From assembly GCF_988242995.1 (NCBI RefSeq), contig NZ_OZ547043.1: DNA of 64,000 bases. One strand, written 5' to 3'. The notes beneath the pieces were generated by a model, which did not search any database, was not told the DNA's origin, and saw only the letters and a list, made by a program, of their open reading frames with translations. Within the stretch, counting starts at the first letter, position 1. Every line of letters begins with the position of its first letter. Below are positions 1-64,000 of this stretch, piece by piece. The translations under genes and the position numbers were made by a program.

Positions 1-597
1 GGCTTCAAAAAGGTCTATTTCTGTTAATCCCGCTTCAAGAGCTGCATCCGGAGAAGAGGGGAGTAAATCATCTACGCGAAGTTTTGCGCCGTTAGCTTCG
101 TCTGTTCTTTGTTGCGCCATTGCTTCGAGTGCTCCGATAGGATTAAACGCTGTAAATCCCTCACGCATAAGACGCCCGTAGTTTGCACCCGTGACAGTAC
201 CAATAGCTTTAATTCGACGTTCTGTCATTGCGGCATTAATGGCATATCCACCTCCACCACAAATACCCAGTACACCAATACGCCCGGCATCAACGTAAGG
301 TAAGGTGGTAAGGTAATCAACGACAATGCTGAAGTCTTTTACTCGCATTGTTGGATCTTCCAGATAACGCGGTTCTCCACCGCTGCTTCCCTGAAAACTG
401 GCATCAAAAGCAATGACGATAAAGCCAGCTTTTGCCAGGGCGGCACCATACACACTACCCGATGTCTGTTCTTTGCAGCTTCCAATTGGATGGGCGCTGA
501 TAATGGCAGGATACTTTTTTTCACTATTAAAATCGTCAGGGAAATAGATATCAGCAGCTATATCCCAGTAAGTGTGTTTTATCGAAACAGTTTTCAT
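1..597 (-). CDS. alpha/beta hydrolase, dienelactone-hydrolase-like (partial; C-terminus beyond window edge)
   Basis: Hand translation of minus strand from ATG at 595-597: MKTVSIKHTYWDIAADIYFPDDFNSEKKYPAIISAHPIGSCKEQ...GVLGICGGGGY... reads open to position 1; GxCxG nucleophile-elbow-like motif. Family call from motif only. Confidence 0.55.
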   Translation of the reverse strand, partial: MKTVSIKHTYWDIAADIYFPDDFNSEKKYPAIISAHPIGSCKEQTSGSVYGAALAKAGFIVIAFDASFQGSSGGEPRYLEDPTMRVKDFSIVVDYLTTLPYVDAGRIGVLGICGGGGYAINAAMTERRIKAIGTVTGANYGRLMREGFTAFNPIGALEAMAQQRTDEANGAKLRVDDLLPSSPDAALEAGLTEIDLFEA

Positions 598-753
598 TTC
601 AAGCTCCGGGGATTTGCCTAAACAGATTTAAATATCATTTCTATTATCCGCAACTGGCATTTGTGTTCATATCGAGAACGGCGTAATAGTATGACTTGTA
701 TTGGTTATCATCAATGGTCTAATATCTATCACAGTGTTAAGTTAAGGTTTACA

Positions 754-1680
754 ATGATGAAAATAGAGCCTTCAATTTTGCCTTCTCTTGCCTGGTTTGC
801 GCTGATTGTTCGTGCCGGCAGTTTTTCCAGAGCCGCTTCTGAAATGGGTATTACGCGGGCCGCATTGTCCCAGAATTTAAAATCTCTTGAGGAACGTCTT
901 AACACCAAGCTGATATACCGTACGACCCGCAATATGTCGCTTACTGAGGAAGGACAGCGTCTGTATGAAGTGCTGGTGTCGGCTTTGGGGCAAATTGATG
1001 ATGCTTTGAAAGATGTTGGTGATACCCAACTTGAACCTACAGGCCTGTTGAGAATAAATTCCTCCCGTGTTGCAGCACGGATGCTTGTTGAGCCTCATAT
1101 TGGCGAGTTTCTTACTCGTTACCCCAAAACAAAGATAGAACTCATTATGGATGACGGTTTATCTAACATTATTGCGGACGGCTGTGATGTGGGCATACGT
1201 CTTGAGCAAGGACTGGATGAGCATATGACTGCCGTTCCTGTTTCTCCGCTTATTAAACTGGTTACTGTGGCATCGCCAGATTATTTAAAAGAACACGGTA
1301 TTCCTGAAACTCCTCAGGAACTGAGTAACCATAATTGCCTTCGGTTGCGGCATAAAAGTAGCGGTGCACTCTCTGCATGGGTGTTTTCTAATGTTGTGGG
1401 GGGTAATGAAGAGTTCGAAATAGAGGTTTCAGGTAAGTATATTTCTAATGATGACGAAAGCATGATACGAATGGCGCTGAATGGAACGGGTATCATTCAA
1501 CATCTGGATTTTGCAATCGCTGAACATATCAATGCGGGCAAGTTACAGCCGATTCTTGAGGATTGGGCCGTTTCATTTCCTGGATTTTATATATATGTTT
1601 CATCACGGGTGAGAATGCCCTCTAAAGTTCGTGCTTTTATTGATTTTATGGTGGAGAAAAGAGTAAAAATAGAAAGTTAA
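754..1680 (+). CDS. LysR-family transcriptional regulator
   Basis: ORF 661..1680; N-terminal HTH signature (AWFALIVRAGSFSRAASEMGITRAALSQNLKSLEERL) and LysR substrate-binding domain. Start chosen at MMKIEP; upstream ATGs at 661/691 are possible. Confidence 0.7.
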   Translation: MMKIEPSILPSLAWFALIVRAGSFSRAASEMGITRAALSQNLKSLEERLNTKLIYRTTRNMSLTEEGQRLYEVLVSALGQIDDALKDVGDTQLEPTGLLRINSSRVAARMLVEPHIGEFLTRYPKTKIELIMDDGLSNIIADGCDVGIRLEQGLDEHMTAVPVSPLIKLVTVASPDYLKEHGIPETPQELSNHNCLRLRHKSSGALSAWVFSNVVGGNEEFEIEVSGKYISNDDESMIRMALNGTGIIQHLDFAIAEHINAGKLQPILEDWAVSFPGFYIYVSSRVRMPSKVRAFIDFMVEKRVKIES

Positions 1681-1820
1681 TGATGTGTGTCAGAATATCG
1701 GTAAGAAGAATGGCGCAATCGTGAGGATACGTTTATTCATAATAAATCTCCTGAAAGTTTAGAATTATTTTCGATACAGCCAGATTATCATTGTTACTAA
1801 TAATGTGGTTAAAATAATAG

Positions 1821-4687
<2,867 letters not shown>

Positions 4688-5236
4688 TTATCGTTCATGA
4701 GAAGCATAACGTAAAGGGAAAAGCTCGATTAGACGGCAGGATTTGTCAGGGGTTATGAACGAAATTCATAAATCTGCTTAAGTGTTGCGATGAGTCGTGC
4801 AAGTTCGATATCCCTGCAATTCACAGTCTGATGAAGGAAAATGAATATCCATAAAAAATATATCGGTTTATCCTGGCGTATATACCTACTTCGACGTATT
4901 TCCAATAGTTGTTAATTAAAGGCAGGCCATTATTATTCACTCTGAATAATGAATTATTCACTGTCCGCAGAGTAAAAATATAACTTAGGTATCTATTTAA
5001 TAACTTGCACAAAAAGCTAAATTTTTACCCATAAATAAAAATATAATCCCGCGCCCAACCACCTGATGAGTGGCTACAGACACTGGATATATTAGGTGGC
5101 GGTGTACTTTCTTACATAAAGGTATTTCCTTTTCTGCGGAAAAGGAAATCGGGGATTTCCCGGTTTTTCTGACAAGCAGACGCCACTATTTGTGTCTGCC
5201 TATGTTCGTTAATTCGTTCATCAGGAAATTATCTCA

Positions 5237-8200
5237 ATGTCACGTTATAAAACAGGTCATAAACAACCACGATTTCGTTATTCAGTTCTGGCCCGCTGCG
5301 TGGCGTGGGCAAATATCTCTGTTCAGGTTCTTTTCCCACTCGCTGTCACCTTTACCCCAGTAATGGCGGCACGCGCGCAGCATGCGGTTCAGCCACGGTT
5401 GAGCATGGAAAATACTACGGTAGCTGCTGATAATAATGTGGAAAAAAATGTCGCGTCGTTTGCCGCAAATGCCGGGACATTTTTAAGCAGTCAGCCAGAT
5501 AGCGATGCGACACGTAACTTTATTACCGGAATGGCCACAGCTAAAGCTAACCAGGAAATACAGGAGTGGCTCGGGAAATATGGTACTGCGCGCGTCAAAC
5601 TGAATGTCGATAAAGATTTCTCGCTGAAGGATTCTTCGATGGAAATGCTTTATCCGATTTATGATACGCCGACAAATATGTTGTTCACTCAGGGGGCAAT
5701 ACATCGTACCGACGAGCGTACTCAGTCAAATATTGGTTTTGGCTGGCGTCATTTTTCAGAAAATGACTGGATGGCGGGGGTGAATACTTTTATCGATCAT
5801 GATTTATCCCGTAGTCATACCCGCATTGGTGTTGGTGCGGAATACTGGCGTGATTATTTGAAACTGAGCGCCAATGGTTATATCCGGGCTTCTGGCTGGA
5901 AAAAATCGCCGGATGTTGAGGATTATCAGGAACGCCCGGCGAATGGCTGGGATATTCGTGCTGAGGGCTATTTACCCGCCTGGCCGCAGCTTGGCGCAAG
6001 CCTGATGTATGAACAGTATTATGGCGATGAAGTCGGGCTGTTTGGTAAAGATAAACGCCAGAAAGATCCACATGCGATTACCGCTGAAGTGAATTACACG
6101 CCAGTGCCTCTTCTGACCCTGAGTGCTGGGCATAAGCAGGGCAAGAGTGGTGAGAATGACACTCGCTTTGGCCTGGAAGTTAATTATCGGATTGGCGAAC
6201 CTCTGGAAAAACAACTCGATACAGACAGCATTCGCGAGCGTCGAATGCTGGCAGGCAGCCGCTATGACCTGGTTGAGCGTAATAACAATATCGTTCTTGA
6301 GTATCGCAAATCTGAAGTGATCCGTATTGCTCTGCCTGAGCGTATTGAAGGCAAGGGCGGCCAGACGGTTTCCCTGGGGCTTGTGGTCAGCAAAGCAACT
6401 CACGGTCTGAAAAATGTGCAATGGGAAGCGCCGTCTTTGCTGGCCGCAGGCGGAAAAATTACGGGGCAGGGCAATCAGTGGCAAGTGACGCTCCCGGCTT
6501 ATCAGGCAGGCAAAGACAATTATTATGCGGTTTCAGCGATTGCCTACGATAACAAAGGCAATGCCTCGAAACGTGTGCAGACAGAAGTGGTTATTAGCGG
6601 AGCTGGTATGAGCGCCGATCGTACGGCGTTAACGCTTGACGGTCAGAGCCGTATTCAAATGCTTGCTAACGGTAATGAGCAAAAGCCGCTGGTGCTGTCT
6701 CTGCGCGACGCCGAGGGTCAGCCAGTCACGGGCATGAAAGATCAGATCAAGACTGAACTAACTTTCAAACCGGCTGGAAATATTGTGACTCGTTCTCTGA
6801 AGGCCACTAAATCACAGGCAAAGCCAACACTGGGTGAGTTCACCGAAACTGAAGCAGGGGTGTATCAGTCTGTCTTTACTACCGGAACGCAGTCAGGTGA
6901 GGCAACGATTACTGTTAGCGTTGATGACATGAGCAAAACTGTCACTGCAGAACTGCGGGCCACGATGATGGATGTGGCAAACTCCACCCTGAGCGCTAAC
7001 GAGCCGTCAGGTGATGTGGTTGCTGATGGTCAGCAAGCCTACACGCTGACACTGACAGCGGTGGACTCCGAGGGTAATCCGGTGACGGGAGAAGCCAGCC
7101 GCCTGCGACTTGTTCCGCAAGACACTAATGGTGTAACCGTTGGTGCCATTTCGGAAATAAAACCAGGGGTTTACAGCGCCACGGTTTCTTCGACCCGTGC
7201 CGGAAACGTTGTTGTGCGTGCCTTCAGCGAGCAGTATCAGCTGGGCACATTACAACAAACGCTGAAGTTTGTTGCAGGGCCGCTTGATGCAGCACATTCG
7301 TCCATCACCCTGAATCCTGATAAACCGGTGGTTGGCGGTACAGTTACGGCAATCTGGACGGCAAAAGATGCCTATGACAACCCTGTGACCAGCCTCACGC
7401 CGGAAGCGCCGTCATTAGCGGGGGCTGCGGCTGTAGGTTCTACAGCATCTGGCTGGACAAATAATGGTGATGGGACGTGGACTGCGCAGATTACTCTCGG
7501 CTCTACGGCGGGTGAATTAGAAGTTATGCCGAAGCTAAATGGACAGGATGCGGCAGCAAACGCGGCAAAAGTAACCGTGGTGGCTGATGCGTTATCTTCA
7601 AACCAGTCGAAAGTCTCTGTCGTAAAAGATCACGTAAAAGCCGGCGAAAGCACAACCGTGACGCTGGTGGCGAAAGATGCGCATGGCAACGCTATCAGTG
7701 GTCTTTCGTTGTCGGCAAGTTTGACGGGGACCGCCTCTGAAGGGGCGACTATTTCCAGTTGGACCGAAAAAGGTGACGGTTCCTATGTTGCTACGTTGAC
7801 TACAGGCGGAAAGACGGGCGAGCTTCGCGTCATGCCTCTCTTCAATGGCCAGCCAGCAGCCACCGAAGCCGCGCAGTTGACGGTCATCGCTGGAGAGATG
7901 TCATCAGCTAACTCTACGCTTGTTGCGGACAATAAGGCTCCGGTCGTCAAAACGACGACGGAACTCACCTTCACCGTGAAGGATGCGTACGGGAACCCGG
8001 TCACCGGGCTGAAGCCAGATGCACCAGTGTTTAGCGGTGCCGCCAGCACGGGGAGTGAGCGTCCTTCAGCAGGAAACTGGACAGAGAAAGGTAATGGGGT
8101 CTACGTGTCGACCTTAACGCTGGGATCTGCCGCGGGTCAGTTGTCTGTGATGCCACGCGTGAACGGCCTAAATGCCGTTGCTCAGCCACTGGTGCTGAAT

Positions 8201-9490
8201 GTTGCAGGCGACGCTTCCCGGGCAGTGATCAGTGATATGGCGGTGAAGGTGAATAACCAACTGGCAAATGGACAGTCTGCTAACCAGATAACCCTGACCG
8301 TCGTGGACAGCTATGGTAACCCGTTGCAGGGGCAAGAAGTTACGCTGACTTTACCGCAGGGTGTGACCAGCAAGACGGGGAATACGGTAACAACCAATAC
8401 GGCAGGTAAAGCTGACATTGAGCTGATGTCAACGGTTGCCGGGGAACTTGAGATCGAGGCCGCGGTGAAAAACTCTCAGAAGACGGTCACGGTGAAATTC
8501 AACGCGGATGCCAGCACCGGTCAGGCGAGCCTGGAGGTAGACGCCGCTGCTCAAAAAGTGGCAAACGGCAAAGATGCCTTTACGCTGACGGCGACCGTTG
8601 AGGATAAAAACGGTAACCCTGTTCCAGGCACTCTGGTGACCTTTAATCTGCCCCGAGGTGTCAAGCCGCTTACTGGCGATAATGTCTGGGTGAAAGCCAA
8701 CGATGAGGGGAAAGCAGAGTTGCAGGTGGTTTCCGTGACTGCCGGAACCTATGAGATCACGGCGTCGGCAGGAAATGACCAGCCTTCGGATGCGCAGACT
8801 ATAACGTTTGTGGCCGATAAGGCGACCGCAACCGTCTCCGGTATTGAGGTGATTGGCAACTATGCACTGGCGGATGGCAAAGCCAAACAGACGTATAAAG
8901 TTACGGTGACTGATGCCAATAACAACCTGTTGAAAGATAGCGAGGTGACGCTGACTGCCAGCCCGGCAAATTTAGCTCTGGATCCCGATGGGACGGCGAA
9001 AACTAATGAGCAAGGGCAGGCTATTTTCACCGCCACGACCACTGTCGCAGCGAAATATACACTCACGGCGAAAGTGGAACAGGCCAACGGTCAGGAATCG
9101 ACGAAAACTGCTGAATCTAAATTCGTCGCGGATGATAAAAACGCGGTGCTCGCCGCATCATCTGATGTGCAATCGCTGGTGGCGGATGGGAAATCGACTG
9201 CGAAGCTGGAGGTGACCCTGATGTCGGCAAATAACCCCGTTGGCGGAAATATGTGGGTCGACATTCAGACGCCGGAAGGGGTGACGGAGAAGGATTATCA
9301 GTTCCTGCCGTCGAAAAATGACCATTTCGTGAGCGGAAAAATCACGCGTACATTTAGTACCAACAAGCCAGGTGTCTATACGTTCACATTTAACGCCCTG
9401 ACGTATGGCGGGTACGAAATGAAGCCAGTGACGGTGACCATAACCGCGGTGGATGCCGATACGGCAAAGGGCGAGGTGGCGATGAAATAA
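5237..9490 (+). CDS. eaeH: intimin/invasin-family inverse-autotransporter adhesin with repeated bacterial Ig-like (Big) domains (EaeH/FdeC), full length
   Basis: 1417-aa uninterrupted ORF; N-terminal beta-barrel region followed by about ten ~100-aa repeats carrying T(L)T..VDSYGNPV.G-type Big_1 motifs. Confidence 0.85.
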   Translation: MSRYKTGHKQPRFRYSVLARCVAWANISVQVLFPLAVTFTPVMAARAQHAVQPRLSMENTTVAADNNVEKNVASFAANAGTFLSSQPDSDATRNFITGMATAKANQEIQEWLGKYGTARVKLNVDKDFSLKDSSMEMLYPIYDTPTNMLFTQGAIHRTDERTQSNIGFGWRHFSENDWMAGVNTFIDHDLSRSHTRIGVGAEYWRDYLKLSANGYIRASGWKKSPDVEDYQERPANGWDIRAEGYLPAWPQLGASLMYEQYYGDEVGLFGKDKRQKDPHAITAEVNYTPVPLLTLSAGHKQGKSGENDTRFGLEVNYRIGEPLEKQLDTDSIRERRMLAGSRYDLVERNNNIVLEYRKSEVIRIALPERIEGKGGQTVSLGLVVSKATHGLKNVQWEAPSLLAAGGKITGQGNQWQVTLPAYQAGKDNYYAVSAIAYDNKGNASKRVQTEVVISGAGMSADRTALTLDGQSRIQMLANGNEQKPLVLSLRDAEGQPVTGMKDQIKTELTFKPAGNIVTRSLKATKSQAKPTLGEFTETEAGVYQSVFTTGTQSGEATITVSVDDMSKTVTAELRATMMDVANSTLSANEPSGDVVADGQQAYTLTLTAVDSEGNPVTGEASRLRLVPQDTNGVTVGAISEIKPGVYSATVSSTRAGNVVVRAFSEQYQLGTLQQTLKFVAGPLDAAHSSITLNPDKPVVGGTVTAIWTAKDAYDNPVTSLTPEAPSLAGAAAVGSTASGWTNNGDGTWTAQITLGSTAGELEVMPKLNGQDAAANAAKVTVVADALSSNQSKVSVVKDHVKAGESTTVTLVAKDAHGNAISGLSLSASLTGTASEGATISSWTEKGDGSYVATLTTGGKTGELRVMPLFNGQPAATEAAQLTVIAGEMSSANSTLVADNKAPVVKTTTELTFTVKDAYGNPVTGLKPDAPVFSGAASTGSERPSAGNWTEKGNGVYVSTLTLGSAAGQLSVMPRVNGLNAVAQPLVLNVAGDASRAVISDMAVKVNNQLANGQSANQITLTVVDSYGNPLQGQEVTLTLPQGVTSKTGNTVTTNTAGKADIELMSTVAGELEIEAAVKNSQKTVTVKFNADASTGQASLEVDAAAQKVANGKDAFTLTATVEDKNGNPVPGTLVTFNLPRGVKPLTGDNVWVKANDEGKAELQVVSVTAGTYEITASAGNDQPSDAQTITFVADKATATVSGIEVIGNYALADGKAKQTYKVTVTDANNNLLKDSEVTLTASPANLALDPDGTAKTNEQGQAIFTATTTVAAKYTLTAKVEQANGQESTKTAESKFVADDKNAVLAASSDVQSLVADGKSTAKLEVTLMSANNPVGGNMWVDIQTPEGVTEKDYQFLPSKNDHFVSGKITRTFSTNKPGVYTFTFNALTYGGYEMKPVTVTITAVDADTAKGEVAMK

Positions 9491-9523
9491 TATTAAGAAT
9501 ATGAAAGTAACATTCTAATAAAC

Positions 9524-9556
9524 AATAATGGCGTTGACATCTTCAACGCCATTATT
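9524..9556. terminator. 14-bp perfect inverted repeat between convergent eaeH and ykgA; likely bidirectional terminator
   Basis: aataatggcgttga-catct-tcaacgccattatt, T-rich on both flanks. Confidence 0.45.
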
Positions 9557-9610
9557 TATTGAATTGCCTGACAGTAGTCTCGTTATATATTCATTTAGAT
9601 ATAGCGACAA

Positions 9611-10516
9611 CTAAACCGGACGAACGGGGATAAAAATTTCGCAAACAATGTTATTGCTATCAATTTCGACGAAATTTTCATTGTAATAAAACCGCTCAAT
9701 ATCACTGCCGTTCACTCTGGCTAACCCCCTGGCAGGTAATTCCATCAGATAGAGGTTTCGCGCCCATTCAGGGTAGTGCTCCCACTCACCTTCATAGCGG
9801 AAAGAGGCATACAGTCCTCGGTTAATTGTCCACTCTTTCGACATCTCTGAATCGGTTTGTTTGCATACCGTACCGGCAAAAGTTTCAACTGTGAGCAAAT
9901 CGACCGATTTTGTTGACGGTTCGAATGTGGAGACGAAATAGATATCCGTCTTAAAACTCTTCATACATCTGGCTAAATGATGACGTCGCAGTTTGACTTC
10001 TTCATCCGGTGATTTATTCGACACTTCAATGTCATATTTAAATGAATCGCCAAAAATAGGTGTCTCAGGAAAGTTGACTAATTTACACTCCGTCTTTTGC
10101 TGTTGACGTATTAAAAAAGAAGGGAAGATATTTGCGAGATCCCAATAATCACGGTGGCGGTATTCACGGGGAGAGCAGCCGAATAACTTTTTAAATTCGC
10201 GGCTGAATGACTGCTGTGAATCAAAATGCAAAGAGAGTGCAATATCAAGCATAGATTTCGCGGTGAGCCGGACAAGAATGGCGGCACGACAAAGCCTTCG
10301 TTTGCGAATGTATTCTCCCAAAGGCACATGCATGAAATTTCGGAACAGAAGCTGGATGTTGCGTCTGCTGTAGCCAGATTTCTGTGCGATATCTTCGATT
10401 GAAATAGGGTGTTCGAGATTGCACTCAATCCACTCCAGGAGCTGCTGTAGAATCTTCTGCCTGATCATCACATTCTCCGTTAATTCTTTGTCATATCGCA
10501 CATTTTCGTTATGCAC
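9611..10516 (-). CDS. ykgA: AraC-family regulator with C-terminal GyrI-like effector domain (Rob-like architecture)
   Basis: 301-aa ORF; AraC HTH signatures (IEDIAQKSGYSRRNIQLLFRNF..., SQQSFSREFKKLFGCSPREYR). Start may be the internal MIRQKIL. Gene name from recalled K-12 neighbourhood. Confidence 0.65.
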   Translation of the reverse strand: MHNENVRYDKELTENVMIRQKILQQLLEWIECNLEHPISIEDIAQKSGYSRRNIQLLFRNFMHVPLGEYIRKRRLCRAAILVRLTAKSMLDIALSLHFDSQQSFSREFKKLFGCSPREYRHRDYWDLANIFPSFLIRQQQKTECKLVNFPETPIFGDSFKYDIEVSNKSPDEEVKLRRHHLARCMKSFKTDIYFVSTFEPSTKSVDLLTVETFAGTVCKQTDSEMSKEWTINRGLYASFRYEGEWEHYPEWARNLYLMELPARGLARVNGSDIERFYYNENFVEIDSNNIVCEIFIPVRPV

Positions 10517-10716
10517 TGGGCCCTAAGTGTATCAAAAACAGCAAGGGCGAAGGCAAAAGCACTGGTAGCGTCTGCTTCGTTGTCCCCTAAAATAGAGAGG
10601 TTTCAGTCCTACATTATTAATGAATTTTTTGCATAAGTGATATCAAAATCCACATACTAATTTGAGGTTACGTTTTAACGTAGACTCATTGTTCATGCCT
10701 AATGGAGGGACTGACA

Positions 10717-11586
10717 GTGGAATTTTCCGTATTAAGTAACAATCTGAAAATGCCGATGATGGGATTTGGTGTTTTTCAGGTTACCGATAAAAACGTGTGC
10801 AAACAGTCAGTGTTGAACGCTATCCGCACGGGTTATCGACTCATCGACACTGCAGCGGTATACGGTAATGAAGATGCCGTCGGTGAAGCCGTTCGTGAAG
10901 CTATATCTGAAGGTTTATGTACCCGAGATGAGTTATTTATAACGTCTAAATTGTGGGTGCAGGATATGTTGAATCAGGATACGGCAAAAGCAGGTATTGA
11001 AGCGTCATTAAAAAAATCGGAACTAGAATACTTCGACCTCTATTTATTGCACCAGGCTATGCGCGATTATTTCAGTGCGTGGCGTGCACTCGAAGATGCC
11101 TATGAAGAGGGCAAATTAAAAGCAATTGGGGTTTCCAATTTCTATCCTCATGTTCTGGCGAACTTTTGTGAAACGGTAAGAGTTAAACCGATGGTCAACC
11201 AGGTCGAGTTGCATCCCTATTTTGCCCAACCAGAGGCGCTGGCAACCATGAAGTATTATAACGTGCAGCCTGAAGCATGGGCTCCGTTAGGTGGTGGACG
11301 ACATAAACCCTTTGAAAATAATCTGCTTCAGAGTATTGCAGATGCCCATCAAAAATCGATTTCTCAGGTCATTCTGCGTTGGAATATTCAACGGGGAGTG
11401 GTCGTTATTCCGAAATCGACACATCAACAGCGTATCGAAGAAAATTTTGCTATCTGGGATTTCTCACTGACAGAGAAAGAAATGGCACAAATTAGCTCGC
11501 TTGATTTGGGTTATGTTGGGGAGTCGGTAAAACATTTTAATCCTGAATTTGTTCGTGGTTGTCTTGCTGTAAAAATACATGATTGA
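10717..11586 (+). CDS. aldo-keto reductase (DkgA-like)
   Basis: ORF 10702..11586; GGAGGG at 10704-10709 then in-frame GTG at 10717; MPMMGFGVFQ...[14 protein letters not shown]...IGVSNF motifs. Confidence 0.7.
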   Translation: MEFSVLSNNLKMPMMGFGVFQVTDKNVCKQSVLNAIRTGYRLIDTAAVYGNEDAVGEAVREAISEGLCTRDELFITSKLWVQDMLNQDTAKAGIEASLKKSELEYFDLYLLHQAMRDYFSAWRALEDAYEEGKLKAIGVSNFYPHVLANFCETVRVKPMVNQVELHPYFAQPEALATMKYYNVQPEAWAPLGGGRHKPFENNLLQSIADAHQKSISQVILRWNIQRGVVVIPKSTHQQRIEENFAIWDFSLTEKEMAQISSLDLGYVGESVKHFNPEFVRGCLAVKIHD

Positions 11587-11745
11587 TATTAATCATGTAT
11601 TTTACCTGAGACGACAAGAATCTTTTAACAGGGGAGTGATATTGATCTTCACTCTGTCATGTCTCCGGTAATATGGCGTCAGGCTTCATCATCAGAAAGG
11701 GGGCCTGACGCCTGCAAAAGTGAACAACAGACAGTGTTCGGATTA

Positions 11746-12339
11746 TCAATATTCAGTTTTTAGCGTTGAACTGGATTCATTACTGCGTTGTTTAAGAATT
11801 TCCCGCGCCGAATCTGCCATTATCATGACAGCACCTGCCAGCATCAGAGTATCTTTCAATACCAGGCGACCAGCACCGGATAAATAAGGGAAACCATGAT
11901 GAGCGTCACCCAATGCGGGTACCCATGCCTCCGGGGTGGTGATTAAAAATGAGAGTGTTACCAACGGTGTGGTAAATGCCATCAGCCCTCCCAATAAACC
12001 TAACCAGCGATTGACAGGATTAGCCAAAACCAGCAGAGCAATAATCACCTCCACGACGCCAAGACCGTTGGAAAAACCATAGGTATTATTGGCCGATTGC
12101 CATGCCCTTGCTTCTGGTTTGTATTCGCCTTCGTGAGTCAGATACTGTTTATAGTCTTCCGGGTGTTCATAAAAGAACGACATTAGTGGACTGTTTGCGA
12201 CGAATGGTGTAATGCTGTCTGCCTCGTAAGGGACAAACTTTAATAACCCAATCCACATAAAAACAATCGCAATACTCAGACGAATCAATGTCAGGCCAAT
12301 TTTATCTCCCCGACTTAACAGGTGCAGGTATTTCTCCAT
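11746..12339 (-). CDS. rclC: inner-membrane protein of the reactive-chlorine resistance operon
   Basis: ORF 11746..12348; start set to MEKYLHLLSRG; multiple hydrophobic segments; position matches recalled K-12 rclC/ykgB. Confidence 0.8.
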   Translation of the reverse strand: MEKYLHLLSRGDKIGLTLIRLSIAIVFMWIGLLKFVPYEADSITPFVANSPLMSFFYEHPEDYKQYLTHEGEYKPEARAWQSANNTYGFSNGLGVVEVIIALLVLANPVNRWLGLLGGLMAFTTPLVTLSFLITTPEAWVPALGDAHHGFPYLSGAGRLVLKDTLMLAGAVMIMADSAREILKQRSNESSSTLKTEY

Positions 12340-12350
12340 TGTAAACATCC

Positions 12351-12587
12351 TTATTTATACAATACTGCTGTTGCGGTTGAATTATTATCAATTCGCATCG
12401 ATGTGACTTTCCAGGATGAAGCATTATATTTTCTAGCCATATCAGCAATGGCATCCTCAAGAACTGTCGGTGATGCTGATACTGACGAGACGCTGATATG
12501 TTTCAGAATTATTTTATCATCTGCATTGGTGGAAAATGCCATAACGCCAGATAATAGTGTTGCAAATAAAACAGGTTTTTTAAACAT
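12351..12587 (-). CDS. rclB: small periplasmic DUF1471-type protein
   Basis: ORF 12351..12602; signal peptide MFKKPVLFATLLSGVMAFSTNA; start set to MFKKP. Confidence 0.7.
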   Translation of the reverse strand: MFKKPVLFATLLSGVMAFSTNADDKIILKHISVSSVSASPTVLEDAIADMARKYNASSWKVTSMRIDNNSTATAVLYK

Positions 12588-12695
12588 ATAAAATACCATC
12601 AATGAAGTGATTAAGAAGTTATATAATAACAGGGAATTAATAAGATTCTTTTCTCTGAGACGCCAGAATATTTGTCCTGGCGTCTGATTTTGGGT

Positions 12696-14021
12696 TTATT
12701 TGACTAATGAAAATAGATCATTGAGTGATTCGCTCATCGACGGATGAGTAAATATCTGATCGCGTAATATGCTATAAGGCAGCCCGGCATCCATCACCAT
12801 TTTCACTATATTGATCATCTCGTGGGAGTCAACACACAGCAGTGATGCCCCTAATATACGTTGGGTTTTATTATCAACAATCGCTTTTAATACCCCACGG
12901 GTATCGTTCATCACTCTGGCGCGCGGAATTGCAGCTACAGGCAATGTCACCACCTGAATATCAGCACCACTCTCTCTGGCCTGTTCTTCTGTCATACCAA
13001 CCCTGGACAGGGGCGGTGTCATAAATACGGAATAAGGCACATTTTTCCGATCATCAGTACTACGTTTGCCTTCACCCAGTAACTCATCACGTACAATGCG
13101 GTAATCATCCAGTGAAATATAAGTAAATTGCAGCCCGCCGGTAACATCTCCCATCGCCCAAATATTGTCTGCGGTGGTATGTAATCGCTTGTCAACGACA
13201 ATTGCCCCGCGCTCGTTTACTGCGATACCGGCATTTTCTGGATGTAACGAAGCGGTAGCCGGTTGACGACCGGAAGCTATTAACAGTGCATCCACCGCCA
13301 GTTGGGCGTGCTCGCTATGCACTTGCACTTGATTTTCATGGTGACTGATTCGCTCCACATGGGCATTGAGGATAATATCGACGCCCTGATCGCGTAAAAT
13401 CGTCGCGATATTATCAGCAATATCCCGATCTTCCCGAGGCAAAAACAGCGAAGCTGCTTCTAAAATGGTTACCTTGCTGCCAAAATTAGCGAACATAGAG
13501 GCGAACTCAACGCCAATATATCCGCCGCCCAAAATACCTAAATGCCCAGGCAATTCTTTTAGATTAAGTAATCCGGTGCTGTCATATACTCCTGGCGTGG
13601 TGGTAATTCCAGGAATTGGCGGAACCACGGTTTGTGCACCGGTATTAATAAAAATTTTCTCGCCATGAATTTCCAGATTTCCCTCAGGCCGATGAACACG
13701 CAGGCTATGATTATTGATAAACTCCGCCTGGCCGTCGATCACGTCGATATTGGGCATATCCGCAAGATTATGAAAATTCTTATTACGTAAAAAATTAACC
13801 ACTTCATTTTTACGCTGTATGGCACGGACAAAATCTGTGTGCTGCTGTGCGTCATGAACCAATGTTTTGGTTGGGATGCAGCCGATATTAATACAGGTCC
13901 CGCCATACATTGCATTTGATTGTTCGATGAGAGCCACACGCCAACCTGCTTTTGCCAGCGTGACGGCTAATGTTTTTCCAGCCTTGCCAAAACCAATAAT
14001 AACTGCCTGATATTTATTCAT
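12696..14021 (-). CDS. rclA: pyridine nucleotide-disulfide oxidoreductase (FAD/NAD-binding)
   Basis: ORF 12696..14048; GFGKAG dinucleotide motif and GGTCINIGCIPTK redox-active CxxxxC motif; start set to MNKYQAVIIG. Confidence 0.85.
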   Translation of the reverse strand: MNKYQAVIIGFGKAGKTLAVTLAKAGWRVALIEQSNAMYGGTCINIGCIPTKTLVHDAQQHTDFVRAIQRKNEVVNFLRNKNFHNLADMPNIDVIDGQAEFINNHSLRVHRPEGNLEIHGEKIFINTGAQTVVPPIPGITTTPGVYDSTGLLNLKELPGHLGILGGGYIGVEFASMFANFGSKVTILEAASLFLPREDRDIADNIATILRDQGVDIILNAHVERISHHENQVQVHSEHAQLAVDALLIASGRQPATASLHPENAGIAVNERGAIVVDKRLHTTADNIWAMGDVTGGLQFTYISLDDYRIVRDELLGEGKRSTDDRKNVPYSVFMTPPLSRVGMTEEQARESGADIQVVTLPVAAIPRARVMNDTRGVLKAIVDNKTQRILGASLLCVDSHEMINIVKMVMDAGLPYSILRDQIFTHPSMSESLNDLFSLVK

Positions 14022-14247
14022 GATGATTTCCTGTCGAAACGCGTTCATTTGACATCATGACTATAGACGCAAAAGAGCAAATAACATTTCTTCACAACGC
14101 TTGATATTTTGTCTTATCGTCTGGTATTTTCTTTTTCATAATCAGAATCACAAAACAAAAATCATGATTAACCATTTGATGGTATTAGATTAATTATTGA
14201 CTAAGATTGTTGGTGTTTGTAATCAAAAAACTACTCAGGAGTCTGAT

Positions 14248-15102
14248 ATGGATGCTCTTAGCCGTTTGTTGATGCTTAACGCTCCACAAGGAACGATCGA
14301 TAAGAATTGCGTGTTAGGAAGTGACTGGCAACTTCCACATGGTGCCGGGGAATTGTCGGTTATTCGTTGGCATGCGTTAACGCAAGGAGCGGCGAAGCTG
14401 GAAATGCCGACGGGAGAGATTTTTACATTACGCCCGGGAAATGTGGTCCTGCTACCACAAAATTCAGCTCATCGCCTGAGTCATGTCGATAATGAATCGA
14501 CCTGTATTGTCTGTGGCACTCTTCGGCTGCAACATTCGGCGCGTTATTTTTTAACGTCTTTGCCGGAAACGCTGTTTGTAGCACCAGTGAACCATAGCGT
14601 GGAATATAACTGGCTGAGGGAGGCGATCCCGTTTTTACAACAGGAATCCAGATCGGCAATGCCGGGAGTGGATGCTCTGTGTAGCCAGATCTGCGCTACA
14701 TTCTTTACCCTCGCGGTGCGTGAGTGGATTGCACAGGTTAATACTGAGAAAAACATTCTCAGTTTGCTTCTGCATCCACGTCTTGGTGCGGTAATACAGC
14801 AAATGCTGGAAATGCCAGGACACGCCTGGACCGTCGAATCGCTGGCCAGCATCGCCCACATGTCCCGGGCAAGTTTTGCCCAGCTTTTCCGTGATGTTTC
14901 CGGAACCACGCCGCTAGCTGTATTAACAAAGTTGCGTCTACAAATAGCGGCCCAGATGTTTTCCCGGGAAATGCTCCCTGTTGTGGTGATCGCTGTGTCA
15001 GTAGGCTATGCCAGTGAATCATCTTTTCACAAGGCGTTTGTCCGCGAGTTTGGTTGTACCCCGGGAGAATATCGGGAAAGGGTCAGACAGCTTGCACCCT
15101 GA
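14248..15102 (+). CDS. rclR: AraC-family redox-sensing activator, divergent from rclABC
   Basis: ORF 14197..15102; C-terminal AraC HTH (SESSFHKAFVREFGCTPGEYR); start set to MDALSRLL. Confidence 0.8.
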   Translation: MDALSRLLMLNAPQGTIDKNCVLGSDWQLPHGAGELSVIRWHALTQGAAKLEMPTGEIFTLRPGNVVLLPQNSAHRLSHVDNESTCIVCGTLRLQHSARYFLTSLPETLFVAPVNHSVEYNWLREAIPFLQQESRSAMPGVDALCSQICATFFTLAVREWIAQVNTEKNILSLLLHPRLGAVIQQMLEMPGHAWTVESLASIAHMSRASFAQLFRDVSGTTPLAVLTKLRLQIAAQMFSREMLPVVVIAVSVGYASESSFHKAFVREFGCTPGEYRERVRQLAP

Positions 15103-15628
15103 ATAAAACCGCCAGAAATCAGGGCAAAGATAATCCGCATTCCGGGAGTTGTGAGCCTTTCAACTATTTCTATTTCCAACGGTGGTTTGGGCTTTATATA
15201 TTTTTTCTGATGGACTCTAGCTCAGTTTTTAAATAAAAATGCAAACTAAATTGCTTCAATTAAATAAAATGCCGATTATTACTTGATACGTAATTATTGT
15301 TGGTGATTTTGTTTGTACACCATCAGTGTATATCTCAATAACCCCTGAATAAGTAGCACTGAATAGGTATAAGGGATGTAGCCTTTTTAAATGGATTTCT
15401 TATGCCAAAAATGATCGTCGATTTCCCTATAAAATGTGAGCGATGCCGAAAGAAATAAAATTAGTTATTGCATTTGAAGTTTGGATGAAAGATTATCATT
15501 TGTCATACAAATGAGGGGTGGTATGTTGCTAGCCAATTAAAAAAGAACGCCATATTTATTGATGATTGATCCCCCGGAAGGGGGGAACCATCGGGCATAA
15601 ATGGGCATGAAGTAATGGAGTATTAGTT

Positions 15629-16348
15629 GTGAATGTCAATTTCTTTGTCACCTGTATTGGTGACGCCCTGAAATCAAGAATGGCACGAGACTCCGTGCTG
15701 CTACTGGAAAAACTCGGCTGTCGCGTAAATTTCCCGGAGAAACAGGGATGCTGCGGTCAGCCTGCGATCAATAGTGGTTATATCAAAGAAGCGATTCCAG
15801 GGATGAAAAATCTGATCGCCGCACTGGAGGATAACGACGATCCCATTATTTCACCGGCTGGCTCTTGCACCTATGCCGTAAAAAGTTACCCGACGTATCT
15901 GGCGGATGAACCTGAATGGGCATCACGTGCCGAAAAGGTAGCCGCGCGTATGCAGGATCTCACCTCTTTTATTGTTAATACATTAGGGGTAGTCGATGTA
16001 GGTGCCAGTTTGCAAGGGAGAGCGGTGTATCACCCATCTTGTAGCCTGGCCCGTAAGCTGGGGGTGAAGGACGAGCCACTTATGCTGCTGAAAAATGTGC
16101 GTGGACTGGAGCTGTTGACCTTTGCTGAACAGGATACCTGCTGCGGATTTGGCGGCACGTTCTCGGTCAAAATGGCCGAAATATCCGGCGAGATGGTGAA
16201 AGAAAAGGTTGCGCACCTGATGGAAGTCCGCCCTGAGTATTTAATTAGTGCTGACGTGAGTTGCCTGCTGAACATCAGTGGGCGATTACAACGGGAAGGG
16301 CAGAAAGTCAAAGTAATGCATATTGCTGAAGTGCTGATGAGCCGCTGA
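15629..16348 (+). CDS. ykgE: LutA-like cysteine-rich (CCG-domain) Fe-S oxidoreductase subunit
   Basis: 239 aa, GTG start, MNVNFFVTCIGD..., paired CCG motifs. Confidence 0.8.
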   Translation: MNVNFFVTCIGDALKSRMARDSVLLLEKLGCRVNFPEKQGCCGQPAINSGYIKEAIPGMKNLIAALEDNDDPIISPAGSCTYAVKSYPTYLADEPEWASRAEKVAARMQDLTSFIVNTLGVVDVGASLQGRAVYHPSCSLARKLGVKDEPLMLLKNVRGLELLTFAEQDTCCGFGGTFSVKMAEISGEMVKEKVAHLMEVRPEYLISADVSCLLNISGRLQREGQKVKVMHIAEVLMSR

Positions 16349-16358
16349 GGATATAAAG

Positions 16359-17786
16359 ATGTCGATCAAAACCAGTAATACAGATTTTAAGACACGCATC
16401 CGTCAGCAAATTGAAGATCCTATCATGCGCAAAGCGGTGGCAAACGCGCAGCAGCGTATCGGGGCAAATCGGCAAAAAATGGTCGATGAATTGGGGCACT
16501 GGGAGGAGTGGCGCGATCGGGCCGCCCAGATACGTGATCATGTTCTGAGTAATCTCGACGCTTATCTGTACCAGCTCTCAGAAAAAGTGACGCAAAACGG
16601 CGGTCACGTCTATTTTGCAAAAACCAAAGAAGACGCTACCCGCTACATTTTACAGGTTGCCCAACGCAAAAATGCCCGGAAGGTGGTGAAATCTAAATCG
16701 ATGGTGACCGAAGAGATTGGTGTCAATCATGTGTTGCAGGATGCTGGCATTCAGGTGATTGAAACCGATCTGGGTGAATATATTCTCCAGCTGGATCAAG
16801 ATCCGCCCTCTCATGTTGTGGTCCCGGCAATTCATAAAGATCGCCATCAGATCCGTCGAGTGCTACACGAACGTCTGGGCTATGAGGGGCCGGAAACGCC
16901 TGAAGCGATGACCTTATTCATTCGGCAAAAAATCCGCGAAGATTTCCTCAGTGCTGAAATAGGTATTACCGGCTGTAATTTCGCGGTGGCAGAGACCGGT
17001 TCGGTATGCCTGGTGACCAATGAAGGTAATGCGCGAATGTGTACCACGCTGCCTAAAACGCATATTGCAGTGATGGGAATGGAGCGTATTGCTCCCACGT
17101 TTGCAGAGGTAGATGTATTGATCACCATGCTGGCGCGCAGTGCCGTTGGTGCACGTTTGACGGGATACAACACCTGGCTGACAGGACCACGCGAAGCGGG
17201 GCACGTTGATGGTCCTGAAGAGTTTCATCTGGTTATTGTCGATAACGGGCGTTCTGAGGTGCTGGCCTCTGAATTTCGGGATGTGCTGCGCTGTATTCGC
17301 TGCGGGGCTTGTATGAATACTTGTCCGGCATATCGCCATATTGGCGGTCATGGATATGGCTCTATTTATCCAGGGCCAATTGGTGCGGTGATTTCTCCGC
17401 TACTTGGCGGCTATAAAGATTTTAAAGATTTACCCTACGCCTGCTCTTTATGCACTGCTTGTGACAACGTGTGTCCGGTGCGTATTCCGCTATCAAAACT
17501 GATTTTGCGTCATCGTCGGGTGATGGCTGAAAAAGGGATCACCGCAAAAGCAGAGCAACGGGCGATAAAAATGTTCGCTTATGCCAATAGTCATCCAGGA
17601 TTGTGGAAAGTCGGGATGATGGCCGGTGCTCATGCGGCAAGCTGGTTTATCAATGGCGGCAAAACACCACTCAAATTTGGCGCGATTAGCGACTGGATGG
17701 AAGCACGCGATCTTCCTGAAGCTGACGGAGAGAGTTTCCGTAGTTGGTTTAAGAAACATCAGGCGCAGGAGAAAAAGAATGGATAA
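16359..17786 (+). CDS. ykgF: LutB-like iron-sulfur protein (4Fe-4S ferredoxin motifs)
   Basis: 475 aa; CIRCGACMNTCP and CSLCTACDNVCP ferredoxin-type motifs. Confidence 0.85.
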   Translation: MSIKTSNTDFKTRIRQQIEDPIMRKAVANAQQRIGANRQKMVDELGHWEEWRDRAAQIRDHVLSNLDAYLYQLSEKVTQNGGHVYFAKTKEDATRYILQVAQRKNARKVVKSKSMVTEEIGVNHVLQDAGIQVIETDLGEYILQLDQDPPSHVVVPAIHKDRHQIRRVLHERLGYEGPETPEAMTLFIRQKIREDFLSAEIGITGCNFAVAETGSVCLVTNEGNARMCTTLPKTHIAVMGMERIAPTFAEVDVLITMLARSAVGARLTGYNTWLTGPREAGHVDGPEEFHLVIVDNGRSEVLASEFRDVLRCIRCGACMNTCPAYRHIGGHGYGSIYPGPIGAVISPLLGGYKDFKDLPYACSLCTACDNVCPVRIPLSKLILRHRRVMAEKGITAKAEQRAIKMFAYANSHPGLWKVGMMAGAHAASWFINGGKTPLKFGAISDWMEARDLPEADGESFRSWFKKHQAQEKKNG

Positions 17787-18474
17787 TCGGAGCGAATTTT
17801 TGAATAACGTTGCTCAGGCACTGGGTCGCCCGCTGCGACTTGAACCGCAAGCAGAAGATGCGCCGCTTAACAACTATGCTAACGAGCGGCTTACCGAACT
17901 TAACCAAAAGCAGCGCTGTGACGCGTTTATTCAGTTTGCCAGCGATGTTATGTTGACGCGCTGTGAGCTGACCAGCGAGGCGAAGGCGGCAGAAGCTGCA
18001 ATACGTCTGTGTAAAGAGCTGGGAGATCAGTCGGTCGTGATTAGCGGTGACACGAGGCTGGAGGAATTGGGGATTAGCGAACGTTTGCAGCAGGAATGCA
18101 ATGCCGTTGTTTGGGATCCGGCGAAAGGTGCCGAGAATATCTCGCAGGCAGAGCAGGCTAAAGTGGGTGTCGTGTATGCTGAATATGGTTTAACCGAATC
18201 GGGAGGCGTGGTTCTTTTTTCCGCCGCCGGGCGCGGGCGTTCATTGAGCCTGCTCCCGGAATCTTCTCTTTTTATCCTGCGTAAAAGCACAATCCTACCG
18301 CGTGTAGCGCAACTTGCAGAAAAATTGCATCAGAAAGCGCAGGCCGGTGAACGAATGCCGTCATGTATTAACATCATCAGTGGTCCCAGTTCAACGGCGG
18401 ACATTGAGCTTATCAAAGTCGTCGGGGTTCATGGTCCGGTGAAAGCGGTGTATCTGATTATTGAGGATTGCTGA
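17779..18474 (+). CDS. ykgG: LutC-like protein
   Basis: ORF 17626..18474; start set to MDNRSEFLNN (ATG 17779), overlapping the ykgF stop. Confidence 0.8.
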   Translation: MDNRSEFLNNVAQALGRPLRLEPQAEDAPLNNYANERLTELNQKQRCDAFIQFASDVMLTRCELTSEAKAAEAAIRLCKELGDQSVVISGDTRLEELGISERLQQECNAVVWDPAKGAENISQAEQAKVGVVYAEYGLTESGGVVLFSAAGRGRSLSLLPESSLFILRKSTILPRVAQLAEKLHQKAQAGERMPSCINIISGPSSTADIELIKVVGVHGPVKAVYLIIEDC

Positions 18475-18716
18475 GAGAGATATGAAGTCTGGACATAAAC
18501 CTGAAGGCGGTGTACGAGGTTGTGAATAGCGTTAAGGACAACCTGACTTAACCCCGTTCCGTCATGGTTATGCTCCTCTTCTGTAAATATCCTGGCATTA
18601 CTAATGCCAGGATATTTAAAGTGAAAAAGACAGGCATCCATTCCTGAAAACGGGTTCCCTTCCCGGTCATTGTCACTATAGTTTTATACAGGCACTCTCT
18701 GTCAGAATGCTGTTTA

Positions 18717-18914
18717 TTACTGCCCAGAGTTTTGTTGGTATTCATCTACCATTTTTTTGACAAGGCAAAACATTACAGAAATCACAATGCTTAGAAAAAA
18801 TCCCAGAGCCAGGCAAATGGTAGCAGGGTATTTATTTTTTATTTCTGGTGAGCTTATAGTGACACAGCCATCACCGTTCGGATACAATGACCAGTTCCTG
18901 GTCAGGTATATCAT
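18717..18914 (-). CDS. small membrane ORF overlapping the ykgH stop (separate coupled gene or 3' part of frameshifted ykgH)
   Basis: 65-aa ORF, TM helix ATICLALGFFLSIVISVMFCLV, ATGA start/stop overlap with upstream ORF. Confidence 0.35.
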   Translation of the reverse strand: MIYLTRNWSLYPNGDGCVTISSPEIKNKYPATICLALGFFLSIVISVMFCLVKKMVDEYQQNSGQ

Positions 18915-19267
18915 TTTTGTACAGCAGTTGGTAAATCTCTCTTATCTCCTGACCATTCCAGTTTTATTTCTCTGTTCTTGACATCTGGGCTGGTGTGAAA
19001 AAATGTAGTAATTCGCTGAATAACATCTTCAGTCATTGTGGTCTGACAGGCAAAGTTATTATTGCTATCACAGCTAACAAGTATGCCTGGTGTTGTTTGG
19101 TTTATTTTTAGACTGTAAGTCACTTTTATATTATCTTTATTGATATACAGAAACAACAGCACCATTGCCATACAGATAGCTATAATAAAAAGGATAACAC
19201 GAATCTTTTTCTTCAGATAAAATAAAATCTCAATCAGATCGATATCCTGTTTGATTTGTTCACTCAT
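18911..19267 (-). CDS. ykgH: membrane protein (ykgH-like), possibly the 5' part of a frameshifted gene
   Basis: 118-aa ORF with one TM helix (VILFIIAICMAMVLLFLYI); stop TGA overlaps the next ATG in an ATGA junction beside an A5 run. Confidence 0.5.
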   Translation of the reverse strand: MSEQIKQDIDLIEILFYLKKKIRVILFIIAICMAMVLLFLYINKDNIKVTYSLKINQTTPGILVSCDSNNNFACQTTMTEDVIQRITTFFHTSPDVKNREIKLEWSGDKRDLPTAVQK

Positions 19268-19479
19268 AATATATCCAGAAAATAAAATCTGTCGCAGATA
19301 AGATTGTATTAATAGTCTGTATCAGGAATGTTCAGGGTAAATATCAGCAAAAAGCCAGCATCATGAATACTGGATATGAAGCATGAGAGTTACCTCAGTG
19401 TTTTATATAAGGATTCGGTCCTCATAGTAGAACGGTAACTCTCAATCTGATAGGTTCCTGAGTCAGTTCACATCACGAC

Positions 19480-21150
19480 TCATTTTTTCGCTCTCACCGG
19501 CATCCCATTTGCCACATAATATCCCGCCGTGCTCCTCGGCAACGCATCCTTCCCGCGAATCATATCCGCCATTTTCTCGCCAATCATAATAGTCGTGGCG
19601 TTCAAATTGCCGGTGATAATCTGCGGCATAATTGACGCATCTACCACGCGCAGGCCTTCCAGCCCGTGTACGCGGCCTTCGGCGTCAACCACTGCCATCT
19701 CGTCATAACCCATTTTGCAGGTACCGCACGGGTGGAAGGCGGTTTCGGCGTGGTTACGCACGAACTCATCGAGCTGCTCATCCGTCTGGCATTCGACACC
19801 GGGGCTGATTTCGCGGCCACGATACTGATCCAGCGCCGGTTGATGCATGATCTCCCGGGTGATGCGAATTGCGTCGCGGAACTCCTGCCAGTCCTGCTCG
19901 TGCGACATGTAGTTAAACAGAATCGCTGGATGCTGGTGCGGGTCGCGGGATTTAATCCGCACATGCCCACGGCTTGGCGAGCGCATCGATCCGACGTGGC
20001 ACTGGAAGCCGTGCTCTTTCACTGCGTTCGAGCCGTTATAGTTAATCGCCACTGGCAGGAAATGGTACTGAATATTCGGCCACGCAAATTCCTCACGGCT
20101 GCGAATAAATCCGCCTGCTTCAAAGTGGTTGCTGGCACCAACGCCGGTGCCGCCAAACAGCCACTCCGCACCGATTTTCGGCTGATTCCACCACTGCAGG
20201 GCAGGGTAGAGGGAAACCGGTTCTTTGCACTCATATTGCAGGTACATCTCCAGGTGATCCTGAAGATTTTCGCCGACGCCGGGTAAATCATGCACCAGCG
20301 GAATATCAAACTCCGCCAGCAGTTCAGCGCTACCCACGCCGGAACGTTGCAGGATCTGCGGAGAGGCGATCGCACCTGCACATAACAGCACCTCTTTATT
20401 CGCTGTCGCGCGGGTTGGAATGGTGCTGTCGCCTTCCAGCCACTCGACGCCCACCGCGCGTTTGCCGTCAAAAATGATGTGATCGGTCATGGCGTGAGTA
20501 CGAATGGTCAGGTTAGGGCGCGATTTGGCCTGATCGAGATAGCTACGCGCGGTGCTGGCGCGACGGCCATGCGGCGTGACGGTGCGATCCATCGGGCCAA
20601 AACCTTCCTGCTGATAGCCGTTGAGATCGTCCGTGCGCGGGTAGCCTGCCTGCACGCCCGCTTCAATCATCGCTTCAAACAGCGGATTGACGCCGGGTTT
20701 GGAGGTAGTGACGCTCACCGGGCCATCGCCACCGTGGTAGTCGTTCTCGCCTACATCGCGAGTCTCGGCCTTGCGGTAGTAGGGCAGGCAGTCGAGATAA
20801 CTCCAGTTCTCCAGACCGGGTTCTTGCGCCCAGTTATCGAGATCCAGCGCATTGCCACGGATGTAGCACATGCCGTTGATCAGTGATGACCCGCCAAGCC
20901 CCTTACCGCGTCCGCACTCCATGCGACGGTTGTTCATAAACGGTTCCGGTTCCGTCTCATAGGCCCAGTTATAGCGTTTACCCTGTAGCGGGAATGCCAG
21001 CGCGGCGGGCATCTGGGTGCGGAAGTCAAAGCGATAGTCCGGGCCGCCTGCTTCAAGCAGCAGCACGGTTGTGTTCGGATCTTCAGTCAGACGGGTAGCG
21101 AGAACGTTGCCGGCTGAGCCGGCACCAATAATGATGTAGTCAAATTGCAA
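19480..21150 (-). CDS. betA: choline dehydrogenase (GMC oxidoreductase)
   Basis: ORF 19480..21195; [15 protein letters not shown] motif; GGAGG then TTG at 21150-21148 gives 556 aa. Confidence 0.9.
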
Positions 21151-21163
21151 ATAAACCTCCTGG

Positions 21164-22636
21164 TTAGAATATGGACTGGAATTTAGCCATCTCAACCTGG
21201 ATGGACTTCACCTGGGTGTAACTCTGGAGCGTCATCACGCCGTTCTCGCGACCAATGCCGGAGTGTTTGTAGCCGCCAACGGGCATCTCAGCAGGGGATT
21301 CGCCCCAGGTGTTGATCCAGCAAATACCCGCTTCCAGCTGATGAATGACGCGATGCGCGCGGTTCAGGTCCGCCGTCACGATGCCCGCCGCCAGGCCGTA
21401 GTCGGTATCATTGGCGCGGCGAATCACTTCGTCCTCAGATTCATAAGTGAGAAGCGACATCACCGGACCGAAGATCTCTTCGCGCACGATGGTCATTTCG
21501 TCGCGGCAATCGGTGAACACGGTCGGTGCAACCCATGCGCCGTTATCGAAGCCATCGCCTTTCAGTACATCGCCGCCGCACAGTACGCGCGCGCCTTCCT
21601 CTTTGCCTTTGGCGATGTAACGCAGCACGTTATCGCGATGCGGGAAGCTGACCAGCGGGCCAAAGTTAGTTTGCGGATCGAAAACGTCGCCCGCGCGAAT
21701 GCGCTCAACGCGCGCCAGAATCTTTTGTTCAAATGCGGCTTTGCATTTCGCCGGAACGAAGACGCGGGTGCCGTTGGTACACACCTGACCGGAGCTGAAG
21801 AAGTTCGCCATCATGGCGATATCAGCGGCGAGATCGAGATCTGCATCGTCGAAAACGATCAGCGGCGATTTACCGCCCAGCTCCATGGTCACTTCTTTCA
21901 GGGAGGAAGCTGCCGAGTTAGCCATCACTTTTTTGCCGCTGGCGACACCGCCGGTAAATGACACTTTGGCAATGCCCGGATGATCGGTCAGATATTGCCC
22001 GGTCTCCGCGCCCACGCCCGGCAACACGTTAAATACACCGTCCGGCAGGCCCGCTTCGCTGTAAATTTCAGCCAGCTTTAACGCGGTAAGCGGGGTGACT
22101 TCGCTCGGTTTGAAGATCATTGCATTGCCTGCCGCCAGCGCCGGGGCGGATTTCCACAGGGCAATCTGGATCGGGTAGTTCCATGCGCCAATCCCTGCCA
22201 CTACGCCCAGCGGTTCGCGGCGGGTATAGACAAATGACGTCTCACGCAATGGGATCTGGCTGCCTTCCAGCGACGGGATCAGCCCGGCGTAGTACTCGAG
22301 CACGTCCGCGCCGGTAACGATATCGACGGTTGAGGTTTCCGAATACGCTTTTCCGGTGTCGAGGGTTTCCAGTTTTGCGAGTTCGTTATTGCGTTCACGC
22401 AGAATATCAACGGCCCGACGCAGAATACGCGAGCGTTCCATAGCGGTCATCGCCGCCCAGATTTTTTGCCCCTGTTGGGCACTCTTCACGGCGCGATCGA
22501 CATCCTCACGCCCGGCGGCCTGCACGGTCGCCAGCACGTTACCGTTGGCCGGGTTAATGGTCTCGAAGGTGCGACCGCTGGTGGCGGAGGTATAACCACC
22601 ATGTATATAAAGCTGCTGTTCTGCCATTCGGGACAT
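21164..22636 (-). CDS. betB: betaine aldehyde dehydrogenase
   Basis: ORF 21164..22639; [15 protein letters not shown]...; aldehyde dehydrogenase family. Confidence 0.9.
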
Positions 22637-22649
22637 CACGTCTCCTCGG

Positions 22650-23237
22650 TTAATCGGTGGGTAAATGCTGAGTAATAAAGTGACGGGTCAGCGAGTGTGC
22701 GAGAGGTTTATCCAGCGGTTTGCCGCTCAGTGCCGCGCGCAGCCATAATCCGTCAATCAGCGCGGCAAGGCCGTAGCCCGCTTCCTGTGCCTGTTGGCGC
22801 GGTAACTCGCGGTGAAATTCGCTCACCAGATTCGACAACAAGCGGCGGCTGCTCACCTGCTGCAAACGGTAAAGCATCGGCTGATGCATACTGCTGGCCC
22901 AAAACGCCAACCAGGCTTTCATCGCAGCATTACTGACCTGCGATTCATCGAAATTCCCGTCAACAATCGCCTGTAATCGCTGCTCTGCACTGCCCTGCGG
23001 AAGAGCATGTAATCGATTCAAAACCGCGTCACGCAGCTGACTGGTGATATCGCGCATGGTTGCTTCCAGCAGACCATTTTTGTCCCTGAAATAGTGGCTG
23101 ATGATCCCCGTAGAAACGCCTGCACGGCGGGCGATCTGCGCGATCGTTGCATCGTGCATGCCCACTTCATTTATTGCTTCCAGCGTGGCGTCGATCAGTT
23201 GTCTGCGCCGGATCGACTGCATCCCCAATTTGGGCAT
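22650..23237 (-). CDS. betI: TetR-family repressor of bet genes
   Basis: ORF 22650..23255; start set to [22 protein letters not shown]; TetR HTH ([21 protein letters not shown]). Confidence 0.9.
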
Positions 23238-23365
23238 TTTCGCCACTCCATTCATCAGCGTTGTTTATCTATTAAAGCGGTTATTGATTGGACGTTCAAT
23301 ATAAAATGTGTCTTAATTGTTACGAATTTGATTTTAAATGGTAACAATAACAGTGGGGATACTGG

Positions 23366-25399
23366 ATGACAGACCTTTCACACAGCAGGGAAAAGGACAA
23401 AATCAATCCGGTGGTGTTTTACACTTCCGCCGGACTGATTTTGTTGTTTTCCCTGACAACGATCCTGTTTCGCGACTTCTCGGCCCTGTGGATTGGCCGC
23501 ACGCTGGACTGGGTTTCTAAAACCTTCGGTTGGTACTATCTGCTGGCGGCAACGCTCTATATTGTCTTTGTGGTCTGTATTGCTTGTTCGCGTTTTGGTT
23601 CGGTGAAGCTCGGGCCAGAACAATCCAAACCGGAATTCAGCCTGCTGAGCTGGGCGGCGATGCTGTTTGCTGCCGGGATCGGTATCGACCTGATGTTCTT
23701 CTCCGTAGCCGAACCGGTAACGCAGTATATGCAGCCGCCGGAAGGCGCGGGTCAGACGATTGAGGCCGCGCGTCAGGCGATGGTCTGGACGCTGTTTCAC
23801 TACGGCTTAACCGGCTGGTCGATGTATGCGCTGATGGGCATGGCGCTCGGATACTTTAGCTATCGTTATAATTTGCCGCTCACCATCCGCTCGGCGCTGT
23901 ACCCGATCTTCGGTAAACGGATTAACGGGCCGATTGGTCATTCAGTGGATATTGCAGCGGTAATCGGCACCATCTTCGGTATTGCCACTACGCTCGGTAT
24001 CGGTGTGGTGCAGCTTAACTATGGCTTGAGCGTACTGTTTGATATTCCCGATTCAATGGCGGCGAAAGCGGCACTGATCGCCTTGTCGGTGATCATCGCC
24101 ACGATCTCTGTCACCTCCGGTGTCGATAAGGGCATTCGTGTGTTATCGGAACTTAACGTTGCGCTGGCGCTGGGATTGATCCTTTTCGTGCTGTTTATGG
24201 GCAACACCTCGTTCCTGCTTAATGCGCTGGTGCTGAACGTTGGCGACTATGTGAATCGCTTTATGGGCATGACGCTCAACAGTTTTGCCTTCGACCGTCC
24301 GGTTGAGTGGATGAATAACTGGACGCTCTTCTTCTGGGCATGGTGGGTGGCATGGTCGCCGTTTGTCGGCCTGTTTCTGGCGCGTATCTCGCGCGGGCGT
24401 ACCATTCGCCAGTTCGTGCTGGGCACGTTGATTATTCCGTTTACCTTCACGCTGTTATGGCTCTCGGTGTTCGGCAATAGCGCGCTGTATGAAATCATCC
24501 ACGGCGGCGCGGCATTTGCCGAGGAAGCGATGGTCCATCCGGAGCGCGGCTTCTACAGCCTGCTGGCGCAGTATCCGGCGTTTACCTTTAGCGCCTCCGT
24601 CGCCACCATTACTGGCCTGCTGTTTTATGTGACCTCGGCGGACTCCGGGGCGCTGGTGCTGGGGAATTTCACCTCGCAGCTTAAAGATATCAACAGCGAC
24701 GCCCCCGGCTGGCTGCGCGTCTTCTGGTCGGTGGCGATTGGCCTGCTAACGCTCGGCATGCTGATGACCAACGGGATATCCGCGCTGCAAAACACCACGG
24801 TAATCATGGGGCTGCCGTTCAGCTTTGTGATTTTCTTCGTGATGGCGGGGTTGTATAAATCTCTGAAGGTAGAAGATTACCGCCGTGAAAGTGCCAACCG
24901 TGATACCGCGCCGCGACCGCTGGGGCTTCAGGATCGCCTGAGCTGGAAAAAACGTCTCTCGCGCCTGATGAATTATCCGGGCACGCGTTACACTAAACAG
25001 ATGATGGAGACGGTCTGTTACCCGGCAATGGAAGAAGTGGCGCAGGAGCTGCGGTTGCGCGGCGCGTACGTGGAGCTAAAAAGCCTGCCGCCGGAAGAGG
25101 GACAACAGTTGGGGCATCTGGATTTGTTGGTGCATATGGGCGAAGAGCAAAACTTTGTCTATCAGATTTGGCCGCAGCAATATTCGGTGCCGGGCTTTAC
25201 CTACCGCGCACGTAGCGGTAAATCGACCTACTACCGGCTGGAAACCTTCCTGTTAGAAGGCAGCCAGGGCAACGACCTGATGGACTACAGCAAAGAGCAG
25301 GTGATCACCGATATTCTTGACCAGTACGAGCGGCATCTTAACTTTATCCATCTCCATCGTGAAGCGCCGGGCCATAGCGTGATGTTCCCGGACGCGTGA
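23366..25399 (+). CDS. betT: choline transporter, BCCT family
   Basis: 677 aa, polytopic, divergent from betIBA. Confidence 0.9.
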   Translation: MTDLSHSREKDKINPVVFYTSAGLILLFSLTTILFRDFSALWIGRTLDWVSKTFGWYYLLAATLYIVFVVCIACSRFGSVKLGPEQSKPEFSLLSWAAMLFAAGIGIDLMFFSVAEPVTQYMQPPEGAGQTIEAARQAMVWTLFHYGLTGWSMYALMGMALGYFSYRYNLPLTIRSALYPIFGKRINGPIGHSVDIAAVIGTIFGIATTLGIGVVQLNYGLSVLFDIPDSMAAKAALIALSVIIATISVTSGVDKGIRVLSELNVALALGLILFVLFMGNTSFLLNALVLNVGDYVNRFMGMTLNSFAFDRPVEWMNNWTLFFWAWWVAWSPFVGLFLARISRGRTIRQFVLGTLIIPFTFTLLWLSVFGNSALYEIIHGGAAFAEEAMVHPERGFYSLLAQYPAFTFSASVATITGLLFYVTSADSGALVLGNFTSQLKDINSDAPGWLRVFWSVAIGLLTLGMLMTNGISALQNTTVIMGLPFSFVIFFVMAGLYKSLKVEDYRRESANRDTAPRPLGLQDRLSWKKRLSRLMNYPGTRYTKQMMETVCYPAMEEVAQELRLRGAYVELKSLPPEEGQQLGHLDLLVHMGEEQNFVYQIWPQQYSVPGFTYRARSGKSTYYRLETFLLEGSQGNDLMDYSKEQVITDILDQYERHLNFIHLHREAPGHSVMFPDA

Positions 25400-25412
25400 T
25401 TGTTATTGCATA

Positions 25413-25449
25413 AAACCGCGCCATGTCTGCATATGGCGCGGTTTCTCTT
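25413..25449 (+). terminator. rho-independent terminator downstream of betT
   Basis: aaaccgcgccat-(8 nt loop)-atggcgcggttt followed by tctctt. Confidence 0.45.
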
Positions 25450-26275
25450 ACCTCTTGATACGTTATATCTGTGTACAGTTAAGCCCTTAGTATCGATTGA
25501 TGATTGCCAGGCAACAGATAATAAAAAAGAAAAGAACTATTGAAGCCCAAAACCTACGCTTGGACTGTTGTGAATGTTCAATAAGCTTAGTCTTATTTAA
25601 TGTAAATATTGGTGCTAATTTGAAATGACGCTTTATTCATGGGAAACGCGTAGCGCAAATCAACTAAAATCAATGTAACTGTTTGTTGTTTAAGGTTTAA
25701 TTGTCTGTGTCTGATATTTTATTGATTGTTTTAAATATTGTTTTTATTGTCATTGTTATAATGTTGGCTATCTATTGCTGAATGGATTCAGCCTTAAAAA
25801 GCAGGTTGTTAAGGGATAGGCATAGAGTAATGACGTGTATGCATAACCAACATCTTTACTCATTATGTCATTGAATGTTGACGCTATGTGTTTATGAGGT
25901 TGAGGTATTTTCAGTTGATCTGGATTGTTAAATTCATATAATGCGCCTTTACTCATGAATGGGCGTCAATACGTAGTGGGAAATTATAAATATTGAAATA
26001 GTCCAACTACTTCTTTATTACCAAAAATGAGTATCTGAATTTTAATATTGCATTCTTGCGTGATTATCTCCTGAGTTTGACTTGTGATTACCTTTTTAAG
26101 GTATTTAGCGTAACTGTTTTTGAGCGAGCATCAGAGGTAAAGATAATCTTTTTGATAGTGATGTGGGATGTTATGCGTATGGCATCGCTGATGTTTATGG
26201 TTACCCCTTATGTGTGCTCAGGAATCCACAGGTAATCACTCATACTGAACAGCGATAAAAGATAAAGGTGTGTTC

Positions 26276-27364
26276 ATGAATTCATGTGATTTTCGTGTTT
26301 TTCTGCAAGAGTTCGGTACAACGGTTCATTTGTCATTGCCTGGTAGCGTATCCGAGAAAGAACGACTGCTACTCAAGCTGCTGATGCAGGGAATGTCTGT
26401 AACAGAAATATCACAGTACAGAAATCGCAGTGCAAAGACCATTTCACATCAAAAGAAACAGCTCTTTGAGAAACTGGGGATTCAGAGCGATATTACTTTC
26501 TGGCGGGATATTTTCTTTCAGTACAATCCGGAGATCATATCCGCCACGGGTAATAATAGTCACAAATATATTAATGATAATCACTATCACCATATCGTCA
26601 CGCCTGAAGCCATCAGTCTGGCGTTGGAAAACCATGAGTTTAAACCGTGGATCCAACCGGTTTTCTGCGCGCAGACTGGGGTACTGACGGGCTGTGAGGT
26701 GCTTGTCCGCTGGGAACATCCACAAACGGGAATTATCCCACCGGATCAGTTTATTCCTCTGGCGGAGTCATCTGGTCTTATCGTCATAATGACTCGCCAG
26801 TTGATGAAACAGACTGCGGATATTCTGATGCCGGTAAAACATTTGCTGCCGGATAATTTCCATATTGGCATCAACGTCTCGGCGGGTTGTTTTTTGGCCG
26901 CGGGATTTGAAAAAGAATGCCTGAACCTGGTCAAGAAATTAGGAAACGATAAAATCAAACTGGTTCTCGAGCTAACGGAACGTAACCCTATTCCGGTAAC
27001 GCCAGAAGCCAGAGCGATATTTGACAGCCTTCATCAGCACAACATTACCTTTGCGCTGGATGACTTTGGTACGGGTTATGCGACCTATCGTTACTTGCAG
27101 GCGTTCCCGGTCGATTTTATTAAGATCGATAAGTCATTTGTGCAAATGGCGAGCGTGGACGAAATATCCGGTCATATTGTGGACAATATTGTCGAACTGG
27201 CGCGTAAGCCTGGTCTGAGTATCGTGGCGGAAGGGGTAGAAACCCAGGAGCAGGCGGATTTAATGATCGGCAAAGGCGTTCACTTTTTGCAGGGCTATTT
27301 GTACTCTCCGCCAGTACCGGGTAATAAATTTATCTCTGAATGGGTAATGAAAGCAGGTGGTTGA
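26276..27364 (+). CDS. pdeL: c-di-GMP phosphodiesterase with N-terminal LuxR-type HTH and C-terminal EAL domain
   Basis: ORF 26270..27364; LuxR HTH (LLKLLMQGMSVTEISQYRNRSAKTISHQKKQLFEKLG), EAL-domain motifs (ELTER, DDFGTGY). Confidence 0.85.
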   Translation: MNSCDFRVFLQEFGTTVHLSLPGSVSEKERLLLKLLMQGMSVTEISQYRNRSAKTISHQKKQLFEKLGIQSDITFWRDIFFQYNPEIISATGNNSHKYINDNHYHHIVTPEAISLALENHEFKPWIQPVFCAQTGVLTGCEVLVRWEHPQTGIIPPDQFIPLAESSGLIVIMTRQLMKQTADILMPVKHLLPDNFHIGINVSAGCFLAAGFEKECLNLVKKLGNDKIKLVLELTERNPIPVTPEARAIFDSLHQHNITFALDDFGTGYATYRYLQAFPVDFIKIDKSFVQMASVDEISGHIVDNIVELARKPGLSIVAEGVETQEQADLMIGKGVHFLQGYLYSPPVPGNKFISEWVMKAGG

Positions 27365-27405
27365 TGTAAACCGCTATTCACAGCGCATCGGGAGGTTGGC
27401 AGCGA

Positions 27406-28338
27406 TTAATTCTCCCGATGCAGTAAATCCTGATAGATCCCCGTTAATATGCCATTTGGCGAAAATTGTTTTTTAATCCACTGCGTCACCTGACCCGTAG
27501 CAGAATGCTGAGTTGCGAGTAACATGCGTGAATCCTGGCGCGGATTATGGATTTGTCGGGTAACCAGCAGGGATTGCGCCATCGCCTCACGGACCATGTA
27601 ATCCGGCAAAAAACCAATCCCTTCACCTAAAATCTGGCACTGACATTTGGTGTTGAAATCTGGCACCAGAATCGACTCCTGCCCATGCAGCAACCAGCCC
27701 ACTTTTTTATTAATCGTATGCGCGGTGTCCTCCACCATGATATTAGGATAGAGACGCAGTTGGCTTTCGGCGATGGGTTCCGGCACAAAGGCTAATGGGT
27801 GATCCGGGGTGATAGCAAAAGCCCAGCGAATTGCGCCAATCTCCGTGTAATCAATGCCGCCGCCGTCCAGCAGTGTGTCGGGCGCGCCGATAGCAATATT
27901 CGCCTGATTATTAATAATCGCATCCCAGACGCCGTTATACACTTCGGTCGTCACGGTAATCTGGCAGGTTGGAAACTGCTTTTTCAGTACCTGTAATAAG
28001 CGTGCGGTGTGTTTGGGCGTATAAAGCAGTTGGTTAATACAAATGCGCACCCGTGCTTCTATACCCTGCGAAATAGTATCGATGCTGCGTTTGATGGCGT
28101 GAAAATCATTCAGCAGGTCGGTAGCTTTGCGGAAAAAATAACGCCCGGACTCCGTTAACTCAATGCTGCGGGTACTGCGAGTGAACAGCACCACATCCAG
28201 CCCTGTTTCCATTCGCTTGATGGTGTAGCTAATGGCGGAAGTGGTTAAACCCAACTCTTCTGCGGCTTTACTGAAACTGCCAAAACGCGCAGCGGTAGTA
28301 AATGCCAACAGATTCTCTTCGGTAAAAATTGAGTTCAT
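27406..28338 (-). CDS. yahB: LysR-family transcriptional regulator
   Basis: 310 aa; HTH (LLAFTTAARFGSFSKAAEELGLTTSAISYTIKRME). Confidence 0.8.
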   Translation of the reverse strand: MNSIFTEENLLAFTTAARFGSFSKAAEELGLTTSAISYTIKRMETGLDVVLFTRSTRSIELTESGRYFFRKATDLLNDFHAIKRSIDTISQGIEARVRICINQLLYTPKHTARLLQVLKKQFPTCQITVTTEVYNGVWDAIINNQANIAIGAPDTLLDGGGIDYTEIGAIRWAFAITPDHPLAFVPEPIAESQLRLYPNIMVEDTAHTINKKVGWLLHGQESILVPDFNTKCQCQILGEGIGFLPDYMVREAMAQSLLVTRQIHNPRQDSRMLLATQHSATGQVTQWIKKQFSPNGILTGIYQDLLHREN

Positions 28339-28429
28339 TAAACCATTCCCGCCATTATCTACTATGAATTTCTCCAGCTATGACTGTAGAGGTATCGGTT
28401 AAAGATAGATAATCATTTTTGAATAACTT

Positions 28430-28927
28430 TTAATACCCGTCGCGTTTAGTCGTCGCTTCGCTTAATTTTTGTCCGCCATATTCTGAAATTATCCCCACGC
28501 AGTTACCCGCCAGAAAACCCAGTAATGTCACCGTCCAGTTCATCCCGCTGGCAAAAAATAGCGTCATGCCGAGAAAGCCTCCGGGAATAAAAGACAGTAA
28601 ACCGAAACGTCCTTGCCAGACCACCACCGCCGAGAAGGGTACAGTCATAATCACGCTCGCCCAGAACGTGGACAATCCACTCACCGAGGCCAGCCAACCG
28701 GCAGCCAGCGCGGCGAAAAACGCCCACACCATCCCGGAATAATTAACCGCCAGGCTTCTGATAAACCCCGATTTACCGCCGCCTGCGGCATAAAAACTGC
28801 AAAAGGCGACGAAGCCAATAGTTCCTAATAATTCCCATCCCTGAGAGAGCCCGACATGTGAAGACACTAACTGCCAAAGCCCTGCACAAATACCGACGGT
28901 GACACCCGTTGCCGTGAGTCCGTTCAT
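28430..28927 (-). CDS. yahC: small inner-membrane protein
   Basis: 165 aa, four to five hydrophobic helices. Confidence 0.7.
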   Translation of the reverse strand: MNGLTATGVTVGICAGLWQLVSSHVGLSQGWELLGTIGFVAFCSFYAAGGGKSGFIRSLAVNYSGMVWAFFAALAAGWLASVSGLSTFWASVIMTVPFSAVVVWQGRFGLLSFIPGGFLGMTLFFASGMNWTVTLLGFLAGNCVGIISEYGGQKLSEATTKRDGY

Positions 28928-29184
28928 CTTGTTCCCCTCTGGTTAGACATGGACGAAAGCTACTCTTACATGTGCAGACTATAGAGAAATAAAACCTGAT
29001 TGAGTGAAAGGGTATCGGGTCAAAGAAACAAATATTGCACTACCGCACACTGCGAAAAGATTGTTGAACATCATTCAACAAAAAGGCGAAATACGGCGAA
29101 TTAAATTTAAGCGGGTTCTTTTATCAGATTATCGTTGCTATTCTCAATTCATCGAAAACAGCCACAAAAATCAGGGGAATGTGA

Positions 29185-29790
29185 ATGACTATAAAAAATC
29201 TACCTGCCGACTATTTATTGGCTGCGCAACAGGGTGATATCGATAAAGTAAAAACCTGCCTTGCGCTGGGTGTCGATATTAATACCTGCGATCGTCAGGG
29301 GAAAACGGCAATTACGCTGGCAAGTTTATATCAGCAATATGCTTGCGTTCAGGCATTAATTGATGCCGGAGCAGATATTAATAAGCAAGATCAAATATGT
29401 TCAAATCCTTTTTTAATTAGCTGCCTGACCGGCGATTTAACCCTGTTACGGATTATTTTACCGGCTAAACCTGATCTTAATTGCGTCACCCGTTTTGGCG
29501 GTGTCGGCCTGACGCCTGCCTGTGAAAAAGGCCATTTAAGTATTGTAAAAGAGCTTTTGGCGCATACGGAGATTAACGTTAACCAGACCAACCATGTTGG
29601 CTGGACGCCGCTACTGGAAGCAATCGTGCTTAATGATGGCGGGATTAAACAGCAGGCGATTGTCCAGTTATTGCTGGAACACGGTGCCAGCCCGCACATG
29701 ACGGATAAATATGGCAAAACGCCGCTGGAACTGGCGCGGGAACGAGGCTTTGAAGAGATTGCTCAGTTGCTGATTGCGGCAGGTGCATAA
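29185..29790 (+). CDS. yahD: ankyrin-repeat protein
   Basis: 201 aa; repeated ankyrin signatures (GKTAITLASLYQQYACVQALIDAGADIN, GWTPLLEAIVLN...VQLLLEHGASPH, GKTPLELARERGFEEIAQLLIAAGA). Confidence 0.8.
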   Translation: MTIKNLPADYLLAAQQGDIDKVKTCLALGVDINTCDRQGKTAITLASLYQQYACVQALIDAGADINKQDQICSNPFLISCLTGDLTLLRIILPAKPDLNCVTRFGGVGLTPACEKGHLSIVKELLAHTEINVNQTNHVGWTPLLEAIVLNDGGIKQQAIVQLLLEHGASPHMTDKYGKTPLELARERGFEEIAQLLIAAGA

Positions 29791-29829
29791 ACCGGGAGGC
29801 TTGCTATCAATACACCAGAAAGACGGTGT

Positions 29830-30693
29830 GTGTGGGCGCTAACTGCGGATGCTGATTTTCTGGCGCAGCGGGGGCAAGGACAGGTTGAACAGGTCTTTGC
29901 CAGAGCGGTAAATATCGCACTTCCGGCCCGCCAGCAGTTGCTGACGCTGCTTTGTGAAGAGTACGACAATGCGCCAAACAGTTGTCGGTTGGCACTCACT
30001 CACTTTGATGGTCTGTTCCGGCATGGTGATAAGGTTCAGTTTGACGATCAAGGCATTACGGTTGGTCAACATCTTCATATAGAGATGAGTCATTGCCTGC
30101 GTTGGCTGTCCCCAACCTTGCAAATGACCGCTGTGAATTTTCACCTTATTGCCTGGCAACAGTGGCACGACATTATTCATCAGCACCTGGGGGAAAATGA
30201 AACCCTGTTTAATTATCGCGGCGATAATCCGTTTTATCAGGCGTTAAATAAAGAATTACATATTAAACGACGGGCAGTTATTCAGGAAGTAAACGATAAA
30301 CAAAATATCGCCTTAGCGGTCGCCAGTATGATGGGGTTAGGGATTGGCCTTACGCCATCAGCCGATGATTATTTAACAGGTCTGGCGCTTATTTTATTTA
30401 TTTCCGGACATCCGGCGGAAAAATACAAAGAGGAATTTTATATCGGTCTGCAACGCGGCAGAAATAATACCACGTTATTAAGTGCCATAACGCTGGAAGC
30501 CGCATTACAACAACGCTGCCGGGAAAATATTCATCATTTTATTCACGATATTATTTATGGTGTCCCTGGGAATTCAACCCAGGCAATAGAAAAAATTAAA
30601 CATATTGGCTCCAGTTCCGGCTGCGACATGCTGTATGGCATGGCCGATGGTTGTGCGCTGAGCCAAACCTACGGAGGGAATTATGTCAGTTAA
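29830..30693 (+). CDS. yahE: DUF2877-type protein (YlbF/AllH-like)
   Basis: 287-aa ORF; 3' end overlaps yahF start by 11 nt. Confidence 0.7.
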   Translation: MWALTADADFLAQRGQGQVEQVFARAVNIALPARQQLLTLLCEEYDNAPNSCRLALTHFDGLFRHGDKVQFDDQGITVGQHLHIEMSHCLRWLSPTLQMTAVNFHLIAWQQWHDIIHQHLGENETLFNYRGDNPFYQALNKELHIKRRAVIQEVNDKQNIALAVASMMGLGIGLTPSADDYLTGLALILFISGHPAEKYKEEFYIGLQRGRNNTTLLSAITLEAALQQRCRENIHHFIHDIIYGVPGNSTQAIEKIKHIGSSSGCDMLYGMADGCALSQTYGGNYVS

Positions 30694-32230
30694 AATAGTC
30701 ATTAAACCGAATACCTATTTTGATTCTGTCTCGCTGATGTCTATCTCCACGCGTGCAAATAAACTCGACGGCGTCGAGCAGGCATTTGTGGCGATGGCGA
30801 CCGAAATGAACAAAGGCGTGCTGAAGAATTTAGGACTGCTGACGCCGGAACTGGAGCAGGCGAAAAACGGTGACCTGATGATTGTCATCAATGGTAAATC
30901 GGGTGCGGACAACGAGCAGTTGCTGGTGGAGATTGAAGAACTGTTCAACACCAAAGCTCAAACTGGTTCACATGAAGCACGCTATGCCACTATTGCCAGC
31001 GCCAAAAAGCATATCCCGGAAAGTAACCTGGCGGTGATTTCGGTCAACGGTCTGTTTGCCGCTCGCGAAGCGCGTCAGGCGCTGCAAAACGATCTTAACG
31101 TGATGCTGTTTTCCGATAACGTCTCAGTTGAAGATGAACTGGCGCTCAAACAGTTGGCCCACGAAAAAGGGCTGCTGATGATGGGGCCAGACTGCGGTAC
31201 GGCGATTATCAACGGCGCGGCGCTCTGCTTTGGTAACGCCGTGCGTCGCGGCAACATCGGCATTGTTGGCGCATCCGGCACCGGTAGCCAGGAACTGAGC
31301 GTCCGCATTCATGAATTTGGCGGCGGCGTTTCGCAACTGATCGGCACCGGCGGGCGCGACCTGAGCGAGAAAATCGGCGGCCTGATGATGCTCGACGCCA
31401 TCGGGATGCTGGAAAACGATCCGCAAACTGAAATTATTGTGCTTATCTCCAAACCGCCTGCGCCTGCGGTGGCCCGCAAAGTGCTGGAACGCGCACGTGC
31501 CTGCCGCAAGCCGGTGGTGGTCTGCTTCCTCGGTCGTGGCGAAACGCCAGTGGATGAGCAGGGGCTACAGTTTGCTCGCGGCAGCAAAGAAGCGGCGCTG
31601 AAAGCGGTAATGCTCTCCGGCGTGAAACAGGAACATCTCGATCTGCATACCCTGAACCAGCCATTGATTGCTGACGTGCGCGCTCGCCTGAAGCCACAAC
31701 AGAAATACATTCGTGGCCTGTTCTGCGGCGGTACGCTGTGTGACGAAACCATGTTCGCGGTGATGGAAAAACACGGCGATGTCTACAGCAACATCCAGCC
31801 CGATCCTGAATTCCGCCTGAAAGATATCAACCGCAGCATCAAACACACCTTCCTCGACTTTGGTGATGACGACTTCACCAACGGCAAGCCGCATCCAATG
31901 ATTGACCCCACCAACCGCATCAGCCGGTTGATCGAAGAAGCGCGCGATCCAGAAGTGGCGGTGATCGTGATGGATTTTGTGCTCGGATTTGGATCGCATG
32001 AAGATCCGGTCGGTTCCACCATTGAGGCGATCAAAGAGGCGAAAGCGATCGCCGCTGCCGAAGGACGTGAGTTGATCATTCTCGCCTATGTGCTGGGTAC
32101 CGATCTTGATACGCCATCATTAGAACAACAAAGCCAGATGTTGCTTGATGCCGGAGTGATTCTGGCCAGCAGCAGCACCAATACCGGATTGCTGGCGCGT
32201 GAATTTATCTGCAAAGGGGAGGAAGCCTGA
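30683..32230 (+). CDS. yahF: FdrA-like protein (CoA-ligase/succinyl-CoA-synthetase alpha-like fold)
   Basis: 515-aa ORF; glycine-rich Rossmann-like stretches (GIVGASGTGSQE). Confidence 0.8.
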   Translation: MSVKIVIKPNTYFDSVSLMSISTRANKLDGVEQAFVAMATEMNKGVLKNLGLLTPELEQAKNGDLMIVINGKSGADNEQLLVEIEELFNTKAQTGSHEARYATIASAKKHIPESNLAVISVNGLFAAREARQALQNDLNVMLFSDNVSVEDELALKQLAHEKGLLMMGPDCGTAIINGAALCFGNAVRRGNIGIVGASGTGSQELSVRIHEFGGGVSQLIGTGGRDLSEKIGGLMMLDAIGMLENDPQTEIIVLISKPPAPAVARKVLERARACRKPVVVCFLGRGETPVDEQGLQFARGSKEAALKAVMLSGVKQEHLDLHTLNQPLIADVRARLKPQQKYIRGLFCGGTLCDETMFAVMEKHGDVYSNIQPDPEFRLKDINRSIKHTFLDFGDDDFTNGKPHPMIDPTNRISRLIEEARDPEVAVIVMDFVLGFGSHEDPVGSTIEAIKEAKAIAAAEGRELIILAYVLGTDLDTPSLEQQSQMLLDAGVILASSSTNTGLLAREFICKGEEA

Positions 32231-33648
32231 TGAGCCCGTCACTGTTTAGCCAACCGTTGAACGTTATTAACGTCGGTATCGCCATGTTTAGCGATGATCT
32301 GAAAAAGCAGCATGTAGAAGTGACCCAACTCGACTGGACGCCGCCGGGGCAGGGCAATATGCAGGTGGTGCAGGCGCTGGATAACATTGCCGATTCGCCG
32401 CTGGCAGACAAAATCGCCGCCGCTAACCAGCAGGCGCTGGAGCGCATTATCCAGTCGCATCCGGTGCTGATTGGTTTTGATCAGGCGATAAACGTGGTGC
32501 CGGGCATGACGCCGAAAACCATTCTTCACGCCGGGCCGCCGATCACCTGGGAAAAAATGTGCGGCGCGATGAAAGGCGCGGTCACCGGGGCGCTGGTGTT
32601 CGAAGGGCTGGCGAAAGATCTCGACGAGGCGGCTGAACTGGCGGCCTCCGGGGAGATCTCCTTCTCGCCGTGCCACGAACATGACTGCGTGGGATCGATG
32701 GCGGGTGTTACCTCGGCCTCGATGTTTATGCACATCGTAAAAAACAAAACCTACGGCAACATCGCTTACACCAATATGAGTGAGCAGATGGCGAAGATTT
32801 TGCGTATGGGCGCTAACGACCAGAGCGTGATTGACCGCCTCAACTGGATGCGCGATGTGCAGGGGCCAATGCTGCGCGACGCGATGAAAATTATCGGCGA
32901 AATCGATCTGCGCTTAATGCTGGCGCAAGCGCTGCATATGGGCGATGAATGCCATAACCGCAATAACGCCGGGACGACGCTGCTGATTCAGGCGCTGACG
33001 CCGGGGATTATTCAGGCGGGTTATTCCGTCGAGCAACAGCGCGAAGTGTTTGAGTTTGTCGCCAGCAGCGACTACTTCTCCGGCCCGACGTGGATGGCGA
33101 TGTGTAAAGCGGCGATGGATGCGGCGCACGGCATCGAATACAGCACCGTGGTCACCACCATGGCGCGTAACGGCGTCGAGTTCGGCCTGCGGGTCAGCGG
33201 CCTGCCGGGGCAATGGTTTACCGGCCCGGCGCAGCAGGTGATCGGCCCGATGTTTGCCGGTTATAAGCCGGAAGATTCGGGGCTGGATATCGGCGACAGC
33301 GCCATCACTGAAACCTACGGCATTGGCGGATTTGCCATGGCGACCGCGCCTGCTATCGTCGCGCTGGTGGGCGGTACGGTGGAAGAGGCTATCGATTTCT
33401 CCCGCCAGATGCGTGAAATCACTCTCGGTGAAAACCCCAACGTCACCATTCCGCTGCTCGGTTTTATGGGCGTGCCGTCGGCAATCGACATCACCCGCGT
33501 GGGCAGCAGCGGCATTCTGCCGGTGATCAACACCGCCATCGCCCATAAAGATGCGGGCGTCGGCATGATTGGTGCGGGCATTGTGCATCCACCATTCGCC
33601 TGCTTCGAGAAAGCCATTCTCGGCTGGTGCGAACGTTACGGCGTCTGA
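32230..33648 (+). CDS. yahG: DUF1116-type protein (YlbE/AllG-like)
   Basis: 472-aa ORF; ATG overlaps yahF TGA in a TGATG junction. Confidence 0.8.
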   Translation: MSPSLFSQPLNVINVGIAMFSDDLKKQHVEVTQLDWTPPGQGNMQVVQALDNIADSPLADKIAAANQQALERIIQSHPVLIGFDQAINVVPGMTPKTILHAGPPITWEKMCGAMKGAVTGALVFEGLAKDLDEAAELAASGEISFSPCHEHDCVGSMAGVTSASMFMHIVKNKTYGNIAYTNMSEQMAKILRMGANDQSVIDRLNWMRDVQGPMLRDAMKIIGEIDLRLMLAQALHMGDECHNRNNAGTTLLIQALTPGIIQAGYSVEQQREVFEFVASSDYFSGPTWMAMCKAAMDAAHGIEYSTVVTTMARNGVEFGLRVSGLPGQWFTGPAQQVIGPMFAGYKPEDSGLDIGDSAITETYGIGGFAMATAPAIVALVGGTVEEAIDFSRQMREITLGENPNVTIPLLGFMGVPSAIDITRVGSSGILPVINTAIAHKDAGVGMIGAGIVHPPFACFEKAILGWCERYGV

Positions 33649-33742
33649 CCTGCAAACGCACCTTACGATCCCTTCTCCCTTCTGGGGAGAGGGGCAACCT
33701 CACTCTCATAACCCCATCACCCACTGTAGCGGACATAACAAC

Positions 33743-34693
33743 ATGAAAGAACTTGTGGTCGTTGCCATTGGTGGCAACAGCATTATCAAAGATAACGCCA
33801 GCCAGTCGATTGAGCATCAGGCGGAGGCGGTGAAAGCCGTCGCCGATACGGTGCTGGAAATGCTGGCTTCCGATTACGACATTGTGCTGACCCACGGCAA
33901 CGGACCGCAGGTCGGTTTGGATTTACGCCGCGCGGAGATTGCCCACGAGCGCGAAGGGCTGCCCTTAACGCCGCTGGCGAACTGTGTGGCGGATACGCAA
34001 GGCGGCATTGGCTACTTGATCCAACAGGCGCTGAATAACCGACTGGCGCGTCACGGTGAGAAAAAAGCCGTCACCGTGGTGACTCAGGTGGAAGTGGATA
34101 AAAACGATCCGGGTTTTGCTCATCCCACCAAGCCCATCGGCGCATTCTTCAGTGAAAGCCAGCGTGACGAATTACAAAAGGCAAACCCTGACTGGCGTTT
34201 TGTTGAAGATGCCGGACGGGGCTATCGCCGCGTGGTCGCCTCGCCGGAACCGAAACGTATTGTCGAAGCACCTGCCATTAAGGCGCTGATCCAACAAGGT
34301 TTTGTGGTGATTGGCGCGGGCGGCGGTGGAATTCCGGTGGTGTGCAGTGAAGCGGGGGATTACCAAAGCGTGGACGCGGTTATCGACAAAGATCTCTCTA
34401 CCGCGCTATTGGCCCGTGAAATTCACGCCGACATTCTGGTGATCACCACCGGCGTCGAAAAAGTGTGTATTCACTTTGGCAAGCCGCAGCAGCAGGCGCT
34501 GGATCGGGTGGATATTGCCACCATGACCCGCTATATGCAGGAAGGGCATTTCCCGCCTGGCAGCATGTTGCCAAAAATCATCGCCAGCCTGACGTTCCTG
34601 GAGCAGGGCGGCAAAGAAGTGATTATCACCACGCCGGAATGCCTGCCTGCGGCGCTGCGCGGTGAAACAGGCACACATATTATTAAAACGTAA
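33743..34693 (+). CDS. yahI: carbamate kinase
   Basis: ORF 33569..34693; start set to MKELVVVAIGGNSI (ATG 33743); carbamate/amino-acid kinase signatures (LTHGNGPQVG, GGGGIPV). Confidence 0.85.
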   Translation: MKELVVVAIGGNSIIKDNASQSIEHQAEAVKAVADTVLEMLASDYDIVLTHGNGPQVGLDLRRAEIAHEREGLPLTPLANCVADTQGGIGYLIQQALNNRLARHGEKKAVTVVTQVEVDKNDPGFAHPTKPIGAFFSESQRDELQKANPDWRFVEDAGRGYRRVVASPEPKRIVEAPAIKALIQQGFVVIGAGGGGIPVVCSEAGDYQSVDAVIDKDLSTALLAREIHADILVITTGVEKVCIHFGKPQQQALDRVDIATMTRYMQEGHFPPGSMLPKIIASLTFLEQGGKEVIITTPECLPAALRGETGTHIIKT

Positions 34694-34702
34694 GGACGTA
34701 AG

Positions 34703-36085
34703 ATGAAAAAAAACAATAGCCGCCGTGAGTTTCTGAGCCAGAGCTGTAAGATGGTCACCGCCGCCGCGCTGTTTGGTACCTCTGTGCCGCTCGCCCATGC
34801 GGCAGTCTCTGGCACCCTAAACTGCGACGCGAATAACACCATGAAAATCACTGACCCGCACTACTATCTCGACAACGTGCTGCTGGAAACCGGTTTTGAC
34901 TACGAAAACGGTGTGGCGGTACAGACCCGCACGGCGCACCAGACCGTAGAGATTCAGAACGGCAAAATTGTTGCCCTGCGCGAGAACAAGCAGCATCCGG
35001 ACGCCACGCTGCCGCACTATGACGCTGGCGGTAAGCTGATGCTGCCCACCACCCGCGACATGCATATTCATCTCGACAAAACCTTTTACGGCGGGCCGTG
35101 GCGCTCGCTCAATCGCCCGGCAGGCACCACCATCCAGGACATGATCAAACTCGAGCAGAAAATGCTGCCGGAGCTGCAACCGTACACTCAGGAACGAGCG
35201 GAAAAACTGATCGATTTATTGCAGTCGAAAGGCACTACCATTGCCCGCAGCCACTGCAATATCGAACCGGTTTCCGGCCTGAAAAATCTGCAAAATTTGC
35301 AGGCGGTGCTGGCGCGACGTCAGGCGGGCTTCGAGTGTGAAATTGTCGCCTTCCCGCAGCACGGTTTGCTGCTGTCGAAATCGGAACCCTTAATGCGTGA
35401 AGCGATGCAGGCGGGGGCGCATTACGTCGGCGGTCTGGATCCGACCAGTGTTGATGGCGCGATGGAAAAATCCCTCGATACCATGTTCCAGATTGCGCTG
35501 GACTACGACAAAGGCGTTGATATTCACCTGCACGAAACCACTCCGGCAGGCGTGGCAGCCATCAATTATATGGTTGAAACGGTGGAGAAAACGCCGCAAC
35601 TGAAGGGCAAGCTGACCATCAGCCACGCCTTTGCGCTGGCAACGCTCAATGAGCAACAGGTAGATGAACTGGCGCACCGGATGGCGGCGCAGCAAATTTC
35701 TATCGCCTCGACGGTGCCGATTGGCACGCTGCATATGCCGCTCAAACAGTTGCACGACAAAGGCGTAAAAGTGATGACCGGCACCGACAGCGTTATCGAC
35801 CACTGGTCGCCTTACGGCCTGGGCGACATGCTGGAAAAAGCCAATCTGTACGCGCAGCTCTATATTCGTCCTAACGAACAGAACCTCTCCCGCTCGCTGT
35901 TTTTAGCCACTGGCGATGTATTGCCGCTCAACGAAAAAGGCGAGCGCGTGTGGCCCAAAGCGCAGGATGATGCCAGCTTTGTGCTGGTGGACGCCTCCTG
36001 TTCCGCCGAGGCGGTGGCGCGTATCTCGCCGAGAACGGCGACGTTCCATAAAGGGCAACTGGTGTGGGGGAGTGTGGCAGGTTGA
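34703..36085 (+). CDS. yahJ: amidohydrolase-superfamily deaminase with twin-arginine (Tat) signal peptide
   Basis: 460 aa; N-terminus MKKNNSRREFLSQSCKMVTAAALFGTSVPLAHAA (RR-x-FL plus AxA site); metal-binding HxH (MHIHLDKT). Confidence 0.85.
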   Translation: MKKNNSRREFLSQSCKMVTAAALFGTSVPLAHAAVSGTLNCDANNTMKITDPHYYLDNVLLETGFDYENGVAVQTRTAHQTVEIQNGKIVALRENKQHPDATLPHYDAGGKLMLPTTRDMHIHLDKTFYGGPWRSLNRPAGTTIQDMIKLEQKMLPELQPYTQERAEKLIDLLQSKGTTIARSHCNIEPVSGLKNLQNLQAVLARRQAGFECEIVAFPQHGLLLSKSEPLMREAMQAGAHYVGGLDPTSVDGAMEKSLDTMFQIALDYDKGVDIHLHETTPAGVAAINYMVETVEKTPQLKGKLTISHAFALATLNEQQVDELAHRMAAQQISIASTVPIGTLHMPLKQLHDKGVKVMTGTDSVIDHWSPYGLGDMLEKANLYAQLYIRPNEQNLSRSLFLATGDVLPLNEKGERVWPKAQDDASFVLVDASCSAEAVARISPRTATFHKGQLVWGSVAG

Positions 36086-36379
36086 TACGCATTTGAAACG
36101 CCTGCAATGGTGAATCGTAAGAGATTTAAAGCCCCAGGGAGTGGGGCGGGAATGGTTTGTTAATGAATGATCCTGAACTTTATAATCTCCCGGCATAATT
36201 TCCAGGGGATTATTTGAGAGAAATACACAAAAGTGAGTTTTAACAATATTTATCAAGCCATAAATGTGACCTGCTTCGGATAAAAAAGATTAAAAATAGA
36301 AAAACCAATGATACTCTTGCTGATGGTTATCAACAGTAATTAAGATGTGATTTTTTTCCGTAATCGCGAAAATATTCTC

Positions 36380-36790
36380 ATGACCATAAAAGAAAAAATC
36401 TCACAAAAATATCCCCATGCTTCCTTTTGTACTTTTGGCGATTCAGCAGCGTTGGCCGATCACCTCGCAACGTTGATTGCGACAGGTGTTAAAACAGCTT
36501 CCTGTGGTTCGCTGGCGGGATGTATTGAAGACAACGCATTTCCGATGATTGGTGAGTATAAGATTGTAGAAAATAGCCGTGGTGAGCCTGTCTGTGTTAT
36601 CAGAGTGATTGGCCTGCATTTACTGCGCTTTTCTGATGTCACCGCGGAGCTTGCCCGTAAGGAAGGTGAAGGTGACCTCAGTCTTGAATATTGGCGTAAT
36701 GAACACCGTCGTTTTTTCCAGGCAGAAGGATGCTATTCACCCGAAATGGACGTTATCTTTGAAGAATATGCCCTTATTGACGTTGTGTAG
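36380..36790 (+). CDS. ASCH-domain (PUA-like) protein
   Basis: ORF 36347..36790; start set to MTIKEK; FGDSAALADHLATLIATGVKTASCGS resembles ASCH N-terminal signature. Domain call from motif recall only. Confidence 0.55.
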   Translation: MTIKEKISQKYPHASFCTFGDSAALADHLATLIATGVKTASCGSLAGCIEDNAFPMIGEYKIVENSRGEPVCVIRVIGLHLLRFSDVTAELARKEGEGDLSLEYWRNEHRRFFQAEGCYSPEMDVIFEEYALIDVV

Positions 36791-37040
36791 ATAACTATTT
36801 TTCTACGCGAAATAAGCTCACAAACATAAAGTATCGCTAATTTTGTTTATTTTGCTGTTTTTTACGTGATGATTGTCACACTTATTGTTACTGCCCGTTT
36901 TGTCCATATTTATAACCAAATTTTTAATAGCTGCCTGAAATAGGGCTGTTTATTCTGCATAAAAATATTCGAAAATTCTTATTCTCTCCAGCGCGCTAAT
37001 TTGGGCGAACACTTCCTGACTACCCTGCAATGAGGCTGAA

Positions 37041-38027
37041 ATGATGAATAAACGTTTTGTTATCAATATGGTGTCTTCGCTGTTATTAGGCGCTGCGCTA
37101 ATTTCTGCGCCGCTCCAGGCAGCGGAAAAAGTCGTGGTGAATATCTCTAAAGTCGATGGTATGCCGTGGTTTAATCGCATGGGCGAAGGTGTGGTCGAGG
37201 CGGGTAAAGCCTTTGGTGTTAATGCGTCACAGGTGGGGCCTTCAAGTACTGATGCTCCGCAACAGGTTAAAATCATTGAGGATTTAATCGCCCGTAAGGT
37301 TAATGCAATTACAATTGTGCCAAACGATGCCAACGTGCTGGAACCGGTATTCAAAAAAGCGCGAGATGCCGGAATTGTGGTTCTGACCAACGAATCCCCC
37401 GGTCAGCCAAGTGCTAACTGGGATATCGAAATCATTGATAACGAAAAATTTGCCGCTGAATATGTTGAGCATATGGCGAAACGCATGGGTGGCAAGGGCG
37501 GCTATGTGATTTACGTGGGTAGTTTGACCGTGCCGCAGCATAACTTATGGGCTGACTTGCTGGTGAAATACCAGAAAGAGCATTACCCGGATATGCATGA
37601 AGTTACCCGCCGCATGCCGGTTGCCGAGAGTGTGGATGACTCACGTCGTACCACACTGGACCTCATGAAAACCTATCCTGACTTGAAAGCGGTTGTCTCC
37701 TTTGGTTCAAACGGTCCGATTGGCGCGGGACGTGCAGTGAAAGAGAAACGGGCGAAAAATAAAGTCGCAGTCTATGGCATGATGATCCCTTCACAGGCGG
37801 CATCACTGATTAAAAGTGGTGATATCACCGAAGGGATTACTTACGATCCGGCCTCTGCAGGTTACGCACTCGCGGCCGTCGCCAGCACGTTGCTGAAGGG
37901 TGAAGAGATCAAACCTGGATTAGAAATGGAGAATCTCGGTAAGGCCGACGTAGATATGGATAAGCGAATTATCCGTTTCCATAAGGTATTACTGGTCAAC
38001 AAAGACAATATCGACTCACTTTATTAA
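37041..38027 (+). CDS. periplasmic substrate-binding protein of a CUT2 (ribose/AI-2-type) ABC transporter
   Basis: 328 aa; signal peptide MMNKRFVINMVSSLLLGAALISAPLQAAEK; type-I PBP features. Confidence 0.8.
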   Translation: MMNKRFVINMVSSLLLGAALISAPLQAAEKVVVNISKVDGMPWFNRMGEGVVEAGKAFGVNASQVGPSSTDAPQQVKIIEDLIARKVNAITIVPNDANVLEPVFKKARDAGIVVLTNESPGQPSANWDIEIIDNEKFAAEYVEHMAKRMGGKGGYVIYVGSLTVPQHNLWADLLVKYQKEHYPDMHEVTRRMPVAESVDDSRRTTLDLMKTYPDLKAVVSFGSNGPIGAGRAVKEKRAKNKVAVYGMMIPSQAASLIKSGDITEGITYDPASAGYALAAVASTLLKGEEIKPGLEMENLGKADVDMDKRIIRFHKVLLVNKDNIDSLY

Positions 38028-38075
38028 TCCATTTCTTCGGGGCGAAAGCCCCGATTCTTATTGCCAGGGGATGCT

Positions 38076-39560
38076 ATGGAAACCTTCCTTTCCCTTCGTC
38101 ATATCAACAAAACGTTTCATGCCACGCGAGCGCTGCGCGATGTTTCTCTCGACTTTATGTCGGGTGAGGTGCACTGCCTTGCCGGGCAAAACGGCTGTGG
38201 TAAATCGACGTTGATTAAAATTATGTCCGGTGTTTATCGCCCGGATGAGGGGGCGGAAATTACGCTTGGTGGGAAAAACTGGTCAAAGCTGACACCCGCC
38301 GCTTCGGTGGCGCAGGGGATTCAGGTGATTTATCAGGACCTCTCTTTATTTCCTAACCTGAGTGTCTGGGAGAATATCGCCGTGAATCACTATCACCACG
38401 GTCTGTTTGTTAACCGCCGTCGTCTGCGTGAGGTGGCGCAGGCGGCAATGACCAGTATTAACGTCACATTGCCACTGGATACGCTCGTTTCTGAGCTTTC
38501 AATTGCCCGCTGTCAGCTGGTGGCAATTTGCCGTGCACTGGCGCAGGACGCACGGTTGATCGTGATGGATGAACCAACCGCTTCGCTGACCCATCAGGAA
38601 GTGCAAGGGTTATTACAGGTGGTGCATCAATTGCGGGAACGCGGGATCTGCGTGGTCTTCGTCAGTCATCGTCTGGAAGAAGTGATGGAAGTTTCCGACC
38701 GTATTTCAGTGCTGAAAGATGGTGAGCTGGTCGGGACCTTTCCGGCCGCAGAGATGACCACAAAACAACTCAGTTTTCTGATGACCGGCCAGGAGTTCGA
38801 ATATCAGGTACGAGAGTTGTGGCAGGGAAAATCCAGCACCCCGGTGCTGGAGGTGCGTAATTTAAGTCGTCATGGGGAATATCAAAATATTAACTTGCGG
38901 GTGGAAGCGGGCGAAGTGGTGTCGATTGTTGGCCTGCTTGGTGCGGGGCGCACGGAATTATGTCTGAGTCTGTTTGGTATGACCCGACCGGATGCTGGTG
39001 AGATCCTCATCAACGGTCAGCCGGTTACACTGCATAGTAACCAGGACGCCATCCGCCACGGTATTGGTTATGTTTCGGAAGATCGCATGTCGCGCGGTTT
39101 GGTGATGGCGCAATCTATTGAAGACAACATCATTAGCACTGTTTTTCACAAGGTAAAAGATCGCTTCGGCTTTCTGAGTGAAGCTAAAGTGCGTGACCTG
39201 GTGGACAGGCTAATCAAGGCATTGACCATCAAAGTCTCTGACCCACATCTCCCGGTGAATACGCTTTCCGGGGGTAACGCGCAGCGAGTATCGATCGCCA
39301 AATGGCTGGCGATTGGGCCACGACTGTTGATTCTCGATAGCCCGACAGTCGGTGTTGATATCGCCAACAAAGCAGGAATATACGGCATTATCAGCGATCT
39401 GGCGGCTCATGGCATTGCGGTATTGATGATCTGCGATGAAATTGAAGAAGCGTGGTATCAAAGCCACCGGATTTTGGTAATGCAGAAAGGTCAGATCACC
39501 CATAGCTTCCTGCCTGACAGCAGTTCTCAGGCCAGGATTGCGGAGGTGGTAAATGGCTGA
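38076..39560 (+). CDS. ABC transporter ATPase with duplicated nucleotide-binding domains (RbsA-like)
   Basis: ORF 38061..39560; Walker A GQNGCGKST, signature LSGGNAQRV, Walker B LLILDSPT; start set to METFLSL. Confidence 0.8.
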   Translation: METFLSLRHINKTFHATRALRDVSLDFMSGEVHCLAGQNGCGKSTLIKIMSGVYRPDEGAEITLGGKNWSKLTPAASVAQGIQVIYQDLSLFPNLSVWENIAVNHYHHGLFVNRRRLREVAQAAMTSINVTLPLDTLVSELSIARCQLVAICRALAQDARLIVMDEPTASLTHQEVQGLLQVVHQLRERGICVVFVSHRLEEVMEVSDRISVLKDGELVGTFPAAEMTTKQLSFLMTGQEFEYQVRELWQGKSSTPVLEVRNLSRHGEYQNINLRVEAGEVVSIVGLLGAGRTELCLSLFGMTRPDAGEILINGQPVTLHSNQDAIRHGIGYVSEDRMSRGLVMAQSIEDNIISTVFHKVKDRFGFLSEAKVRDLVDRLIKALTIKVSDPHLPVNTLSGGNAQRVSIAKWLAIGPRLLILDSPTVGVDIANKAGIYGIISDLAAHGIAVLMICDEIEEAWYQSHRILVMQKGQITHSFLPDSSSQARIAEVVNG

Positions 39561-40524
39561 ACTGAAAAAACGTCATGAATTCTGGCTGGCATTACTGATT
39601 GTGGGGCTGTTTGTTGGCCTTGCCTGGCGCAGCGACGAGTTTCTGACATTCGGTAATTTGTACGATCTCGCCAATAACTATGCCATGTTGACTATTCTCG
39701 CCTGTGGTTTGTTTGTGGTGTTAATTTCCGGTGGGATTGATATTTCGTTTCCGGCAATGACCATCATTGCGCAATACGGCATGGTGCTGTTGCTGCAAAA
39801 AATTGGTGGCAACTTTGCTGTCGCGTTTGCACTGGCGGGCGGCATCGGCATTTTACTTGGCTTAATAAACGCCTTACTGGTTAATCGCCTACGGGTGCCG
39901 TCTATCATCATCACCATTTCGACGCTGAATATTTTCTATGGCCTGCTGTTATGGTTGAGTAAAGGTGTGTGGCTGTACGACTTTCCGCCGTGGTTTGAGC
40001 AGGGGGTAATGTTGTTCAAGTACACCGATGCTGACGGCTATGACTATGGCCTTGGTCTGCCGCTGATCGCCATGATTACGGTGGTGCTGCTAACAGCGTT
40101 TATCATGAATTTCACCAGTGTAGGGCGCAAAATTTATGCCCTTGGCGGGAACCGTGAATCAGCCAGTCGCATCGGCTTTAGCGTGCTGAAACTGCAACTT
40201 TTCGTTTACGGCTATATGGGATTGATGTCTGGTGCTGCGGGTGTAGTGCAGTCGTGGACGGTGATGACTGTCGCCCCCGATTCTCTTCTGGGTTATGAGC
40301 TGACAGTACTGGCTGCGGTGGTGCTTGGCGGCACTAGTTTGCTCGGCGGGCGCGGCACGTTAACCGGTACTTTGCTCGGCGTGGTGTTGTTGGCAGTGAT
40401 GCAAAACGGGCTAAATTTATTGGGAGTCTCGTCTTACTGGCAAACATTGATCACCGGCATCATCATCGTTGCCAGCATTAGTGCCACGGCGTGGAGTCAG
40501 CATCAGAACCGGAGTCTGCTATGA
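39553..40524 (+). CDS. ABC transporter permease (RbsC-like)
   Basis: 323-aa polytopic ORF; start overlaps ATPase stop by 8 nt. Confidence 0.8.
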   Translation: MAELKKRHEFWLALLIVGLFVGLAWRSDEFLTFGNLYDLANNYAMLTILACGLFVVLISGGIDISFPAMTIIAQYGMVLLLQKIGGNFAVAFALAGGIGILLGLINALLVNRLRVPSIIITISTLNIFYGLLLWLSKGVWLYDFPPWFEQGVMLFKYTDADGYDYGLGLPLIAMITVVLLTAFIMNFTSVGRKIYALGGNRESASRIGFSVLKLQLFVYGYMGLMSGAAGVVQSWTVMTVAPDSLLGYELTVLAAVVLGGTSLLGGRGTLTGTLLGVVLLAVMQNGLNLLGVSSYWQTLITGIIIVASISATAWSQHQNRSLL

Positions 40525-41477
40525 AAAAATCGTGGCGTAACAACGTTGAGTTTTACTTGATCGGCCTGCTGGTGCTAACTGTTGCAGCCTTCAGCATTAC
40601 TATGCCGGAGATTTTCTGGTCGATAAGTAATTTCCAGTCCGTCGCTTCGCAAATGCCCGTGCTGGGCATTCTGGCGTTGGCTATGGCGGTGACCATGCTT
40701 TGCGGTGGCATTAACTTGTCAATTATTGCCACTGCTAACGCCTGTTCACTGGTAATGGCGTGGGTGGCGACTCAGTATCCACCGGGTATTGCTACGGTTG
40801 TCGCTACGCTGCTGGCGGGCGCTGGCGCGGCGGTGATAATCGGTTTATGTAACGGCGTATTGATTGCTGGTATTCGAGTGTCGCCAATTCTTGCAACGCT
40901 TGGGATGATGACGTTGCTCAAAGGGGTAAATATTCTGGTGACAGGCGGTAGCGCCATTGCCAATTATCCCTCATGGGTGCTGTGGTTGAATCATGCGCAA
41001 TGGTTCGGTATTCCGCTACCGATGTGGTTGTTTGCCGCAGTGGCACTGGGGCTGTGGATATTGCTGGAGAAAACGCCGCTCGGTAAAGCCATTTATCTGA
41101 TTGGTTCTAACGAACGAGCAACACTTTACTCCGGTATTAACACTCGTCGGGTGCTGATATGGGTGTATGTCATTTCCGCCTTACTTTGTGCGGTAGCGGC
41201 ATTTTTGATGATGTCGAAACTCAACTCGGCTAAGGCCTCTTATGGCGAATCGTACTTGCTGGTGTCAATCCTCGCGGCAGTACTCGGCGGGGTTAATCCG
41301 GACGGCGGCAGCGGGCGGATAATTGGTATGGTGCTGGCGCTGTTTCTTCTGCAAATTATTGAAAGCGGCTTCAATATTCTCGGTATAAGCCCCTACCTGA
41401 CGATGGCCTTATGGGGAACGTTGCTGCTCTGTTTCATTCAGGCTCGCGGCATGTTGGGGCTGGATCGGGTGGTTTAA
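40521..41477 (+). CDS. ABC transporter permease (RbsC-like), second copy
   Basis: ORF 40491..41477; start set to MKKSWRNN (ATG 40521) forming an ATGA overlap with the upstream stop. Confidence 0.8.
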   Translation: MKKSWRNNVEFYLIGLLVLTVAAFSITMPEIFWSISNFQSVASQMPVLGILALAMAVTMLCGGINLSIIATANACSLVMAWVATQYPPGIATVVATLLAGAGAAVIIGLCNGVLIAGIRVSPILATLGMMTLLKGVNILVTGGSAIANYPSWVLWLNHAQWFGIPLPMWLFAAVALGLWILLEKTPLGKAIYLIGSNERATLYSGINTRRVLIWVYVISALLCAVAAFLMMSKLNSAKASYGESYLLVSILAAVLGGVNPDGGSGRIIGMVLALFLLQIIESGFNILGISPYLTMALWGTLLLCFIQARGMLGLDRVV

Positions 41478-41563
41478 ATATTGGCTATATTCAATGGACG
41501 CGTTTTGCCGCGATGACATATCAGGCATCGCCAAATACACATAGCTAATCAGGAGTAAACACA

Positions 41564-42613
41564 ATGAAGATCAAAGCTGTTGGTGCATATTCCGCTAAAC
41601 AACCGCTGGAACCGATGGATATTACCAGGCGTGAACCGGGACCGCATGATGTCAAAATTGAAATCGCTTACTGTGGCGTCTGCCATTCCGATCTCCACCA
41701 GGTCCGTTCCGAGTGGGCGGGGACGGTTTACCCCTGCGTGCCGGGTCATGAAATTGTGGGGCGTGTGGTAGCCGTTGGTGATCAGGTAGAAAAACATGCG
41801 CCGGGCGATCTGGTTGGTGTCGGCTGTATTGTCGACAGTTGTAAACATTGCGAAGAGTGTGAAGACGGGCTGGAAAACTACTGTGATCACATGACCGGCA
41901 CCTATAACTCGCCGACGCCGGACGAACCGGGCCATACTCTGGGCGGCTACTCACAACAGATCGTCGTTCATGAGCGATATGTTCTGCGTATTCGTCACCC
42001 GCAAGAGCAGCTGGCGGCGGTGGCACCTTTGTTGTGTGCAGGGATCACCACGTATTCGCCGCTACGTCACTGGCAGGTCGGTCCGGGTAAAAAAGTGGGC
42101 GTGGTCGGCATCGGCGGTCTGGGACATATGGGGATTAAGCTGGCCCACGCGATGGGGGCGCATGTGGTGGCATTTACCACTTCTGAGTCAAAACGCGAAG
42201 CGGCAAAAGCCCTGGGGGCCGATGAAGTTGTTAACTCACGCAATGCCGATGAGATGGCGGCTCATGTGAAGAGTTTCGATTTCATTTTGAATACAGTAGC
42301 TGCGCCACATAATCTCGACGATTTTACCACCTTGCTGAAGCGTGATGGCACCATGACGCTGGTTGGTGCGCCTGCGACACCGCATAAATCACCGGAAGTT
42401 TTCAACCTGATCATGAAACGCCGTGCGATAGCCGGTTCTATGATTGGCGGCATTCCAGAAACACAGGAGATGCTCGATTTTTGCGCCGAACATGGCATCG
42501 TGGCTGATATAGAGATGATTCGGGCCGATCAAATTAATGAAGCCTATGAGCGAATGCTGCGTGGTGATGTGAAATATCGTTTTGTTATCGATAATCGCAC
42601 ACTAACAGACTGA
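41564..42613 (+). CDS. yahK: NADPH-dependent aldehyde reductase, zinc-dependent MDR/ADH family
   Basis: 349 aa; GVCHSDLH and GHEIVGRV zinc motifs, GIGGLGHMG NAD(P)-binding motif. Confidence 0.9.
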   Translation: MKIKAVGAYSAKQPLEPMDITRREPGPHDVKIEIAYCGVCHSDLHQVRSEWAGTVYPCVPGHEIVGRVVAVGDQVEKHAPGDLVGVGCIVDSCKHCEECEDGLENYCDHMTGTYNSPTPDEPGHTLGGYSQQIVVHERYVLRIRHPQEQLAAVAPLLCAGITTYSPLRHWQVGPGKKVGVVGIGGLGHMGIKLAHAMGAHVVAFTTSESKREAAKALGADEVVNSRNADEMAAHVKSFDFILNTVAAPHNLDDFTTLLKRDGTMTLVGAPATPHKSPEVFNLIMKRRAIAGSMIGGIPETQEMLDFCAEHGIVADIEMIRADQINEAYERMLRGDVKYRFVIDNRTLTD

Positions 42614-42648
42614 AAAAATTAATAAATATCCTGTGGTTTAACATATTA

Positions 42649-42690
42649 ATTTCGCTCTCCACTTAACTTTTTAGTTAAGGAGAGCGAAAT
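42649..42690. repeat. long inverted repeat downstream of yahK (12-bp outer stem plus inner 5-bp stem, T-rich loop)
   Basis: atttcgctctcc...ggagagcgaaat with nested ttaac/gttaa; no clear U-tract. Confidence 0.35.
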
Positions 42691-42855
42691 AATATCAAAG
42701 TAGCAGTAAAACCTATAACGTAAATTCAAATTGTTAAATTAACTCCCTCCAGGACACAATACTTCACACGTTAGTTATGAGCGATTTCTGATAGTGCATG
42801 GTTTAATCAGGGCTTTATTATCTGCGACGTTTATTTTTATTTAAGAGAGATCGCG

Positions 42856-43671
42856 ATGATATCATTAAAAGCTCCGCACAATAATTTGATGCCATATACG
42901 CAACAAAGCATACTTAATACAGTAAAAAACAATCAGTTACCAGAGGATATCAAAAGCTCCCTGGTTTCCTGTGTCGATATATTCAAGGTTTTGATTAAAC
43001 AATATTATGATTATCCTTATGATTGTCGTGATGATTTAGTCGATGACGACAAACTCATTCATCTCATGGCTGCCGTACGAGACTGTGAGTGGTCAGACGA
43101 TAACGCACTCACCATAAATGTGCAGTTTAATGATTTCCCAGGATTTTATGACTGGATGGATTACCCTGATCACCCGGTTAAGTTTGTTTTTCGCATACTT
43201 GAAAATCAAAAAGGGACAGTTTGGGTATATGACCAGGATGATGCGTTTCTTGATATTAAAGCAAATGTGCAGGCTGGACGCTTTACCGGGCTTAAGAAAT
43301 TAGTGCAGTTTATCGATTCAGTGCGAACAGATTGCAAATGTATTCTTCTTGAACACCATATGCCTTTGCTGAGACTTTTCCCTAAAGGGAAAGAGTGTAT
43401 GCATGTGGAAAAATGGCTTCGCGAAATGTCGTCTATTCCGGAGACCGACGCACCCATTAAGCAGGCGCTTGCGCATGGATTATTATTACACTTAAAAAAT
43501 ATCTACCCTGTTTTTCCTGAATCACTGGTGATGTTATTGCTCTCTGTTCTGGACGTAAAAACATACAGAGATGATGCGCGATTAAATCAATGGATATCTA
43601 ATAGAGTGCAGGAATTAGGTGACAGATATTATCCTGTAAATAAGCACGTTAAAATCCGCTACACTCTTTAG
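42856..43671 (+). CDS. yahL: uncharacterised protein
   Basis: 271-aa ORF; no recognisable domain; name from recalled K-12 synteny. Confidence 0.65.
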   Translation: MISLKAPHNNLMPYTQQSILNTVKNNQLPEDIKSSLVSCVDIFKVLIKQYYDYPYDCRDDLVDDDKLIHLMAAVRDCEWSDDNALTINVQFNDFPGFYDWMDYPDHPVKFVFRILENQKGTVWVYDQDDAFLDIKANVQAGRFTGLKKLVQFIDSVRTDCKCILLEHHMPLLRLFPKGKECMHVEKWLREMSSIPETDAPIKQALAHGLLLHLKNIYPVFPESLVMLLLSVLDVKTYRDDARLNQWISNRVQELGDRYYPVNKHVKIRYTL

Positions 43672-43897
43672 TTCAGAAAGGGTTCCACCTGCGAGTTGTT
43701 ATTCCACCAGAGAGTGAATCGCAAAGCAGGTGATCATTTCATCTGTATATCCGTATGCCAAATGGCATTCCACCGCCTTTTTCGCCGATATTTTGTTGTG
43801 ATCGGCGACACTTCGCTTAAAAAAGCATCAGCAGTGGTTTCGCAGCTATACGGTGTATAAAAAATGATCTCATGCAGATGTTTTGTGAATGTGTGGG

Positions 43898-43926
43898 TTG
43901 ACATTCATATGAAAAAAATCATAATT
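43898..43926 (+). promoter_or_regulatory. sigma70-like promoter (TTGACA, 16-17 nt spacer, CATAAT) upstream of yahM
   Basis: ttgaca 43898-43903, cataat 43920-43925. Confidence 0.25.
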
Positions 43927-44083
43927 CCATCATGTTTGTGTGGGGTCTTTTCTGTATCTTACGCATCGCACTCAAGCCTGACAGAAAATATGCTGTAAGG
44001 CTCATATCAAAAACCGCCATTAGCTCATCAGGAAGAGCAGACGACAACCAGGATTGTTGTATGGTACGGGGTTCGAGGCCTCG

Positions 44084-44329
44084 ATGGCGGTCCAACTTTT
44101 CATAACTCTTCTGAATCAGATCCCCTTATTATCATCCCTGCAAAGTGGAACATTGCCATTGTTTGGCTATTCAGGACGGGTCAGAGCAATGAAAAAAGCC
44201 CACACAGGGGAGAGTGGGCTGAAATGGGAAGCTAAAGACTCAAGTAAACTTATCGGAAATAAGGACCACGCATTACGGGGGCTATCATCGCCGATGGTCG
44301 GGATTCGGCAAATCAGGTTGATTACGTAG
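44084..44329 (+). CDS. yahM: small uncharacterised protein
   Basis: ORF 44054..44329; start set to MAVQLF; weak evidence (ORF plus synteny). Confidence 0.4.
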   Translation: MAVQLFITLLNQIPLLSSLQSGTLPLFGYSGRVRAMKKAHTGESGLKWEAKDSSKLIGNKDHALRGLSSPMVGIRQIRLIT

Positions 44330-44345
44330 AGAGTAAATTATCTGC

Positions 44346-45017
44346 TCACCGCTGTGTCACCCCTTCGTAAATCAGGCGTAGCGCGAATACACCAATAATT
44401 GCACCAATAACCCGACTGGCAACGCGTTGCATACGCCCATAAGCACGACGCACAGCGGGCAAAGAAAACGCCTGACTAAGAAAAACGCGCCAGATAATTG
44501 ATGCGAGCACAATCCCCGCTCAGGCCATTAAACGTGCCCATGTTGGTGTTTCGGCATTTAATGTTACTGAGAAAATACTGATAAAAAATAAAACGGTTTG
44601 CGGGTTAGAGAGATCGGTAATTAATCCACGGCGAAAAAAGACATACCAGGGGGCGTTAATCGGTTGTTGTAGTGTGCTCATTTGCGGTGTTGACTGGCGG
44701 CGCATGCTGCACCACGCAAACCATAAGAGATAAGCGCCGCCGACGATTCTGATAAGCGAAAAAATCTCCTCACACTGCGTAATTAGCGTTGCAAGACCAA
44801 ACAAACCCAACCCGGAATAAAATGCATCGCCCAGCGCCACGCCCAGCCCGGTCAGCACCCCTGCGCGTCGACCGGAAGCCAGGCTGGTTTGTACTACCAC
44901 AAAGAGATTGGCTCCCGGATTAAAAAAAGTAATCACGAACAGTCCTACGGTCAGATAAACGGCGTGCAAAGGATCCATAGTGATTTCATCCATAAATAAG
45001 TGAAGTAACTTCATCAT
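44346..45017 (-). pseudogene. yahN: LysE/RhtB-family amino-acid exporter interrupted by an in-frame TGA
   Basis: ORF 44520..45017 ends ...TWARLMA-TGA; same frame continues 57 codons (AGIVLASIYLARFLSQAFSLPAVRRAYGRMQRVASRVIGAIIGVFALRLIYEGVTQR) to TGA at 44346-44348. Confidence 0.65.
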
Positions 45018-45163
45018 ATTTCTACCAAAAATAATCGGGTGCGAGAGAGATCACAAAGTGTCTTATTTCCGGTTACTGGCGTTTATGCCCTGACTGAACT
45101 AATTATTAATCAACCCAATAATGTGGGTGGGTGATAGTGTGATAACAACTCTGGAGCCGTAAT

Positions 45164-45439
45164 ATGAAAATAATCTCTAAAATGTTAGTCGGTGCGTTAG
45201 CGTTTGCCGTTACCAATGTCTATGCCGCAGAATTAATGACCAAAGCGGAATTTGAAAAGGTTGAATCGCAATATGAAAAAATAGGTGATATTTCAACCAG
45301 TAATGAAATGTCGACTGCAGATGCAAAAGAAGATTTAATCAAAAAAGCCGATGAAAAAGGGGCTGATGTGTTGGTACTGACCTCCGGTCAAACTGACAAT
45401 AAGATCCACGGCACGGCAAATATTTATAAGAAGAAGTAA
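45164..45439 (+). CDS. yahO: small periplasmic DUF1471 (YdgH/BhsA-like) protein
   Basis: 91 aa; signal peptide [23 protein letters not shown]. Confidence 0.8.
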
Positions 45440-45506
45440 TTCTGAATCCTATGTAAACATCCCCGATGCGTAAGTTTATCGGTGATCATCATCTATTGAA
45501 ATTTAT

Positions 45507-45536
45507 GCCGGATAAAGCGTTCGCGCTGCATTCGGC
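45507..45536. repeat. REP-like palindromic unit between convergent yahO and prpR
   Basis: gccggataaagcgttcgcgctgcattcggc, resembles REP consensus. Confidence 0.4.
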
Positions 45537-45539
45537 AGT

Positions 45540-47126
45540 TCAGTTTTTCAGCCGCCGCCAGAACGTCGTCCGGCTTATGCCTAAATAATTCGCCGCTGCT
45601 GTTTTATCGCCTTTAAATTTCTCCAGTGCCTGTTGTGGTGTCAGTAAGCGTGGAGCGGGAATTTTCGCCGACTCGCGCGCCAGTTCCGGCAGTAGCAGCT
45701 GCAAAAATTGCGGCGTTAAATCCGGCGTCGGTTCCACACTTAAAAACAGCGCCAGTCGCTCCATCATATTGCGCAGTTCACGAATATTGCCCGGCCAGTC
45801 GTAGTGCACCAGCACGGTTTCGCTTGCCTGTAACCCCTGGCGTAATGCGGCAGAAAACGGGGCGGAGAGCGCCGCCAGAGACACTTTCAAAAAGCTTTCC
45901 GCCAGCGGCAGAATATCCGCCACCCGCTCGCGCAGTGGTGGCAATTGCAGACGCAAAATACTCAGCCGATAAAACAGATCACGGCGAAAACGTCCTTGCT
46001 GCATATCTTCTTCCAGATTGCAGTGAGTGGCGCTAATGACCCGCACATCTAACGGAACAGGCTGATGCCCGCCGACGCGGGTGACCTCTTTTTCTTCCAG
46101 CACCCGTAACAGGCGAGTCTGCAAAGGTAGCGGCATTTCGCCAATCTCATCCAGAAACAGCGTACCGCCGTGGGCAATTTCGAACAGCCCGGCGCGACCT
46201 CCACGTCGCGAGCCGGTGAACGCCCCTTCCTCATAGCCAAACAGCTCTGCTTCCAGCAGCGATTCGGCAATCGCCCCGCAGTTGACGGCAACAAACGGAT
46301 GCGACTTTTTGCCCTGTCGCGCATCGTGGCGGGCAAAATATTCCCGATGAATCGCCTGGGCCGCCAGCTCTTTGCCCGTCCCCGTTTCCCCTTCAATCAA
46401 CACCGCTGCACTGGAGCGGGCATACAGCAAAATAGTCTGCCGTACCTGTTCCATCTGTGGTGATTGACCGAGCATATCGCCCAGCACGTAACGAGTACGC
46501 AGGGCGTTGCGGGTGGCATCGTGAGTGTTATGGCGTAACGACATGCGCGTCATATCCAGCGCATCGCTGAATGCCTGGCGCACGGTGGCGGCGGAATAGA
46601 TAAAAATTCCGGTCATTCCGGCTTCTTCTGCCAAATCGGTAATCAGCCCCGCGCCGACCACCGCTTCGGTGCCGTTAGCTTTCAGCTCGTTAATCTGCCC
46701 GCGCGCGTCTTCTTCGGTAATGTAGCTACGTTGGTCGAGGCGCAAATTAAAGGTTTTTTGAAACGCCACCAGCGCTGGAATGGTTTCCTGATAAGTGACA
46801 ACGCCGATAGAAGAGGTGAGTTTTCCGGCTTTTGCCAGTGCCTGTAACACATCGTAGCCGCTCGGTTTAATCAAAATAACTGGCACTGACAGGCGGCTTT
46901 TCAGGTACGCGCCGTTAGAGCCAGCAGCGATGATGGCGTCACAGCGTTCGCTTGCCAGTTTCTTGCGGATGTAGGTCACCGCTTTTTCAAAGCCAAGCTG
47001 GATAGGGGTAATGTTCGCCAGATGATCAAACTCGAGGCTGATATCGCGAAACAGCTCGAACAGGCGCGTCACCGATACCGTCCAGATAACCGGTTTGTCG
47101 TCATTCAGCCGTGGTGGATGTGCCAT
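45540..47126 (-). CDS. prpR: sigma-54-dependent enhancer-binding activator of propionate catabolism
   Basis: ORF 45540..47138; start set to [10 protein letters not shown] (528 aa); AAA+ sigma54-activator motifs ([14 protein letters not shown]) and C-terminal HTH. Confidence 0.9.
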
Positions 47127-47302
47127 AGCGCACCGCAAAATTAAGAAACCGAATATTGGGTTTAGCCTTGTTTCATAATTGTTGCAATGAAACGCGGTGA
47201 AACATTGCCTGAAACGTTAACTGAAACGCATATTTGCGGATTACTTCATGACTTTATTTATAACAAATTGAAATTAAACATTTAATTTTATTCAGTCAAT
47301 TG

Positions 47303-47318
47303 TGGCACACCCCTTGCT
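47303..47318 (+). promoter_or_regulatory. sigma-54 (-24/-12) promoter for prpBCDE
   Basis: TGGCAC-N5-TTGCT (tggcacaccccttgct), ~47 nt upstream of prpB ATG. Confidence 0.6.
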
Positions 47319-47364
47319 TTGTCTTTATTAACGCAAATAACAAGTTGATAACAAAGGATGGGCT

Positions 47365-48255
47365 ATGTCTCTACACTCTCCAGGTAAAGCGTTTCGCGCT
47401 GCACTGTCTAAAGAAAATCCATTGCAGATTGTCGGCACCATCAACGCTAACCATGCGCTGCTGGCGCAGCGTGCCGGATATCAGGCAATTTATCTCTCCG
47501 GCGGTGGCGTGGCGGCAGGGTCGCTGGGGCTGCCCGATCTCGGTATTTCTACTCTTGATGACGTGCTGACAGATATTCGCCGTATCACCGACGTTTGTTC
47601 GCTGCCGCTGCTGGTGGATGCGGATATCGGTTTTGGTTCTTCTGCTTTTAACGTGGCGCGCACCGTGAAATCGATGATTAAAGCCGGTGCGGCAGGATTG
47701 CATATTGAAGATCAGGTTGGTGCGAAACGCTGCGGTCATCGTCCGAATAAAGCGATCGTCTCGAAAGAGGAGATGGTGGATCGGATCCGCGCGGCGGTGG
47801 ATGCGAAAACCGATCCTGATTTTGTGATCATGGCGCGCACCGATGCGCTGGCGGTTGAAGGGCTGGACGCCGCGATCGAGCGTGCGCAGGCCTACGTTGA
47901 AGCGGGTGCCGAGATGTTGTTCCCGGAGGCGATTACCGAACTCGCCATGTACCGCCAGTTTGCCGATGCGGTGCAGGTGCCGATCCTCGCCAACATCACC
48001 GAATTTGGCGCAACACCGCTGTTTACCACCGACGAATTACGCAGCGCCCATGTTGCAATGGCGCTGTACCCGCTTTCAGCGTTTCGCGCCATGAACCGCG
48101 CCGCCGAACATGTCTACAACGTCCTGCGTCAGGAAGGCACGCAGAAAAGCGTCATCGACACCATGCAAACCCGCAACGAGCTGTACGAAAGCATCAATTA
48201 CTACCAGTACGAAGAGAAGCTCGACGACCTGTTTGCCCGTAGCCAGGTGAAATAA
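47365..48255 (+). CDS. prpB: 2-methylisocitrate lyase
   Basis: 296 aa; isocitrate-lyase/PEP-mutase family. Confidence 0.9.
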
Positions 48256-48299
48256 AACACAACGAAAAATATCTCGACCCTACAAATGACGAGGACAAT

Positions 48300-49469
48300 A
48301 TGAGCGACACAACGATCCTGCAAAACAGTACCCATGTCATTAAACCGAAAAAATCGGTGGCACTTTCTGGCGTTCCGGCGGGCAATACGGCGCTCTGCAC
48401 CGTGGGTAAAAGTGGCAATGATTTGCATTACCGAGGCTACGACATTCTTGATCTGGCGGAACATTGCGAATTTGAAGAAGTGGCGCATCTGCTGATCCAC
48501 GGCAAACTGCCGACCCGTGACGAACTCGCCGCCTACAAAACGAAACTGAAAGCCCTGCGCGGTTTACCGGCTAACGTGCGTACCGTGCTGGAAGCCTTAC
48601 CGGCGGCGTCACACCCGATGGATGTTATGCGCACCGGCGTTTCCGCGCTCGGCTGCACGCTGCCAGAAAAAGAGGGGCATACCGTCTCTGGCGCGCGGGA
48701 TATTGCCGACAAACTGCTGGCGTCACTTAGCTCGATTCTTCTCTACTGGTATCACTACAGCCACAACGGCGAACGCATTCAGCCGGAAACCGATGACGAC
48801 TCCATCGGCGGTCACTTCCTGCATCTGCTGCATGGCGAAAAGCCGTCGCAAAGCTGGGAAAAGGCGATGCATATTTCGCTGGTGCTGTACGCCGAACACG
48901 AGTTTAACGCCTCCACCTTTACCAGCCGGGTGATTGCGGGCACCGGCTCTGATATGTATTCCGCGATTATTGGCGCGATTGGTGCACTGCGCGGGCCGAA
49001 GCACGGCGGGGCGAATGAAGTGTCGCTGGAGATCCAGCAACGCTACGAAACGCCGGACGAAGCCGAAGCCGATATCCGCAAGCGGGTGGAAAACAAAGAA
49101 GTGGTCATTGGTTTTGGTCATCCGGTTTATACCATCGCCGACCCGCGTCATCAGGTGATCAAACGCGTGGCGAAGCAGCTCTCGCAGGAAGGCGGTTCGC
49201 TGAAGATGTATAACATCGCCGATCGCCTGGAAACAGTGATGTGGGAGAGCAAAAAGATGTTCCCCAATCTCGACTGGTTCTCCGCTGTTTCCTACAACAT
49301 GATGGGCGTTCCCACCGAGATGTTCACCCCACTGTTTGTTATCGCCCGCGTCACCGGCTGGGCGGCGCACATTATCGAACAACGTCAGGACAACAAAATT
49401 ATCCGTCCTTCCGCCAATTATGTTGGACCGGAAGACCGCCAGTTTGTCGCGCTGGATAAGCGCCAGTAA
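48300..49469 (+). CDS. prpC: 2-methylcitrate synthase
   Basis: 389 aa; citrate-synthase family. Confidence 0.9.
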
Positions 49470-49502
49470 ACCTCTACGAATAACAATAAGGAAACGTACC
49501 CA

Positions 49503-50954
49503 ATGTCAGCTCAAATCAACAACATCCGCCCGGAATTTGATCGTGAAATCGTTGATATCGTCGATTACGTGATGAACTACGAAATCAGCTCCAGAGTGGC
49601 CTACGAGACCGCACATTACTGCCTGCTCGACACGCTCGGCTGCGGTCTGGAAGCTCTCGAATACCCGGCCTGTAAAAAACTGCTGGGGCCAATTGTCCCT
49701 GGCACCGTCGTACCCAACGGCGTGCGCGTCCCCGGAACTCAGTTCCAGCTCGACCCCGTCCAGGCGGCATTTAACATCGGCGCGATGATCCGTTGGCTCG
49801 ATTTCAACGATACCTGGCTGGCGGCGGAGTGGGGCCATCCTTCCGACAACCTCGGCGGCATTCTGGCAACGGCGGACTGGCTTTCGCGCAACGCGGTCGC
49901 TAGCGGCAAAGCGCCGTTGACCATGAAGCAGGTGCTGACCGGAATGATCAAAGCCCATGAAATTCAGGGCTGCATCGCGCTGGAAAACTCCTTTAACCGC
50001 GTCGGCCTCGACCACGTTCTGTTAGTGAAAGTGGCTTCCACCGCCGTGGTCGCCGAAATGCTCGGCCTGACCCGCGAGGAAATTCTCAACGCCGTTTCGC
50101 TGGCGTGGGTGGACGGTCAGTCGCTGCGCACCTATCGCCATGCGCCGAACACCGGCACGCGTAAATCCTGGGCGGCGGGCGATGCCACTTCCCGCGCGGT
50201 ACGTCTGGCACTGATGGCGAAAACGGGCGAAATGGGTTACCCGTCAGCCCTGACTGCGCCGGTATGGGGCTTCTACGACGTCTCCTTCAAAGGTGAATCG
50301 TTCCGCTTCCAGCGCCCGTACGGTTCTTACGTCATGGAAAATGTGCTGTTCAAAATCTCCTTCCCGGCGGAGTTCCACTCCCAGACGGCAGTTGAAGCAG
50401 CGATGACGCTCTATGAACAGATGCAGGCAGCAGGCAAAACGGCGGCAGATATCGAAAAAGTGACCATTCGCACCCACGAAGCCTGTATTCGCATCATCGA
50501 CAAAAAAGGACCGCTCAATAACCCGGCAGACCGCGACCACTGCATTCAGTACATGGTGGCGATCCCGCTGCTGTTCGGACGCTTAACGGCGGCAGATTAC
50601 GAGGACAACGTTGCGCAAGATAAACGCATCGACGCCCTGCGCGAGAAGATCAATTGCTTTGAAGATCCGGCATTTACCGCTGACTACCACGACCCGGAAA
50701 AACGTGCCATCGCCAATGCCATAACCCTTGAGTTCACCGACGGTACGCGATTTGAAGAAGTGGTGGTGGAGTACCCAATTGGTCATGCTCGCCGCCGTCA
50801 GGATGGCATTCCGAAGCTGGTCGATAAATTCAAAATCAATCTCGCGCGCCAGTTCCCGACTCGCCAACAGCAGCGCATTCTGGAGGTTTCTCTCGACAGA
50901 GCTCGCCTGGAACAGATGCCGGTTAATGAGTATCTCGACCTGTACGTCATTTAA
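49503..50954 (+). CDS. prpD: 2-methylcitrate dehydratase
   Basis: 483 aa; MmgE/PrpD family. Confidence 0.9.
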
Positions 50955-50993
50955 GCAAACAGCGGTAAGGCGTAAGTTCAACAGGAGAGCATT

Positions 50994-52880
50994 ATGTCTT
51001 TTAGCGAATTTTATCAGCGTTCGATTAACGAACCGGAGCAGTTCTGGGCCGAGCAGGCCCGGCGTATTGACTGGCAGACGCCCTTTACGCAAACGCTCGA
51101 TCACAGCAATCCGCCGTTTGTCCGTTGGTTTTGTGAAGGCCGAACCAACTTGTGTCACAACGCTATCGACCGCTGGCTGGAGAAACAGCCAGAGGCGCTG
51201 GCGCTGATTGCCGTCTCTTCGGAAACAGAAGAAGAGTGCACCTTTACCTTCCGCCAGTTACATGACGAAGTGAATGCGGTGGCCTCAATGCTGCGCTCGC
51301 TGGGTGTGCAGCGCGGCGATCGGGTGCTGGTGTATATGCCGATGATTGCCGAAGCGCATATTACTCTGCTGGCTTGCGCGCGCATTGGCGCTATTCACTC
51401 GGTGGTGTTTGGGGGATTTGCCTCGCACAGCGTGGCGGCGCGAATTGATGATGCTAAACCGGTGCTGATTGTCTCGGCTGATGCCGGAGCGCGCGGTGGC
51501 AAAATCATTCCCTATAAAAAATTGCTCGACGATGCGATAAGTCAGGCGCAGCACCAGCCACGCCATGTTTTGCTGGTGGATCGCGGGCTGGCGAAAATGG
51601 CACGCGTCAGCGGGCGGGATGTCGATTTCGCGTCGTTGCGCCATCAACACATCGGCGCACGGGTACCGGTGGCGTGGCTGGAATCCAACGAAACCTCCTG
51701 CATTCTCTACACCTCCGGCACGACCGGCAAACCTAAAGGCGTGCAGCGTGACGTTGGCGGATATGCGGTGGCGCTGGCGACCTCGATGGACACCATTTTT
51801 GGCGGCAAAGCGGGCGGTGTGTTCTTTTGTGCTTCGGATATCGGCTGGGTGGTGGGGCATTCGTATATCGTCTACGCGCCGCTGCTGGCGGGGATGGCGA
51901 CTATCGTTTACGAAGGATTACCGACCTGGCCGGACTGCGGCGTGTGGTGGAAAATCGTCGAGAAATATCAGGTTAGCCGCATGTTCTCAGCGCCGACCGC
52001 CATTCGCGTGCTGAAAAAATTCCCTACCGCTGAAATTCGCAAACACGATCTCTCGTCGCTGGAAGTGCTCTATCTGGCTGGAGAACCGCTGGACGAGCCG
52101 ACCGCCAGTTGGGTGAGCAATACGCTGGATGTGCCGGTCATCGACAACTACTGGCAGACCGAATCCGGCTGGCCGATTATGGCGATTGCTCGCGGTCTGG
52201 ACGACAGGCCGACGCGTCTGGGAAGCCCCGGCGTGCCGATGTATGGCTATAACGTGCAGTTGCTTAATGAAGTCACCGGCGAACCGTGTGGCGTCAACGA
52301 GAAAGGGATGCTGGTGGTGGAAGGGCCATTGCCGCCGGGGTGTATTCAGACCATTTGGGGCGACGACGACCGCTTTGTGAAGACGTACTGGTCGCTGTTT
52401 TCCCGCCCGGTGTACGCCACCTTTGACTGGGGCATCCGTGACGCTGACGGTTATCACTTTATTCTCGGGCGCACTGACGATGTAATTAACGTTGCCGGGC
52501 ATCGGCTGGGGACGCGCGAGATTGAAGAGAGTATCTCCAGTCATCCGGGCGTTGCCGAAGTGGCGGTGGTTGGGGTGAAAGATGCGCTGAAAGGGCAGGT
52601 GGCGGTGGCGTTTGTTATTCCGAAAGAGAGCGACAGTCTGGAAGATCGTGATGTGGCGCATTCGCAAGAGAAGGCGATTATGGCGCTGGTGGACAGCCAG
52701 ATTGGCAACTTTGGCCGCCCGGCGCACGTCTGGTTTGTCTCGCAATTGCCAAAAACGCGATCCGGAAAAATGCTGCGCCGCACGATCCAGGCGATTTGCG
52801 AAGGACGCGATCCTGGGGATCTGACGACCATTGATGATCCTGCGTCGTTGGATCAGATCCGCCAGGCGATGGAAGAGTAG
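50994..52880 (+). CDS. prpE: propionyl-CoA synthetase
   Basis: 628 aa; acyl-CoA synthetase AMP-binding motif (YTSGTTGKPKG). Confidence 0.9.
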   Translation: MSFSEFYQRSINEPEQFWAEQARRIDWQTPFTQTLDHSNPPFVRWFCEGRTNLCHNAIDRWLEKQPEALALIAVSSETEEECTFTFRQLHDEVNAVASMLRSLGVQRGDRVLVYMPMIAEAHITLLACARIGAIHSVVFGGFASHSVAARIDDAKPVLIVSADAGARGGKIIPYKKLLDDAISQAQHQPRHVLLVDRGLAKMARVSGRDVDFASLRHQHIGARVPVAWLESNETSCILYTSGTTGKPKGVQRDVGGYAVALATSMDTIFGGKAGGVFFCASDIGWVVGHSYIVYAPLLAGMATIVYEGLPTWPDCGVWWKIVEKYQVSRMFSAPTAIRVLKKFPTAEIRKHDLSSLEVLYLAGEPLDEPTASWVSNTLDVPVIDNYWQTESGWPIMAIARGLDDRPTRLGSPGVPMYGYNVQLLNEVTGEPCGVNEKGMLVVEGPLPPGCIQTIWGDDDRFVKTYWSLFSRPVYATFDWGIRDADGYHFILGRTDDVINVAGHRLGTREIEESISSHPGVAEVAVVGVKDALKGQVAVAFVIPKESDSLEDRDVAHSQEKAIMALVDSQIGNFGRPAHVWFVSQLPKTRSGKMLRRTIQAICEGRDPGDLTTIDDPASLDQIRQAMEE

Positions 52881-52884
52881 GTTA

Positions 52885-52960
52885 TTGTCGGATGCGTCGC
52901 CTGGCGTATCCGACACCATGCGCCGATGCCTGATGCGACGCTTACCGCGTCTTATTATGG
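52885..52960. repeat. two REP palindromic units (BIME-like) downstream of prpE
   Basis: tgtcggatgcgtcgcctggcgtatccgaca and gcctgatgcgacgcttaccgcgtcttat. Confidence 0.55.
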
Positions 52961-53034
52961 CTACCCACTGTTTTTACACCGATAATTTTTCCCCCACCTT
53001 TTTGCACTCATTCATATAAAAAATATATTTCCCC

Positions 53035-53050
53035 ACGAAAACGATTGCTT
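53035..53050. promoter_or_regulatory. candidate PurR operator upstream of codBA
   Basis: acgaaaacgattgctt matches recalled PUR-box consensus at ~13/16 positions. Confidence 0.3.
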
Positions 53051-53116
53051 TTTATCTTCAGATGAATAGAATGCGGCGGATTTTTTGGGTTTCAAACAGC
53101 AAAAAGGGGGAATTTC

Positions 53117-54376
53117 GTGTCGCAAGATAACAACTTTAGCCAGGGGCCAGTCCCGCAGTCGGCGCGGAAAGGGGTATTGGCATTGACGTTCGTCATGCTG
53201 GGATTAACCTTCTTTTCCGCCAGTATGTGGACCGGCGGCACTCTCGGAACCGGTCTTAGCTATCATGATTTCTTCCTCGCAGTTCTCATCGGTAATCTTC
53301 TCCTCGGTATTTACACTTCATTTCTCGGTTACATTGGCGCAAAAACCGGCCTGACCACTCATCTTCTTGCTCGCTTCTCGTTTGGTGTTAAAGGCTCATG
53401 GCTGCCTTCACTGCTACTGGGCGGCACCCAGGTTGGCTGGTTTGGCGTTGGCGTGGCGATGTTTGCCATTCCGGTGGGCAAGGCAACTGGGCTGGATATT
53501 AATTTGCTGATTGCCGTCTCCGGTGTACTGATGACCGTCACCGTCTTCTTTGGTATTTCGGCGCTGACGGTTCTTTCGGTGATTGCAGTTCCGGCTATCG
53601 CCTGCCTGGGCGGTTATTCCGTGTGGTTGGCCGTTAACGGCATGGGCGGCCTGGACGCATTAAAAGCGGTCGTTCCCGCACAACCGTTAGATTTCAATGT
53701 CGCGCTGGCGCTGGTTGTGGGGTCATTTATCAGTGCGGGCACGCTCACCGCTGACTTTGTCCGGTTTGGTCGTAATGCCAAACTGGCGGTGCTGGTGGCG
53801 ATGGTGGCCTTTTTCCTCGGCAACTCGTTGATGTTTATTTTCGGTGCAGCGGGCGCGGCGGCACTGGGGATGGCGGATATCTCTGATGTGATGATTGCTC
53901 AGGGTCTGCTGCTGCCTGCGATTGTGGTGCTGGGGCTGAATATCTGGACCACCAACGATAACGCGCTCTATGCGTCGGGCTTAGGTTTCGCCAACATTAC
54001 CGGGATGTCGAGCAAAACCCTTTCGGTAATCAACGGTATTATCGGTACGGTCTGCGCACTATGGCTGTATAACAATTTTGTCGGCTGGCTGACCTTCCTT
54101 TCGGCAGCTATTCCTCCGGTAGGGGGCGTGATCATCGCTGACTATCTGATGAACCGTCGCCGCTATGAGCACTTTGCGTCCACGCGTATGATGAGTGTCA
54201 ATTGGGTGGCGATTCTGGCGGTCGCCTTGGGGATTGCCGCAGGCCACTGGTTACCGGGAATTGTTCCGGTCAACGCGGTATTAGGTGGCGCGCTGAGCTA
54301 TCTGATCCTTAACCCGATTTTGAATCGTAAAACGACAGCAGCAATGACGCATGTGGAGGCTAACAGTGTCGAATAA
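53117..54376 (+). CDS. codB: cytosine permease (NCS1 family)
   Basis: 419 aa, GTG start after AAGGGGG, polytopic. Confidence 0.9.
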
Positions 54377-55649
54377 CGCTTTACAGACAATTATTAACGC
54401 CCGGTTACCCGGCAAAGAGGGGCTGTGGCAGATTCATCTGCTGGACGGAAAAATCAGCGCCATTGATGCGCAATCCGGGGTGATGCCCGTAACTGAAAAC
54501 AGCCTGGATGCCGAACAAGGTTTAGTTATACCGCCGTTTGTGGAGCCACATATTCACCTGGACACCACGCAAACCGCCGGACAACCGAACTGGAATCAGT
54601 CTGGCACGCTGTTTGAAGGCATTGAACGCTGGGCCGAGCGCAAAGCGTTATTAACCCATGACGATGTGAAACAACGCGCCTGGCAAACGCTGAAATGGCA
54701 GATTGCCAACGGCATTCAGCATGTGCGTACCCATGTCGATGTTTCGGATGCAACGCTGACCGCGCTGAAAGCAATGCTGGAAGTGAAGCAGGAAGTCGCG
54801 CCGTGGATTGATCTGCAAATCGTCGCCTTCCCGCAGGAAGGGATTTTGTCGTATCCCAACGGTGAAGCGTTGCTGGAAGAGGCGTTACGCTTAGGGGCAG
54901 ACGTAGTGGGGGCGATTCCGCATTTTGAATTTACCCGTGAATATGGCGTGGAGTCGCTGCATAAAACCTTCGCCCTGGCGCAAAAATACGACCGTCTCAT
55001 CGATGTTCACTGTGATGAGATTGATGACGAACAGTCGCGCTTTGTTGAAACCGTTGCTGCCCTGGCGCACCGTGAAGGCATGGGCGCGCGAGTCACCGCC
55101 AGCCACACTACGGCAATGCACTCCTATAACGGGGCGTATACCTCGCGCCTGTTCCGCTTGCTGAAAATGTCCGGTATTAACTTTGTCGCCAACCCGCTGG
55201 TCAATATTCATCTGCAAGGACGTTTCGATACGTATCCAAAACGTCGCGGCATCACGCGCGTTAAAGAGATGCTGGAGTCCGGCATTAACGTCTGCTTTGG
55301 TCACGATGATGTCTTCGATCCGTGGTATCCACTGGGAACGGCGAATATGCTGCAAGTGCTGCATATGGGGCTGCATGTTTGTCAGTTGATGGGCTACGGG
55401 CAGATTAACGACGGCCTGAATTTAATCACCCACCATAGCGCCAGGACGTTGAATTTGCAGGATTACGGCATTGCCGCCGGAAACAGCGCCAACCTGATTA
55501 TCCTGCCTGCAGAAAATGGGTTTGATGCGCTGCGCCGTCAGGTTCCTGTACGTTATTCGGTACGTGGCGGTAAGGTGATTGCCAGCACACAACCGGCACA
55601 AACCACCGTATATCTGGATCAGCCAGAAGCCATCGATTACAAACGGTAA
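54366..55649 (+). CDS. codA: cytosine deaminase (amidohydrolase superfamily)
   Basis: ORF 54351..55649; GTG at 54366 ([16 protein letters not shown]) gives 427 aa; overlaps codB by 11 nt. Confidence 0.9.
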
Positions 55650-55666
55650 TTTCCTCTGTGTTGAAG

Positions 55667-55690
55667 AGCCACTGACCTGTGTCAGTGGCT
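55667..55690. terminator. 10-bp stem hairpin between convergent codA and cynR
   Basis: agccactgac-ctgt-gtcagtggct. Confidence 0.4.
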
Positions 55691-56588
55691 ACCGTGATTC
55701 ATTCCCGCCAACAACCGCGCATTCCTCCAACGCCATGTGCAAAAATGCCTTCGCGGCGGCTGTCTGCCAGCTATTTTTCCGCCGCAATAAAACCGCCGTT
55801 CTCTCCAGTAACGGTGGGGCAAGGGATATAGCTTTAAGCCCGTCATGTTGTGTGGCAATCGCTGCTGGCAACAATGTGGAAAGGGAAGTGCGGCGAATCA
55901 GCTCCAGAACCGCGCTAATTGAGTTCGCCTCAATGACCACCTGTGGATGTAGCCCCGCTTTCTCGCAGTAGTGGTCAATTTGCTCTCTGGTGGCAAATTC
56001 CGCGCTGAGCAGGACCAGTTTTTCATCATGCAAGCGACTCAACGCCACCTGTTCACAGGCAGCCAGCGGATGATGTTGCGCCACGACTAACGCTAAACTT
56101 TCTGTCAGTAAAGGAATTGCCTCCAGCTCCGGCGAATGCACAGGCGCGAAGGCAATCCCAACGTCCAACTCGTCGCGACAAAGCAGATCTTCGATTTTCT
56201 CCTGCGACATTTCCTGTAGCTGGAGCGTGATGCCGGGGTAGCGCGCATAGAAATCCGCCATTAAAGGGCCGATAAAGTAGCTTGTAAAGGTGGGAGTGAC
56301 GGCGATACGCAGCGATCCTCGCGTCAGATCGGCAACATCATGAATCGCCCGTTTACCCGCCCCCAGTTCCTGTAACGCCCGGCTGGCGTACTGTCGCCAG
56401 ACTTCTCCTGCATCAGTGAGACGAATCGTTCGCCCGCTACGGTCAAACAGCGGCACGCCTAAACTCTCCTCTAACTGGCGAATCTGCTGGGAAAGCGCAG
56501 GCTGGGAGACGTGCAACGCACTGGCGGCACGGGTAAAGCTGCCATGTTCAGCCACGGCAAGAAAATAATTGATATGTCGAGAGAGCAT
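55689..56588 (-). CDS. cynR: LysR-family activator of the cyn operon
   Basis: ORF 55689..56612; start set to [22 protein letters not shown] (299 aa). Confidence 0.9.
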
Positions 56589-56697
56589 TCGCCAACCTAT
56601 AAGTAAATCCAATAGAACTCATCATAAATGAGACTTTTACCTTATGACAATCGGCGAGTAGTCTGCCTCTCATTCCAGAGACAGACAGAGGTTAACG

Positions 56698-57357
56698 GTG
56701 AAAGAGATTATTGATGGATTCCTTAAATTCCAGCGCGAGGCATTTCCGAAGCGGGAAGCCTTGTTTAAACAGCTGGCGACACAGCAAAGCCCGCGCACAC
56801 TTTTTATCTCCTGCTCCGACAGCCGTCTGGTCCCTGAGCTGGTGACGCAACGTGAGCCTGGCGATCTGTTCGTTATTCGCAACGCGGGCAATATTGTCCC
56901 TTCCTACGGGCCGGAACCCGGTGGCGTTTCTGCTTCGGTGGAGTATGCCGTCGCTGCGCTTCGGGTATCTGACATTGTGATTTGCGGTCATTCCAACTGT
57001 GGCGCGATGACCGCCATTGCCAGCTGTCAGTGCATGGACCATATGCCTGCCGTCTCCCACTGGCTGCGTTATGCCGATTCAGCCCGCGTCGTTAATGAGG
57101 CGCGCCCGCATCCCGATTTACCGTCAAAAGCTGCGGCGATGGTACGTGAAAACGTCATTGCTCAGTTGGCTAATTTGCAAACTCATCCATCGGTGCGCCT
57201 GGCGCTCGAAGAGGGGCGGATCGCCCTGCACGGCTGGGTCTACGACATTGAAAGCGGCAGCATCGCAGCTTTTGACGGCGCAACCCGCCAGTTTGTGCCA
57301 CTGGCAGCTAATCCTCGCGTTTGTGCCATACCGCTACGCCAACCGACCGCAGCGTAA
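56698..57357 (+). CDS. cynT: beta-class carbonic anhydrase
   Basis: 219 aa; CSDSR and HSNCGA zinc-ligand motifs. Confidence 0.9.
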
Positions 57358-57369
57358 CCTTATTTTTAA

Positions 57370-57858
<489 letters not shown>

Positions 57859-58181
57859 CAGCCATGCGCAACCATCAAAAGACGTTCACGATGCTGCTGG
57901 TTCTGGTGCTGATTGGTCTTAATATGCGACCACTGCTCACCTCCGTCGGGCCACTGCTACCGCAATTGCGCCAGGCAAGCGGAATGAGCTTTAGCGTGGC
58001 TGCCCTGTTGACCGCTCTGCCGGTGGTTACCATGGGCGGGCTGGCGCTGGCCGGAAGCTGGCTTCATCAGCATGTCAGCGAACGTCGCAGCGTCGCCATC
58101 AGTTTGTTACTGATTGCCGTCGGTGCATTGATGCGTGAGCTTTACCCCCAAAGTGCGCTGCTGCTTAGCAGCGCACTGCTT

Positions 58182-58893
58182 GTGCACAGAAAACCCCCAG
58201 CTAGGCTGGGGGTTCCGGAAAGCTTTCAGCTTTGAGCCAGTTATTAAAACCCCTTTTGATTTGTTAAAACACCTTGCGGTCTGGCAACTGCAAGTGTCAA
58301 ACAAGAAATCAAAAGGGGGTCCCAATGGGGAACGAAAAGAGCTTAGCGCACACCCGATGGAACTGTAAATATCACATAGTTTTTGCGCCAAAATACCGAA
58401 GACAGGTGTTCTACAGAGAGAAGCGTAGAGCAATAGGCAGTATTTTGAGAAAGCTGTGTGAGTGGAAAAGCGTACGGATTCTGGAAGCTGAATGCTGTGC
58501 AGATCATATCCATATGCTTGTGGAGATCCCGCCCAAAATGAGCGTATCCGGGTTTATGGGATATCTGAAAGGGAAAAGCAGTCTGATGCTTTACGAGCAG
58601 TTTGGTGATTTGAAATTCAAATACAGGAACAGGGAGTTCTGGTGCAGAGGGTACTACGTCGATACAGTGGGTAAGAACACGGCGAAGATACAGGATTACA
58701 TAAAGCACCAGCTTGAAGAGGATAAAATGGGAGAGCAGTTATCGATTCCCTATCCGGGCAGCCCGTTTACGGGCCGTAAGTAACGAAGTTGGATGCAAAT
58801 GTCAGATCGTGTGCGCCTGTTAGGGCGCGGCTGGTAAGAGAGCCTTATAGGCGCATTTGAAAAACCTCCGGCTATGCCGGAGGATATTTATTT
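58182..58893 (+). mobile_element. IS200 (IS200/IS605 family) insertion element, ~712 bp
   Basis: Carries a 152-aa tnpA, left-end hairpin aaacccccagctaggctgggggtt and right-end hairpin cctccggctatgccggagg; precisely interrupts cynX with no evident target duplication. Confidence 0.85.
58325..58783 (+). CDS. tnpA: IS200 transposase TnpA (HUH Y1 transposase)
   Basis: ORF 58274..58783; MGNEKSLAHTRWNCKYHIVFAPKYRRQVFY...HIHMLVEIPPK (HuH motif)...YYVDTVG (catalytic Tyr region); matches recalled Salmonella IS200 TnpA. Confidence 0.9.
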   Translation: MGNEKSLAHTRWNCKYHIVFAPKYRRQVFYREKRRAIGSILRKLCEWKSVRILEAECCADHIHMLVEIPPKMSVSGFMGYLKGKSSLMLYEQFGDLKFKYRNREFWCRGYYVDTVGKNTAKIQDYIKHQLEEDKMGEQLSIPYPGSPFTGRK

Positions 58894-59771
58894 GGTGGAG
58901 TGGGGATCGGCATCATTCAGGCAGTGATGCCTTCGGTAATTAAGCGGCGGTTTCAGCACCGTACGCCACTGGTGATGGGGCTGTGGTCCGCGGCTCTGAT
59001 GGGCGGCGGTGGACTTGGTGCCGCCATTACGCCCTGGTTAGTTCAACATAGCGAAACCTGGTATCAAACACTCGCCTGGTGGGCGCTGCCTGCCGTTGTT
59101 GCGCTCTTTGCCTGGTGGTGGCAAAGCGCCCGCGAGGTCGCCTCTTCTCACAAGACAACAACCACTCCGGTTCGCGTGGTATTTACTCCCCGCGCGTGGA
59201 CGCTGGGTGTTTACTTCGGTCTGATTAACGGTGGTTACGCCAGCCTGATTGCCTGGTTACCCGCTTTCTATATTGAGATTGGTGCCAGCGCGCAGTACAG
59301 CGGTTCCTTGCTGGCATTGATGACGCTTGGGCAAGCAGCAGGGGCATTGCTGATGCCTGCTATGGCTCGCCATCAGGATCGGCGCAAACTTTTGATGCTG
59401 GCGCTGGCGTTACAACTGGTGGGGTTCTGCGGCTTTATCTGGCTGCCGCTGCAATTGCCGGTATTGTGGGCAATGGTGTGTGGGTTAGGTCTGGGCGGCG
59501 CATTTCCGCTCTGTTTGCTGCTGGCGCTCGATCACTCTGCGCAACCCGCTATTGCTGGCAAACTGGTGGCGTTTATGCAGGGGATCGGTTTTATCATCGC
59601 CGGGCTTGCCCCGTGGTTTTCTGGTGTGCTGCGTAGTATCAGTGGCAATTACTTGATGGACTGGGCGTTTCATGCGCTGTGCGTCGTTGGGCTGATGATC
59701 ATAACCCTGCGTTTTGCACCAGCACGTTTTCCGCAGCTGTGGGTCAAAGAGGCATGATGCGACGCTTGTTT

Positions 59772-59827
59772 CGCCAGATAATGGAAGAGTGAATTATTGT
59801 CGGATGTGCCCAATGGCGCATCCGACA
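59772..59827. repeat. copy of the prpE 3'-end/REP junction followed by a REP-like palindrome, downstream of cynX
   Basis: cgccagataatggaagagtgaattattgtcggatg (vs 52859-52893, 4 mismatches in 35) then tgtcggatgtgcccaatggcgcatccgaca. Confidence 0.5.
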
Positions 59828-59844
59828 TTTATTTCAGTGCTTAT

Positions 59845-60456
59845 TTAAACTGAAGGTTCAACTTTATAATCTTTGTAATAATAGTGCTTATCCCGGTCGT
59901 TTATTTCGCGAATAACCCGGCAAGGAACGCCAGCAGCCACGACGTTTGGTGGAATGTCTTTTATGACGACACTACCCGCGCCAATAACAGAATTATCCCC
60001 GATGGTGACGCCTGGATTAATGACCACATGACTTCCGATCCAGACGTTATTGCCAATCGTTATCGGAAAAGAGTACATCTCACCGTTTTTTCTCAATTCA
60101 TGGTGTACAGGGTGTCCCGTAACGGAAAGAGTAACATTGGGAGCAATCAGTACGTTATCACCGATTGTTACCGTGTAGTCATCGACAATGGTTAAATTAA
60201 AATTTGCATAAAAATTGCGGCCTATATGGATGTTGGAACCGTAAGAGAAATAGACGGGTGGTTCTACCCAGGCGTTTTCCCCTACCGTGGCAAACATTTC
60301 TTTAATCAGGCTTTCTCTTTTTTCAACTTCTGATGGATGCGAGTGATTAAACTCATACATTAACGTTTTCCCACGAAGTCTTTTTTCCGGTAAGCCTTCG
60401 CACATATCGGTAAATAGCTTGCCTGCTTTTATTCTTTCGGTCATCGACATGTTCAT
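59845..60456 (-). CDS. lacA: galactoside O-acetyltransferase (hexapeptide-repeat)
   Basis: ORF 59845..60507; start set to MNMSMTERIKAGKLF (203 aa). Confidence 0.9.
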   Translation of the reverse strand: MNMSMTERIKAGKLFTDMCEGLPEKRLRGKTLMYEFNHSHPSEVEKRESLIKEMFATVGENAWVEPPVYFSYGSNIHIGRNFYANFNLTIVDDYTVTIGDNVLIAPNVTLSVTGHPVHHELRKNGEMYSFPITIGNNVWIGSHVVINPGVTIGDNSVIGAGSVVIKDIPPNVVAAGVPCRVIREINDRDKHYYYKDYKVEPSV

Positions 60457-60482
60457 TGCGATCATTCCGTCCTGATATGTTG

Positions 60483-60512
60483 GTCGGATAAGGCGCTCGC
60501 GCCGCATCCGAC
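60483..60512. repeat. REP palindromic unit between lacY and lacA
   Basis: tcggataaggcgctcgcgccgcatccgaca. Confidence 0.5.
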
Positions 60513-60521
60513 ATTGATTGC

Positions 60522-61820
<1,299 letters not shown>

Positions 61821-61826
61821 TTATTA

Positions 61827-64000
<2,174 letters not shown>

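What the first reader, a model, noticed from the sequence alone, without database searches (positions are those of the whole stretch)
47303..47318. Consensus sigma-54 promoter for prpBCDE
tGGcacaccccttGCt matches the -24/-12 consensus with correct spacing, and the divergently encoded PrpR is a sigma-54 enhancer-binding protein. This is known biology and confirms the operon's regulatory architecture is intact here.
Basis: partly seen in the sequence, partly recalled or inferred. Interest (0 to 1): 0.2.

Follow-up and report, generated by a model that had tools for sequence, protein, structure and literature searches.

The report
Known sigma-54 promoter of prpBCDE
This is the already-described sigma-54 promoter that switches on the E. 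coli propionate-breakdown operon prpBCDE; it is present, intact and ordinary in this window.

Summary
The 16-mer TGGCACACCCCTTGCT is at window 47303-47318 (+), with GG and GC separated by 10 nt. It lies 46 nt upstream of the prpB ATG. The divergent gene is an intact prpR encoding a sigma-54 enhancer-binding protein.

On its own the motif is not significant at 64-kb scale: 17 of 100 shuffles give an exact consensus match, and 110 of 200 random windows reach its PSSM score. Its position and conservation carry the case:
- It is the top-scoring site in the window.
- It lies in a 238-bp intergenic region, on the correct strand.
- 76 of 80 orthologous prpB loci, from Enterobacteriaceae to Oxalobacteraceae, keep a sense-strand site of at least 14 bits, against 0.2% of background windows. 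TGG and TTGC are invariant; the spacer varies freely.

The 17-mer is identical to sigma-54 ChIP-seq site OS01 of E. coli K-12 (Bonocora 2015). The homologous Salmonella site is bound by sigma-54, and prpBCDE there is 45-fold rpoN-dependent (Samuels 2013). PrpR half-sites at -159 to -102 and an A/T-rich IHF-like tract complete the standard architecture.

Verdict: observation confirmed, interpretation supported, already known, low interest. One small unexplained extra is a conserved TAACA(A) motif pair in the prpB leader.

The parts
47303..47318 (+). Sigma-54 -24/-12 promoter element TGGCACACCCCTTGCT. GG is at 47304-47305 and GC at 47316-47317. The ChIP-seq 17-mer spans 47302-47318.
   Evidence: Identical to K-12 ChIP-seq site OS01. 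TGG and TTGC are invariant in 75 distinct orthologous sites.
47329..47329 (+). Predicted transcription start, +/- 2 nt: 19 nt downstream of the motif centre at 47310 and 36 nt before the prpB ATG.
   Evidence: Inference using the rule of Bonocora 2015, which gives the same 36-nt distance for K-12. Not mapped experimentally in any source I could read; EcoCyc status was 'predicted' in 2015.
47169..47194 (.). PrpR enhancer (UAS) site 1: palindrome TGTTTCAT-N10-ATGAAACG, about -160 to -135 from the predicted start.
   Evidence: (I1, I9). Near-invariant across 12 Enterobacteriaceae. The half-sites match the published PrpR enhancer consensus CGTTTCATGAAACG (PMC4987338).
47198..47229 (.). PrpR enhancer region 2: three TGAAAC half-sites starting at 47198, 47210 and 47222 (spacing 12 and 12 nt), about -131 to -100. 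The published CRP site is said to overlap the PrpR operator and probably lies here.
   Evidence: (D2). The block TGAAACGTTAxCTG is invariant. The CRP overlap is reported second-hand in PMC9452892. The CRP site itself was not locatable by consensus.
47250..47300 (.). A/T-rich spacer between the UAS and the promoter. It contains IHF-like boxes, the best at 47261-47273 (-) with 1 mismatch, centred near -62. This is the presumed IHF bend site.
   Evidence: The region is length-variable and poorly conserved. The IHF requirement comes from Palacios & Escalante-Semerena 2000 as cited in PMC5566544. The site assignment is inference.
47329..47364 (+). Predicted 36-nt prpB leader, with the Shine-Dalgarno AGGA at 47355-47358 and two ATAACAA motifs at 47337-47343 and 47348-47354.
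45540..47126 (-). prpR: sigma-54 enhancer-binding protein, 528 aa, responsive to 2-methylcitrate.
   Evidence: NCBIfam NF011953 at 1009.6 bits against a cut-off of 703. Pfam PrpR_N, Sigma54_activat, AAA_lid_14 and HTH_8. Walker A GETGTGKE at residue 246 and GAFTGS at 301.
47365..48255 (+). prpB: 2-methylisocitrate lyase, 296 aa.
   Evidence: NF008455 at 560.9 bits against a cut-off of 353.
48300..49469 (+). prpC: 2-methylcitrate synthase, 389 aa.
   Evidence: NF009006 at 721.9 bits against a cut-off of 550.
49503..50954 (+). prpD: 2-methylcitrate dehydratase, 483 aa.
   Evidence: TIGR02330 at 925.2 bits against a cut-off of 458.
50994..52880 (+). prpE: propionate--CoA ligase, 628 aa.
   Evidence: TIGR02316 at 1301.3 bits against a cut-off of 827.4.

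Best explanation

Proposed mechanism:
1. RNA polymerase-sigma-54 holoenzyme binds the GG/GC element as a stable closed complex that cannot open by itself. Binding is shown for the identical K-12 sequence.
2. PrpR, encoded divergently, binds the GTTTCA/TGAAAC half-site cluster about 100-160 bp upstream. This is inferred here from sequence and conservation; the enhancer consensus is published for Salmonella.
3. When propionate has been converted to 2-methylcitrate by PrpE and PrpC, PrpR is activated. IHF bends the intervening A/T-rich DNA, and PrpR's AAA+ domain contacts sigma-54 through its GAFTGS loop. ATP hydrolysis then drives open-complex formation. These steps come from the literature on Salmonella and E. 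coli and are not tested here.
4. Transcription is predicted to start near 47329, giving a 36-nt unstructured leader.
5. CRP adds catabolite control (literature).
For: Sequence and anatomy:
- Exact TGGCAC-N5-TTGCW, unique in the window and the top PSSM hit of 127,968 positions.
- Sense orientation, 46 nt from the prpB ATG.
- No sigma-70-like promoter in 46900-47600 (0 found, 1.1 expected).
- Five GTTTCA/TGAAAC half-sites at -159 to -102, and IHF-like boxes in between.
- Intact PrpR bEBP and intact prpBCDE.

Comparative:
- The promoter and UAS blocks are identical to K-12.
- The region is present in 5,218 of 5,426 complete E. coli genomes.
- In 80 PrpB loci from about 20 genera, 76 have a sense-strand site of at least 14 bits, 38-90 nt (two at 188 nt) from the ATG. 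That compares with 0 of 80 on the antisense strand and 0.2% of background windows. TGG and TTGC are invariant while spacer positions carry 0.03-0.7 bits.
- The one Pseudomonas locus has no PrpR-type gene and no site (6.1 bits).
- The footprint alignment shows the -24/-12 element as a discrete conserved island.

Experimental literature:
- Sigma-54 ChIP-seq peak OS01 with this exact 17-mer, FAT 17 (PMC4591121).
- RpoN-holoenzyme gSELEX peak between prpR and prpB (PMC8743547).
- Salmonella ChIP-chip site TGGCATAGCCTTTGCTTT and a 45-fold WT/delta-rpoN ratio for prpBCDE (PMC3844500).
- Requirement for prpR, ntrA and ihf, and 2-methylcitrate as co-activator, as cited in PMC5566544 and PMC4987338.
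Against: - No experiment exists on this strain.
- The transcription start in E. coli is predicted, not mapped, in every source I could read. EcoCyc flagged it 'P' in 2015.
- The three primary papers (PMC94363, PMC178778, PMC1070369) are not held, so rpoN, ihf and CRP dependence are quoted second-hand.
- The bare motif is not statistically significant at window scale.
- The site's PSSM score is below average for real sites because of its C-rich spacer.
- Anchoring on the best PSSM hit inflates apparent conservation of the core positions. The background rate controls for this, but the loci are phylogenetically related.
- The window has T at 47329 where K-12 and most relatives have C. The effect is unknown and probably nil.
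Confidence: 0.95

Rival explanations
1. [quoted passage not shown] On this view prpBCDE in E. coli is really transcribed from a different promoter, for example a CRP-dependent sigma-70 one.
For: Bonocora et al. stress that binding does not prove promoter function, and the E. coli prpB promoter was only 'predicted' in EcoCyc. CRP acts directly on the region according to secondary sources. No E. coli transcription start was found in held papers.
Against: No sigma-70-like -35/-10 pair occurs anywhere in 46900-47600. The site is intergenic, sense-oriented and at a canonical distance from the gene, paired with a cognate bEBP gene and upstream half-sites. The homologous Salmonella operon is 45-fold rpoN-dependent. 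The site co-varies with presence of a PrpR-type activator across genera.
Confidence: 0.03
2. The match is a chance occurrence of a short degenerate motif in a 64-kb window and has no function.
For: 17 of 100 shuffled windows contain an exact consensus match. 110 of 200 Markov windows contain a site with an equal or better PSSM score.
Against: The chance expectation for the specific 238-nt, one-strand location is about 3e-4, derived. 76 of 80 orthologous loci keep such a site, against 0.2% of background windows. TGG and TTGC are invariant amid a diverged, indel-rich intergenic region. Sigma-54 occupancy of the identical sequence is shown directly.
Confidence: 0.01

Closest known systems
E. coli K-12 MG1655 prpBp (sigma-54 promoter of prpBCDE, b0331-b0335)
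   Same: The -24/-12 17-mer is identical, as are both PrpR half-site blocks, the 238-bp intergenic length and the 36-nt predicted leader. It has the same divergent prpR and the same gene order, prpR | prpBCDE-codBA.
   Different: There are 8 single-base differences in the intergenic region, all outside the conserved blocks, including T for C at the predicted +1 (47329). K-12 carries about 423 extra bp between prpB and prpC that this window lacks.
Salmonella enterica LT2 prpBCDE promoter (STM0368), the experimentally characterised prototype
   Same: The architecture is the same: divergent prpR, sigma-54 site about 47 nt from the ATG, upstream GTTTCA/TGAAAC enhancers, an ihf requirement and a 2-methylcitrate co-activator.
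   Different: The core is TGGCATAGCCTTTGCT against TGGCACACCCCTTGCT here, differing at 3 of 16 positions, none of them in GG, GC or the TTGC block. Salmonella and Citrobacter have a perfect CGTTTCATGAAACG second enhancer, where E. coli has CATTGCCTGAAACG with a degenerate left half. The A/T-rich spacer differs in length and sequence.
E. coli atoDAEB promoter (AtoC-dependent sigma-54 promoter for short-chain fatty acid catabolism)
   Same: Its -24/-12 element TGGCACTCCCCTTGCT matches 15 of 16 positions, including the unusual C-rich spacer (Table 1 of PMC4591121). It also controls a short-chain fatty acid pathway through a dedicated bEBP.
   Different: It uses a different activator (AtoC, a response regulator, against the ligand-binding PrpR), a different enhancer and a different locus. 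The resemblance is to the core element only and may be coincidental.

Membership tests
Sigma-54 (RpoN) dependent -24/-12 promoter | Conserved GG and GC dinucleotides exactly 10 nt apart within TGGCAC-N5-TTGCW | tested here: met
   Exact match at 47303-47318 with 0 mismatches. Leave-one-out PSSM score of 15.4 bits, about the median of 49 ChIP-defined sites.
Sigma-54 (RpoN) dependent -24/-12 promoter | Sense orientation at a short distance upstream of the regulated gene, in non-coding DNA | tested here: met
   On the + strand, 46 nt from the prpB ATG, within the 238-bp prpR-prpB intergenic region.
Sigma-54 (RpoN) dependent -24/-12 promoter | A cognate bacterial enhancer-binding protein with an AAA+ sigma-54 interaction domain and GAFTGA-type loop | tested here: met
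   Divergent prpR with Sigma54_activat at 219 bits, PrpR_N and HTH_8. It passes the NCBIfam PrpR equivalog. The loop is GAFTGS at 301-306, with one substitution at the last residue, and the Walker A motif is present.
Sigma-54 (RpoN) dependent -24/-12 promoter | Upstream activator sequences about 80-200 bp from the promoter | tested here: met
   Five GTTTCA/TGAAAC half-sites at 47170-47227, or -159 to -102. They are conserved across Enterobacteriaceae and match the published PrpR enhancer half-sites. Actual PrpR binding was not tested.
Sigma-54 (RpoN) dependent -24/-12 promoter | Conservation of the element at orthologous loci with a free spacer sequence | tested here: met
   76 of 80 loci carry a site of at least 14 bits, against 0.2% of background windows. 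TGG and TTGC are invariant, and spacer information is 0.03-0.7 bits.
Sigma-54 (RpoN) dependent -24/-12 promoter | Physical occupancy by sigma-54 holoenzyme | not testable with these tools
   Not testable for this strain. For the identical K-12 sequence there is a ChIP-seq peak OS01 with FAT 17 (PMC4591121) and a gSELEX peak (PMC8743547).
Sigma-54 (RpoN) dependent -24/-12 promoter | rpoN- and activator-dependent transcription starting about 12 nt downstream of the GC | not testable with these tools
   In Salmonella, prpBCDE is 45-fold higher in WT than in delta-rpoN (PMC3844500). The prpR/ntrA/ihf requirement is cited. No mapped E. coli start was found.
Sigma-54 (RpoN) dependent -24/-12 promoter | Absence of a competing sigma-70 -35/-10 promoter for the same gene | tested here: met
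   0 sigma-70-like sites in 46900-47600 on either strand, against 1.1 expected. This is a simple consensus scan, so weak promoters, including prpR's own, are not excluded.
prpR / prpBCDE 2-methylcitrate-cycle locus | Full-length prpB, prpC, prpD and prpE in one direction, divergent from prpR | tested here: met
   All five pass equivalog cut-offs over their full length. Their lengths equal those of K-12: 528, 296, 389, 483 and 628 aa.

The most novel reading that the evidence does not exclude
The promoter itself is not novel. The most novel reading left open concerns the prpB leader. Two TAACA(A) motifs lie downstream of the -12 element, at window 47337-47343 and 47348-47354. Together they form an exact IHF-consensus match on the minus strand, and they echo the IHF-like box upstream of the promoter.

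The motifs are strongly conserved across Enterobacterales, with one copy fixed 15-17 nt before the ATG. They could mark an undescribed second control layer on prpBCDE. Candidates are a post-transcriptional element (a binding site for Hfq, an sRNA or a translation enhancer) or a second, promoter-proximal IHF or other DNA-protein site. The alternative is a mere constraint for an unstructured, A-rich ribosome-loading region.
Probability: 0.2. Interest if true: 0.35.

Novelty: already known. Interest (0 to 1): 0.08.

Why it matters
It matters little beyond annotation. The result shows that this strain keeps the complete, canonical regulatory cassette for propionate catabolism: PrpR, its enhancer, the IHF-like tract and the sigma-54 promoter. 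The operon should therefore be inducible by propionate through 2-methylcitrate, as in K-12 and Salmonella. The same cassette is used as the pPro expression system and in propionate biosensors.

The cross-genus comparison gives a clean example of selection on a sigma-54 element. TGG and TTGC are invariant over 75 distinct sequences from Enterobacteriaceae to Oxalobacteraceae, and the spacer varies freely. It also shows that a perfect consensus match is not significant by itself in 64 kb.

Tried and rejected
- **Primary papers.** Palacios & Escalante-Semerena 2000 (PMC94363), Horswill & Escalante-Semerena 1997 (PMC178778) and Lee, Newman & Keasling 2005 (PMC1070369) are not held. Claims about rpoN, ihf and CRP therefore rest on later papers that cite them.
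- **Transcription start.** A search for a mapped prpB start found none.
- **CRP site.** A TGTGA-N6-TCACA scan gives nothing better than 3-4 mismatches of 10 in the intergenic region. I could not place the published site and only note that it is said to overlap the PrpR operator.
- **GAFTGA.** An exact regex failed. The loop is GAFTGS, so it is a variant, not an absence.
- **Runner-up sites.** The next-best sigma-54-like PSSM hits are 54601-54617 (+, 14.9 bits, inside codA) and 48970-48986 (+, 13.7 bits, inside prpC). Neither sequence, nor codA or prpC, appears in the text of the Bonocora ChIP-seq paper. I treat them as chance.
- **Leader structure.** Folding 47329-47400 gives -8.5 kcal/mol and z = +1.17, with 184 of 200 shuffles folding at least as well. 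No riboswitch- or attenuator-like structure is present.
- **Inverted repeat I3** (47311-47322 / 47351-47362) was rejected as an RNA element because its left arm lies upstream of the predicted start.
- **Leader literature.** A search for CsrA, Hfq or sRNA control of enterobacterial prpB found only Neisseria sibling-sRNA work.

Full report
**1. The observation.** Reading the window shows tggcacaccccttgct at exactly 47303-47318 on the + strand. GG is at 47304-47305 and GC at 47316-47317. That is the GG-N10-GC arrangement of the sigma-54 consensus TGGCAC-N5-TTGCW, with no mismatch. It is the only exact match on either strand of the 64-kb window. The ORF map and NCBIfam scans confirm the neighbours:
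- prpR at 45540-47126 (-), 528 aa from the ATG used in K-12;
- prpB at 47365-48255, prpC at 48300-49469, prpD at 49503-50954 and prpE at 50994-52880, all (+).

Each exceeds its curated equivalog cut-off over the full length. The motif ends 46 nt before the prpB ATG, inside a 238-bp intergenic region.

**2. Is it more than chance?** Taken alone, no. An exact consensus match is expected 0.18 times per shuffled window, and 17 of 100 shuffles contain one. Relaxed matches (up to 2 mismatches) are not enriched: 31 observed against 43 expected.

I built a PSSM from 49 other intergenic sigma-54 sites defined by ChIP-seq (Table 1 of PMC4591121), leaving the prpB site out. The prpB site scores 15.4 bits. 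That is the best of 127,968 positions and about the median (15.5) of the training sites. Even so, 110 of 200 first-order Markov windows reach that score somewhere.

The weight therefore lies in position. The expected number of exact matches on the sense strand of this 238-nt region is about 3e-4 (derived). Comparative data provide the proper test, as described in section 4.

**3. Anatomy of the control region.** Five GTTTCA/TGAAAC half-sites cluster at 47170-47227. Two form a palindrome, TGTTTCAT-N10-ATGAAACG, at 47169-47194. Three more TGAAAC copies follow at 10-12-nt intervals. These match the half-sites of the published PrpR enhancer consensus CGTTTCATGAAACG (PMC4987338, Table 1, citing Palacios & Escalante-Semerena 2004).

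Bonocora's rule places the start 19 nt downstream of the motif centre, which gives 47329. That reproduces their 36-nt distance to prpB. Relative to this start, the half-sites span -159 to -102, the normal range for a bacterial enhancer-binding protein (bEBP).

Between the half-sites and the promoter lies an A/T-rich tract (47250-47300) with three one-mismatch IHF-consensus boxes. A simple scan finds no sigma-70-type promoter anywhere in 46900-47600.

PrpR has PrpR_N, Sigma54_activat, AAA lid and HTH_8 domains. It also has a Walker A motif (GETGTGKE, residue 246) and a GAFTGS version of the sigma-54 contact loop at residues 301-306.

**4. Related sequences.** The 301-bp region is present in 5,218 of 5,426 complete E. 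coli genomes at 90-99% identity. It is 96% identical to K-12 MG1655, with the promoter and both enhancer blocks unchanged.

One scan of species-representative genomes with PrpB returned 80 loci. They come from Escherichia, Citrobacter, Kluyvera, Pluralibacter, Salmonella, Pseudocitrobacter, Shimwellia, Xenorhabdus, Photorhabdus, Morganella, Providencia, several Oxalobacteraceae, one Pseudomonas and one Paraburkholderia.

I took the best sense-strand PSSM hit in the 300 nt upstream of prpB in each locus:
- 76 of 80 score at least 14 bits (median 16.4).
- 0 of 80 do so on the antisense strand of the same DNA.
- 0.2% of 2,976 background 300-nt strand-windows from the same loci do so.
- The sites lie 38-90 nt from the ATG, apart from two Providencia loci at about 188 nt.

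Across 75 distinct site sequences, T2-G3-G4 and T13-T14-G15-C16 are invariant. Spacer positions 9-12 carry only 0.03-0.7 bits.

The Pseudomonas locus has no PrpR-type gene within 3 kb and no site (6.1 bits), which serves as a natural negative control.

A full-length alignment of 12 enterobacterial control regions has 62% mean column identity and many indels. It shows the -24/-12 element, the two enhancer blocks and the Shine-Dalgarno/ATG as discrete conserved islands.

Two caveats apply. Anchoring on the best hit favours consensus bases, and the loci are related by descent. The background rate and the freely varying spacer and flanks argue that neither accounts for the result.

**5. Experimental literature.**
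- Bonocora et al. 2015 (PMC4591121) list ChIP-seq peak OS01 at 347850 (U00096.2). Its motif is GTGGCACACCCCTTGCT on the + strand, with FAT 17, 36 nt from prpB, a PSSM score of 9.469 and EcoCyc status 'P'. That 17-mer is identical to window 47302-47318, and the motif centre maps to window 47310.
- Shimada et al. 2021 (PMC8743547) report an in vitro RpoN-holoenzyme gSELEX peak at 347864, between prpR and prpB.
- Samuels et al. 2013 (PMC3844500) report a ChIP-chip site TGGCATAGCCTTTGCTTT upstream of Salmonella prpB, with signal ratio 11. They also report a 45-fold WT/delta-rpoN difference for prpBCDE when a promiscuous activator is expressed.
- Reviews cite Palacios & Escalante-Semerena 2000 and 2004 for the requirement of prpR, ntrA (rpoN) and ihf, and for 2-methylcitrate as co-activator. 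They cite Lee et al. 2005 for direct CRP control.

I could not read those primary papers, and I found no mapped E. coli transcription start.

**6. Mechanism.** Shown for the identical K-12 sequence: sigma-54 holoenzyme occupies the element.

Shown here by sequence and conservation: the element, the enhancer half-sites and an intact cognate bEBP are present in the canonical geometry.

Inferred from the family's established behaviour and the Salmonella work:
- The closed complex waits at -24/-12.
- 2-methylcitrate-activated PrpR, bound about 100-160 bp upstream, is brought to it by an IHF-induced bend.
- PrpR uses ATP hydrolysis and its GAFTGS loop to open the promoter.
- Transcription starts near 47329, and CRP superimposes catabolite control.

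My confidence in this account is 0.95. The rivals are weak: a bound but non-productive site with a different real promoter (0.03), and a chance motif (0.01).

**7. Comparison and membership.** The element meets every sequence-testable criterion of a sigma-54 promoter: core, spacing, orientation, distance, cognate bEBP, upstream activator sites, conservation, and the absence of a sigma-70 alternative. Occupancy and rpoN dependence cannot be tested with these tools, but both are published for the identical K-12 sequence and the Salmonella homologue.

It is the same object as K-12 prpBp. 'Consensus' applies to the core only. Because of its C-rich spacer and the G at the position just before the T of TGG, its PSSM score ranks about 32nd of the 42 intergenic sense sites in Bonocora's table. 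Its occupancy (FAT 17) is nevertheless above their median. The atoD promoter shares 15 of its 16 core bases.

**8. Novelty and verdict.** This is already known. Interest is 0.08.

**9. Things outside the finding.**
- **Leader motif.** The prpB leader contains ATAACAAGTTGATAACAA at 47337-47354, strongly conserved from Escherichia to Pluralibacter. On the minus strand it is an exact IHF-consensus match. It is also a 79% direct repeat of the IHF-like box upstream of the promoter. Across 11 genus representatives, TAACA occurs 17 times in the leaders against 1.1 expected (0 of 2,000 shuffles). One copy lies 15-17 nt before the ATG in 8 genera, and the spacing between copies varies. The leader RNA is unstructured, and no held paper describes the motif. 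It may simply reflect selection for an open, A-rich ribosome-loading region.
- **Synteny with K-12.** The window is collinear with K-12 at about 314-365 kb and 96-98% identity. It lacks K-12's ~423-bp prpB-prpC insert. It carries an extra four-gene sugar ABC transporter between yahJ and yahK, and an IS200/IS605-family transposase inserted in cynX. It has a 1,417-aa ORF where K-12 has the IS3-disrupted eaeH pseudogene.

Noticed in passing
window 47337-47354 (prpB leader); also 47260-47278: Conserved leader block ATAACAAGTTGATAACAA: two TAACAA copies 11 nt apart, forming an exact IHF-consensus match on the minus strand at 47338-47350. It is a 79% direct repeat of the IHF-like box upstream of the promoter. 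TAACA occurs 17 times in 11 genus-representative leaders against 1.1 expected, with one copy fixed 15-17 nt before the ATG. The leader RNA is unstructured. No held paper describes it.
   Followed up: partly
window 47203-47216 vs L003, L018 and L019 in alignment A2: The second PrpR enhancer is a perfect CGTTTCATGAAACG in Salmonella, Citrobacter and Pluralibacter. In E. coli and E. albertii its left half is degenerate (CATTGCCTGAAACG), and an extra TGAAAC copy lies upstream at 47198-47203. The invariant part is TGAAACGTTAxCTG.
   Followed up: partly
window 47329: The window has T at the predicted +1 position, where K-12, E. albertii, Citrobacter, Kluyvera and Pluralibacter have C within a conserved ATCAAC. 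The effect is unknown.
   Followed up: no
window 48256-48299 (prpB-prpC spacer): The prpB-prpC gap is 44 bp here. K-12 MG1655 has about 423 extra bp (349574-349997) at this point, so K-12 carries an insertion or this strain a deletion within the operon.
   Followed up: partly
window 36148-41405: A 5.2-kb segment between yahJ and yahK is absent from K-12. It encodes a sugar ABC transporter: substrate-binding protein at 37041-38027, ATPase at 38061-39560, and permeases at 39553-40524 and 40491-41477. All hits fall below equivalog cut-offs, so the substrate is unknown.
   Followed up: partly
window 58183-58891: An insertion of about 710 bp relative to K-12 position 360282, inside cynX. It encodes an IS200/IS605-family transposase at 58274-58783 (147 bits against a cut-off of 55). 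cynX is probably disrupted in this strain.
   Followed up: partly
window 5237-9490 and window 1-4686: A 1,417-aa ORF occupies the position where K-12 has the eaeH pseudogene interrupted by IS3A; it may be an intact intimin-like adhesin. The first 4.7 kb of the window has no match in K-12 296-372 kb. Neither was characterised.
   Followed up: no
window 54601-54617 (+) and 48970-48986 (+): These are the runner-up sigma-54-like sites: CTGGCACGCTGTTTGAA inside codA (14.9 bits) and TTGGCGCGATTGGTGCA inside prpC (13.7 bits). Neither appears in the text of the Bonocora ChIP-seq paper, so they are probably chance.
   Followed up: partly
L038, L041, L042, L045-L049, L052, L053, L056 (Janthinobacterium); L023-L029 and others (Photorhabdus, Xenorhabdus): Janthinobacterium loci have a strong sigma-54 site (19.0 bits) and 3-7 upstream TGAAAC/GTTTCA half-sites, but no PrpR-like gene within 3 kb. 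In Massilia the prpR gene lies about 2.4 kb or more upstream. Separately, Photorhabdus, Xenorhabdus and Janthinobacterium leaders contain a GTTTCAT/ATGAAAC half-site downstream of the promoter.
   Followed up: no
Table 1 of PMC4591121 vs window 47303-47318: The E. coli atoD sigma-54 promoter core TGGCACTCCCCTTGCT differs from the prpB core at only one of 16 positions and shares the atypical C-rich spacer. Both operons catabolise short-chain fatty acids.
   Followed up: no

What the first reader, a model, noticed from the sequence alone, without database searches (positions are those of the whole stretch)
57891..59757. IS200 insertion splits the cyanate transporter gene cynX
A 712-bp IS200 element with a recognisable 152-aa TnpA and terminal hairpins is inserted after the codon for Leu in ...SSALL of CynX; the CynX reading frame resumes exactly after the element, so the insertion is precise and lacks a target duplication. 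cynT and cynS upstream are intact but the permease is inactivated, and the left-end hairpin of IS200 could terminate read-through. IS200 is best known from Salmonella and is sporadic in E. coli.
Basis: partly seen in the sequence, partly recalled or inferred. Interest (0 to 1): 0.6.

Follow-up and report, generated by a model that had tools for sequence, protein, structure and literature searches.

The report
IS200C insertion splitting cynX
A well-known small mobile element (IS200C) has jumped into the last gene of the E. coli cyanate operon and broken it; this is an ordinary gene knock-out, and the only mildly instructive point is that it landed right after a DNA hairpin, which is where this element almost always lands.

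Summary
Window 58182-58893 is a 712-bp IS200C, 100% identical to copies in many E. coli genomes. It has an intact 152-aa Y1/HUH TnpA, the IS200 left-end hairpin and 5'UTR (Rfam STnc490), and a right-end hairpin. Deleting these 712 bp restores a 1155-bp cynX identical to an intact reference allele, with no target duplication. cynT, cynS and lacA are intact.

The element is already known and common: 2063 of 5426 complete E. coli genomes carry a near-full-length copy, so "sporadic" understates it. This insertion site is private. None of the 5426 genomes has the junction.

The polarity idea carries little weight, because cynX is the last gene of the operon.

The new point is that the site is not random. 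The IS sits 4 nt after a perfect 11-bp-stem hairpin inside the cynX coding sequence, after "TT". Across 120 IS200-group copies from many bacteria, the left flank is almost always a terminator-like hairpin followed by a T-rich tail ending in TT. Three other intragenic E. coli insertions show the same geometry. The orientation places the element's top strand on the lagging-strand template, as expected for this family.

Verdict: real, ordinary, low interest.

The parts
55689..56588 (-). cynR (LysR-type activator), intact 299-aa ORF
   Evidence: 299 aa, two substitutions relative to the NZ_CP062824 CynR.
56698..57357 (+). cynT carbonic anhydrase, intact
   Evidence: 219 aa, identical to WP_000658642.1 as annotated in L002.
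57388..57858 (+). cynS cyanase, intact
   Evidence: 156 aa, identical to the L002 protein.
57891..58181 (+). cynX 5' fragment (codons 1-97). Translation runs on into the IS for 17 more codons and stops at 58233-58235.
   Evidence: the product would be 97 native residues plus VHRKPPARLGVPESFQL.
58152..58177 (+). Perfect palindrome inside the cynX coding sequence: AGTGCGCTGCT-GCTT-AGCAGCGCACT (11-bp stem, 4-nt loop). The tail GCTT (58178-58181) follows it, and the IS starts at 58182. Proposed target structure.
   Evidence: MFE of the last 40 nt is -20.6 kcal/mol. It is the only perfect hairpin with a stem of 9 bp or more in cynX, and one of 9 non-IS ones in the 64-kb window.
58182..58893 (+). 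IS200C, complete, 712 bp
   Evidence: 100% identity over 712 bp to many E. coli copies annotated as IS200C; its removal restores cynX exactly.
58192..58214 (+). IS200 left-end hairpin AACCCCCAGC-TAG-GCTGGGGGTT. It corresponds to the published 'terminator' at nt 12-34 of IS200.
   Evidence: anatomy from PMC4513863.
58192..58315 (+). [quoted passage not shown]
   Evidence: 146.4 bits (gathering threshold 56), E = 2.5e-31, full-length model match. PMC4513863 places the art200 sRNA antisense to this stretch.
58325..58783 (+). tnpA, Y1 HUH transposase, 152 aa, intact (HUH = H61-I-H63; catalytic Tyr125 in DYIKHQ)
   Evidence: NF033573, 147.7 bits against a cut-off of 55. PDB homologues 2ec2, 2f5g, 2a6m (IS608 TnpA) at E = 4e-23 to 4e-19, with HUH and Tyr aligned; residue positions.
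58865..58883 (+). IS200 right-end hairpin CCTCCGGC-TAT-GCCGGAGG, followed by ATATTTATTT up to the element end at 58893. Terminator-like on both strands.
58894..59757 (+). cynX 3' fragment (codons 98-384 plus stop), in frame with the 5' fragment once the IS is removed
59798..59827 (+). cynX/lacA intergenic terminator hairpin, followed by TTTATT. It is empty in the window. An identical IS200C occupies it in strain Ec-U4-19.
59845..60456 (-). lacA, intact, convergent with cynX
   Evidence: 203 aa, identical to the L002 LacA.

Best explanation
A complete and probably transposition-competent IS200C inserted into codon boundary 97/98 of cynX. IS200C belongs to the IS200/IS605 family, IS200 group, and carries only tnpA. 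The insertion followed the family's single-strand 'peel and paste' route.

In that route the Y1 HUH transposase integrates the circular top strand into single-stranded target DNA on the lagging-strand template. No bases are gained or lost.

The site was chosen because the cynX coding strand contains a perfect 11-bp-stem hairpin followed by GCTT. This mimics the element's usual target, which is a terminator-like hairpin with a short T-rich tail ending in TT.

The result is a null cynX allele: 97 native residues plus 17 IS-encoded ones, roughly the first quarter of the 384-residue transporter. cynT, cynS, cynR and lacA are untouched.

The event is private to this strain or lineage and most likely neutral.

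Shown: the element's identity, exact boundaries, absence of duplication, intact tnpA, the hairpin geometry, the flank statistics, the orientation relative to GC skew, and the absence of this junction elsewhere.

Inferred: that TnpA recognises the hairpin-plus-TT structure, that the insertion happened at a replication fork, and that CynX function is lost without much phenotype.
For: **Identity.** The block is 712/712 identical to annotated IS200C copies. TnpA matches NF033573 at 147.7 bits. The HUH motif and Tyr125 align with solved IS200/IS605 transposases. Rfam STnc490 matches at 146 bits.

**Precision.** Deleting the block gives a cynX with 0 differences from an intact allele.

**Target rule.**
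- In 120 unique left flanks of IS200-group copies, T is found at -2 in 118, at -1 in 107 and at -5 in 115.
- 78 of 120 have a perfect stem of 6 bp or more ending within 14 nt, against 4.7% of 2000 random controls.
- The median fold energy of the last 40 nt is -18.2 kcal/mol, against -6.5 for controls.
- The commonest stem-to-insertion gap is 6 nt.
- Tandem copies use another copy's right-end hairpin plus TTATT as their target.

**The cynX site.** It has an 11-bp stem and a 4-nt gap, ends in TT, and folds at -20.6 kcal/mol. It is the only such hairpin in cynX.

**Other E. coli sites.** Two further insertions in the cyn-lac region lie after hairpin + TTATT, in the same orientation: cynX-lacA (L001) and lacY-lacZ (L003). 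Three other intragenic insertions (gtdA, dgcN, an AtuA-like gene) also lie after a hairpin plus a tail ending in TT.

**Orientation.** GC skew is positive over the window, so the + strand, which is the IS top strand, is the lagging-strand template. 77 of 90 IS200-group loci show the same relation, p = 3e-12. This matches the family rule in PMC5027513.

**Private event.** 0 of 5426 complete E. coli genomes have the junction.
Against: - The tail here (GCTT) is poorer in T than the typical TTTTTT. G at -4 and C at -3 are minority states (6 and 10 of 120).
- The hairpin association in intergenic copies could partly reflect selection for harmless sites rather than targeting. Only four intragenic cases support the structure-based reading.
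- The GC-skew test is confounded by gene orientation.
- No experiment here shows that IS200C TnpA binds target hairpins.
- The source genome is unknown, and I could not find a second assembly carrying the junction.
- No phenotype can be inferred, because CynX's role in cyanate transport is only putative.
Confidence: 0.88

Rival explanations
1. Assembly artefact: a repeated IS200C copy was wrongly placed in cynX by the assembler, and the real strain has an intact cynX.
For: IS200C is multicopy in many E. coli, with up to 35 places per genome. The junction is seen in no other complete genome. No second assembly with it was found.
Against: Both junctions are exact to the base and restore the ORF perfectly. 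The site has the element's characteristic hairpin + TT geometry and the expected orientation. A mis-join would not reproduce these features at both ends.
Confidence: 0.03
2. A real insertion at an essentially random site. Under this reading the adjacent palindrome is a coincidence, and the hairpin association of other copies only reflects purifying selection that keeps IS200 behind terminators.
For: Most of the 120 flanks are intergenic terminators, where insertions do no harm. The tail at cynX (GCTT) is atypical.
Against: cynX has only one perfect hairpin with a stem of 9 bp or more. About 7 of its 1155 positions lie 2-8 nt 3' of it. The fixed spacing and the near-invariant TT (118/120) argue for recognition rather than survival alone. 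Three other gene-disrupting insertions, which are not 'harmless' sites, show the same geometry. Tandem IS-into-IS insertions use the right-end hairpin.
Confidence: 0.08
3. Selected change: loss of CynX was favoured in this lineage. A variant of this reading is that the IS was favoured for what it adds between cynS and lacA, namely its terminators and its 5'tnpA and art200 sRNAs.
For: Other public assemblies carry independent frameshifts in cynX within about 25 bp of the same palindrome: a 1-bp deletion in the C5 run and an 8-bp deletion in the hairpin. This suggests cynX is dispensable or repeatedly lost. IS200-derived sRNAs have regulatory targets in Salmonella (PMC5435999 and PMC12594629, listed).
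Against: There is a single occurrence among thousands of genomes and no sign of spread. The frameshift set is biased by how it was retrieved, since the look-up used the exact C-terminal ORF. No expression or fitness data exist.
Confidence: 0.04

Closest known systems
IS200C (IS200/IS605 family, IS200 group) of Escherichia coli
   Same: 100% nucleotide identity over all 712 bp. Same tnpA product as WP_000526135.1-bearing copies (identical DNA in L001). Same end hairpins.
   Different: Nothing in the element itself differs. Only the location (cynX codon 97/98) is not seen in any of 5426 complete genomes.
Salmonella IS200 (for example hisD984::IS200) and Yersinia IS1541
   Same: Same architecture as published for IS200: left-end terminator hairpin at nt 12-34, SD-sequestering stem-loop, SD AAGGGGGU, catalytic Y125, antisense art200/STnc490 region (PMC4513863). 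The left-end hairpin sequence is identical in Y. pestis IS1541 copies. hisD984 is the classical example of an intragenic, polar IS200 insertion.
   Different: The Salmonella element is given as 707 bp, against 712 bp here. The sequence differs outside the conserved left end. I did not align them directly.
IS608 / ISDra2 (the mechanistic paradigms of the family)
   Same: Y1 HUH transposase homologous to the solved IS608 and ISDra2 TnpA. No terminal inverted repeats and no target duplication. Strand-specific insertion consistent with the lagging-strand template.
   Different: Those elements insert 3' of a fixed tetra- or pentanucleotide and carry tnpB (ISDra2 pentanucleotide: PMC2806898; the specific motifs TTAC and TTGAT are from my own knowledge). 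IS200C has no tnpB. Its flanks show a hairpin plus a T-rich tail ending in TT rather than a fixed 4-5-mer.
Mobile elements that target hairpins or terminators: group IIC introns, and the insertion sequences reported to target REP sequences
   Same: Insertion next to a stem-loop such as a Rho-independent terminator (group IIC introns: PMC7923331). REPs are described as specific target sites for several insertion sequences (PMC3333891).
   Different: Unrelated enzymes and chemistry. The resemblance lies only in the choice of a structured, usually harmless target.

Membership tests
IS200/IS605 family, IS200 group (IS200C) | Encodes a roughly 150-aa Y1 transposase with an HUH motif and a single catalytic tyrosine | tested here: met
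   NF033573 at 147.7 bits against a cut-off of 55. H61-I-H63 and Y125 align with solved TnpA structures. Y125 is the catalytic residue in PMC4513863.
IS200/IS605 family, IS200 group (IS200C) | No terminal inverted repeats; subterminal hairpins at both ends | tested here: met
   The ends GTGCACAGAAAA… and …GGATATTTATTT are not inverted copies of each other (read directly). Hairpins lie at 58192-58214 and 58865-58883.
IS200/IS605 family, IS200 group (IS200C) | Insertion without target-site duplication | tested here: met
   Removing exactly 712 bp restores the reference cynX with 0 differences.
IS200/IS605 family, IS200 group (IS200C) | tnpA only (no tnpB), about 0.7 kb | tested here: met
   712 bp. 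The only long ORF with a family match is tnpA.
IS200/IS605 family, IS200 group (IS200C) | IS200-type 5' leader: terminator hairpin plus SD-sequestering stem-loop, with the art200/STnc490 region | tested here: met
   Rfam RF01405 full-length match, 146.4 bits against a gathering score of 56.
IS200/IS605 family, IS200 group (IS200C) | Sequence identity to the curated IS200C reference in ISfinder | not testable with these tools
   ISfinder is not available. As a proxy, the DNA is 100% identical to elements that RefSeq/PGAP names 'IS200C family'.
IS200/IS605 family, IS200 group (IS200C) | Top strand lies on the lagging-strand template | tested here: met
   GC skew is positive on the + strand across the 64 kb. 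The gene order matches the K-12 6-8 min region; that this region lies in the right replichore is my own knowledge. 77 of 90 related loci show the same relation. The test is confounded by gene orientation.
IS200/IS605 family, IS200 group (IS200C) | Transposition through a single-stranded circular intermediate catalysed by TnpA | not testable with these tools
   Inferred from family membership (PMC5027513). Salmonella IS200 TnpA is active in E. coli (PMC4513863).
CynX (MFS, putative cyanate transporter) - interrupted gene | The reconstituted ORF equals an annotated full-length CynX and sits in cynR / cynTSX / lacA synteny | tested here: met
   1155/1155 identity to cynX of NZ_CP062824. Neighbours are as.
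CynX (MFS, putative cyanate transporter) - interrupted gene | Transports cyanate | not testable with these tools
   It is described only as a putative transporter in E. coli. A distant Pseudomonas homologue was not needed for cyanate uptake (PMC6627978).

The most novel reading that the evidence does not exclude
IS200-group transposases may choose targets by structure rather than by a fixed 4-5-nt word. Any single-stranded hairpin followed by a short tail ending in TT would serve. That is normally an intrinsic terminator, which would also explain why the elements are so harmless and so poorly expressed. Rare gene knock-outs such as cynX, gtdA and dgcN would then be predictable from palindromes in coding DNA. 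I found no statement of this rule in the searchable literature, but older IS200 and IS1541 papers and the family review were not readable here, so it may already be described.
Probability: 0.3. Interest if true: 0.45.

Novelty: already known. Interest (0 to 1): 0.14.

Why it matters
For the window itself this is routine annotation. cynX should be marked as a pseudogene disrupted by IS200C, and the strain may be altered in cyanate handling.

Two minor points go beyond that.

1. IS200 is regarded as nearly dormant (PMC4513863). A private insertion of a copy identical to the consensus suggests recent activity in E. coli.
2. The hairpin + TT geometry gives a simple, testable rule for where IS200 lands. 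The rule would help in annotating IS200 boundaries. It would also help in predicting which coding palindromes are at risk.

Tried and rejected
- **Exact-protein look-ups.** I searched for the truncated N-terminal product (123 and 114 aa) and the GTG-start C-terminal ORF to find the source genome or other carriers. Nothing was on record.
- **ATG-start C-terminal ORF (276 aa).** It retrieved 23 contigs, but the six places shown carry small frameshifts and no IS.
- **Literature.** A search for IS200 plus cynX gave 0 papers. Searches for a published IS200 or IS1541 terminator/hairpin target rule found nothing explicit. Odaert 1998, Beuzón 1997 and Siguier 2014 are not held. No PMC id was available for the He 2015 family review.
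- **Another IS family or a degraded remnant.** Rejected on 100% identity to IS200C and an intact tnpA.
- **A polar effect on downstream genes.** Rejected as largely irrelevant, because nothing in the operon lies downstream of cynX and lacA is convergent.
- **A promoter reading out of the IS into the 3' cynX fragment.** The simple scan found no sigma-70-like site in 57800-60000. This is weak negative evidence only.
- **Identifying the source strain.** The best 25-kb matches are only 98.5-98.7% identical, so the genome is not in the complete-genome set.

Full report
**1. What is there**

The stretch 55.6-61.8 kb of the window is the standard E. coli cynR / cynTSX / lacAYZ region. cynX begins at ATG 57891 and ends at 59757.

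Between CTT (58179-58181, Leu97) and GGT (58894-58896) lies a 712-bp block, 58182-58893. Joining the two cynX pieces gives 1155 bp with no difference from cynX of E. coli O169:H41 strain Res13-Lact-PER13-34, annotated as cyanate transporter CynX.

No bases are duplicated or lost. The flank ends in TT and the element ends in TTT, so the boundary could be drawn 0-2 nt further left. A second, independent insertion of the identical element (L001) excludes a rightward shift.

CynT, CynS and LacA are identical in protein sequence to the reference strain. CynR differs by two residues.

**2. What the block is**

- It is 100% identical over its full length to elements that RefSeq annotates as 'IS200/IS605-like element IS200C' in many E. 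coli genomes. One of these, in strain Ec-U4-19, has 0 differences in 712 bp.
- Its only meaningful ORF (58325-58783, 152 aa) matches NCBIfam NF033573, the IS200/IS605 transposase, at 147.7 bits against a cut-off of 55.
- The protein is homologous to the solved Y1 transposases of Sulfolobus, IS608 and ISDra2 (E = 4e-23 to 1e-14). The HUH motif (H61-I-H63) and Tyr125 are aligned. Y125 is the catalytic residue used in the Salmonella IS200 work (PMC4513863).
- Positions 58192-58315 match Rfam RF01405 (STnc490) over the whole model at 146 bits.
- The published IS200 anatomy maps directly onto the window. It comprises the terminator hairpin at nt 12-34, the SD-sequestering stem-loop at nt 69-138, and the SD AAGGGGGU.
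- The right end carries a second hairpin (58865-58883) followed by ATATTTATTT. The consensus scan rates it terminator-like on both strands.
- On the + strand the left-end hairpin has a weak T tail and was not flagged.

**3. How common, and how unusual is the site**

IS200C-like DNA is present in 3099 of 5426 complete E. coli genomes. Near-full-length copies occur in 2063, with a median of 2 and a maximum of 35 places per genome. 'Sporadic' therefore undersells it.

The cynX insertion, in contrast, is private. No complete genome has IS200C within cynX, and none has the 80-nt left junction.

The nearest relatives of the window are only about 98.5-98.7% identical over 25 kb. The source genome is therefore not in that collection. 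Exact-protein look-ups for the truncated products found nothing.

Two other IS200 insertions occur within 4 kb in other strains, both in the same orientation as here:
- one 76 bp downstream of cynX, just behind the cynX/lacA terminator hairpin (Ec-U4-19);
- one in the lacY-lacZ spacer, behind another hairpin (FFFEB2; strains 405 and 7/2 are inferred from their matching span only).

**4. Why here**

Immediately upstream of the insertion, the cynX coding strand reads AGTGCGCTGCT-GCTT-AGCAGCGCACT, then GCTT, then the IS. This is a perfect 11-bp stem with a 4-nt loop (58152-58177) followed by a 4-nt tail ending in TT.

The whole 64-kb window holds only nine non-IS perfect hairpins with a stem of 9 bp or more and a loop of 3-8 nt. 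cynX holds only this one.

To see whether this is typical, I scanned one genome per bacterial species for the conserved left-end hairpin and compared 120 distinct left flanks. The copies came from Yersinia pestis IS1541, Vibrio, Brenneria, Pluralibacter and various MAGs.

| Measure | IS200-group left flanks | Random controls |
|---|---|---|
| T at position -2 | 118/120 | - |
| T at position -1 | 107/120 (the rest are variants whose first base I mis-registered) | - |
| T at position -5 | 115/120 | - |
| Perfect stem of 6 bp or more ending within 14 nt | 65% (78/120) | 4.7% of 2000 positions |
| Median folding energy of the last 40 nt | -18.2 kcal/mol | -6.5 kcal/mol |
| Commonest stem-to-insertion gap | 6 nt | - |

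Most of the flanks without a perfect stem still fold strongly through imperfect stems.

Tandem copies in Y. pestis have inserted behind the right-end hairpin of another copy. The element's own right end therefore looks like its target.

Three other gene-disrupting E. coli insertions turned up in the junction search: in gtdA, in dgcN and in an AtuA-like gene. Each lies behind a foldable stem and a tail ending in TT.

I conclude that IS200-group elements insert just 3' of a hairpin plus a T-rich tail, normally an intrinsic terminator, and that the cynX palindrome is a coding-sequence mimic of that target. The geometry and the statistics are shown. That TnpA reads the structure is inference. Selection for harmless sites may contribute to the intergenic cases.

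**5. Orientation**

GC skew is positive on the + strand across the window. The gene order is that of the K-12 6-8 min region, which lies in the right replichore (my own knowledge of the K-12 map). The + strand, which carries the IS top strand, is therefore the lagging-strand template.

The family is reported to excise from and insert into that template (PMC5027513). Among 90 IS200-group loci with at least 3 kb of flank, 77 have positive skew on the IS top strand (p = 3e-12). This test is confounded by the co-orientation of genes with replication.

**6. Consequences**

Translation from the cynX start would give 97 native residues plus 17 IS-encoded residues, then stop at 58233-58235. That is about a quarter of the 384-residue transporter, so the allele is almost certainly null.

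cynX is the last gene of the operon and lacA converges on it. Termination inside the IS therefore has no downstream operon gene to silence. At most it would change antisense transcription into lacA; that is inference and was not tested.

CynX is only a putative cyanate transporter (PMC6627978), so a phenotype cannot be assumed.

**7. Comparison and novelty**

The element is a member of a thoroughly described family and is identical to a named IS. Every defining feature I could test is met (see the membership table). Only the ISfinder comparison and transposition itself could not be tested.

An IS disrupting a non-essential gene is routine. The residual interest has two parts:
- It is a private, hence probably recent, hop of an element regarded as nearly dormant (PMC4513863).
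- It follows the hairpin + TT target geometry. I could not find this stated in the searchable literature, but the older papers and the family review were not readable here, so it may well be there.

**8. Verdict**

The finding is already known in kind and of low interest.

Noticed in passing
window 58145-58167 (compared with L129-L134): Other public assemblies carry cynX alleles split by small frameshifts within about 25 bp of the same palindrome. L130-L134 have a 1-bp deletion in the C5 run at about 58145, L129 has an 8-bp deletion (GCTGCTTA) inside the hairpin, and L134 has an extra 1-bp T deletion at about 58180. All share one SNP background. This could mean a mutational hot spot and/or a dispensable cynX. 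It could also be homopolymer sequencing error, and the retrieval method biases towards lesions upstream of the ATG at 58927.
   Followed up: partly
window 59798-59833 and 61795-61825; L001 4232-4943; L003 about 22114-22824: The cynX-lacA terminator and the lacY-lacZ spacer hairpin are empty in the window. Other E. coli strains have IS200 copies there (Ec-U4-19 at the first; FFFEB2 at the second, with strains 405 and 7/2 inferred from their matching span). Each lies after hairpin + TTATT, in the same orientation as the cynX copy. That makes three independent IS200 sites within 4 kb.
   Followed up: yes
L069, L070, L072, L116 (Yersinia pestis NCTC5923): These are head-to-tail tandem IS1541/IS200 copies. 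The second copy is inserted exactly behind the right-end hairpin + TATTTATT of the first, which shows that the element's own right end is a target.
   Followed up: partly
L004-L064 (MAGs labelled Oxalobacter, Bacillota, Mailhella, Peptococcaceae, Saccharibacteria, Elusimicrobiaceae, Desulfovibrio): The 23-nt IS200 left-end hairpin AACCCCCAGCTAGGCTGGGGGTT is exactly conserved in elements of very distant taxa. It often lies about 100 nt from a contig end, as expected for a repeat that breaks assemblies. This points to wide horizontal spread or strong constraint on this hairpin. I did not check whether the rest of these elements resembles IS200C.
   Followed up: no
window 58192-58315: Rfam's STnc490 model matches the + (tnpA-sense) strand and includes the left-end terminator hairpin. 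PMC4513863, however, describes STnc490/art200 as the RNA antisense to the tnpA 5'UTR. The strand of the Rfam hit should not be taken as the strand of the sRNA.
   Followed up: no
window 1-64000: The best full-length matches among 5426 complete E. coli genomes are only 98.5-98.7% identical over 25-kb pieces, yet cynX itself is 100% identical to an O169:H41 strain. The source appears to be a lineage not represented in the set, with a recombinant mosaic in this region.
   Followed up: partly
window 18584-18618, 9524-9556, 11572-11603, 25413-25444: These are long perfect palindromes (stems of 12-16 bp) between genes of the ykgG-ykgH, fdeC and bet regions. They are probably bidirectional terminators or REP-like elements. 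All are unoccupied potential IS200 targets where the tail has TT.
   Followed up: no
L001 1-759 (Ec-U4-19): codA is annotated as a pseudogene with an internal stop in the strain that carries IS200C behind cynX. This is unrelated to the finding.
   Followed up: no
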